Below are positions 1-32,034 of a stretch of 32,034 nucleotides of DNA, piece after piece. Each line of letters opens with the position of its first letter. The first letter of the stretch is position 1. The notes under the pieces are model-generated. The model was not told the origin of the DNA, ran no database searches, and was given only the letters and a program-made list of their open reading frames with translations. The stretch is taken from positions 1-32,034 of the forward strand of contig JAOPZY010000159.1 of assembly GCA_025963875.1 (NCBI GenBank), written 5' to 3'. A program made the translations under genes and the position numbers. Source of the stretch: Actinomycetota bacterium (GTDB taxonomy: Bacteria; Actinomycetota; CADDZG01; JAHWKV01; JAOPZY01).

Positions 1-2
1 GC

Positions 3-185
3 TCCGGATTGCTCGGGAGTCTCCTCGCCGACCTCCTGAACGTCGTCGGCGGTGTGGTGGTGCCGCTGGTGCTCGGTATCGTGGGCAGCCTCACCAGTCT
101 CCTGGGCATCACCGTCGGCAGTGCGGACTACGTTGGGATCCGGCCCATGGATCCGGTGTGTGCCGCCCCGAAGCTCGCGAGCTAG
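3..185 (+). CDS. 3' end of a probable TadG-like / Tad pilus-associated membrane protein (truncated by window start)
   Basis: Frame 3 is open from the window edge to TAG at 183-185: SGLLGSLLADLLNVVGGVVVPLVLGIVGSLTSLLGITVGSADYVGIRPMDPVCAAPKLAS*. The Leu-rich stretch ending LLGxxVGxAD...C..PKL resembles TadG-like C-termini. Not in the ORF track. Confidence 0.5.
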   Translation, partial: SGLLGSLLADLLNVVGGVVVPLVLGIVGSLTSLLGITVGSADYVGIRPMDPVCAAPKLAS

Positions 186-201
186 AGGACTGGGCGGCCG
201 A

Positions 202-1893
202 TCAAGCGCTGATGAGGTCGCGACGGCGGAACAGCGCTGCACCGCCGAGCGCGCCGGCGGCCCCCAACGCCACCATCGCAGCCGCGCTGCCCCAACGCGG
301 CGGGGCTGCCGGGGCCGGAGCCAGGTGATAGAGGATGGACGTGTCCAGCACCCAGTGGCTCGTGTTGATCACCGATCCGACGAACTCGACGAGGAAGCTC
401 CAGGCGATGATCCCGTAGGTCACCGGTGTCACGAGCCGTGGGAGGGCCCCGTGCACCAGGGTGCCGGCCCCGAGTAGGAGCACCGCCGGTGGGACCGCGT
501 TCAGGCCGCCCTGGAGCAGGCTGCCGAAGCCCACCCCGCTGTGCTGGGTGACGGCACCAATCCATGTTGCTGCCCCCGCCACCAGACCGAGGCCCGCGAG
601 GATCCCGGCCTCCACGCCCAGGCGTCCGGCCAGCCATGACCACCGTCCGATCGGGCGGACCAGCAGGTTGTCCAGGCGGCCGGTGGCCTCCTCCTCCCGG
701 TTGGCCGCCGTCTGCCCCGCTGCCACGAGTGTCAGGGCGATCGCGGAGATGAGAAACGAGAGACCGAGGTACGCAACCACGCCCCCGTTGCGGCCCCCGA
801 GCCTTCCCAGGGCACGCTCGACCGCGGCCGAGCCGGTGACCGCTGTGGCGGCCCCCTTGGCGATGAGACCCTCGACGAAGCCCATCCCGGCAACCGCGAC
901 CAACCATGCCAGCGCGGTGGGCCGCAGCAGGCGGAGGCCGAGCCCGGTGGGGCTGTCGAGCAGCCGGGTCCTCGGGGGGGCGGTGTCGCTCTCGGGCAGG
1001 ATGCTGTCGCCCATGTCGCGGGCCCCGGCGAGCTGCACCGCGGCGACGGCGAGGCCGGCGGTGAACACGCCGATGGGCACGAGCGGCAGCAGGTGCGTCC
1101 CGACCAGGGGGCGGATCTCCTCGACCCAGCCCAGCGGGCTGGCCCAGCGTAGCCATCCCAGCGCCGGGCTCACGTCGGCCACCATCCGGAGCAGGTACGC
1201 CACGCCGAGGCAGGCTCCGGCGATCGTGGCGGCCCGGCGGCGGGTGCGGGCGAGCTGGCTGGTGAAGGCCCCGACCGCGAGGAACATCGCTGCGCCGCAG
1301 GTGATCGAGAGGGCGTAGAACACCCAGGCCCTGGGCGACAGCGCCGGATGCACCGTCGCGCCGTCGGCGACTGCGGCGATGGCGGTGACGCAGAGCAGGA
1401 CCAGCCATCCCATGGCCAGCCCGGCCACCCCCTGCGCAGCGGCCCGCCGGCGCGTGGTCTGCCCGCAGACCAGCAGCTCCCACCGACCCGCCTCTTCCTC
1501 GCCCCGCAGGAGGCGAGTCGACGCCAGGAGGCCCCAGACGGCGCCGATCGCCGTGAGCGTGACGCTCGTGCGCCAGGAGGCGAAGCCGGCGACGGTGTCG
1601 ATGCGACGGGCGGGGCCGATGAGCGCCTGGAGCCCCACGTTGGCACTGAACGACCGGGCAAGCTGCTCTCTCGCTGCCTGCGTCTTGTACGTGAGTGCGA
1701 AGCCCGAGATCGAGCCGACGACGTAGGCAGCGAAGACATAGCCCCACGCGATCACCGACCGCACCGCCCTGCGGGCAACGAAACGGGCGATCACCGTCGT
1801 GGGGGAGTGGCCGGCCGGCTGAACCGACGGCCTCGGGGACCGCGTCAGGGTCTCAGTGGCCGCCGTGGGCCAGCTCCGTCTGAGGTGCTCCAC
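202..1893 (-). CDS. ABC-2 type exporter permease (two-repeat, about 12 TM; polyketide/antibiotic exporter type)
   Basis: 563-aa hydrophobic ORF with duplicated motif RGEEEAGRWELL / REEEATGRLDNLL and LRWASPLGW; directly downstream of and overlapping an ABC ATPase. Exact start uncertain. Confidence 0.88.
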   Translation of the reverse strand: MEHLRRSWPTAATETLTRSPRPSVQPAGHSPTTVIARFVARRAVRSVIAWGYVFAAYVVGSISGFALTYKTQAAREQLARSFSANVGLQALIGPARRIDTVAGFASWRTSVTLTAIGAVWGLLASTRLLRGEEEAGRWELLVCGQTTRRRAAAQGVAGLAMGWLVLLCVTAIAAVADGATVHPALSPRAWVFYALSITCGAAMFLAVGAFTSQLARTRRRAATIAGACLGVAYLLRMVADVSPALGWLRWASPLGWVEEIRPLVGTHLLPLVPIGVFTAGLAVAAVQLAGARDMGDSILPESDTAPPRTRLLDSPTGLGLRLLRPTALAWLVAVAGMGFVEGLIAKGAATAVTGSAAVERALGRLGGRNGGVVAYLGLSFLISAIALTLVAAGQTAANREEEATGRLDNLLVRPIGRWSWLAGRLGVEAGILAGLGLVAGAATWIGAVTQHSGVGFGSLLQGGLNAVPPAVLLLGAGTLVHGALPRLVTPVTYGIIAWSFLVEFVGSVINTSHWVLDTSILYHLAPAPAAPPRWGSAAAMVALGAAGALGGAALFRRRDLISA

Positions 1894-2779
1894 CGTCTGG
1901 CCCGTAGTGGGCGAGGAACAGCTCCTCGAGCGATGGCTCCCGGCTCAGCAGCTCCCGCACGTTCGTGCCGGCGAGCGCCTTCAGCAGGGGGTCCATGGGG
2001 CCGGTGACCTGGCAGCGGAGCCGGTTGCCGTCCACTGCCACGGCCTTCACGCCGGGCACCCCGGTGAGGTTCGGCGGCGGTCCCTCGAAGAGGATCTCCA
2101 CGCTGAGCGCAGAGAGATGTCGCATCTCCGCCAGCGTGCCGATCTCGACCAGGTGCCCGGCTCGCAGGATCCCCACCCGGTCGCACAGCGCCTCGACCTC
2201 GCTCAGGATGTGCGACGAGAGGAACACCGTCTGGCCGTTGGCCTTCGCCTCGGTCACCGACCGGCGGAACGCCTGCTCCATCAGGGGGTCGAGGCCGCTG
2301 GTGGGCTCGTCGAGGATGAGCAGGTCGGGCCGGCCCATGAGGGCGGCGATCAGCACCAGCTTCTGGCGGTTGCCCTTCGAGTAGGCCCGCACCTTCTTGG
2401 AGGGGTCCAGGTCGAACCGGGCGATGAGCTCCGCCCGGTAGGAGGGGTCGACCCTGCCCTGGACCTCACCGAGCAGGTGCAACGTCTCTTCGCCCGTGAG
2501 GGCAGGCCACAGCGTTGCCTCGCCGGGACAGTAGGCCAGGCGTTTGTGTGCCTCGACCACGTCGCGCTGGCTGTCCAGCCCGAAGATCTGCGCACCTCCC
2601 GCAGAAGGCCGCACGAGCCCGAGCAACAGCCGGATGGTGGTGGTCTTCCCGGCCCCGTTGGGACCGAGGTAGCCCAGGACCTCGCCCTGGGCGACGTCCA
2701 GATGCAGGTCGACGAGGGCCTCGACCCGTCCGAAGCGCTTCGTCAGCCCCTCCGCACGGATGGCGGGTGTCGACTCCAT
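1853..2779 (-). CDS. ABC transporter ATP-binding protein
   Basis: Walker A GPNGAGKTT, signature YSKGNRQK, Walker B LLILDEPT, switch SSH. Confidence 0.95.
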   Translation of the reverse strand: MESTPAIRAEGLTKRFGRVEALVDLHLDVAQGEVLGYLGPNGAGKTTTIRLLLGLVRPSAGGAQIFGLDSQRDVVEAHKRLAYCPGEATLWPALTGEETLHLLGEVQGRVDPSYRAELIARFDLDPSKKVRAYSKGNRQKLVLIAALMGRPDLLILDEPTSGLDPLMEQAFRRSVTEAKANGQTVFLSSHILSEVEALCDRVGILRAGHLVEIGTLAEMRHLSALSVEILFEGPPPNLTGVPGVKAVAVDGNRLRCQVTGPMDPLLKALAGTNVRELLSREPSLEELFLAHYGPDGGAPQTELAHGGH

Positions 2780-2828
2780 CCTTTGCGACCTCGGCGACTG
2801 AAGGTGAAAAGGAAACGGCTACCAGATC

Positions 2829-3392
2829 TTACTCACCTCCACGTCCAGCGGCCGCCCGGGCCGCCCATTCGTCGGCCAGCGCCGCCCACCGTTCGTGATC
2901 GCGCCACACATCCCCGATCCTCAGGTACCGAGGGGAGAAGCCCTCCCGCTGGAAGCCGACGCGCTCGACGAGGGCCAGGGACGCAGTATTGGCGGGCTGG
3001 ACGTTGGCCTCGACCCGATGCAGCGACAAGTCTCCAAAGGCAAGCCGGAGGACGAGGGTGAGCCCCTCGGTCATGTAGCCCAGGCCGGCGTACGGCACGA
3101 ACGCGTAGAAGCCCAGGTAGGCCGACTGCAGGTTGCCCCGCTGGATGGCGCTCAGGTTGGCGAGGCCCACCAGCGCTTCGTCGTCGTTCCGGCGGATGAG
3201 CAGGCTCCGGAAGTTGTCCTCTCCGCAGCGAGCGACGTGGGCCCGGAAGGCGGCTTTGGTGGCGGGCGGCGAGACCCACGGGCGGTGGAGGGGGCGGCTG
3301 GCGGAGACCGCGGCGAGGAACTCCGGGGCGTGGGCGGGCTCCGGCGTCTGGAGGTGGACGCGGACCGGGGCCGCCTCCATCGCAACGTTCAT
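2829..3392 (-). CDS. GNAT family N-acetyltransferase, RimJ/RimL type
   Basis: SAYLGFY, GLGYMTEGL, LHRVEANVQPANTASLALVERVGFQREG, WRDHERWA. Start probably ATG 3392 or 3380 rather than 3425. Confidence 0.9.
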   Translation of the reverse strand: MNVAMEAAPVRVHLQTPEPAHAPEFLAAVSASRPLHRPWVSPPATKAAFRAHVARCGEDNFRSLLIRRNDDEALVGLANLSAIQRGNLQSAYLGFYAFVPYAGLGYMTEGLTLVLRLAFGDLSLHRVEANVQPANTASLALVERVGFQREGFSPRYLRIGDVWRDHERWAALADEWAARAAAGRGGE

Positions 3393-3414
3393 CCTTGGAT
3401 GGTACGCATGCCGG

Positions 3415-3461
3415 TGATATCGCACTGCGATGTCGATATACGATATCGCTCAACGATATGG
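3415..3461. promoter_or_regulatory. Putative PadR-family operator array (four CGATATCG-like boxes, 13-bp period)
   Basis: TGATATCG 3415-3422, CGATGTCG 3428-3435, CGATATCG 3441-3448, CGATATGG 3454-3461; overlaps the padR start codon in a divergent intergenic region. Confidence 0.65.
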
Positions 3462-3766
3462 ACGTCGTGCGGGAGTTCCAGCGGGGGGCGATGCGCCTGC
3501 ATGTGCTGCACCATGCGGCGGCCGGCGAGGTGCACGGGGCCTGGCTCATCGAAGAGCTGGCCCGGCACGGCTACCCGGTGAGCCCCGGGACGATGTACCC
3601 GTTGCTCGCACGGCTGGAGGCCGCGGGCCTCCTCAGCTCGCGCCCGGAAGTTGTCGACGGGCGGCAACGGCGCCGCTACCGCGCCACGCCCGAGGGCCGG
3701 AAGGCGCTCGGCGCCTGCCGGCGGGCGCTGCGCGAGCTCGCCGGAGAAGTCCTGGCCCGGCGGTGA
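3458..3766 (+). CDS. PadR family transcriptional regulator
   Basis: MDVVREFQRGAMRLHVLHHA..HGAWLIEELARHGYPVSPGTMYPLLARLEAAGLL..RRRYRATPEG winged-helix pattern; stop overlaps the chrA start (GTGA). Confidence 0.92.
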   Translation: MDVVREFQRGAMRLHVLHHAAAGEVHGAWLIEELARHGYPVSPGTMYPLLARLEAAGLLSSRPEVVDGRQRRRYRATPEGRKALGACRRALRELAGEVLARR

Positions 3767-4917
3767 GCCCCGCCGACCCCCCGCGGGTCTCCCTCGCCAC
3801 CATCGCCCTCGAGTGGGGCCGCATCGGTGTCACGGGGTTCGGGGGGCCACCGGCCCACATCGCGGCGCTCCGCCGGCTCTGCGTCGAGCGCCACCGATGG
3901 CTGTCGGCCCAGGAATTCGAGGACGGCATCGCCGCCACGGGTCTCCTGCCCGGCCCGGCCTCGACGCAGCTCGCCATCTACTGTGCCTGGAGGCTGCGCG
4001 GCCCCGCCGGGGCGCTGGTCGGGGCGCTGTGCTTCGTCGTGCCCGGCCTCCTCGTGATCCTGGGTCTCTCCGCCCTGTTCCTTGAGGCACGCCCGCCCCT
4101 GCCGGTCCTCGGAGCGGCCGCGGGCGCGGGGGCAGCCGTGCCGGCGGTCGCGCTCCAGGCGGCGGTCGGCCTCCTGCCGGCCAGCCGGCGCCGGGCAGGG
4201 GACTCCGGCCGGTGGCGCTGGGGGTGCTACCTGGTCGCCGGGGCAGCGGCGGCGGCCGCGATCGGGCCCTGGCTCGTTGCGGTCATCGGCGCCTGTGGCG
4301 TCACCGAGGCGCTGTGTCGATCCGACCGCCGGCCACATTGGAGCGTCCTGGCGCTGCCGCTGGGGGTTGCGGCGGGCGCGGGCGGCCTGCTGTCCCTGAG
4401 CTGGGTGGCGTTCAAGGTGGGTGCACTGTCGTACGGGGGCGGTTTCGTCATCATCCCGCTCATGCAGCACGACACGGTCGTCTCGTATCACTGGATGACC
4501 AGCAGCCAGTTCCTGGCAGCCGTCGCCCTCGGCCAGCTCACCCCGGGACCCGTGGTGCTGACCGTGGCCGTGGTCGGCTACGCCGCCGCCGGGGCGGCGG
4601 GTGCCGTACTGGCGGCGGTCGTGGCCTTCGCCCCCTCCTATGGGTTCATCCTGCTCGGGGCGCCACATTTCGCCGCGCTGCGGGCGAGCTCCACGGTCCA
4701 GGGGTTCCTTGCCGGGGCGGGACCGGCGGCCGTCGGCGGTATCGCGGGGGCTGCCATCCCCCTGGGGCTTGCCCTCGGTCACCCCTGGCAGCTGGCGGTG
4801 CTGGCCGTGGCGGCGGCGTGGCTGCTCCTTCTGCGGCGAGGCGTCGTGAGCGCCCTCGGCGGGGCGGCTGCCCTCGGCGTGCTGGCGGCGTTTGCCGGGA
4901 TGCCAATGAGCCGCTGA
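3763..4917 (+). CDS. chrA: Chromate efflux transporter (CHR family, two-domain long chain)
   Basis: GFGGPPAHI, LLPGPASTQLAIY, GALSYGGGFVIIPLM, GQLTPGPV; GTG start at 3763 coupled to the padR stop. Confidence 0.93.
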   Translation: MSPADPPRVSLATIALEWGRIGVTGFGGPPAHIAALRRLCVERHRWLSAQEFEDGIAATGLLPGPASTQLAIYCAWRLRGPAGALVGALCFVVPGLLVILGLSALFLEARPPLPVLGAAAGAGAAVPAVALQAAVGLLPASRRRAGDSGRWRWGCYLVAGAAAAAAIGPWLVAVIGACGVTEALCRSDRRPHWSVLALPLGVAAGAGGLLSLSWVAFKVGALSYGGGFVIIPLMQHDTVVSYHWMTSSQFLAAVALGQLTPGPVVLTVAVVGYAAAGAAGAVLAAVVAFAPSYGFILLGAPHFAALRASSTVQGFLAGAGPAAVGGIAGAAIPLGLALGHPWQLAVLAVAAAWLLLLRRGVVSALGGAAALGVLAAFAGMPMSR

Positions 4918-5399
4918 GCTGGAGGTCGAATTCGGCGCCCAATTCACCGGCCAATTCTTCGCACCAATTCGGCGGCGGTTCGCCTGGGCTCCCTCCGCAT
5001 TGCAACGCCTTCTACAGCTGGCCATTGGCGGGCCGCCAGCCAATGTCAAGGATTGAACTTTTCGGCCATGGGGTATATTCATCTCTCCATGCCAGAGATG
5101 AGCGCGATGTGCCTTCTCGCAATTTTGGTCGCCACCGGCGGCTCACTTTGGCATCGCATCCTTCCCACCCCCCGGCCTCATCCCGTCGAGGGGCTCGTCA
5201 CGCCCACGTCCAGCCAGAGGTCTACCGTGCCGCAGCTCGGCGGCGGCAGCGTGCGGCTGGTCGGGGCCCGGGATACGAGATGCCTATCGGCCACACGAAC
5301 GTTGCCCGCCGCGTAGCTGCCGAACCACCTCCAGCAGCGCCGGCACCAGCCCCATTCGAGCTTTCCCGGCGCTGCTGAACACGAGCTCCGCCGGGACCG

Positions 5400-8300
5400 A
5401 TGTATCCGACGGAGTCCCCCGTGTCCTGGTCCTATCAGAAGGATTCCACCTGGCGGCGGCTGCCGGTCCCGCTTCCGGGACTGGGCCCCCTGTCCGGCGT
5501 CGCCTCGTTTCTGGCCAACCTTCCGCTGCTCGGGACCATCCTCGCCCTGATCGTGCTGCTCCTCGTGGGGGCGGTCGTGCTCGCCGGGGTCGTGCTCTTC
5601 GTGGTGCTCGGGCCCATTTCCATCCCGAAGGAGCTTCCATCTGCCACTGCCAAGACCACTACCGTCTACGCGCCGGATGGCAGCGTCATCACGAGCTGGC
5701 ATGGCGCCATCAACCGCCAGCCGGTCGCCCTGGACCGCATCTCCAAATATCTGCCGCAGGCGGTCGTCGCCGAGGAGGACGCCCGCTACTACTCCAATCC
5801 GGGCATCGATGTCCGCTCGGCGATCCGGGCGGCGATGGCCGACCTCCGGTCCGGCAAGGTCGTCGAGGGCGGCTCGACGATCACCCAGCAGTACGTGAAG
5901 GTTGCCTTCGTCGGCAACAAGCCCTCGCTCGGCCGCAAGATCCTCGAGGCCCGGATCGCCCTGGAGATCTCGCGCCACCTGAGCAAGAACGAGATCATGA
6001 ACCGCTACCTCAACACCGTGTACTTCGGCAACGGGGCCTACGGTGCGCAGGCGGCCGCCAGGGCCTACTTCGGCAAGGATGCCGCCGACCTGTCGATTTC
6101 CCAGGCGGCGATGCTGGCGGGGATCATCCACTCACCCGACCACGACTCGCCCCTGACGAACCCGGCGGGCGCCGAGGCCGACCGCCTCCGGGTCGTGGGC
6201 CGGATGGAGGCGTTGGGTCAGATCTCCCACGCCGAGGCCGACCAGGTTCGGGCCGACAAGCCCACCCTGGTCACGCCGGTCCCGGACAACCCCCACTTGG
6301 CGTGGTTCCTGGACGCTCTGCGCGCGCAGATGATCCAGCGCTATGGAGCGAAGGCCGTGTACGAGGGAGGCCTGCAGATCCACACGACGGTGGACGCGGG
6401 CATGCAGGCGGGAGCCGAGGCCACGCTGGCGGCGGCCCTCCCCAACCCCGCCGATCCGTACGGGGCACTCGTGACGGTCGATCCCGCCACGGGGTTTGTG
6501 AAGGCGGTTGTGGGGGGCCGGGCCTACGGCACCGAGAAGTTCAACATCGCGACGATGGGCCGGCGCCAGCCCGGCTCTGCGTTTAAACCCTTCGTGCTGG
6601 CGGCCGCCCTCGAGCACGGGATCTCGCCGCAGGCCTATTACCAGGGGCCGGCACGCCTCTGTCCCAAGGGATGGATTCCCGGCTGCGTCAGCAACTTCGG
6701 CGGCGAGTCCTTCGGCGGCATCAGCGTCACCGACGCCACGGTCAACTCCGTCAACACCGTCTATGCGCAGCTGATCCTCCAGGTCGGGCCGAAGGCCGTG
6801 GTCGATGTCGCGAAGGCGATGGGGATCCCCGCCCCCGGCGGCATCGTGCCCCCCCTGGTCGCCTGCAGGCCGGCCGGGAGCGACATCTGCCAGACCTACC
6901 TGCCGGCCGTCCCCTCGCTCGCCCTCGGCAGCGCCAGCGTGACGCCGCTGGAGATGGCATCGGCGTACGCCACCTTCGCCGCCGGCGGGGTCTACCGGGC
7001 CCCGAAGCTGGCGTCCCAGGTCGTCGATGCGACGGGGAAGGTCCTCGACGACGGACCCTCGCCCCCAGTGCAGGCCATCCCGTCGGCAGTCGCGGACCAG
7101 GTCACCCAGATCCTGCAGCAGGTGATCACCAGGGGCACCGGGACGGCAGCCGCCATCGGCCAGCCCGCCGCGGGCAAGACCGGGACGGCCACCGACTATC
7201 GCAACGCATGGTTCGTGGGCTACACACCGGCGCTCGCAACGGCGACCTGGGTGGGGTACCGGGACACGAACCAGTCCCTCCTGAACGTCGAGGGCGTGGC
7301 GCAGATGACCGGCGGGACGATCCCGGCCAAGATCTGGTCGAACTACATGAAGGGTGCGGTCGACACGTCTCCGCCCGTGACCTCGGTGACCTCCGGGCCC
7401 GCGGACGGGACGGCCACCAACCAGAAGACCCCCTCCTTCGGCGGCGCTGCCAGCGATGACGACGGGAGTGTGACCTCCGTGGAGGCGAGCGTCGACGGGG
7501 GACCGTTCGCCACCGCCGGGGTCTCCTGCGCGGGCTGCCCGGCCGCCAAGGTCACGTGGAGCTACGTAGCGCCCACCGCCCTGGCCGACGGCTCGCACAC
7601 CTTCGCCTTCCGCTCCATCGACACCGGGCAGCACGATTCCCCCCTCGTCACCCGGACGGTCACCGTCGACACGGTGCCGCCGGTGCCGGCCGGCGTGCAG
7701 GCCACGGGGGGCGGGACCACACTGACCCTCGCCTTCTCGAAGCCGTTGCTCTGCTCCTCGCTCTCCCCGGCCAGCTTCTCGGTCAGGCTGGGGGACCGCT
7801 CGGGTGTGGTCACCGGCGTCTCGTGCCCCGGCACCGCCTCGCCGTCGGTCGTCGTCACCCTCTCCTCCCCGCCCCGGGGAGGCGATCAGGTGGCGGTCAC
7901 GGTGGTCAACCTGAGGGCCGGTCCGACCGATCAGGCCGGCAACCAGGTGGCCGACCCCCGCACCGTGACGGCGACGGCCAGCAACGTCGCGCCGGTCGCC
8001 GGCATCACCGGCGGGATGCCGGACGCAACCCTCACGTCCAACGCCCAGCCCGGGTACCAGGGCACGACCCAGGACCCCGACGGCAACGTCACGTCCGTCG
8101 TGGCGAGCGTCGACGGCGGGCCCTTCAGCGACGCTGGGATTTCCTGCCAGGGCTGCTTCAACGGCGCCCCGGTGGGAGGGCCGGCGTCCTGGTCCTGGCG
8201 GGCGCCGCAGCGGCTCGTCGACGGCACCCACACCATCGCCGTGCGGGCCGTCGACAACGCCGCCGCAGTCTCGCCGGCCGTCACCCGCACGGTCACCGTG

Positions 8301-9893
8301 GACACCGTGCCGCCGAGGCCCACGGGGCTGGATGCAGCCGGTGGTTCGACGACCGTGGCCGTGGCCTTCTCAAAGCCGCTGGTCTGCTCGTCGGTCGCCC
8401 CCACCCACTTCACCGCCAGGTCGGCCGGGCGCAGCTTGGGCGTGACGGCGGTCTCGTGTGACGGCCCGGAGGCCGGTTCACTGCACCTCACCCTGACGAG
8501 TCCCGTCAGGGGCGGTGACCAGGTGGACGTCACCGTCGCCTCGTTCACCGGAGGACCGGTGGACCGGGCGGGGAACAACATCGGCGACCCCCGGACCGTG
8601 AGTGGAACCGCCACCAACGTCGGGCCTCGTGCCGACCTCACCGGCGGGACACCGGACGGCGCCCTGACCTCCAACGCCCAACCAACTGTCCAGGGCTCGG
8701 CGGTCGATCCCGACGGCAACGTCATGTCCGTGGAGGCGAGCGTCGACGGCTCGCCCCTCAGTGGCGACGGCGTCTCCTGCCAGGGCTGCTTCCGGACCGC
8801 CCAGGTGGGCGGCCCGGTCACCTGGACCTGGCGTTCGGTGCTCCGCCTGCCCGACGGCCCCCACACCATCGCCATTCGGGCCGTGGACAACGCCGCCGCC
8901 GACTCCGCCCCCGTCAGCCGGACGGTCACCGTGGACACTGTGGCACCGAAGGCGACCGGTCTCCAGATCGCGGGGGGCTCCTCCTCGGTGACCGCGACGT
9001 TCTCCAAGCCGCTGCTCTGCTCCACCCTCAACCCCGCCGACGTCTCGGTGGTGGAGGGGAACCAGCGGCCGCTGGTCTCGGTTCTGGCCTGCAAGGATCC
9101 GGCCTCCGACACCATCGGGCTCACCCTCGCCACGCCGCCCCGGGGCGGGGAGCAGGTCCAGGTGACCATGGGGACCGCCGCGACCGACCAGGCCGGCAAC
9201 CGGGTGACCGGCGGAGCCGCGGGCGCCACGGCTCCCAACCGTGCCCCGGCCCTCGACGTCACCTCGGGGGCGCCGCTGCTCACGTCCGATCCCCGGCCGT
9301 CGTTCCAGGGCTCCGCCACCGACCTGGACGGCTCGGTCGCACGGGTCGAGGCGAGCCTCGACGGAGGCCCGTTCGGCGCTGCCGGCGTGAACTGCTCGGC
9401 ATGCTCCGGTTCCGGGCCCGGAACCGGAGCTGGAACGGTCGGAATTCCGGTTTCCTGGTCCTACCAGGCGGCGAGACTCGCCGAGGGGCCGCACACGCTC
9501 GTGCTGCGGTCGGTCGACAATGGGGGGGCGACCTCGCCGGAGGTGACCCGCACCGTCGTCGTCGATACCTCCATCCCCGTCGTGAAGGCGGTTATGGCGG
9601 CGGCGGGCTCCAATGTCGTCTCGGTCATTTTCAACAAGCCGGTCATCTGCTCGAGCGTCAACGTCGGCAACTTCTCGGTCACCGTCGACGGGGCGCCGGC
9701 CACCCTCGTCGTCGCCACCTGCCTGGGTGGCAGCGACGCGGTCGTCGACCTGGGGATGAGCCGGGCCCCGAGCCCGGGCCAAGTGGTCAAGGTCTCGATC
9801 GACCGCCCGGTCATGGACGATGCCGGGAACCGCTCCGCCGCCCCGGTCGTCCTCGCGTCGTCGCCCGACCTGACCCCCGCCGACCTGCCCTGA
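5400..9893 (+). CDS. Class A (bifunctional transglycosylase/transpeptidase) penicillin-binding protein with long C-terminal Ig-like repeat region
   Basis: N-terminal TM helix; GT51 motifs EDARYY, GGSTITQQYVK, RKILE, KNEIMNRYLNTVYFG; transpeptidase motifs SAFK (SxxK), SVN (SxN), KTGT; then about 840 aa of repeats. Confidence 0.92.
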   Translation: MYPTESPVSWSYQKDSTWRRLPVPLPGLGPLSGVASFLANLPLLGTILALIVLLLVGAVVLAGVVLFVVLGPISIPKELPSATAKTTTVYAPDGSVITSWHGAINRQPVALDRISKYLPQAVVAEEDARYYSNPGIDVRSAIRAAMADLRSGKVVEGGSTITQQYVKVAFVGNKPSLGRKILEARIALEISRHLSKNEIMNRYLNTVYFGNGAYGAQAAARAYFGKDAADLSISQAAMLAGIIHSPDHDSPLTNPAGAEADRLRVVGRMEALGQISHAEADQVRADKPTLVTPVPDNPHLAWFLDALRAQMIQRYGAKAVYEGGLQIHTTVDAGMQAGAEATLAAALPNPADPYGALVTVDPATGFVKAVVGGRAYGTEKFNIATMGRRQPGSAFKPFVLAAALEHGISPQAYYQGPARLCPKGWIPGCVSNFGGESFGGISVTDATVNSVNTVYAQLILQVGPKAVVDVAKAMGIPAPGGIVPPLVACRPAGSDICQTYLPAVPSLALGSASVTPLEMASAYATFAAGGVYRAPKLASQVVDATGKVLDDGPSPPVQAIPSAVADQVTQILQQVITRGTGTAAAIGQPAAGKTGTATDYRNAWFVGYTPALATATWVGYRDTNQSLLNVEGVAQMTGGTIPAKIWSNYMKGAVDTSPPVTSVTSGPADGTATNQKTPSFGGAASDDDGSVTSVEASVDGGPFATAGVSCAGCPAAKVTWSYVAPTALADGSHTFAFRSIDTGQHDSPLVTRTVTVDTVPPVPAGVQATGGGTTLTLAFSKPLLCSSLSPASFSVRLGDRSGVVTGVSCPGTASPSVVVTLSSPPRGGDQVAVTVVNLRAGPTDQAGNQVADPRTVTATASNVAPVAGITGGMPDATLTSNAQPGYQGTTQDPDGNVTSVVASVDGGPFSDAGISCQGCFNGAPVGGPASWSWRAPQRLVDGTHTIAVRAVDNAAAVSPAVTRTVTVDTVPPRPTGLDAAGGSTTVAVAFSKPLVCSSVAPTHFTARSAGRSLGVTAVSCDGPEAGSLHLTLTSPVRGGDQVDVTVASFTGGPVDRAGNNIGDPRTVSGTATNVGPRADLTGGTPDGALTSNAQPTVQGSAVDPDGNVMSVEASVDGSPLSGDGVSCQGCFRTAQVGGPVTWTWRSVLRLPDGPHTIAIRAVDNAAADSAPVSRTVTVDTVAPKATGLQIAGGSSSVTATFSKPLLCSTLNPADVSVVEGNQRPLVSVLACKDPASDTIGLTLATPPRGGEQVQVTMGTAATDQAGNRVTGGAAGATAPNRAPALDVTSGAPLLTSDPRPSFQGSATDLDGSVARVEASLDGGPFGAAGVNCSACSGSGPGTGAGTVGIPVSWSYQAARLAEGPHTLVLRSVDNGGATSPEVTRTVVVDTSIPVVKAVMAAAGSNVVSVIFNKPVICSSVNVGNFSVTVDGAPATLVVATCLGGSDAVVDLGMSRAPSPGQVVKVSIDRPVMDDAGNRSAAPVVLASSPDLTPADLP
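7362..9890 (+). repeat. Four tandem intragenic repeats of about 207-211 aa (each two beta-rich Ig-like modules)
   Basis: Units start near 7362, 7983, 8616, 9237 (spacing 621/633/621 nt). Conserved DxDGxVxxVxASxDGxP, CxxC, LxxGxHTxxxRxxD, VDTxxP, FxKPxxCS, DxAGN. Confidence 0.9.
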
Positions 9894-9900
9894 AGCTCAG

Positions 9901-9957
9901 CTAGACTTCCTTGAGCATTTCACCGCGTAGAGCGCGGTCAGATGCTCAAAGAATTTC
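9901..9957. repeat. 57-bp palindromic REP-like element, copy A
   Basis: TTCCTTGAGCA-N7-GCG-TAGAG-CGC-N7-TGCTCAAAGAA (arms 9907-9917 and 9943-9953); same geometry as the element at 16236-16292. Confidence 0.75.
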
Positions 9958-9972
9958 CTGAGACCGTTCCCC

Positions 9973-10371
9973 ATGAGCCCACCCTTCGAGCAGCTCGACT
10001 TCCTCTACACGCCGAGCGGCGACGTCGCTGCCGACGCCCGCTGGTTCACCGAGGTACTCGGCGGCCGGCTGGTCTTTGCCATCGAGGCGATGGGGGCGCG
10101 CGTGGCCATGGTGGAGCTCACCGACGGGCCGCCGCACTTCCTGCTGACCGACCACCTGGAGGGCGACTTGCCGGTGTTCGTCTACCGGGTGGCCAGCATC
10201 GAGGCGACGCTGGCCGGCTTGGAGGAGCGGGGCTGGGAACGGGTGGCCAGCTTCGAGATCCCGCAGGGTCCGTGTTGCTCGTTCCGGGGGCCGGGTGGCC
10301 ACCGAATCGCCGTCTACGAGGAAGTGAGGCCCGGCGTGGCGGACCATTTCGCAGGCCGTTTTGACTTTTGA
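9973..10371 (+). CDS. VOC/glyoxalase superfamily protein (single domain)
   Basis: LDFLYTPSGDVAADARWFTEVLGG, VYRVASIEAT, EIPQGPCCSFRGPGGHRIAVYE. Confidence 0.85.
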   Translation: MSPPFEQLDFLYTPSGDVAADARWFTEVLGGRLVFAIEAMGARVAMVELTDGPPHFLLTDHLEGDLPVFVYRVASIEATLAGLEERGWERVASFEIPQGPCCSFRGPGGHRIAVYEEVRPGVADHFAGRFDF

Positions 10372-10472
10372 GCCGTGCTGCCGTCCGCCATGCCATGCCC
10401 ATGGGAATGTTTAGAAGGCTACAGATGGGTTAGGTAGGACCGGCAAGAACCCGACCGTCGAGGGGGAGGACA

Positions 10473-10823
10473 TTGCCCGAGACCGACCGAGCCATCATGC
10501 TGGGCATCCGCCATCGCTGCGGGCAGGAGGTCCAGTTCTGGATCCCCGCAGAGCTGGTCGTCGCCATCGCCCGCCGCCTGGACGAGAGCACGCAGGCCCT
10601 CGGGCTCGCCCAGTGGATGGAGGGCGAGGGTCTCCTCGCAGACCTGGACGAGGCGCCGGCGGAGGTCCTCGTCGACCGGCTGCGCGCGGAGCTGGCTCCC
10701 AGGGGCATCGCCTTCATCGACGTCGACCGGGACGCCTCCGTGTGCCCCACGTGTGGAGCGCTGCTGCGCTGGCTCGACATCCTGGCCGACTATGCCCACC
10801 GTGCCGCCGGGGGAGCCGCTTAG
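10473..10823 (+). CDS. Hypothetical protein with split Zn-ribbon-like motifs
   Basis: High-GC3 codon usage; HRCG near the N-terminus and CPTCG near the C-terminus. Start TTG 10473 or ATG 10497. Confidence 0.65.
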   Translation: MPETDRAIMLGIRHRCGQEVQFWIPAELVVAIARRLDESTQALGLAQWMEGEGLLADLDEAPAEVLVDRLRAELAPRGIAFIDVDRDASVCPTCGALLRWLDILADYAHRAAGGAA

Positions 10824-11010
10824 CCTCCATGTGTCTGAAGGGGGGCGAGTCGCGGTGTGCCCCCCTGCATAGGTCCTTCCCCCCTGACCCAGGCCGGGAG
10901 CCCCCGCCTCGGGCACACCGCTCTCGCTGAGAGTGAGAGTTCCTCACGAGCCAGAAGATACGCGGATGCGTAGGGAAATCCCCGAAGCGGCGCTGGTAAG
11001 GTGGGAGACC

Positions 11011-12132
11011 GTGTCGGCCGATTCTCTGCTGTCCGCCTCTGAGCTCGTCCCTGCGGGGCGGGGCGGCCCGCGCAGCGAGCGATTCCTCGCCGCCTGTGCC
11101 CGGCGCCCGGTCGACGCGACGCCGGTGTGGATGATGCGCCAGGCCGGCCGGTCGCTGCCCGCCTACCGGGAGCTGCGGCAGCGCTTCGGCCTGGTCGAGA
11201 TCACCCGGCAGCCGGACCTGTGCGCCGAGGTCACCCTCATGCCCATCCGGGTGCTGGACGTGGACGCAGCGATCATGTTCGCCGACATCATGCTGCCGCT
11301 CGCCGGCCTCGGCGTGCGCTTCGAGCTCGTCGAGGACCTCGGCCCCGTGGTGGCGGAACCCATCCGCTCCGCAGCCCAGGTCGATGCCATGACCACCCCG
11401 TCGGCTGCCGAGTCGGTACCGACGGTGCTGGAGGCCATCAGGATCATCCGCCGCGAGCTCGAGGGAGTCGTGCCGCTGATCGGCTTCTCCGGCGCCCCCT
11501 TCACGCTGGCGAGCTACCTGATCGAGGGCCGGCCGAGCCGGGACTTCTCCCGCACGAAGGCCCTGATGTTCACCGACCCCGGCACGTGGCACAAGCTCAT
11601 GGAGCGCCTCACCGCCATGGTCGTCGACTACCTTTCCGAGCAGGTCGCCGCCGGCATCCAGGCCCTGCAGCTCTTCGATTCCTGGGTCGGCGCCCTCGCT
11701 CCTCGCGACTACGCCGAGTTTGTGGCACCCCACACCGCGGCCATCTTCGACGCGACGGCGGGCTTCGGGGTGCCTCGCATCCATTTCGGCACCAACACGG
11801 CCACGCTCCTCGAGGCGATGGCCACGCCCGGCGCCGAGGCGACCCGCCCGGACGTGGTCGGGGTGGACTGGCGGATCCCCCTGGACCTCGCGTGGGAGCG
11901 GATCGGCACCGACCGGGCGGTTCAGGGCAACCTCGAGCCTGCCACGCTGCTGGCGCCACCGGCGACGGTCGTCGAGCGAACCGAGGCGGTGCTGCGGGCA
12001 GCGGGAGGCCGCCCGGGCCACATCTTCAACCTCGGGCACGGGGTCCTGCCCGACTCCCCGCTCGACAACCTGCAGCTGATGGTGGACACCGTGCACGCGT
12101 TCCGCGCATCGGACGAAGGCGGCGGCCAGTGA
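11011..12132 (+). CDS. hemE: Uroporphyrinogen decarboxylase
   Basis: TPVWMMRQAGRSLPAYR, DAAIMFADI, LIGFSGAPFTLASYLIEG, QLFDSW, QGNLEP, HIFNLGHG. Start estimated at GTG 11011 (ORF track extends to 10933). Confidence 0.96.
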   Translation: MSADSLLSASELVPAGRGGPRSERFLAACARRPVDATPVWMMRQAGRSLPAYRELRQRFGLVEITRQPDLCAEVTLMPIRVLDVDAAIMFADIMLPLAGLGVRFELVEDLGPVVAEPIRSAAQVDAMTTPSAAESVPTVLEAIRIIRRELEGVVPLIGFSGAPFTLASYLIEGRPSRDFSRTKALMFTDPGTWHKLMERLTAMVVDYLSEQVAAGIQALQLFDSWVGALAPRDYAEFVAPHTAAIFDATAGFGVPRIHFGTNTATLLEAMATPGAEATRPDVVGVDWRIPLDLAWERIGTDRAVQGNLEPATLLAPPATVVERTEAVLRAAGGRPGHIFNLGHGVLPDSPLDNLQLMVDTVHAFRASDEGGGQ

Positions 12133-13049
12133 CCACGGCGGTGCTGTGCATGGCCTACGGGGGCCCCAACTCCCTGGAGGAGGTGGAGGACTACTACACC
12201 GACATCCGGGGCGGCCGCCGGCCGTCGGCGGAGTCGCTGGCAGACCTCATGAGCCGCTACGAGGCCATCGGGGGCCTGTCGCCGCTGCCAGACATCACCC
12301 GCCGCCAGGCAGCGGCCCTGGGAGAGGTCCTGGAGGCGGCGTCGCCGGGGAGGTATCGAACGCACGTCGGGATGAAGCACTGGCACCCGTTCGTCGGTGA
12401 GGCCGTCCAGGACATCGCCGCCGAGGGGGCCGACGAGGTGATCGGGCTCGTGCTGGCCCCCCACTACTCGAAGATGAGCATCGGGGGCTACGAGCAGCGG
12501 CTCCGGGCGGCCAAGGCCGCCACGGGGGCCACCTTCTCCGTGGAGATGGTCCCGTACTGGTACGACGACGAAGGCTTCGTCGCCTTCGCCGCCGAGAACC
12601 TCCGCGCCGCGCTGGGGGACTGGGATCCGGCGGACTCGGCCACGAGGGTCTTCTTCTCCGCCCACAGCCTGCCGGAACGCATCCTGGCCGAGGGGGACCC
12701 CTACAAGGACCAGCTCCTCGACTCCTCCCGGCTGATCGCCGAGGCCGCGGGCGTGCCGGACTGGGAGTTCGCCTTCCAGAGCCAGAGCCATACCGGCGAG
12801 CCGTGGCTCGGTCCCGACGTGCTGACCAGCCTGGACGCCTTCGCCGCGGCGGGCGGCAAGCGGGCGGTCGTCTCGCCGATCGGCTTCGTCGCCGACCACC
12901 TGGAAGTGCTGTTCGACCTGGACATCGAGGCCGCGGAGCAGGCCACAAAGCTCGGCGTCGACCTTCGGCGCACCACGTCGCCCAACGACGATCCCCGCTT
13001 CATCCAGGTCCTCGCCGGCGTCGTGCAGAAGCGAGGCGGCGGGGCCTGA
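12129..13049 (+). CDS. hemH: Ferrochelatase (Gram-positive / coproporphyrin type likely)
   Basis: MAYGGP, RYEAIGGLSPL, GMKHWHPFV, LAPHYS, FSAHSLP, WLGPDV, GFVADHLEVLFDLD; GTG start overlaps the hemE stop. Confidence 0.95.
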   Translation: MTTAVLCMAYGGPNSLEEVEDYYTDIRGGRRPSAESLADLMSRYEAIGGLSPLPDITRRQAAALGEVLEAASPGRYRTHVGMKHWHPFVGEAVQDIAAEGADEVIGLVLAPHYSKMSIGGYEQRLRAAKAATGATFSVEMVPYWYDDEGFVAFAAENLRAALGDWDPADSATRVFFSAHSLPERILAEGDPYKDQLLDSSRLIAEAAGVPDWEFAFQSQSHTGEPWLGPDVLTSLDAFAAAGGKRAVVSPIGFVADHLEVLFDLDIEAAEQATKLGVDLRRTTSPNDDPRFIQVLAGVVQKRGGGA

Positions 13050-13051
13050 AC

Positions 13052-13067
13052 CCCCGGTCTCCCGGGG
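13052..13067 (+). terminator. Short GC hairpin after hemH
   Basis: CCCCGG-TCTC-CCGGGG just after the stop codon; no U-tract. Confidence 0.3.
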
Positions 13068-13102
13068 AGCTATCTTGGGGGTCGGGTGGCATCGCCGGAA
13101 GG

Positions 13103-14368
13103 ATGATCGTGGGGGAGCTCGAAGACTTCGTTCGTGAGGAGTACCGGCGCCGGGAGCAGATCGTCAGTTCCCACTTCGCCACCGAGGCTCCCCGTCTCGC
13201 CCGGGCGTGCCATGCCATGGCCGAGCGGTTCGCCCGCGGGGGTCGCATCCTGGCCTTCGGCATGGGGCCGGCCGCCACCGACGCCTCCCATATCTCCGTG
13301 GAGTTCGTCCACCCGGTCATCGTCGGCAAGCGGGCCCTGCCGGCGATCGCCCTGCCGAACGACGGGCCCACCGCCCTGGGCCTGGCCGCGGAGGACGGGG
13401 CCTCGGTGTTCGCCCGGCAGATCGAGGCCATCGGCGAGCCCGACGACATCGCCATCGGGCTGTCGCTGTCGCCCGACGACCCCTCCGAGCCGGCCGTCGC
13501 GGCGGGCATCAAGCAGGCCGCCGCCAAAGGCATGCAGACGATTGCGCTCACCGGGCCGAGCTCCCATGCCAGGACCTGGGAGGCCGACTGGCTGTTCACC
13601 TGCGAGGACGGGGACCCCTTCGTCGTCCAGGAGGTCCACGAAACGGGCTACCACGTGCTGTGGGAACTGGTGCACGTCTTCTTCGAGCACAAAGGTCTGC
13701 TGAAGGGCAGGACCGCGGGTCACGTCCAGGACTCCGGGGCGTCGGGGTTCCTCTACCCCTTCCTCGCCGAGGCGGAGACCAATCTCGACGAGGTCCTCGC
13801 CGAGATCCAGGGCTCGATCCTCCAGAAGGCGCAGGACGTCATCGACATCCGGGCAGCCGGGGCCAGGGCCGACCCCGGCAACCTGACCGCCGCCGCCAGG
13901 GTGCTCGGGGAGCGCTTCGCCCAGGGCGCCAAGGTCCTCGCATTCGGCAACGGCGGCTCGGCCACCGACGCCCAGGACTTCGTCACCGACCTGATGGCGC
14001 CCCCGCGGGGCCTGCGCCCACGGCCGGCCCTGTCGCTGACCAACGAGGAGGCGGTGATCACCGCGGTCGGCAACGACGTCGGCTTCGACAACGTCTACGC
14101 CCGCCAGGTCATCGCCTTCGGCAAGCCGGGCGACGTCGCGTTCGCCATCTCCACGTCGGGCGGTTCGCGCAATGTGCTCGCCGCCCTGGAGGAGGCCCGC
14201 CGCCGCAAGCTCGTCTGCTTCGGCCTCGCCGGCTACGGCGGGGGGCCGATGGTGACCAGGGGCCTGGTCGACCACTCGATCACCATCGACTTCGAGTACA
14301 TCCCCCGCATCCAGGAGGCTCAGGCCAGCCAGTACCACATCCTCCGGCGACTGGTCGAAATGGTCTAA
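13103..14368 (+). CDS. Tandem SIS-domain (GmhA / phosphoheptose isomerase-like) protein
   Basis: Domain 1: GGRILAFGMG..ATDASHISVEFVHPVIVGKRALPAIAL..HVLWELVHVFFE. Domain 2: FLYPFL..KVLAFGNGGSATDAQD..ITAVGNDVGF..ISTSGGSRNV..PRIQE. ATG 13103 preceded by GGAAGG. Confidence 0.88.
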   Translation: MIVGELEDFVREEYRRREQIVSSHFATEAPRLARACHAMAERFARGGRILAFGMGPAATDASHISVEFVHPVIVGKRALPAIALPNDGPTALGLAAEDGASVFARQIEAIGEPDDIAIGLSLSPDDPSEPAVAAGIKQAAAKGMQTIALTGPSSHARTWEADWLFTCEDGDPFVVQEVHETGYHVLWELVHVFFEHKGLLKGRTAGHVQDSGASGFLYPFLAEAETNLDEVLAEIQGSILQKAQDVIDIRAAGARADPGNLTAAARVLGERFAQGAKVLAFGNGGSATDAQDFVTDLMAPPRGLRPRPALSLTNEEAVITAVGNDVGFDNVYARQVIAFGKPGDVAFAISTSGGSRNVLAALEEARRRKLVCFGLAGYGGGPMVTRGLVDHSITIDFEYIPRIQEAQASQYHILRRLVEMV

Positions 14369-14372
14369 TTGG

Positions 14373-15149
14373 TCAGGATGTCGGCGGCTGGATCAGCTTG
14401 AAGTGTGCCCCGGTGGGATCGGCGGCCTCGGCCATGCGTCCGTACGGGGTGTCCTCGGCCGGCCGGACGATTGAGCCACCGAGTTCGACGATCTTCGCCA
14501 GGACAGCGTCGGCGTCCTCGACCCCGAAGTAGATGGACCACTTGGCCGGGGCACCCTCGGGCAGGAAGCCGGAGGCGTCCATGATGCCGGCGGCCTGGCC
14601 CTCGCCTTCGCCGAGCGTCGTGTAGCGGAACTCGGGGGTGTCGGCGGCGGCGTGGGTGTCCCATTTGAAGACCTGCCGGTAGAATTCGACGGATTCGTCG
14701 TAGTTGCGGGTGAACAGCTCTAACCAGCTCGGGGCGCCGGGCTCTGCCAGGACCCCGAATCCCTTGTGAAGTCCGGGCTGCCAGACACCGATCGCGGCCC
14801 CACCGGGATCGGCAACGAGGGCCATGCTGCCCAGCTGCATGACCTCCATGGCAGGCATGATGACCTGTCCGCCGTTGGCAGCCGTCGCCTCGGCCGTCTT
14901 CTCGGCGTCGTCGGAGGCGAGGTAGACGGTCCAGACGTCGGGCATCCCGGCCTGCCCGTCGTTGCGCATGCAACCGCTGACGTAGACGCCGTCCTTCCGG
15001 AAGTTGACGTAGCCGCCGTACTCTTCGCCCGTCTCTTCGGACGTCCAGCCGAACAGCCCGCCGTAGAACGCCCGGCTCTTGTCCGGATCGGACGTGAACA
15101 CCTCGATCCAGCAGGGGGCCCCGATGGGGGCTTCTTCACGCTGAGGCAC
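14373..15149 (-). CDS. Two-domain VOC/glyoxalase protein (Rv0911/Cfp32-like)
   Basis: GAPCWIEVFTSDPDKSRAFYGGLFGW and second repeat GAPSWLEL..EFYRQVFKW..DTPYGRMAEAADPTGAHF; GTG 15149 preceded by AAAGGAG. Confidence 0.92.
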   Translation of the reverse strand: MPQREEAPIGAPCWIEVFTSDPDKSRAFYGGLFGWTSEETGEEYGGYVNFRKDGVYVSGCMRNDGQAGMPDVWTVYLASDDAEKTAEATAANGGQVIMPAMEVMQLGSMALVADPGGAAIGVWQPGLHKGFGVLAEPGAPSWLELFTRNYDESVEFYRQVFKWDTHAAADTPEFRYTTLGEGEGQAAGIMDASGFLPEGAPAKWSIYFGVEDADAVLAKIVELGGSIVRPAEDTPYGRMAEAADPTGAHFKLIQPPTS

Positions 15150-15184
15150 GGGAGGCTCCTTTCGAATGGGAAACGCTGACATCC

Positions 15185-15215
15185 GTTAGATGCTCCGGCG
15201 GCCCGGAACTCATCG
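15185..15215 (-). promoter_or_regulatory. Putative SigG/ECF56-type promoter for the VOC gene
   Basis: Minus strand CGATGA-N18-ATCTAAC; resembles the recalled mycobacterial SigG consensus CGATGA-N18-GTCNNTA (-35 exact, -10 partial). Confidence 0.6.
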
Positions 15216-15232
15216 GTCGGGTGCGGGGAATT

Positions 15233-16210
15233 TCACGCCTCGATACGGTCCGGGAGGCCGAACTCGGCGAAGAGTTCCGGGAAGAGGAAGTTGTGGTGGC
15301 CCACGATCCTGCCCCCCGCCACCTCGATCACCTGGACGGCCCACGGCTCCCAGAGGCCGGGCCGGACCAGGTGGTAGTTGCCGTACCCGGCGGTGCCGTT
15401 GACGTTGATCGGCAGAAGGCGGCCGTGCTCGCAGACGATCCCAGTGCCCAGGAACCAGTCCGCCAGCTCCTGGGGCCCCCGCAGCCAGACGTCCCAGGGC
15501 GGCATCGACAGGACGACGTCGTCGCGCAGCAGGCCAACGAGGGCAGGGATGTCGTAGCGCTCGAAGGCGTCGACGTAGCGGGCCAGCAGCGCCCGGTGGT
15601 CGGGATCGAGCGTGGGATCGAGGGCCTCCCCCTGCATCCCCGCCAGGGTCGCCCGGGCCCGCTGCAGCGCGCTATTCACGGAGGCCACGGTCGTTTCGAG
15701 CAGCTCGGCCACCTCGGTGGCCTGCCACTGCAGCACCTCACGGAGGATCAGCACGGAGCGCTGCCGGGCCGGGAGGTGCTGCAACGCCGCGACGAAGGCG
15801 AGCCGGATCGATTCCCGGGCCGCGGCGACGTCGGCGGGGTCACCGTCGACGTCGATGACGCGCTCGTCGGCGATGGGTTGGACGAACATGTGCTCGGGCA
15901 GCTGGTCGCCGAGGACGACCTCCGCGGTGGCGGTCGATGGACCCATCTCCATCGGGCGTGCCCGCCGCTGGGGGCTGCGGAGCATGTCGATGCAGATGTT
16001 GTTGGCGATGCTGTACAGCCACGTCCTGAGCGACGAGCGACCTTCGAACCGGTCGATCGAGGCCCACGCCCGCACCATCGTCTCCTGCACGGCGTCCTCG
16101 GCCTCGGACCCCGCCCCCATCATCCGGTAGCAGTAGCCGGTGAGCTCCCGGCGGTGAGACTCCAGGGCGCGTTCGAGATCGGTACCGGCCATGGACAGAG
16201 AGGAGGACAT
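15233..16210 (-). CDS. sigG: ECF sigma-70 factor with C-terminal SnoaL-like domain (SigG / ECF56-like)
   Basis: HRRELTGYCYRMMG..AEDAVQETMVRAW..FEGRSSLRTWLYSIA, RESIRLAFVAALQHLPARQR, SVNSALQRARATL, C-terminal LLARYVDAFERYDI..DDVVLSMPP. Perfect minus-strand TATAAT at 16219-16224, 8 nt before the ATG. Confidence 0.88.
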   Translation of the reverse strand: MSSSLSMAGTDLERALESHRRELTGYCYRMMGAGSEAEDAVQETMVRAWASIDRFEGRSSLRTWLYSIANNICIDMLRSPQRRARPMEMGPSTATAEVVLGDQLPEHMFVQPIADERVIDVDGDPADVAAARESIRLAFVAALQHLPARQRSVLILREVLQWQATEVAELLETTVASVNSALQRARATLAGMQGEALDPTLDPDHRALLARYVDAFERYDIPALVGLLRDDVVLSMPPWDVWLRGPQELADWFLGTGIVCEHGRLLPINVNGTAGYGNYHLVRPGLWEPWAVQVIEVAGGRIVGHHNFLFPELFAEFGLPDRIEA

Positions 16211-16235
16211 CGAACCCGATTATATGACCGCCCTC

Positions 16236-16292
16236 GAAATTCTTTGAGTACAGGTCGACGTACAGCGTCATTTCATACTCAAAGAAGTTTAG
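16236..16292. repeat. 57-bp palindromic REP-like element, copy B (overlaps divergent promoters)
   Basis: TTCTTTGAGTA-N7-ACG-TACAG-CGT-N7-TACTCAAAGAA (perfect 11-bp arms 16240-16250 and 16276-16286). Confidence 0.75.
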
Positions 16293-16301
16293 AATTGTCT
16301 T

Positions 16302-17222
16302 ATGGAGCGCTGGCTTGCGACGGCGAGTGGTCAACACGGGCTCATCACGCGGCAACAAATGCGCAATTTGGGGTTTACCGTGCGGGCAATCGAATGGAAG
16401 ATCGAGGTCGCGACCATCGAGGAGATGCTGCCGGGGGTCTACCGGGTCGGCGGCTCTGCCCGGACCTGGGAGCAGCGGGTTAGGGCCGCTTGCCTGTGGG
16501 GCGGCCCGGGTGCGTGCGCCTCCCACAAGTCGGCCGCTGCGCTGTGGCAGTTGGATGGGTTCGGTCCGGGGCCGGTCGAGATCTCCACCCTCAAGCAGAA
16601 CCGGGCGCACCTATCGTTCAAGGTGCATCGGACGCAGGTGGAACCGGCGTTCACTACGAGCAAACTGGGCATTCCCGTCACGAACGCTTTCCGGACGGTG
16701 CGCGATGTGGTCGGCATCGTCAGCGAGGACCGGTCGAACCAAGTGCTCGACGAGGCGCTGCGGAAAGGGTTGGTCTCCATGGACGCCCTCCGGCGGATGG
16801 TGGATCGGGAGAAACGTTCCGGCCGTCGTGGTCTCGGCGTGCTCCGTCGGCTGGTGGAGCAGCGGGAGCCGGGGTACCAGCCGTCGGCCTCCGAGCTCCA
16901 GGCGGCCACCCGCCGGCTGCTCGTCGCGGCCGGCATCGAGTTCGTCGAAGAGTTCGTGGTGACCGACGACAAGGGCAACTTCGTGGCCCGGGTCGATTTC
17001 AAGCTGGTGGGCTCGCCGGTCGTCGTCGAGTCCGACGGGCGGGCGAACCACTCATCCAAGCTCGACTGGCAGCACGACCTGGACCGGCGCAACCTCCTCA
17101 CCGCCCTGGGGCTCGGCGTCATCCACGTCACCTGGGACAAGGTCATGAACCGCCCGGACGAGTTTCTTGCCGAAGTCAGAGACGCCTCTACACGCCGGCC
17201 TTGGCCGCCGCCAACTCCTTGA
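16302..17222 (+). CDS. AbiEi-like N-terminal wHTH plus DUF559 / very-short-patch-repair-like endonuclease domain protein
   Basis: LATASGQHGLITRQQMRNLG..LPGVYRV, ASHKSAAALWQL, GIPVTNAFRTVRD, SASELQ, FVARVDF..VVVESDGRANH..DLDRRNLL..LGVIHVTW. TAGAAT at 16290-16295 is 6 nt before the ATG (leaderless). Confidence 0.85.
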   Translation: MERWLATASGQHGLITRQQMRNLGFTVRAIEWKIEVATIEEMLPGVYRVGGSARTWEQRVRAACLWGGPGACASHKSAAALWQLDGFGPGPVEISTLKQNRAHLSFKVHRTQVEPAFTTSKLGIPVTNAFRTVRDVVGIVSEDRSNQVLDEALRKGLVSMDALRRMVDREKRSGRRGLGVLRRLVEQREPGYQPSASELQAATRRLLVAAGIEFVEEFVVTDDKGNFVARVDFKLVGSPVVVESDGRANHSSKLDWQHDLDRRNLLTALGLGVIHVTWDKVMNRPDEFLAEVRDASTRRPWPPPTP

Positions 17223-18585
17223 CCAGCTCGCCGGTGAACGCCTTGGCGTCCCCGAAGAGCATCATCGTCTTGTCCATGTAGTAGAGGTCGTTGTCGATGC
17301 CGGCGAAGCCGGGGCTCATCGACCGCTTGATGACCATCACCGTCGACGCCTTGTCGACGTCGAGGATGGGCATGCCGTAGATAGGGGAGGTCTTGTCGGT
17401 CTTGGCCGCCGGGTTGGTGACGTCGTTCGCCCCGATGATCACCACGACGTCGGTCTGGGCGAACTCGGGGTTGATCTCGTCCATCTCGATGAGGCGGTCG
17501 TAGGGGATGTCCGCCTCGGCGAGCAGCACGTTCATGTGGCCCGGCATCCGCCCGGCGACGGGATGGATGGCGAATTTCACGTCCACGCCGGCCTTCGTGA
17601 GCGAGTCGTACAGCTCGCGAACTTTGTGCTGGGCCTGGGCGACCGCCATGCCGTAGCCCGGCACGACGACCACACGGGAGGCGACCTCGAGGATGGAGGC
17701 CGCCTCCTCCGCCGAAGCGCTGCGGTAGGGCCGCTGCTCGGTGGCCCCGCCCGCCTGCGCCACCTGGCCGAAGCCACCGAAGAGCACGTTGGTGAACGAT
17801 CGGTTCATGGCCTTGCACATGATGATCGACAGGATCAGGCCCGACGACCCGTCGAGGGCGCCCGCGACGATCAGCAGGGGGTTGTTCAGCACGAAGCCCA
17901 TCGCCGAGGCGGAGAGACCGGCGTAGGAGTTGAGGAGTGAGATAACCGTCGGCATGTCGGCGCCGCCGATCGGGATGATGAGGAGCACCCCAAAGAGCAG
18001 CGACAGCCCGGCTAGGGCGGGGAACAGGACGGTCTTGGTGGGGTCGGCGACGAGGTAGACGCCGATGGCGACGGCAATGGCAAAGAGGGTGAGGTTGACG
18101 GCATTCTGGCCCTTGTAGACCATCGGGCGGCTCGGGAGCAGCTCCTGGAGCTTACCGAACGCCATGAGGCTCCCCGTAAAGGTCAGGTAGCCCAGCAGCA
18201 CCTCCAGGATGAGGGCGACCATCTCGAAGTGGGTGAGGGGGGTGGCGCCGGCCCTCGCGTGCAGGTAGAACTCGGCGGTGCCGACCACCGCCGCTGCGAG
18301 GCCGCCGAAGGAGTGGGACAGGGCGGTCCGCTGGGGGACGTCCTTCATCGGCATGAAGATCGCCAGCGGCAGGCCGATGATGGCCCCGAGGACGAGGCCG
18401 ACGATGATCCAGTTGTAGGTCATGCCCTTGGTGATCAGGGCGCCGAGGATGGCGATCGCCATCCCGATCTCGCCGATGGTCACGCCCCGGCGGGCCGTCG
18501 AGGGCCGGGACAGCCACTTGAGCGCCAGGATGAAGCAGCCCGCAGCGATGATGTAGGTGTACTGCTGGAACGTGACGATGCTCAC
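17188..18585 (-). CDS. pntB: NAD(P) transhydrogenase subunit beta
   Basis: LTFTGSLMAFGKLQ, IGGADMPTVISLLNSYAG, CKAMNRS, VPGYGMAVAQAQH, IHPVAGRMPGHMNVLLAEA, IGANDVTNP, MLFGDAK; GTG 18585 overlaps the upstream stop. Confidence 0.97.
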   Translation of the reverse strand: MSIVTFQQYTYIIAAGCFILALKWLSRPSTARRGVTIGEIGMAIAILGALITKGMTYNWIIVGLVLGAIIGLPLAIFMPMKDVPQRTALSHSFGGLAAAVVGTAEFYLHARAGATPLTHFEMVALILEVLLGYLTFTGSLMAFGKLQELLPSRPMVYKGQNAVNLTLFAIAVAIGVYLVADPTKTVLFPALAGLSLLFGVLLIIPIGGADMPTVISLLNSYAGLSASAMGFVLNNPLLIVAGALDGSSGLILSIIMCKAMNRSFTNVLFGGFGQVAQAGGATEQRPYRSASAEEAASILEVASRVVVVPGYGMAVAQAQHKVRELYDSLTKAGVDVKFAIHPVAGRMPGHMNVLLAEADIPYDRLIEMDEINPEFAQTDVVVIIGANDVTNPAAKTDKTSPIYGMPILDVDKASTVMVIKRSMSPGFAGIDNDLYYMDKTMMLFGDAKAFTGELVKELAAAKAGV

Positions 18586-18905
18586 GCGGCACCCCTCGTT
18601 CCGGCACCCGTCTTGGCCGGCTCCCGCTTTTTGAACATCTTCAGCATGCGGTCGGTAATGACGAAGCCGCCGACGACGTTGGCGAACGAGGCGGTGATGG
18701 CGATGGTCCCAAGCGTCACGGCAAGGTGGTCGTGGTAGTGGGTCCCCGTCAGCTCGATCGATCCGATGAGCGAGATCGCCGAGATGGCGTTGGTGAGCGA
18801 CATCAGCGGCGTGTGCAGCAGCGGGCTCACCCGCTTGATGACCTCGAGCCCGAGGAAGGTGGCCAGCATGAAGATGAGGATGTAGATCGTGAGGTTGTTC
18901 GACAT
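18582..18905 (-). CDS. pntAB: NAD(P) transhydrogenase subunit alpha part 2 (membrane)
   Basis: LHTPLMSLTNAISAI, NVVGGFVITDRMLKMF. Confidence 0.96.
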   Translation of the reverse strand: MSNNLTIYILIFMLATFLGLEVIKRVSPLLHTPLMSLTNAISAISLIGSIELTGTHYHDHLAVTLGTIAITASFANVVGGFVITDRMLKMFKKREPAKTGAGTRGAA

Positions 18906-20159
18906 CTAGGGCACCTTTCCGGTCGTCGCGGCGGCGGGCTGGGCAGGTGCAGCCGGCACCGGCGTGGGGGGAGGCTGCTGGACGGGATCGTCCAGCCCGA
19001 GGGCCTGGCGCACCCTGGCGTTGGTGACCTCGCCGCTGCGCGCGACGAGGCTCTCCCGCACGATCTCGTCCTCGGTGTCGACCTTGAGGATCCGCTCCTT
19101 GCCGTTGTACATGTTCATCAGGAAGGCGGTGAGGTTCTTGGCGTAGGTCATGCTCGCGTGCACCGGGACGGTGGAGGGGAGGTTGGTCGGCCCGTCGATG
19201 GTGACCCCGTTGACGAGGACCTCCTCGTCGGGTTGCGACAGCTCCACGTTGCCGCCCTGCCCGGCCGCCATGTCGACGATCACCGAGCCCGGCGCCATCC
19301 CACGCACCATGTCCGCCGTCACCAGCACCGGGGCCTTCTTGCCCGGGACCTGGGCCGTCGTGATCACGATGTCGCTGGCGGCGACGACCTTCGCCATCAG
19401 CTCCCGCTGGCGGCGGAGGAAGTCCTCGCTCTGCTCCTTGGCATAGCCGCCGGTGCCTTTGGCCTCGGACGTGTCGAGGGGGACCTCGACGAACTTGGCG
19501 CCAAGGCTCTCCACCTGCTCCTTGGTCTCCGGCCGGACGTCGAAGGCCTGGACGACGGCGCCGAGGCGGCGGGCGGTGGCGATGGCCTGCAGCCCGGCGA
19601 CGCCGACGCCGAGCACGAACACCTTGGCCGGCGGGATCGTCCCCGCCGCGGTGGTCATCATCGGCATCATCTTGGGCAGCAGCCGGGCCGCACGGATGAC
19701 CGCCTTGTAGCCGCCGATGTTCGCCTGGGACGAGAGGGCGTCCATGCTCTGGGCCCTCGTGATGCGGGGAACCAGCTCCATGGCGAAGAAGGTGACCTTG
19801 CGCCGGGCAAGTTCGGCGACCCCCTCGGGGTTGGCGAGGGGGTTGGCGAGCCCGATCACGAGCTGGTCCGGCCGGAGCAGGTCGAGGTCGCATTTCCCGG
19901 CATCGGGATTGGCCGGATAGGTGCGGACCTGCAGGACGATGTCCGCCCCGAAGGCGTCGGCCCGGGAGCCGATCTCGGCCCCGTGGTGCGTGTAGGCCTC
20001 GTCCAGGAAACCGGCCTCGGCGCCGGCGCCGCTCTCGACGATGATGCGCAGCCCAACCTTCGTGAATGCCGGGAGGGCGTTCGGCGTCAGTGCTACCCGA
20101 CGCTCGCCCGGGAACGTCTCCCGCGGCACTCCGACCGACAACGAGGCCTCATCCGCCAT
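18906..20159 (-). CDS. pntAA: NAD(P) transhydrogenase subunit alpha part 1 (NAD(H)-binding dI)
   Basis: VGVPRETFPGERRVALTP, PRITRAQSMDALSSQANIGGYKAV, GVGVAGLQAIATARRLGA, GGYAKE, DMAAGQGGNVE. Confidence 0.97.
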   Translation of the reverse strand: MADEASLSVGVPRETFPGERRVALTPNALPAFTKVGLRIIVESGAGAEAGFLDEAYTHHGAEIGSRADAFGADIVLQVRTYPANPDAGKCDLDLLRPDQLVIGLANPLANPEGVAELARRKVTFFAMELVPRITRAQSMDALSSQANIGGYKAVIRAARLLPKMMPMMTTAAGTIPPAKVFVLGVGVAGLQAIATARRLGAVVQAFDVRPETKEQVESLGAKFVEVPLDTSEAKGTGGYAKEQSEDFLRRQRELMAKVVAASDIVITTAQVPGKKAPVLVTADMVRGMAPGSVIVDMAAGQGGNVELSQPDEEVLVNGVTIDGPTNLPSTVPVHASMTYAKNLTAFLMNMYNGKERILKVDTEDEIVRESLVARSGEVTNARVRQALGLDDPVQQPPPTPVPAAPAQPAAATTGKVP

Positions 20160-20255
20160 TCAGCCACCCCTCTCCGCGCTCGGCCCCACCGGAACGCCCC
20201 GGGAGGTCGCCGCATGCCGACCCCCGTCTACCCCAGTGAGCTCATTTCGCCGCCC

Positions 20256-22355
20256 TCATGTTTGAGCACCTGCAGCAACTCGCTGCACCAGGCTGCGAGC
20301 GTGCTCGGCGACGTTGTCCGCCGTAAACCCGAGCTCGGCCATCACCGTCGCCCCCGGCGCCGAGGCGCCGAAGTGGTCGAGGGCCACGGATGCGCCCTCG
20401 TCGCCGATCCAGCGCTCCCAGCCGAAGCTGGCGGCCGACTCGACGGACAGGCGGGCCCGGACGCTGGGCGGGAGGACCTCGTCGCGGTAGCTCTTCGGCT
20501 GGGCCGCGAACAGGTCCCACGAAGGCATGCTGACGACGCGGGCGCGGATGCCCTCCCCGGCGAGGCGCTCCGCGGCCTCGACGGAGATGGAGACCTCCGA
20601 CCCGGTGGCGATGATGATGAGGTCGGGGTCGGGGGAGCCGCCGTTGCTCGCAGGGGGGTCGAACAGGGTGTAGGCGCCCTTGGCGAGCCCTGAGGCCGGG
20701 GCCAGCCGGGTCCGGTCGAGGACCGGGACGTTCTGGCGGGTGAGGACGAGGCCAACTGGACGGTCGTGATGGAGGAGCGCGACCCGCCAGGCCTCAATGG
20801 CCTCGTTGGCGTCGGCGGGCCGGATCAGCATGAGGTTGGGCATGGCCCTGAGGCTCGCCAGGTGCTCGACCGGCTGGTGGGTCGGCCCGTCCTCGCCCTG
20901 CCCGATCGAGTCATGCGACCAGACGAAGATCGTGGGGGCCTTCATGAGGGCCGCCAGCCGGACGGCGGGCCGCATGTAGTCGGAGAAGATCAGGAACGTC
21001 CCGCCGAAGGGCCGGATGCCGCCGTGCAGGGCCATCCCGTTCATGGCCGCGGCCATGCCGTGCTCCCGGACCCCGTAGTGGATGTTGCGGCCGGAGGCGT
21101 CCGCTCCCAGCGCCCCGCCGCCCTTGATCTCGGTCAGGTTCGAGCCCGTCAGGTCCGCCGACCCGCCGATCAGCTCCGGCACCCTGGGGGCGAGGGCGTT
21201 GATGGCCATGTTGGAGGCCGCCCGCGTGGACACCGACTTCTTGTCGACCGGGACCACCGGCAGGTCGGCGTCCCAGCCCTCGGGCAGTTTGCCGGAGAGC
21301 ACGCGCTCGAACTCGGCGGCCAGCTCCGGGTATTCCGCCTTGTAACGGCTGAACAGGTAGTTCCATGTCGCCTCGGCCTCGGCCCCCCGGGGGCCGGCCT
21401 GCCGCCAGTTCGCCAGGGCCTCGTCCGGGACGAAGAAGTGCTTGTCCGGGTCCCAGCCGAGGCGGATCTTCGTCCCGCGGACCTCCTCCTCGCCAAGGGC
21501 CTGCCCGTGGGCGAGCTCGCTGTCCTGGCGGGTGGGGGCGCCGTAGCCGATGTGGGTCCGCAGCACGATCAGCGACGGGCGCGGGTCGCCCTGGGCGGCC
21601 TCGATGGCTTCCGTGATCTTGCCGAGCTCGTTGCCGTCGGGGACGTGCTGGACGTGCCACTGGTACGCCTCGAACCGCTTCCCCACGTCCTCGGTGAAGG
21701 CGAGCTCGGTCGAGCCGTCGATCGAGATCTGGTTGGCGTCGTAGAGGTAGATCAGCTTGCCGAGGCGGAGGTGGCCGGCGAGCGATGCCGACTCGTGGGA
21801 GACGCCCTCCATGACGTCGCCGTCGGAGCAGATGGCGTAGGTGTGGTGGTTGACGACCGCGAAGCCGGGCTTGTTGAAGCGGGCGGCGAGCTCCCGCTCG
21901 GCGATCGCCATGCCGACGCCGGTGGCGAAGCCCTGCCCGAGGGGCCCGGTCGTGGTTTCGACACCAACGGTGTGGCCGTACTCGGGGTGGCCCGGGGTCA
22001 ACGACCCCCACTGCCGGAACTGCTGGAGGTCCTCGATGGTCAGCCCGTAGCCCGTCAGGAACAGCAGGGAGTAGAGGAGCATCGAGGCGTGGCCCGCCGA
22101 GAGCACGAAGCGGTCCCGGTCGGGCCAGTGAGGGTTGGCGGGGTTGTGCTTGAGGAAGCGGTGCCAGAGGACGTACGCCGCGGGGGCGAGGCCCATCGGA
22201 GCCCCCGGGTGGCCCGAGTTCGCCTTCTGCACGGCATCGGCGGCAAGCGTGCGGATCGTGTTGATGGAGAGGAGATCGAGGTCGTTGCCGTAGCTCGGCG
22301 GGGAGACGATCTTCTCGAGGGTGCTCGTGGTGTCTGGGCTCATAGTGGGGCTCAC
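20256..22355 (-). CDS. tkt: Transketolase
   Basis: [72 protein letters not shown]. Start GTG 22355 (coupled to the rpe stop) or ATG 22343. Confidence 0.97.
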
Positions 22356-23068
22356 TTTCCTCCGGCGATAGCGCTGATCGGGCTCCCCGCCTCGACCTCG
22401 ATGGCCTCGGCAAGGTTGGCGCGGCACTGTGCCACGCCGGCGGCGACCCCACCCGGATCACGGAACAGCGCGGAGCCGACGACGAAGGTGTCGGCCCCCG
22501 CAGCCGCGGCAGCGCCGATGGTCGAGGGGGAGATGCCGCCATCGACCTCCAGGGGGATATCCCGGCCGGTGGCGTCGATCATCTTCCGCGCCTCGGCGAT
22601 CTTGGGTTCCATCTCGGCGATGTAGGCCTGGCCCCCGAACCCGGGGTTGACCGTCATCACCAGAAGGTGATCGATGGAGCCCAGGACGTGGCGGATCGCC
22701 TCGAGCGGCGTGTGGGGGTTGAGGGCGACGCCGGCCTTCGCCCCCAGGCGGCGGATCTCCTGCAGGGTGCGGTGCAGGTGGACGCTGACCTCGGGGTGCA
22801 CGATGACGGTCTCGCAGCCGGCCTCGACGTACTGGTCGATCCACCGCTCCGGCTCCTCGATCATGAGGTGTGCCTCGTAGGGGACCGCCGTGGCGCCCCG
22901 GCAGGCCTTGATGAACTCGGGACCGAAGGTGAGGTTGGGCACGAAGTGCCCGTCCATCACGTCCCACTGGATGGCATCGACGCCCGCGGCGTCGAGCCGG
23001 GCGACCTCGTCGAAGAGCCGGCCGGGGTCGGCGTTCAGGACGGACGGCACGATCCAGGGCGTTCTCAC
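22352..23068 (-). CDS. rpe: Ribulose-phosphate 3-epimerase
   Basis: [51 protein letters not shown] 23068 overlaps the tal stop. Confidence 0.96.
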
Positions 23069-23733
23069 TTGGCGGCGGTCGCTTCCTGCAGGTGCTGCCA
23101 GTCCGCCATGAACTGCTCCAGGCCCTTGTCGGTGAGCGGGTGCTGGACGAGCATCTTGAACACCTTGAAGGGCATCGTCGCGATGTCGGCCCCCACCCGG
23201 GCGGCGTCCATGACGTGCACCGGGTGACGCAGGGAGGCCGCCAGCACCTTCGTCGTGTACTCCTGGACGCGGAAGATCTCGCAGATCTCTGCCACGAGGG
23301 CCAGGCCGTCCCACGAGATGTCGTCGAGACGGCCGGCGAAGGGGCTGCAGCACCAGGCCCCCGCCTTGGCGGAGAGGATCGCCTGGTTCGGCGAGAAGAT
23401 CAGCGTCATGTTCACCTTGATGCCTTCGCGGGAGAGGCGGTGGGTCGCCGCCAGGCCCGCAGGGGTGCACGGGCACTTGACGAGGACGTTGGGGGCCCAG
23501 GAGTGGTAGACGAGGCCCTCCTTGTACATGCCGTCGGCGTCGGTGGAGACGCACTCCATCGACACGGGGCCGTCGATGATGGAGCTGATCTTCTTGATGG
23601 CGACCTCGGGATTGGCGTGGCCGGCCTTGGAGATGAGGGTGGGGTTCGTCGTGACGCTGCCGAGCACCCCCCAACTCGCGGCCTCTTCTATCTCCGAGAT
23701 CTCTGCGGTGTCGAGAGACAGAATCATGTCCAT
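23065..23733 (-). CDS. tal: Transaldolase, small (TalC/FSA-like fold) type
   Basis: LDTA, VTTNPTL, GPVSME (Glu), NVLVK (Schiff-base Lys), NMTLIFS, SPFAGRLDD (Phe), LAASLRH, HPLTDKGL. Glu+Phe is the transaldolase rather than FSA (Gln+Tyr) signature. Start 23733 or 23727. Confidence 0.9.
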   Translation of the reverse strand: MDMILSLDTAEISEIEEAASWGVLGSVTTNPTLISKAGHANPEVAIKKISSIIDGPVSMECVSTDADGMYKEGLVYHSWAPNVLVKCPCTPAGLAATHRLSREGIKVNMTLIFSPNQAILSAKAGAWCCSPFAGRLDDISWDGLALVAEICEIFRVQEYTTKVLAASLRHPVHVMDAARVGADIATMPFKVFKMLVQHPLTDKGLEQFMADWQHLQEATAAK

Positions 23734-23854
23734 TTTTCTCACCCTTTACGGAAATTGACCTCGCGTGGCAAGGTTGGCCGTGGCGTTAACGCTATTCCCG
23801 GGGGCCGGCGTCATGCCATTCCCCGGCGGAACCAGACTGGGGTGGGAGGCGGCC

Positions 23855-24012
23855 TCACCCCCTCAGGTGACGGCCGGAGAGCCTCCGCGCCGCATCCGTC
23901 CCCCCTCCGCCGCCGGCGGGGCCCGCAGGCGGCTCGAACGCCGGAGATCCCGAAGCACCGTCCCGGCAAAAGTTGCTAGTCTTCATATCGTCTCGTCACC
24001 CCCATAGGTGAC
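23855..24012. promoter_or_regulatory. Two copies of a TCACC-N6-GGTGA palindromic box in the tal/prk divergent promoter region
   Basis: TCACCCCCTCAGGTGAC 23855-23871 and TCACCCCCATAGGTGAC 23996-24012 (15/17 identical). Confidence 0.55.
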
Positions 24013-24105
24013 CTGCATCTCCTTGGCACGATACCCATGACGGGGGATTGTCTCCTCTGGATAAGACCCTACCCTGGTAGTTGACACCTAGCTCGGGAGC
24101 GACGG

Positions 24106-25089
24106 ATGGCCATGAGCCCACTTGGGCTGCGCAACAAAGGGGGCATCGGCTCCACGCGTGCCCGCCGCCCCATCATGCTCGGCGTGGTCGGGGACTCGGC
24201 CGCCGGCAAGACAACGCTCACCCGCGGGATCGAGAACATCTTCGGTCAGGACCGGGTGAACTCGATCTGCACCGACGACTACCACCGCTACGACCGTGAG
24301 GCGCGCAAGAAGGTCCAGCTCACGCCGCTGAACCCCGAGTGCAACTACATGGACATCATGGAGCAGCACCTCGCACTCATGGCGATGGGGGAGCCGATCC
24401 TGAAGCCCGTCTACAACCACAACCACGGCACCCTCGACGCCCCAGAGGTGTTCGAGCCCGCCGACTACGTCGTCATCGAGGGCCTGCTCGGCTTCTGGAC
24501 CAAGGGGATGCGGGACTGCTTCGACGTCAAGGTCTTCCTCGACCCCCCCGAGGACCTGCGCCGCGCCTGGAAGATCAAGCGCGACTGCACGAAGCGCAAC
24601 TACACCCCGGACGAGGTCATCGCCGACATGCAGAAGCGCGAGCCCGACTCCAAGGAGTTCATCGAGCCCCAGCGGGAGTACGCCGACATCGTCGTGCGGT
24701 TCATCCCCCCGGGTGGCAACCTCGACAGCGACCCCACCAAGTACAACGTGCGCCTCGTGCTGCGGCCGACCCTCCCGCATCCGTATCTCGCGGAGATCGC
24801 CGCCGAGACCCGCACCCCGCGTTACGAGCCCATCCGGTTCCACCTCGCCCGTGACCGGGGCAAGCCGGTCGACGTCCTGGAGATCGACGGCCAGGTCCCG
24901 CCGGAGGTCTCCGCGGCCGCCGAGGAGATCATCTGGGACAAGATGGCGCACCCCGACGGCGAGCTCAACCGGGAGGCGATCGGCGTGTTCGTCGACGCCA
25001 ACCAGGAGAGGCGCTCGGAGAGCCTGGCCCTCACCCAGCTCCTGATCGTCTTCCAGCTCGTCGGCGCCGCCTCCGCCGCCGCCCGCTAG
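24106..25089 (+). CDS. prk: Phosphoribulokinase (class II, cyanobacterial/plant-like)
   Basis: GVVGDSAAGKTT P-loop, ICTDDYHRYDR, KPVYNH, IEGL, WKIKRD, FIEPQREYADIVV; adjacent to cbbR-cbbLSX. Confidence 0.93.
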   Translation: MAMSPLGLRNKGGIGSTRARRPIMLGVVGDSAAGKTTLTRGIENIFGQDRVNSICTDDYHRYDREARKKVQLTPLNPECNYMDIMEQHLALMAMGEPILKPVYNHNHGTLDAPEVFEPADYVVIEGLLGFWTKGMRDCFDVKVFLDPPEDLRRAWKIKRDCTKRNYTPDEVIADMQKREPDSKEFIEPQREYADIVVRFIPPGGNLDSDPTKYNVRLVLRPTLPHPYLAEIAAETRTPRYEPIRFHLARDRGKPVDVLEIDGQVPPEVSAAAEEIIWDKMAHPDGELNREAIGVFVDANQERRSESLALTQLLIVFQLVGAASAAAR

Positions 25090-25097
25090 AACGCAAG

Positions 25098-25133
25098 TCC
25101 CAGGCCGGGGGCACCTCCCAGGCCGGGGGCACC
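25098..25133. repeat. Perfect 18-bp tandem duplication between convergent prk and cbbR
   Basis: TCCCAGGCCGGGGGCACC at 25098-25115 and 25116-25133. Confidence 0.9.
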
Positions 25134-25135
25134 CC

Positions 25136-26071
25136 CTACACGGGCGCCGGTCGCGCGCCGGCTCCCCCCAACCAGGCGCCCACGGCGGTCCGTGCCTCCT
25201 GGGAGCTCAGCAGGTCGAGGAACTGGATGCAGCTGCCGCTGAGCGGGTCGGCCTCCAGGTAGAGCACGTACCATTTCCGCCGCAGCGGCGTGCCGGCGAC
25301 CCGGAGCCGGCAGAGTGCCCCGCTCGCCAGCTCCGCCGCGACCGCGTGCGCCGAGATCAGCGCCACCCCCAGGCCGGCGGCGGCGGCCTGCTTCACGGCG
25401 CCGTTGCTCCCGAGCGTCATCGCCGAGCCGACCTGGAACCCGTTCTGCGCCCAGAACTCCTGGGTGGTCTCCCTCGTGCCCGAGCCCGGTTCGCGCACCA
25501 GCCAGGTTTCGGCCGCCAGGAGGGCCGGGTCGACGGACTCCTCTTCGCCGTAGGCGTGGTCGTGGGGCGCGACGACGATCAGCTCGTTGTCGAGGAAGGG
25601 GACGCCGCGGATGCCGCGGCCCTCCGGGGGGCGTCCGCCGAAGCCGAGGTCGGCCTCCCGGGCGGTGATCCGGTCCACGACCGTCGCGCGGTTGCCGACC
25701 TCCATCCTGAGCTGGACGTCGCGGTGGGCCTCCCGGAAGACTTTGAGGATGGGCGGCAGGACGTACTCGCCTGCCGTGGTGACCGCCACGAGGTTGAGCG
25801 GCGCCGCCTGCCCCGCCGCCTCGCGGGTCCGGCGTACCGCCTGCTCGGTGAGGCCGAGGATCTGGGCCGCATACCGGGCCAGCTCGGTCCCCGCCGCTGT
25901 GAGCCGGATGCCGCGTCCGTCACGTTCGACCAGGGCAACCTGCAATTCGTCGCGCAGGGCGGCGAGCGCCGCCGACACCGAGGGCTCGGTGATCAGCAGC
26001 GATGCGGCGGCCCCGCGGACGGAGCCCTGCCTCGCCACTTCGAGGAACGTCTTGAGCTGGGAAAAGGTCAT
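25136..26071 (-). CDS. cbbR: LysR-type regulator CbbR
   Basis: MTFSQLKTFLEVARQGSVRGAA..EPSVSA HTH, LTAAG, VTTAGEYVLP, REPGSGTR, LGSNGAVKQAAAAGLG; divergent from cbbL. Confidence 0.92.
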   Translation of the reverse strand: MTFSQLKTFLEVARQGSVRGAAASLLITEPSVSAALAALRDELQVALVERDGRGIRLTAAGTELARYAAQILGLTEQAVRRTREAAGQAAPLNLVAVTTAGEYVLPPILKVFREAHRDVQLRMEVGNRATVVDRITAREADLGFGGRPPEGRGIRGVPFLDNELIVVAPHDHAYGEEESVDPALLAAETWLVREPGSGTRETTQEFWAQNGFQVGSAMTLGSNGAVKQAAAAGLGVALISAHAVAAELASGALCRLRVAGTPLRRKWYVLYLEADPLSGSCIQFLDLLSSQEARTAVGAWLGGAGARPAPV

Positions 26072-26110
26072 CGGGCTGCCTAGGGGATCCTCGAATCGCT
26101 CGATTACGAC

Positions 26111-26177
26111 TTAGAGCTAGGTCTAATGAATTCAGCAGAAAATTAAATTGTAATCTTGCCGTGGACATGCCTATCAT
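26111..26177 (+). promoter_or_regulatory. cbbL promoter with probable CbbR site
   Basis: AT-rich island; inverted repeat TTAGA-N6-TCTAA 26111-26126; -35 TTGTAA 26148-26153, 18-nt spacer, -10 TATCAT 26172-26177. Confidence 0.6.
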
Positions 26178-26179
26178 GA

Positions 26180-27715
<1,536 letters not shown>

Positions 27716-27747
27716 GGCCCACCGAGAACGAGACAAGGAGTTTCCAC

Positions 27748-28197
27748 ATGCATGTGACGCAGGGCACGTTCAGCTACCTGCCCGCTCTCTCGGACGACGA
27801 GATCCGGGCGCAGATCCAGTACGGCATCGACCAGGGCTGGGCGGTGGCCATCGAGTTCACCGACGACATCCACCCCCGCAACGTCTACTGGGAGATGTGG
27901 GGCTTCCCGGACTTCGACGCCAAGGACTCCGCGGCCGGCCTCTTCGAAGTCAACCGCTGCCGCGAGGCGTACCCGAACCAGTACATCCGGGTGACGCTGT
28001 ACAACCCGAAGCTGACCAAGCAGACGATCGGCCTCCAGTTCATCGTCAACCGGCCCGGCAACGAGCCCGGGTACCGGCTGGACCGCCAGGAGTCCAACGA
28101 CCGGGTCATCCGCTACACCCTCGTGCCGTACGCCAACGAGAAGCCCCACGGCGACCGGTACGCCGAGGGTGCCTATGGCGACTACCACGGGAACTAG
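27748..28197 (+). CDS. cbbS: RuBisCO small subunit (red-type)
   Basis: MHVTQGTFSYLPALSDDEI, IEFTDDIHPRNVYWEMWG, FIVNRPGNEPGYRLDRQE..RVIRYTL red-type C-terminal hairpin; AAGGAG RBS before ATG 27748. Confidence 0.97.
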   Translation: MHVTQGTFSYLPALSDDEIRAQIQYGIDQGWAVAIEFTDDIHPRNVYWEMWGFPDFDAKDSAAGLFEVNRCREAYPNQYIRVTLYNPKLTKQTIGLQFIVNRPGNEPGYRLDRQESNDRVIRYTLVPYANEKPHGDRYAEGAYGDYHGN

Positions 28198-28215
28198 GCC
28201 ACAGATGGGTAGGTG

Positions 28216-28243
28216 ACGGCGGGGGGCCCTGGCCCCCCGCCGT
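28216..28243 (+). terminator. Strong hairpin between cbbS and cbbX (partial terminator / mRNA stabiliser)
   Basis: ACGGCGGGGGGCC-CT-GGCCCCCCGCCGT perfect 13-bp inverted repeat. Confidence 0.7.
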
Positions 28244-28281
28244 TCCAACTACGGACAACGACACCACAGGAGTGAACAGCG

Positions 28282-29442
28282 ATGGACGAATCGACCAACG
28301 AGGCCCCGGCCCCCGAGGTGCCTGTCCGCATGGCGACCAAGGGCCTGGGCTGGTCCGGAAGAGAGACGGCCGACGAGGTCGACGGGGCGGCGGCCCCGCC
28401 CACCCCGACGCTCAAGCCAGCGACGAAGAAGCCCCCGGCTCCGCCCATGGGCCCGGGCATGGTGCGCCCCGAGGTCGAGCGCTTCGGCGAGACGGAGACC
28501 GACTCGGTGTTCGACCTGGCCGGCATCAACGACCCGCTGGCCGAGATCCCCGACGACCTCGTCGTCGACGCCGGCAAGCTGTTCAACGACACGCGGATCT
28601 TCGACGTCCTCGACGCCCTCGACCGTGAGCTGGTCGCTCTCGACGTCGTCAAGCGCCGGGTCCGGGAGGTCGCCTCGCTGCTGCTGATCGACCGGCTGCG
28701 GCGCACCCTGAACCTCGAGTCCGAGCAGCCCACCCTGCACATGTCCTTCACCGGCAATCCCGGCACGGGCAAGACGACGGTGGCCATGAAGATGGGCCAG
28801 ATCCTGTGGAAGCTCGGGTTCGTCCGGAAGGGTCATATCGTGGTGGCCAGCCGCGACGACCTCGTCGGCCAGTACGTCGGCCACACCGCCCCCAAGACCC
28901 GGGAGGTCCTGAAACGGGCGATGGGCGGCGTGCTGTTCATCGACGAGGCCTACAACATGTACCGCGTCGACAACGAGCGGGACTACGGCCAGGAGACGGT
29001 CGAGATGCTCCTCCAGGTCATGGAGAACGACCGCCAGGACATCGTCGTGATCATGGCCGGCTACGAGAAGCAGATGAACCGCTTCTTCGCCGATGTGCCC
29101 GGCATCTCCTCCCGAATCGCTCACCACCTGACGTTCCCCGACTACGAGGTTCCCGAACTGATGGCCATCGCCCGGCTGATGCTGGCGACGCAGCGCTACC
29201 GCTTCGCTCCGGACGCCGAAAAGGCGTTCGAGGAGTACATCACCCTGCGCAAGGGCCAGGACAACTTCGCCAACGGCCGCAGCGTCCGCAACGCCCTGGA
29301 GCGCCTGCGGATGCGCCAGGCGATCCGGCTGTTCGACGCAGCGAACCGGGGTCGCAAGCTCACGAAGGGCGACCTGGTGACGATCGAGGCCGAGGACGTC
29401 CTCCAGAGCCGGGTGTTCGAGGGCGGCGTCTTCGACAACTGA
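28282..29442 (+). CDS. cbbX: CbbX AAA+ RuBisCO activase with N-terminal extension
   Basis: LHMSFTGNPGTGKTTVA, RDDLVGQYVGHTAPKT, GGVLFIDEAY, ERDYGQE, LLQVMEN, FANGRSVRNALER; follows cbbS. Confidence 0.96.
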   Translation: MDESTNEAPAPEVPVRMATKGLGWSGRETADEVDGAAAPPTPTLKPATKKPPAPPMGPGMVRPEVERFGETETDSVFDLAGINDPLAEIPDDLVVDAGKLFNDTRIFDVLDALDRELVALDVVKRRVREVASLLLIDRLRRTLNLESEQPTLHMSFTGNPGTGKTTVAMKMGQILWKLGFVRKGHIVVASRDDLVGQYVGHTAPKTREVLKRAMGGVLFIDEAYNMYRVDNERDYGQETVEMLLQVMENDRQDIVVIMAGYEKQMNRFFADVPGISSRIAHHLTFPDYEVPELMAIARLMLATQRYRFAPDAEKAFEEYITLRKGQDNFANGRSVRNALERLRMRQAIRLFDAANRGRKLTKGDLVTIEAEDVLQSRVFEGGVFDN

Positions 29443-29479
29443 GCACGACGGCTTCCCAACGAGAACAAGGCAGAACACG

Positions 29480-29513
29480 GCAGGCCCCCGGCCCCGCAGG
29501 CTCGGGGGCCTGC
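29480..29513 (+). terminator. Hairpin after cbbX
   Basis: GCAGGCCCCCG (29480-29490) / CGGGGGCCTGC (29503-29513) 11-bp stem. Confidence 0.6.
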
Positions 29514-29564
29514 TCGCGTCCGGAGGGGCCCGTCGCAATACCCGGCCACTGGGGTCCACGACCG

Positions 29565-29596
29565 CTATTGCAAACTGGATGCAATAGTCCTAGCAT
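29565..29596 (+). promoter_or_regulatory. Sigma-70 promoter overlapped by a Nur/Fur-family-like operator
   Basis: CTATTGCA-N7-TGCAATAG perfect inverted repeat 29565-29587 containing TTGCAA-N5-ATGCAA; -35 TTGCAA 29568-29573, 17-nt spacer, -10 TAGCAT 29591-29596. Confidence 0.7.
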
Positions 29597-29623
29597 GACT
29601 GTTCGGCAACGAGGGGGAAGCTC

Positions 29624-31651
29624 GTGCACATTCCGGACGGTTATCTCAGCCCTGTCACCTGCGCGGCCCTCTACGCTGCGGACCTGCCCGTGTGGGCGGT
29701 CGCCGCCAAGCGGGTCAACAGGGTCGTCAAGACCCGGGACGTGCCGCTGCTCGCCGTCGGCGCCGCCTTCTGCTTCCTGACCATGATGTTCAACGTCCCC
29801 GTCCCCGGCGGGACCACGGCCCATGCCGTCGGCGCCGTCCTCGTGGCGATCCTGCTGGGTCCCTCGGCGGCGATCATCGCGGTGTCGGCGGCGCTGGCCG
29901 TCCAGGCCCTCTTCTTCGGCGACGGGGGGATCCTCGCCCTCGGGGCCAACGTCTTCAACATGGCGGTCGTCATGACGCTCGCCGGCTATGGCATCTACCG
30001 GCTCCTCGCCCGCGGCAGCGGCCTGGCGTCGCCCCGGCGGGCGCTGGCGGCGGGCATCGGGGCCTACGCCGGCCTCAACGCCGCGGCCCTGTGCGCCGCC
30101 GTCGAGCTCGGCCTGCAGCCGGCGCTCTTCCACGCCGCCGACGGCACCCCCCTCTACGCCCCGTTCCACCTCTCACAGGCGCTGCCACCGGTGATGCTGG
30201 CCCACCTCACCGTCGCCGGCGGGGTCGAGCTGGCGATGACGCTCGGCATTGTCGCCTACCTCCAGCGGGCGAACCTGCCGCTGCTGGCAGGCAGCCACCC
30301 CCGGCTGCGGGAGCCGGAACCGGGGCAGGCGCCGCGGCGGCGAACGGGCTGGCGCTGGGGGTTGGCAGCCCTCGGGGCGATGGCGGTGCTGACGCCGCTC
30401 GGCCTGCTCGCAAGCGGGGGAGCGTTCGGCGAGGCGAAGCCGGGGCAACTGGACCTGGCCAGGTACCACCTCAAGGCCGTCCCGGCTGGCCTGCGGCACT
30501 ACGCCGGCGTCTGGCACCACGCTCTTCTCGACGGCTACGGCTTCGCCGGAGGCAGCCACCCCGTGATCGGCTACCTGGTGTCGGCGGCGGCCGGCGCCGG
30601 CGCGATCGCCGCCGTCTTCCTCGCCGTGTTCGCCTTCCGTCGCTGGATGCCCCGGCCGGTCGCGCCGGCGGAGACAGCGGGGCGCCCGCCGGTGTCCTCG
30701 CGGGCCGGGGCCGTCCCGGCGTGGTTGCTGGCTCCGCAGGTCGACCTCGCCCCCGGCGCACACGCCGGCGGCCGGAGGGGCGGGGGAAGGAGGGCCAGCT
30801 TCGTGGACAAGACGCTCAACGGGGCGGCCGCGGTGATGCGCCAGGCGATCTTTGCCGAGGACACCTCGCAGGGCGGCGGCCTACTGCAACGGATCGACGC
30901 CCGGATCAAGGTCGTCTCCGTCGTCGCCCTCCTCGTCGCCGCCGGGCTGGTGCGCCACATCCCGGTCCTGCTCGTGCTCTACGCGGGTGCCCTGGCCCTG
31001 GCCGCTGCCTCCCGCATACCGCTGGGATTCTTCGTCCGGCGCGTGTGGCTGTTCATCCCGATCTTCACCGGCATCGTCGTACTGCCGGCCACGCTGTCGA
31101 TCGTCACGCCGGGCCACATCCAGGTCCACCTGGGGCACTGGTGGTTCGGTCATGAGGTGGGGATCACGAGCCAGGGACTGCTCGCTGGGGGGCTGATCGT
31201 CACCAGGGTGGCGGTCTCGATCTCGCTGGTCGTCCTCCTGACCCTGACCACGCCCTGGAGCAAGTTGCTGGCCGCGCTGCGGGCGCTGTTCGTGCCCCGG
31301 ATCTTCGTCGTTGTCCTCGGGATGTGCTACCGCTACATCTTCCACCTGCTGAACGCCGTCACCGACATGTACACGGCCCGCAAGGCGAGGGGCGGAGGGA
31401 GAAGGGGAGGCCGCCAGCGCAGGGACGTCGCCGCCGGCCGGTCGCTGGTGGCGGCGTCGGCCGGCGCTCTCTTCGGCAAGGCCAGCGCCTTGTCGGAGGA
31501 GGTCCACATGGCGATGACGTCCCGCGGCTACACGGGCAACATCGCGAACCTGGGCCAGCGCCGCCTGCACGCGATCGATCTCGCGTGGGGGCTGACCTGC
31601 GTCGCCGTTGCCGTCGCTGCCCTGGGAGGTGATCGTGTTCTCGGACGCTGA
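29624..31651 (+). CDS. nikM: ECF nickel/cobalt transporter, fused NikM/CbiM + NikN-like + NikQ/CbiQ
   Basis: N-terminal MHIPDGYL, MFNVPVPGGTTAH, QALFFGDGGILALGANVFNM; middle LTPLGLLA..AFGE..LLDGYGF..GYLVSA; C-terminal LLQRIDARIK, TTPWSKLLAALRAL.VP, YRYIF, ARKAR, MAMTSRGY, all in one 675-aa frame. Confidence 0.9.
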   Translation: MHIPDGYLSPVTCAALYAADLPVWAVAAKRVNRVVKTRDVPLLAVGAAFCFLTMMFNVPVPGGTTAHAVGAVLVAILLGPSAAIIAVSAALAVQALFFGDGGILALGANVFNMAVVMTLAGYGIYRLLARGSGLASPRRALAAGIGAYAGLNAAALCAAVELGLQPALFHAADGTPLYAPFHLSQALPPVMLAHLTVAGGVELAMTLGIVAYLQRANLPLLAGSHPRLREPEPGQAPRRRTGWRWGLAALGAMAVLTPLGLLASGGAFGEAKPGQLDLARYHLKAVPAGLRHYAGVWHHALLDGYGFAGGSHPVIGYLVSAAAGAGAIAAVFLAVFAFRRWMPRPVAPAETAGRPPVSSRAGAVPAWLLAPQVDLAPGAHAGGRRGGGRRASFVDKTLNGAAAVMRQAIFAEDTSQGGGLLQRIDARIKVVSVVALLVAAGLVRHIPVLLVLYAGALALAAASRIPLGFFVRRVWLFIPIFTGIVVLPATLSIVTPGHIQVHLGHWWFGHEVGITSQGLLAGGLIVTRVAVSISLVVLLTLTTPWSKLLAALRALFVPRIFVVVLGMCYRYIFHLLNAVTDMYTARKARGGGRRGGRQRRDVAAGRSLVAASAGALFGKASALSEEVHMAMTSRGYTGNIANLGQRRLHAIDLAWGLTCVAVAVAALGGDRVLGR

Positions 31652-32034
31652 CGGCTGCCTGCTCGAGCTCGACGGGGTGTCCTACTCGTACCTCCGGCGG
31701 TTCCCGGCCCTCGACCGGGTGTCCCTCGGCATACGGGCGGGCGAGAAGGTGGCCCTTCTCGGCGCCAACGGCTGCGGAAAGTCCACGCTCCTGAAGCTGC
31801 TCGACGGCTTGATCTTCCCCGATGCCGGCAGCTACACGGCGTTCGGGACCGAGGTCACCGACGACGCCCTGGAGGAGGAGCAGTTCAACGGCTCCTTCCG
31901 CTCCCGGGTGGGCTTCATCTTCCAGAACTCCGACGCCCAGGTCTTCTCGCCGACGGTGAGGGAGGAGATCGCCTTCGGGCCGCTCAACCTCGCGATGGCG
32001 GCCGAGGAGGTCGAGGAGCGGGTGGCGGACACCC
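31635..32034 (+). CDS. nikO: ECF transporter ATPase NikO/CbiO (truncated by window end)
   Basis: GTG 31635 after GGAGGT; MFSDADGCLLELDGVSYSY..GEKVALLGANGCGKSTLL..RVGFIFQNSDAQVFSPTVREEIAFGPLNL. Not in the ORF track because it has no stop in the window. Confidence 0.92.
   Translation, partial: MFSDADGCLLELDGVSYSYLRRFPALDRVSLGIRAGEKVALLGANGCGKSTLLKLLDGLIFPDAGSYTAFGTEVTDDALEEEQFNGSFRSRVGFIFQNSDAQVFSPTVREEIAFGPLNLAMAAEEVEERVADT

Follow-up and report, generated by a model that had tools for sequence, protein, structure and literature searches.

Dispersed palindromes that live together with a dedicated enzyme have so far been understood solely for the REP/RAYT system, in which a HUH transposase works on single-stranded hairpins. 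In the cited parts of the REP/RAYT literature (PMC3337134, PMC3116915, bioRxiv 10.1101/119735), REPs are short extragenic palindromes present in tens to hundreds of copies, with a length of ~20-40 bp, and are paired as inverted doublets called REPINs. They fall into distinct classes per genome, each tied to a protein gene with an adjacent palindrome copy, and are vertically inherited and lineage-restricted. The RAYT protein is, in the same parts, a Y1/HUH (IS200/IS605-type) tyrosine transposase, typically encoded by a single-copy gene that is flanked by REPs on both sides. Two further systems are relevant to the present locus. In its own promoter, AbiEi recognises two inverted repeats of 23 bp with 3 bp between them, and Rv2827c binds repeats that are 13 bp apart (both from the cited part of PMC7319586). 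I-Bth0305I, as described in the cited part of PMC3239194, is a homodimer with a Vsr-like domain and a ~60-bp footprint, and cleaves a pseudopalindrome in its middle.

The window, that is, the whole stretch of 32,034 nucleotides that was analysed, comes from a metagenome bin of an uncultured soil actinobacterium (3.84 Mb; estimated completeness 94.56%, contamination 2.5%), for which gene positions were assigned genome-wide with a crude ORF/GC3 caller, which gave 2894 genes and a coding share of 78%. The literature search found no description of the palindrome/nuclease partnership reported below, and a repeat-enzyme partnership with a protein unrelated to RAYT appears to be undescribed in print.

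Two palindromes and the adjoining fusion gene

Both 57-bp palindromes in the window (Table 1) have the layout 11-bp arm, 7 nt, 3-bp stem, 5-nt loop, 3-bp stem, 7 nt and 11-bp arm, and the sequence reads exactly as the initial annotation had described it. The inverted-repeat search returned arms of 21 nt for copy A (9907-9927 and 9933-9953; 86% complementary, 5 nt apart) and of 14 nt for copy B (16237-16250 and 16276-16289; 93%, 25 nt apart). As single-stranded DNA, copy A folds with -14.7 kcal/mol (shuffle mean -5.08, z -5.56) and copy B with -12.2 kcal/mol (shuffle mean -3.13, z -5.85), and none of the 200 shuffles equalled the fold in either case. The Rfam covariance models gave no match at E up to 1 on either strand of the whole window. 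The same annotation had noticed that the loop and the flanks of the two copies are oriented differently, which also holds: with the asymmetric flank as marker and the loop read by eye from the copy listing, eight of 11 marked copies are oriented one way and three, including copy B, are flipped.

Table 1. Positions of the palindromes, the promoter element and the nuclease gene in the window
Feature	Position	Strand	Description
Copy A	9901..9957 (core 9907-9953)	none	Solo palindrome; CCGCG inner-stem subclass
Copy B	16236..16292 (core 16240-16286)	+	Gene-linked palindrome; CGACG inner-stem subclass
TAGAAT	16290..16295	+	Probable -10 (leaderless promoter); the ATG at 16302 follows after 6 nt
Fusion-protein gene	16302..17222	+	306 aa; predicted AbiEi-antitoxin fold plus Vsr/DUF559/EDxHD-type nuclease domain

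Copy A starts 8 nt past the stop codon of a gene for a 1497-aa penicillin-binding protein and ends 15 nt before a glyoxalase-like ORF. It shares only 21 of 37 core positions with copy B and belongs to a different subclass, whereas its core is identical at all 37 positions to the solo copy C217:13089 and at 35 of 37 to the gene-linked copy C246:1096, located upstream of another paralog. Because of these matches, the neighbouring nuclease gene is, judging from the sequence, probably not the partner of copy A. Copy B has 29-33 of the 37 core positions in common with seven solo copies. The subclasses of A and B include one gene-linked copy each, and the paralogs concerned are 72-74% identical to one another.

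Copy B immediately precedes the nuclease gene's -10, at the expected -35 region, and reaches the -10 as had been claimed, with its right arm ending at 16286. At all 11 clade-1 loci (in G000, G001 and G002), a -10-like hexamer (TAGAAT or TAGACT) is followed by 6 nt and the start position, the start codon being ATG or GTG at 10 of them and CTG in the C124 pseudogene. Actinobacterial leaderless genes begin ~6-7 nt after a TANNNT box. A simple sigma-70 scan called no promoter in the region, since there is no -35 consensus.

The structure model of the 306-aa protein (pLDDT 90.6) predicts an AbiEi-antitoxin fold, composed of a wHTH and a C-terminal domain, for residues ~1-200 and a Vsr/DUF559/EDxHD-type nuclease domain for residues ~205-300. 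Foldseek with this model found AbiEi (6y8q_A; E 2.4e-6, TM(target) 0.63 over 202 columns) and Rv2827c (1zel_A; E 5.7e-4), and for the nuclease domain I-Bth0305I (3r3p; TM(target) 0.76-0.78), 3hrl and Vsr (1cw0, 1vsr). Against Pfam, the protein matches PF04480 with 23.5 bits (cut-off 20.6) and PF13338 (AbiEi_4) below threshold (E 0.083), although several homologs carry PF13338. Asp232, Glu243 and His250 are invariant across 39 homologs and, together with Asp259, are retained in 16 of 17 rows from the same genome. The AbiEi-fold/Vsr-nuclease fusion family is matched by 16,677 clusters (50% identity) at E up to 0.001 and by 7,688 at E up to 1e-10. The gene shares its final 35 nt with the 3′ end of pntB, which runs convergently; the ORF ends within pntB and therefore no second gene can follow, and no AbiEii (DUF1814) toxin gene is found downstream at the locus.

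Distribution of the palindromes and their link to the paralogs

The arm pattern TGAGYA-N24-27-TRCTCA has 37 copies in the genome, in contrast to none for the reversed control, which rules out chance genome-wide. A wider superfamily comprises ~244 related AT-rich palindromes of 45-57 bp: 244 of 280 AT-rich palindromes fall into sequence-related clusters, and palindromes with at least 17/20 pairs number 97, versus 2 in a Markov control. Almost all are intergenic and enriched after gene ends, with 5 of the 244 inside crude ORFs. The position was typed for 202 palindromes, of which 84 lie between convergent and 32 between divergent genes, compared with 450 convergent and 460 divergent background spacers; in tandem spacers, they stand at a median of 32 nt after the upstream stop versus 113 nt before the next start. 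Solo palindromes outnumber the genes ~15-fold and mostly lie just after gene ends, and neighbouring pairs at most 400 nt apart number just 6 among the 244 copies. Class b consists of 47-bp palindromes (26 copies by pattern), for which the assembly, itself 94.6% complete and fragmented at the palindrome repeats, contains no linked paralog. In classes II/III and b, the majority of the solo copies end sharply amid unrelated flanks and have brought no adjacent DNA along, and no target-site duplication is visible in the flank listings. The unpaired arms proved to be halves of known palindromes and are probably not termini of a longer element.

In the 28 copies whose interval is 25 nt, positions 17-20 of the inner stem show two to three Watson-Crick pair types, and the overall pairing of 0.726 exceeds the column-shuffled value of 0.677 ± 0.013, which none of 500 shuffles reached; arm positions 12-16 pair poorly (29-57%). 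These compensatory changes do not prove a hairpin, because the same would be expected if a symmetric protein dimer bound duplex DNA. The sense-strand mismatches comprise 67 G:U and 51 A:C, and the lack of a G:U strand bias suggests that the palindromes act as DNA rather than RNA. The dispersed, mostly intergenic, REP-like family with covarying stems that the initial annotation postulated is thus present, the genome-wide scan that it suggested having yielded further copies.

The genome holds 14 full-length paralogs of the nuclease gene, plus fragments. Linkage was evaluated on 15 near-full-length rows, which are the 14 full-length paralogs and one piece of a frameshifted copy. A 5′ palindrome with at least 14/20 pairs is found in 10 of the 15 rows and one with 13/20 pairs in two more; of the remaining three, one retains half a palindrome, one has a degenerate palindrome and one has a palindrome downstream only. 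The proteins form four clades, each with its own palindrome type, and close paralogs have similar palindromes; the overall correlation between protein and palindrome identity is weak (Spearman 0.25, a value also reached in 189 of 5000 permutations, the related sequences not being independent). Among five sampled genomes, AT-rich palindromes occur at 20 (G033), 25 (G005) and 40 (G000) per Mb where a paralog is present and at 2 (G017) and 0 (G006) per Mb where it is absent. The earlier suspicion of a tie to the wHTH-nuclease gene family agrees with these upstream palindromes and with the near-absence of palindromes from the sampled gene-less relatives.

The TGAGYA-N24-27-TRCTCA family is lineage-restricted, with 10, 63 and 31 copies in three relatives and 0-3 in the other 37, and the palindromes turn over between sister species: three orthologous spacers have either a palindrome of another class or none in the sister genomes. 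The spacer of copy A is without such a palindrome in G002, and in G001 it contains one that belongs to a different class; G001 also lacks both the gene and the palindrome at the site orthologous to that of copy B. Near-identical strains yielded no clean filled-versus-empty pair, and the divergence of the sister species is too great for junctions to be defined; no cleavable empty allele could be delimited.

One subclass has been copied together with its flanks. Besides the smpB master on C57, eight further contigs hold its palindrome/promoter region or immediately adjacent DNA, and the ends of these stretches vary (left at query positions 443-544, right at 516-763). Four of these eight carry 37-74 nt of the 3′ end of smpB, which is full-length on C57 only. 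The variable flank lengths suggest break-induced copying rather than transposition for this subclass. Gene conversion alone leaves unexplained how the sharp-ended solo copies of classes II/III and b arrived at new sites.

Comparison with known systems and a proposed mechanism

The palindromes resemble REP/RAYT, as far as the cited parts describe it, in being short, extragenic and multi-copy, in having distinct classes each tied to a protein gene with an adjacent copy, and in their vertical inheritance and lineage restriction. Different from REP/RAYT, the partner is an AbiEi-fold/Vsr-type nuclease with 14 full-length genes in one genome, the palindromes are 45-57-bp singlets, the gene usually has one upstream palindrome (a downstream one is present in 2 of 15 rows), and one subclass was copied with flanking DNA. 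A profile search of the genome with PF01797 gave no match, whereas the control search matched in 6 of 14 known genomes. Membership in REP/RAYT was rejected given the lack of a Y1/HUH transposase, the multi-copy partner and the lack of doublets.

The N-terminal 200 residues are predicted to have the same fold as AbiEi and Rv2827c (6y8q, 1zel), and the palindrome on the protein's own promoter resembles the AbiEi operator as given in the cited part of PMC7319586, with arms of ~20-24 bp around a 3-7-bp centre and the arm of copy B ending 3 nt before the -10. Unlike AbiEi, this protein has a fused nuclease domain and no AbiEii gene following it at the locus; moreover, the site has been dispersed and amplified ~15-fold beyond the genes, and the AbiEi_4 match of this protein is sub-threshold. 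To I-Bth0305I and other EDxHD proteins, the modelled protein is similar in its Vsr-like catalytic domain at the C-terminus of a multidomain protein, and the palindrome in being a long, pseudopalindromic presumed target (~60 bp for I-Bth0305I in the cited part of PMC3239194). In contrast to these, the gene is located outside introns and inteins, the part that would bind DNA is an AbiEi module, and the presumed target is intact beside the gene and multi-copy, with no enzyme-cut empty allele identified. The small size, inverted-repeat arms, sharp ends, intergenic position and high copy number are shared with MITEs. However, neither a target-site duplication nor a parent insertion sequence with matching ends was seen, and the whole element is one near-perfect palindrome.

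On balance, we consider it probable that the palindromes are cognate sites of the AbiEi-fold/Vsr-type fusions, with an autoregulatory site at copy B, dispersed solo copies and a spread driven by the nuclease. Copy B is predicted to be the probable autoregulatory operator of the nuclease gene, and solo copies such as copy A are best read as dispersed derivatives of cognate sites. By analogy with AbiEi, one monomer would bind each ~20-24-bp arm, in which a short A/T-rich spacer separates an 11-bp box on the outside from a 4-5-bp box on the inside, and two monomers would thus occupy one palindrome. With a palindrome on or beside the leaderless promoter of each gene, the protein would presumably repress its own synthesis, as at copy B. 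The nuclease domain may cut at or near the bound palindrome, and repair from another copy would spread palindromes, sometimes with flanks; this cut-and-repair step is drawn from one subclass and is the weakest of the proposal. Break repair with flank co-conversion, as in EDxHD homing endonucleases, would account for the copies with smpB flanks, and such a spread would be closer to homing-endonuclease co-conversion than to the single-strand transposition of REP/RAYT. The initial interpretation stands for the REP-like family, the gene tie and the operator option for copy B (given the AbiEi fold of the protein and the operator layout of the palindrome); REP/RAYT membership is not supported, the neighbouring gene is probably not the partner of copy A, and a regulon shared by the solo copies is unlikely.

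A more far-reaching version is tentative and somewhat doubtful: each paralog would be a homing-like nuclease specific for its own 45-57-bp palindrome, which it would bind and cut, would repress itself from the copy at its promoter and would multiply the palindrome, occasionally together with itself, around the chromosome by break repair, as a second, mechanistically independent invention of the REP/RAYT type that acts on duplex DNA and is widespread in Actinomycetota. If true, a second partnership, here of a repressor fold and a Vsr-type nuclease, would mean that such systems arise repeatedly, and would give a function to the very large annotation class 'DUF559 / very-short-patch-repair endonuclease' (7,688 clusters at E up to 1e-10), a reason why soil-actinobacterial assemblies break at palindromes, and natural proteins that recognise ~50-bp sites with modular, fast-evolving specificity. 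The persistence and spread of non-coding repeats in compact genomes would become testable at the bench with one 306-aa protein and a few 57-bp oligonucleotides.

Other explanations for the palindromes

The position just after stop codons, the enrichment between convergent genes and the strong folding could also be expected of host structural elements (terminators without a T-tract, stabilisers of mRNA 3′ ends or nucleoid sites), with the proteins as caretakers that maintain or homogenise them. REPs are known in such structural roles. Yet no canonical terminator was called in 9700-17400, the mismatches show no strand bias towards G:U pairs, arm positions 12-16 are poorly paired, and other classes rapidly replace the palindromes at the same sites, all of which makes this explanation quite improbable. 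We give just as little credence to the idea that every copy is an operator, with the proteins acting as transcription factors and the solo palindromes marking a regulon of adjoining genes. A shared regulon for the solo copies is unlikely since 84 of the 202 typed positions lie between convergent genes; in tandem spacers the palindromes stand closer to the upstream stop than to the next start, the solo copies are not conserved at orthologous sites, and the conserved nuclease residues would be needless for a pure regulator. In its favour are the AbiEi-type fold with the operator-like layout at the genes' own promoters, and Rv1044, for which an action beyond its own locus is proposed in the cited part of PMC7319586.

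The palindromes might instead be REP/MITE-type miniature mobile elements moved by some other enzyme, with the AbiEi-nuclease genes inserting beside them or borrowing them as operators. This is unlikely, although less far-fetched in view of classes II/III and b, whose members end sharply amid unrelated flanks, the lack of a paralog linked to class b, and the different classes held by the same spacers in sister genomes, as if sites or hairpins were targeted. Contigs of public soil assemblies also end inside palindromes, and depth is raised in the bin holding copy A, as would be expected for a multi-copy repeat. Against such an enzyme, neither a Y1/HUH transposase match (PF01797) in the 94.6%-complete genome nor a target-site duplication was seen, the palindrome types track the protein clades and subclasses, and the sampled genomes that lack the gene are almost free of palindromes.

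Copies A and B and the palindrome family of the host genome

The window is contig C263 of the host bin, G000, which comes from an uncultured soil actinobacterium and comprises 3.84 Mb in 273 contigs with 69% G+C. On re-reading of the sequence, copies A and B have exactly the layout given in the initial annotation, in which 11-bp arms, 7-nt intervals and 3-bp inner stems enclose a TASAG loop. A repeat search delimits 21-nt arms in copy A, 86% complementary around a 5-nt centre, and 14-nt outer arms in copy B, 93% complementary and 25 nt apart. Folded as single-stranded DNA, A reaches -14.7 kcal/mol (z -5.6) and B -12.2 kcal/mol (z -5.9), and none of 200 shuffles folds as well as A or B. As had been claimed, copy B adjoins the -10 box of the nuclease gene, with the core, the box and the start codon in close succession (see the table). 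Scans of 9700–17400 for canonical promoters and canonical terminators returned none of either, and no Rfam family matched anywhere in the window at E ≤ 1.

The arm pattern TGAGYA-N24–27-TRCTCA occurs 37 times in G000 and not once in the backward-read control, which bears out the earlier supposition of further copies across the genome. Two relatives from the genus of G000, G001 and G002, have 10 and 63 copies, G004 from its family has 31, and the other 37 relatives searched have 0–3 each, with 0–6 in the controls. In a wider contig set the pattern picked up at least 121 stretches from unrelated, mostly AT-rich phyla; that scan was too unspecific and is not used. In the 28 copies whose interval is 25 nt, pairing is good in the outer arm and in the inner stem and poor at positions 12–16 (29–57%), the inner-stem positions show two or three Watson–Crick pair types, and the overall pairing lies above that of all 500 column shuffles; it is thus the family as a whole that has the two-tier layout and the covariation. 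Covarying arms are no proof of a hairpin, because the same pattern is predicted for a symmetric protein dimer bound to duplex DNA.

The compensatory differences between A and B, on which the initial annotation had laid weight, are present, but they distinguish two subclasses that each have a gene of their own, as follows from the core identities. A and B have only 21 of 37 core positions in common. Seven solo relatives of B match it at 29–33 of the 37 positions, the core of A is identical (37 of 37) to that of a solo copy on contig C217, and it agrees at 35 of 37 with the copy upstream of a nuclease paralog on contig C246, the protein of which is 72–74% identical to that of the window.

A general scan for palindromes with 20-nt arms and a 3–7-nt centre found 252 with at least 16 pairs, compared with 33 in a Markov control, and 97 with at least 17 pairs, compared with 2. 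When the AT-rich palindromes of G000 are defined by less than 62% G+C and at least 15 pairs, sequence-related clusters take in 244 of 280, and several sharply bounded classes are found among these, for example a very AT-rich class starting TTCTTTG. Class b, 47 bp long with 26 copies by pattern in G000, consists of inverted ends of 13 nt, A5/T5 tracts and a core of 15 nt that is not palindromic and is present in both orientations, and its flanks are sharply unrelated; no linked AbiEi-nuclease paralog was found for it in the 94.6%-complete G000 assembly. There is also a composite repeat unit of ~150 bp, formed by a class I-like palindrome and a palindrome from a different class, with a conserved spacer of 63–71 nt between them. 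Elsewhere in the window, an AT-rich palindrome of repeated GATATCG-like units (14 of 20 pairs, 44% G+C) lies between opposite-strand ORFs; its sequence is unrelated to the family studied here.

Positions of the palindromes and associated features
Feature	Genome or contig	Position	Locus
Copy A	window	9901–9957	
Copy B	window	16236–16292	
Core end of copy B	window	16286	
TAGAAT box	window	16290–16295	
ATG of nuclease gene	window	16302	
Nuclease gene (+)	window	16302–17222	
End of nuclease ORF inside pntB	window	17188–17222	
ECF-type sigma factor gene	window	15233–16210	
Orthologous place compared with G002	window	15235–17192	
Place of 1.46-kb difference from G002	window	13044–13065	
Palindrome of GATATCG-like units	window	3416–3460	
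Composite repeat unit	G000 C217	13085–13238	
Composite repeat unit	G000 C112	8365–8528	
Composite repeat unit	G000 C172	near 6413–6562	
Class b copy	G000 C102	835	
Class b copy	G000 C161	2628	
Master copy at smpB	G000 C57	11443–12950	
Paralog with palindrome	G033 C9	near 198345	L068
Same-type solo copy	G033 C9	near 116860	L064

The nuclease and its paralogs

The 306-aa product scores 23.5 bits against Pfam DUF559, passing the cut-off of 20.6, and matches AbiEi_4 weakly (E 0.083); many homologs carry PF04480, PF13338 and PF18741. An NCBIfam search gave two chance-level matches only, and the best match in the PDB by sequence was 3hrl at E 0.52. In Foldseek comparisons of a structure model from 39 sequences (pLDDT 90.6), residues ~1–200 match the AbiEi antitoxin 6y8q (E 2.4e-6, TM(target) 0.63) and Rv2827c (1zel), and the C-terminal 100 residues match the homing endonuclease I-Bth0305I in its catalytic domain (3r3p, TM(target) 0.76–0.78) as well as the DUF559 protein 3hrl and Vsr. 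D232, E243 and H250 are invariant in 39 homologs, and these three together with D259 are kept in 16 of the 17 own-genome rows. In public data the protein family numbers 16,677 clusters with an E cut-off of 0.001 and 7,688 with one of 1e-10. With its last 35 nt the nuclease ORF overlaps the 3′ end of pntB, which is convergent to it; because paralog alignments end at about residue 295–299, the final codons probably stem from read-through of flanking DNA.

As a related-locus search with the single protein gave one locus, a genome search was used instead. G000 has 14 full-length paralogs, one truncated, one frameshifted and several fragments, and the 15 near-full-length rows are the 14 full-length paralogs and one piece of the frameshifted copy. 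The suspected association of palindrome and gene holds in G000: a palindrome of at least 14 of 20 pairs is located at the 5′ end in 10 of the 15 rows, and one of 13 of 20 in two more. The exceptions among the rows are on C57 (right half only), C238 (a degenerate palindrome) and C106 (downstream only); a downstream palindrome is present in only 2 of the 15, and genes bracketed by two palindromes are not the norm in G000.

In the clade of the window's gene, the order of palindrome, 2–8 nt, TAGAAT- or TAGACT-like box, 6 nt and start position is kept in all 11 loci of G000, G001 and G002, the start codon being ATG or GTG in ten and CTG in a pseudogene on C124. Such a spacing of box and start is a mark of leaderless promoters in actinobacteria. 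A second clade has the promoter first and the palindrome over the start codon and first codons, and in two further clades the palindrome is farther upstream. Palindrome types track these four protein clades, with a modest correlation between protein and palindrome identity (Spearman 0.25, as high in 189 of 5000 permutations). The density of AT-rich palindromes per Mb is 2 in G017 and 0 in G006 (no paralog) compared with 20 in G033, 25 in G005 and 40 in G000, values that are indicative only, coming from stretches of 78–417 kb in five related genomes. G033 belongs to another family of the class; one of its paralogs has a palindrome ~115 nt upstream, and a solo copy of that type is located 81 kb away, so the gene-plus-solo pattern reaches beyond this genus. 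The genomes flagged as unpublished (G035, G038, G007, G028, G027, G030, G009, G019 and G003) enter only the paralog-search and arm-pattern tallies and eight paralog-locus rows (L006, L007, L010, L013, L021, L025, L029 and L030), and underlie no main claim.

Genomic position and candidate operator function

With genes placed by a crude caller based on ORFs and GC3 (2894 genes, 78% coding), only 5 of the 244 clustered palindromes lie inside ORFs, in line with the intergenic bias for which the initial annotation proposed a test. Tandem spacers contain 86 of the others, convergent spacers 84 and divergent spacers 32, and 37 are near contig ends; the numbers of background spacers are 1193 (tandem), 450 (convergent) and 460 (divergent). 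Copies in tandem spacers follow the upstream stop codon at a median of 32 nt and precede the next start at a median of 113 nt. This distribution is REP-like rather than promoter-like.

AbiEi represses its own promoter through two cooperating monomers on two 23-bp inverted repeats 3 bp apart, and the repeats of Rv2827c, also 23 bp, are 13 bp apart (PMC7319586). The arms of ~20–24 bp and the 3–7-bp centre on the gene's own promoter are of the same design as that AbiEi operator. I-Bth0305I is a homodimer with a C-terminal Vsr-like domain, a footprint of ~60 bp and a cut at the centre of a pseudopalindrome (PMC3239194). By analogy with these precedents, one monomer would bind each palindrome arm, copy B would be an autoregulatory operator, and the nuclease domains would meet near the palindrome centre.

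Several known systems resemble parts of this arrangement. Identity with REP/RAYT is rejected, there being no Y1 transposase in the 94.6%-complete assembly, a multi-copy partner gene and singlets rather than doublets. Nor is the locus an AbiE toxin-antitoxin pair, the nuclease gene having no second gene after it. The arm half-sites are reminiscent of the HspR operator (HAIR), a reading set aside on account of halves ~27 nt apart and 37 copies. Selection for RNA structure likewise finds no pointer in the sense-strand mismatches, where G:U (67) shows no preference over A:C (51). No RNA data set was among the sequencing runs listed as containing the sequence. Full-text searches outside subscription journals yielded no account of DUF559/AbiEi genes with palindromes or mobile inverted repeats, nor of REP/RAYT or palindromic intergenic repeat families in Actinobacteria.

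Copying with flanking DNA and turnover between genomes

The clearest clue to the copying mechanism comes from the CCCGCCCC-inner-stem subclass, the master of which is located at smpB on C57. Eight further contigs contain the palindrome/promoter region of this master or DNA directly adjoining it, with variable stretches of the 5′ end of the nuclease gene and, in two, internal deletions. The host gene smpB is complete on C57 only; 37–74 nt of its 3′ end (the C-terminal tail) are present in four copies (C124, C8, C273 and C208), and accompanying each of these duplications are the palindrome and the promoter that belong to the nuclease gene downstream of smpB. The left ends of the copies fall at query positions 443–544 and the right ends at 516–763. 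Such variable ends, which include neighbouring host DNA, agree with copying from a template in the course of break repair, of the kind known from homing co-conversion, and do not agree with excision and integration of a defined element; no target-site duplication was seen in the flanks, nor a parent element with matching ends, and unpaired arms proved to be halves of known palindromes. Break-repair copying does not account for the arrival of sharply bounded solo palindromes of other classes at new sites.

The same spacers differ in content between related genomes. The region downstream of pntB contains copy B and its gene in G000, a solo palindrome of a different class in G001, 3 nt away from the stop codon, two other palindromes in G002, yet another class in G004 and none in G005. 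After the penicillin-binding-protein gene, where G000 has copy A, there is a class II/III palindrome in G001 and no palindrome in G002, and the spacer following that of copy A holds a class I copy in G002 and none in G000 and G001. Filled-versus-empty junctions could not be read between the sister species, the spacers being too diverged to align, and no clean junction of this kind in near-identical strains was present among the rows shown from four soil-run assemblies. In four public soil metagenome assemblies, contigs break off or begin within A (9926–9937) and B (16257–16284), and the summed depth in the bin 9903–10203 is several-fold over that of neighbouring bins; these repeats thus fragment assemblies of this organism. 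At the orthologous place, G002 is without the ECF-type sigma factor gene and the nuclease gene. On its contig C407 (L236), G002 has an extra 1.46 kb with a 438-aa ORF, compared with 21 bp in the window.

Follow-up and report, generated by a model that had tools for sequence, protein, structure and literature searches.

Among the systems closest to the locus described here, the anaerobic thermoacidophile Thermodesulfobium acidiphilum combines a form III RuBisCO and phosphoribulokinase (PRK) with a transaldolase (Tal) that was reportedly proposed (2019, PNAS) as the source of sedoheptulose-7-phosphate (S7P), replacing SBP aldolase and SBPase. This organism is summarised as being without SBPase in a passage of PMC13374853. 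The same text, in part, describes Ktedonobacteria with a form I ('IG') RuBisCO and an inferred Calvin-cycle variant that uses transaldolase, and similar genome-based claims appear in sections of PMC5248467 for Thiobacillus thioparus and reportedly in PMC5037610 for Thermithiobacillus tepidarius. The original prediction for our locus cited the variant with form III RuBisCO; restricting it to that form is outdated, given the form I cases in PMC13374853 and PMC5248467. Like our locus, these cases have a form I RuBisCO, CbbR and CbbX, and their Tal route is likewise deduced purely from genome sequence. They were, however, inferred from a missing SBPase or GlpX together with any tal gene, whereas the genome studied here encodes GlpX and has its tal, a member of a clade specific to cbb loci, within the cluster itself. 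The combination of form I RuBisCO with transaldolase had thus been put forward in published work before. Unlike T. acidiphilum, our organism is a soil actinobacterium, known from its genes alone, with a red-type form IE RuBisCO and CbbX and with GlpX and a class I aldolase retained.

Canonical form IE clusters, such as those of the Mycobacterium intracellulare plasmid NZ_CP012886.2 (L124) and the Acidimicrobiia MAGs L009, L011 and L029, share with our locus the CbbL clade, cbbL-cbbS-cbbX, rpe-tkt and prk, but have a class I FBP aldolase gene adjoining cbbL, a GAF kinase/LuxR regulator pair and no tal; in our organism, by contrast, the aldolase gene lies on a different contig and tal is the gene that opens the rpe-tkt operon. 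The form IC cluster of S. meliloti pSymB (L125), in which cbbR is divergent from cbbF-cbbP-cbbT-cbbA-cbbL-cbbS-cbbX-cbbE, resembles our locus in its divergent LysR regulator, its red-type RuBisCO with CbbX and its clustered prk, tkt and rpe, whereas such proteobacterial form IC operons carry a class I FBPase and a class II aldolase for the SBP route and lack tal.

The window, i.e. the whole 32,034-nt stretch analysed (JAOPZY010000159.1), belongs to an uncultured soil actinobacterium (Actinomycetota bacterium, GCA_025963875.1; here G000; 3.84 Mb, ~95% complete). Pfam searches of its ORFs give the layout pntAB-tkt-rpe-tal divergent from prk, followed by cbbR and cbbL-cbbS-cbbX. On the minus strand lie pntB (NAD(P) transhydrogenase beta; 17188..18590, upper boundary approximate; PF02233 at residues 444-892 of ORF 17188-19893), pntA (transhydrogenase alpha; 18906..20159; AlaDh_PNT_N and AlaDh_PNT_C), tkt (transketolase; 20256..22355; four Tkt Pfam domains in ORF 20256-22427), rpe (ribulose-phosphate 3-epimerase; 22352..23068; PF00834 in ORF 22352-23674) and tal (23065..23733; PF00923 (TAL_FSA), E 1e-54, in ORF 23065-23742), which encodes a short Tal of ~222 aa. 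The tal stop and the rpe start overlap in AAGTGAG (GTG 23068-23066, TGA 23067-23065), and the rpe stop and the tkt start overlap in GTGA at 22355-22352, whose GTG at 22355 shares the tkt reading frame. Beyond the tal-prk control region, prk (24106..25089, plus strand; PF00485; NCBIfam phosphoribulokinase, 396 bits) may truly start at a later codon, and cbbR (25136..26071, minus strand; HTH_1 and LysR_substrate) encodes a LysR-type regulator. The plus-strand genes cbbL (26258..27715; Pfam), cbbS (27748..28197, in ORF 27361-28197; PF00101) and cbbX (28282..29442; AAA and AAA_lid_6) are followed by cbiM/(N)/Q and the start of cbiO of a Ni/Co ECF-type transporter (29624..32033, plus strand; CbiM, CbiQ and ABC_tran domains). 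CbbX has an N-terminal extension of ~100 residues and scores 442.7 bits against NCBIfam cbbX_cfxQ (TIGR02880), slightly under the cut-off of 459, with the match covering residues 101-379. The position of cbiM/Q/O downstream of cbbX matches the gene order in the same-family relative G005, and pntAB is also found downstream of tkt in G005 and in the metagenome contigs L201, L202 and L204. No fba, fbp/glpX, gap or pgk domains were found among the 43 window ORFs scanned with Pfam, and tblastn with the genome's own FBA, GlpX and PFK and with GAPDH and PGK queries gave matches on other contigs only. Gene order, coupling of tal-rpe-tkt through GTGA overlaps and absence of these genes from the window all agree with the original prediction.

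With cbbL, cbbS and prk, genes for RuBisCO and PRK are both present, and the L8S8-type pair cbbL-cbbS is accompanied by the gene for a red-type activase. In a 31-row tree built without a form IA, IB or ID outgroup, CbbL falls in a 100/100 clade with the M. intracellulare plasmid enzyme, to which it is 75.9% identical, and with those of Dormibacterota/Chloroflexota and Acidimicrobiia, while proteobacterial form IC CbbL, including that of S. meliloti pSymB, lies outside this clade at a 100/100 split. Parts of PMC12999727 and PMC13454268 label the Mycobacterium/Actinomycetota clade as IE, and the phylogeny bears out the predicted form IE assignment.

The window Tal contains the residues SLD, SME (Glu), VKCP (Lys), NMTLIFS and SPFAGR (Phe). 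A transaldolase is told from an FSA by Glu instead of Gln and Phe instead of Tyr at the discriminating positions, in addition to the Schiff-base Lys. The best PDB matches are the transaldolases 1WX0 (Thermus), 1VPX (T. maritima) and 3R8R (B. subtilis), with E 1e-61 to 1e-68 versus ~1e-28 for E. coli FSA. Judged by these residues and matches, the enzyme is a true transaldolase and not an FSA, as had been predicted from the Glu of SME and the Phe of SPF. It shares the catalytic Asp, Glu, Lys and Phe residues with the short (subfamily 4) Tals of ~220 residues, i.e. the three above and 3S0C (T. acidophilum) (E 1e-58 to 1e-68), but differs from them in having K-C-P-C-T in place of K-[IVL]-P-x-T, the usual short-Tal motif after the Schiff-base lysine.

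This motif marks a distinct lineage. The five actinobacterial cbb-linked Tals, those of G000, of the congeneric genomes G001 and G002, of contig C56 of G095 and of locus L279, form one clade (support 96/96 for four members in a 44-row tree; in a 45-row tree the five together have SH-aLRT 96), and K-C-P-C-T is present in 5/5 of them versus 0/41 of the other short-Tal rows in the motif table. Perhaps the Cys-Pro-Cys by the catalytic lysine acts as a redox or metal switch. The sister group comprises 21 housekeeping actinobacterial short Tals, among them the second Tal of G095. In G001, which also has a long Tal and a polysaccharide-cluster Tal, and in G095, which also has the housekeeping short Tal, the cbb-linked Tal is an extra paralogue. 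Because the clade of five is wholly cbb-linked and spans two distant actinobacterial lineages, the tal of the window represents a transaldolase module dedicated to the cbb genes rather than a stray housekeeping gene.

Both lineages preserve tal-rpe-tkt in this order next to prk and cbbLSX, an arrangement that recurs with the AAGTGAG junction intact in 6/6 metagenome contigs with a Tal at least 89% identical. G005 has an identical island without tal, and its rpe-prk spacer holds blocks similar, not identical, to those of the tal-prk region, suggesting that tal was added behind a pre-existing control region. RuBisCO is rare in the order of G095 (2/61 genomes), which argues that tal travelled there with the RuBisCO island. 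L306, a bacterium of 46.6% GC, has cbbXSL divergent from cbbR-prk-tal with an unrelated short Tal, which is an independent second recruitment. Overall, a Tal gene adjoining cbbL is rare (1/29 CbbL-anchored loci), and actinobacterial cbbL neighbourhoods include Tal in 1/32 cases and FBP aldolase, GlpX or class I FBPase in 11/32.

The divergent tal-prk region (23734..24105) aligns among G000, G001 and G002 in two conserved blocks, 23846-23873 and 23995-24012, the second of which is an inverted repeat, GTCACC-N6-GGTGAC; the region has no Rfam match. In the cbbR-cbbL spacer, the inverted repeat TTAGA-N6-TCTAA (26111..26126), a candidate CbbR binding site, occurs once in the 3.84-Mb genome; alignment shows that it is exact in G000 and G001 and has an altered left arm in G002, G004 and G005. 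Near-identical RNA-library contigs cover the tal 5' end, the tal-prk spacer, the rpe/tkt junction, prk, cbbL and cbbS; this library and the probable source sample belong to one study, and such libraries may contain DNA, making these contigs weak support for a role of tal in the Calvin cycle.

Away from the cbb cluster and without linkage to it, G000 encodes enzymes of the textbook route: one class I FBP aldolase (contig C273; 509 bits to NF033379), one GlpX (C208; 361 bits to TIGR00330, which makes it an FBPase by annotation and from which SBPase activity cannot be told) and one PFK with PPi-type residues (C106). Class I, class III and archaeal-type FBPases were not found in the genome. The originally predicted lack of an aldolase and an FBPase/SBPase thus applies to the window and fails for the genome; moreover, their absence from the cluster is uninformative because a transaldolase variant needs FBP aldolase and FBPase too. 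The aldolase is 62-64% identical to cbbL-adjacent aldolases of Acidimicrobiia, Burkholderiales and Methylomirabilota. In a 26-row tree, GlpX falls with its counterparts from the f1 and f3 genomes and with the additional 'a' copies that RuBisCO-positive g10 genomes carry, apart from GlpX of RuBisCO-negative relatives. The genes of the canonical cycle (FBP/SBP aldolase and FBPase/SBPase) are present, with any activity of their products on SBP being putative. By tblastn, tkt encodes the only full-length transketolase in G000, with a split tkt-like pair on C189 within a glycosyltransferase cluster, and rpe is the single match of its kind; because both are single-copy, the operon also serves ordinary pentose-phosphate metabolism and cannot be autotrophy-specific. 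A long Tal was not found in G000, where synteny with G001 breaks just ahead of that gene, and the cbb-linked Tal must therefore also do housekeeping work. Finally, by our own stoichiometric reckoning both routes convert 5 triose-P to 3 pentose-P plus 2 Pi, and the regeneration route is not more ATP-sparing, as had been proposed.

Building on the observed gene content, synteny, clade membership and catalytic residues, we favor, at a probability of about 0.5, a model whereby a specialised Tal in a form IE Calvin island provides a parallel or preferred regeneration route beside the retained textbook enzymes. In this model, the ancestral layout would have been cbiMNQ-cbbX-cbbS-cbbL divergent from cbbR, with prk divergent from rpe-tkt-pntAB, as persists in G005; this genus would then have acquired a short tal as the first gene of the rpe-tkt operon, placed downstream of the control region already there, with translational coupling to rpe. 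The reaction catalysed is most likely F6P + E4P <-> S7P + GAP, and the enzyme, with flux toward S7P and co-regulation with cbbLS, would supply S7P without SBP aldolase or SBPase, making an SBPase-independent regeneration route plausible. Co-transcribed with the cell's only tkt and rpe, tal would also serve the pentose-phosphate pathway, and in G000 the long housekeeping Tal seems to have given way to it. We read the Tal route as parallel or preferred and not as a replacement because the class I aldolase, GlpX and the PFK with PPi-type residues are retained. Of the transaldolase-variant Calvin cycle in the original prediction, the cbb-tied true Tal thus stands, while retained FBA, GlpX and PFK, single-copy tkt and rpe and the tal-less island of G005 speak against it.

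A less probable but serious alternative is that tal-rpe-tkt is a pentose-phosphate operon that lies beside prk by chance, with Tal relevant to heterotrophic sugar metabolism alone and a textbook cycle running through the class I FBP/SBP aldolase and GlpX. The single copies of tkt and rpe, the loss of the long Tal in G000, the class I aldolase and GlpX kept, together with PFK, in all three genomes of the genus and the G005 island all fit this view, as do a Tal family match in 38/41 relatives irrespective of RuBisCO and a genome-wide survey that, in a section of PMC7895386, ranked transaldolase poorly for Calvin-cycle association. However, it leaves unexplained why a Tal lineage with its own motif is confined to cbb clusters across two distant lineages, why this Tal has been retained in G001 and G095 on top of a housekeeping Tal, and why tal moved with a RuBisCO island into a RuBisCO-poor order; moreover, among the best 80 genome Tal matches, 0/79 Tals outside the genus are near cbb genes.

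The opposite extreme, which corresponds to the original prediction, is that SBP aldolase and SBPase activities do not exist or play no part, that GlpX functions purely as an FBPase and that Tal makes all S7P for RuBP, as reported for T. acidiphilum. It shares all points in favor of the parallel route and draws on G095, in whose 94%-complete assembly neither GlpX nor class I FBPase was found, versus GlpX in 53/61 genomes of its order. Yet the G095 absence may be assembly dropout, given that 8/61 genomes of the order have no match, and since this scheme needs an FBPase too, the absence points to a missing gene or a PPi-PFK and not to the variant. With, in addition, a GlpX whose SBPase activity sequence cannot settle and which clusters with RuBisCO-accompanying copies of relatives, and with class I aldolases of the C273 type inside other IE clusters, we consider this strict reading unlikely. 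It is very improbable that Tal instead removes S7P (S7P + GAP -> F6P + E4P), with GlpX as SBPase and Tal together bypassing FBP and FBPase, or that it merely buffers sugar-phosphate pools. Tal is reversible, one GlpX and one aldolase would be enough, and an 'S7P-removing transaldolase variant' is described theoretically in a part of PMC8927339; but nothing specific to G000 points to it, gluconeogenesis also requires F6P, and GlpX-family enzymes are FBPases by annotation.

Bacteria with form IE RuBisCO are candidate agents of dark CO2 fixation in soil, and their route of RuBP regeneration bears on how genomes are rated for 'complete' Calvin cycles. The transaldolase variant is inferred by many pipelines, and in several papers, solely from a missing SBPase annotation; the evidence here is of a different kind, namely a paralogous Tal clade that is confined to cbb clusters and travels together with them. 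Tal, GlpX and the class I aldolase make a concrete and cheap biochemical target, and K-C-P-C-T can be used as a sequence marker in metagenome surveys. If the Tal route is merely parallel, the locus still neatly illustrates how an operon grows by gene insertion, with an older paralogue lost afterwards. We speculate further, as an idea that we ourselves find rather doubtful, that the CPC-marked Tal lineage is a transferable component of the form IE islands of actinobacteria that frees RuBP regeneration from SBP aldolase and SBPase. If so, a group of widespread aerobic soil bacteria would rely chiefly on the transaldolase variant, which would have arisen at least three times, in G000-type actinobacteria, in the lineage of the low-GC L306 and in Thermodesulfobium.

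Our analysis supports a model in which the transaldolase encoded in the window (Tal) very probably functions within a Calvin-cycle module and would offer an SBPase-independent route, a reading to which we assign a probability of about 0.5. The window is the entire 32-kb contig C263 (G+C about 70%) of a 3.84-Mb assembly, G000, that comprises 273 contigs and is 94.6% complete. On its reverse strand, tkt (20256-22355), rpe (22352-23068) and tal (23065-23733) are joined by two GTGA stop/start overlaps, both present in the sequence as first described. On the other side of the tal-prk spacer lie prk (24106-25089, forward strand), cbbR (25136-26071, reverse strand) and, on the forward strand, cbbL (26258-27715), cbbS (27748-28197) and cbbX (28282-29442). 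Each gene named in the original prediction is backed by Pfam and NCBIfam, as are the cbiM/Q/O genes of a Ni/Co-type cbiMNQO transporter that adjoin cbbX (29624-32033). Its assignment of the gene product as a true transaldolase also holds: Asp, Glu, Lys and Phe are all present, and solved transaldolases are matched at E values of 1e-58 to 1e-68 versus about 1e-28 for FSA. In Pfam, pntB and pntA are recognized at 17188-20159 in the same operon direction as tkt; pntAB (also at L123:3178-6192) likewise follow tkt in this genus, in a genome from another genus of the family (G005) and in metagenome contigs, a position that suggests a coupling of NADPH supply to the Calvin-cycle module. Upstream of the cluster, an ORF with a SIS_2 (GmhA-like) domain (13750-14368) has no NCBIfam match; a mycobacterial form IE cluster also has a SIS-domain gene, among adjoining hyp genes.

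The best named match of the window CbbL is the plasmid-borne enzyme of Mycobacterium intracellulare (75.9% identity), and form IC enzymes of rhizobia and Burkholderiales share 63-72% identity with it. In a tree of 31 rows, the window falls with the M. intracellulare enzyme, Dormibacterota/Chloroflexota and Acidimicrobiia in a clade supported at 100/100, which is separate from 17 rows of Proteobacteria and Methylomirabilota. Passages of PMC12999727 and PMC13454268 name the actinobacterial RuBisCO clade form IE. The predicted form IE is thus borne out by phylogeny, as an assignment by clade-mate in a tree built without a green-type or ID outgroup, rather than from a full set of reference forms.

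Support for a cbb-specific Tal comes from a distant actinobacterial lineage. In G095, a genome of another class, cbbR is divergent from cbbL-cbbS-cbbX-GAF kinase-LuxR regulator-tal-rpe-tkt, and in a relative of G095 (L279) prk is divergent from tal-rpe-tkt, as in the window. Four of the five cbb-linked Tals (those of G000, two other genomes of its genus, G095 and L279) formed one clade in a tree of 44 rows (96/96), and all five did so in a tree of 45 rows (SH-aLRT 96). The sister group consists of 21 housekeeping actinobacterial Tals that follow taxonomy and include the second Tal of G095 itself. Following the catalytic lysine, K-C-P-C-T is present in all five cbb-linked Tals and absent from the other 41 short Tals in the alignment. 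The Cys-Pro-Cys right after the Schiff-base lysine (VKCPC, 23470-23484), also found in the Tals at L155:4614-5279 and L279:10001-10663, may have a redox or metal-binding function; Tals of the window genus have an additional Cys-Cys pair ahead of the SPF motif. In the order of G095, RuBisCO is found in 2 of 61 genomes versus Tal in 57; the island therefore arrived there with its own Tal, in addition to the resident one. In the MAG of a low-GC bacterium (L306:1455-6626; 46.6% GC), cbbX-cbbS-cbbL are divergent from cbbR-prk-tal, the regulator being a LysR-GerE fusion, and the Tal lies in another part of the Tal tree, unrelated to the actinobacterial cbb-linked clade. As judged from this placement, recruitment of tal here is independent and gives a further class of red-type cluster that includes tal. 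A Chloroflexia form IE cluster (L013) has a histidine-phosphatase-superfamily gene (His_Phos_1, 8162-8881) beside cbbR, and four Dormibacterota/Chloroflexota loci (L014, L025, L032 and L033) share the same gap in this slot; the L013 product could be a non-canonical sugar-bisphosphatase.

Linkage of tal to cbb genes is rare. Among CbbL-anchored loci from named genomes, several of them short contigs, tal is present in 1 of 29, from the same genus; among the 80 nearest genome Tals, one, also from the same genus, is cbb-linked, and no CbbL, CbbS, CbbX or Prk lies in the flanks fetched for the other 79. CbbL was found in 34 of 401 Actinomycetota genomes drawn. In the 32 cbbL neighbourhoods fetched (29 from this CbbL-positive list plus G011, G013 and G017), Tal occurs once, in G095, and FBP aldolase, GlpX or class I FBPase in 11. 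Genomes flagged unpublished are G009 and G035 among these neighbourhoods, G030 in the 45-row Tal tree, G007 and G030 in the GlpX tree described below, and G007 in the synteny comparison.

The island of G005 (cbiMNQ-cbbX-cbbS-cbbL divergent from cbbR, and prk divergent from rpe-tkt-pntA-pntB) equals that of the window without tal, and in G007 rpe is likewise divergent from prk without tal. Two blocks of the tal-prk spacer, 23846-23873 and the palindrome GTCACC-N6-GGTGAC at 23995-24012, are kept in all three genomes of the window genus (G000, G001 and G002). Because the rpe-prk spacer of G005 has similar, not identical, blocks, we conclude that tal was inserted behind a pre-existing control region. 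Rfam gave no match in the spacer or the whole window. A second genomic copy of the palindrome (C75), beside cupredoxin and YceI genes, was treated as chance, about 0.4 copies being expected by our own estimate. In the cbbR-cbbL spacer, TTAGA-N6-TCTAA (26111-26126) has a single occurrence across 3.84 Mb of genome sequence. G000 and G001 share the exact element, and G002, G004 and G005 have an altered left arm. Since this element differs from that of the tal-prk spacer, the two divergent promoters may be controlled by different regulators. Among genomes, copies of the window Tal (87-90% identity) occur only in the two others of the genus. Six metagenome contigs carry copies 89-99% identical, all with rpe beside tal and an AAGTGAG junction; four extend to prk and three to cbbLSX.

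In environmental data, 14 soil DNA runs cover over half of the window, and six RNA libraries cover small shares of it. Contigs from an RNA library belonging to the study behind the probable source sample match tkt, the rpe/tkt junction, the tal 5' end, the tal-prk spacer, prk, cbbL and cbbS with 0-7 differing letters; such libraries may contain DNA and the contigs carry no expression level, and they lend weak support to joint expression of the tal-rpe-tkt operon and cbbLS in situ. Read depths of libraries X15, X16 and X18 were dropped as an expression measure; they are mixtures of 92-99% relatives in which genes are not rankable.

FBP aldolase and FBPase are required by the transaldolase variant as well as by the textbook route. 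The statement that aldolase and FBPase are missing is right for the window, where 43 scanned ORFs yielded no domain of aldolase, FBPase, GAPDH or PGK, but not for the organism: the G000 assembly has a single class I FBP aldolase (C273), a single GlpX (C208) and a single PFK (C106), along with gap-pgk (C170) and a second gap (C109); class II aldolase and class I, class III and archaeal-type FBPases were not found in it. The PFK carries GGEDT and PKTMDND (Asp104/Lys124, E. coli numbering), which we take to be marks of a PPi-dependent enzyme; NCBIfam places it only in a mixed PFK subfamily. Takeover of the canonical route by Tal is quite improbable, given that the G000 aldolase shares 62-64% identity with class I aldolases adjoining cbbL in Acidimicrobiia, Burkholderiales and Methylomirabilota loci (a class I aldolase adjoins cbbL on a mycobacterial plasmid too) and that, in a tree of 26 rows, its GlpX groups with families f1 and f3 and with extra copies from RuBisCO-positive genomes of genus g10, RuBisCO-negative relatives being confined to the other subclade, with kin that are not independent. 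These g10 genomes (family f2: G017, G011, G012 and G022) have two GlpX paralogues, one per subclade, and RuBisCO-negative relatives have one; the additional paralogue may serve the Calvin cycle as an F/SBPase. Presence alone of GlpX (37 of 41 relatives), class I aldolase (38) or Tal (38) is uninformative by virtue of these frequencies. On the side of displacement, GlpX and class I FBPase were not found in the 94%-complete assembly of G095; GlpX is present in 53 of 61 genomes of its order, and this absence is a hint only, because 8 of 61 have no match and FBPase is needed in either route. An apparent absence of Tal in RuBisCO-positive f2 relatives, from protein-query searches, was dropped when a Pfam search found long-type Tals, many in frames of about 900 aa. 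A CoxL-like gene adjoining the G000 aldolase scores below the CODH cut-off, and a [NiFe]-hydrogenase large subunit was not found in the assembly despite the Ni/Co cbiMNQO beside cbbX.

Alternatively, Tal might merely be a housekeeping enzyme. G000 has one copy each of tkt and rpe; apart from that tkt, its tkt-like genes are limited to a split pair within a glycosyltransferase cluster (C189:2295-4462). G001, of the same genus, has in addition a standalone gene for a long Tal of actinobacterial type; synteny of G000 with this region ends just short of the gene, the long Tal was not found in the G000 assembly, and the cbb-linked copy therefore seems to be the only pentose-phosphate-type Tal of G000. 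A second TAL_FSA gene (C114:13356-14021), with divergent motifs (NATCCMS and SLFYGR) and below the NCBIfam cut-off, lies amid UDP-sugar and glycosyltransferase genes and was dropped as a candidate housekeeping enzyme; together with the C189 pair it probably makes an unusual sugar outside the pentose-phosphate pathway. A purely housekeeping role is nevertheless the less likely reading, as the five cbb-linked Tals form their own clade with K-C-P-C-T and G095 keeps a second Tal. The original observation holds, and its interpretation finds partial support: Tal is retained as a very probable part of the module, and displacement of the canonical route is judged improbable.

The transaldolase variant is reportedly due to Frolov et al. 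(2019), and Thermithiobacillus is said to be a published case of form I RuBisCO with an inferred Tal route. By our own stoichiometry from textbook reactions, either route converts 5 triose-P to 3 pentose-P and 2 Pi, released by FBPase and SBPase in the textbook route and by FBPase twice in the Tal route; neither saves ATP, and the idea of an ATP-sparing route is wrong. Restriction of the variant to form III is outdated: passages of PMC13374853, which summarize the variant (Frolov et al. 2019), and of PMC5248467 describe form I RuBisCO with an inferred Tal route in Ktedonobacteria and Thiobacillus thioparus, respectively, deduced in both from a missing SBPase gene. PMC8927339 describes an S7P-removing transaldolase variant in theory, and a genome-wide survey (PMC7895386) ranks transaldolase poorly for Calvin-cycle association. 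Our literature searches, supplements aside, gave no description of an actinobacterial form IE cluster that contains tal, nor of a cbb-specific Tal clade. It is this cbb-specific transaldolase clade, with its K-C-P-C-T signature, that we consider the most interesting element of the system.
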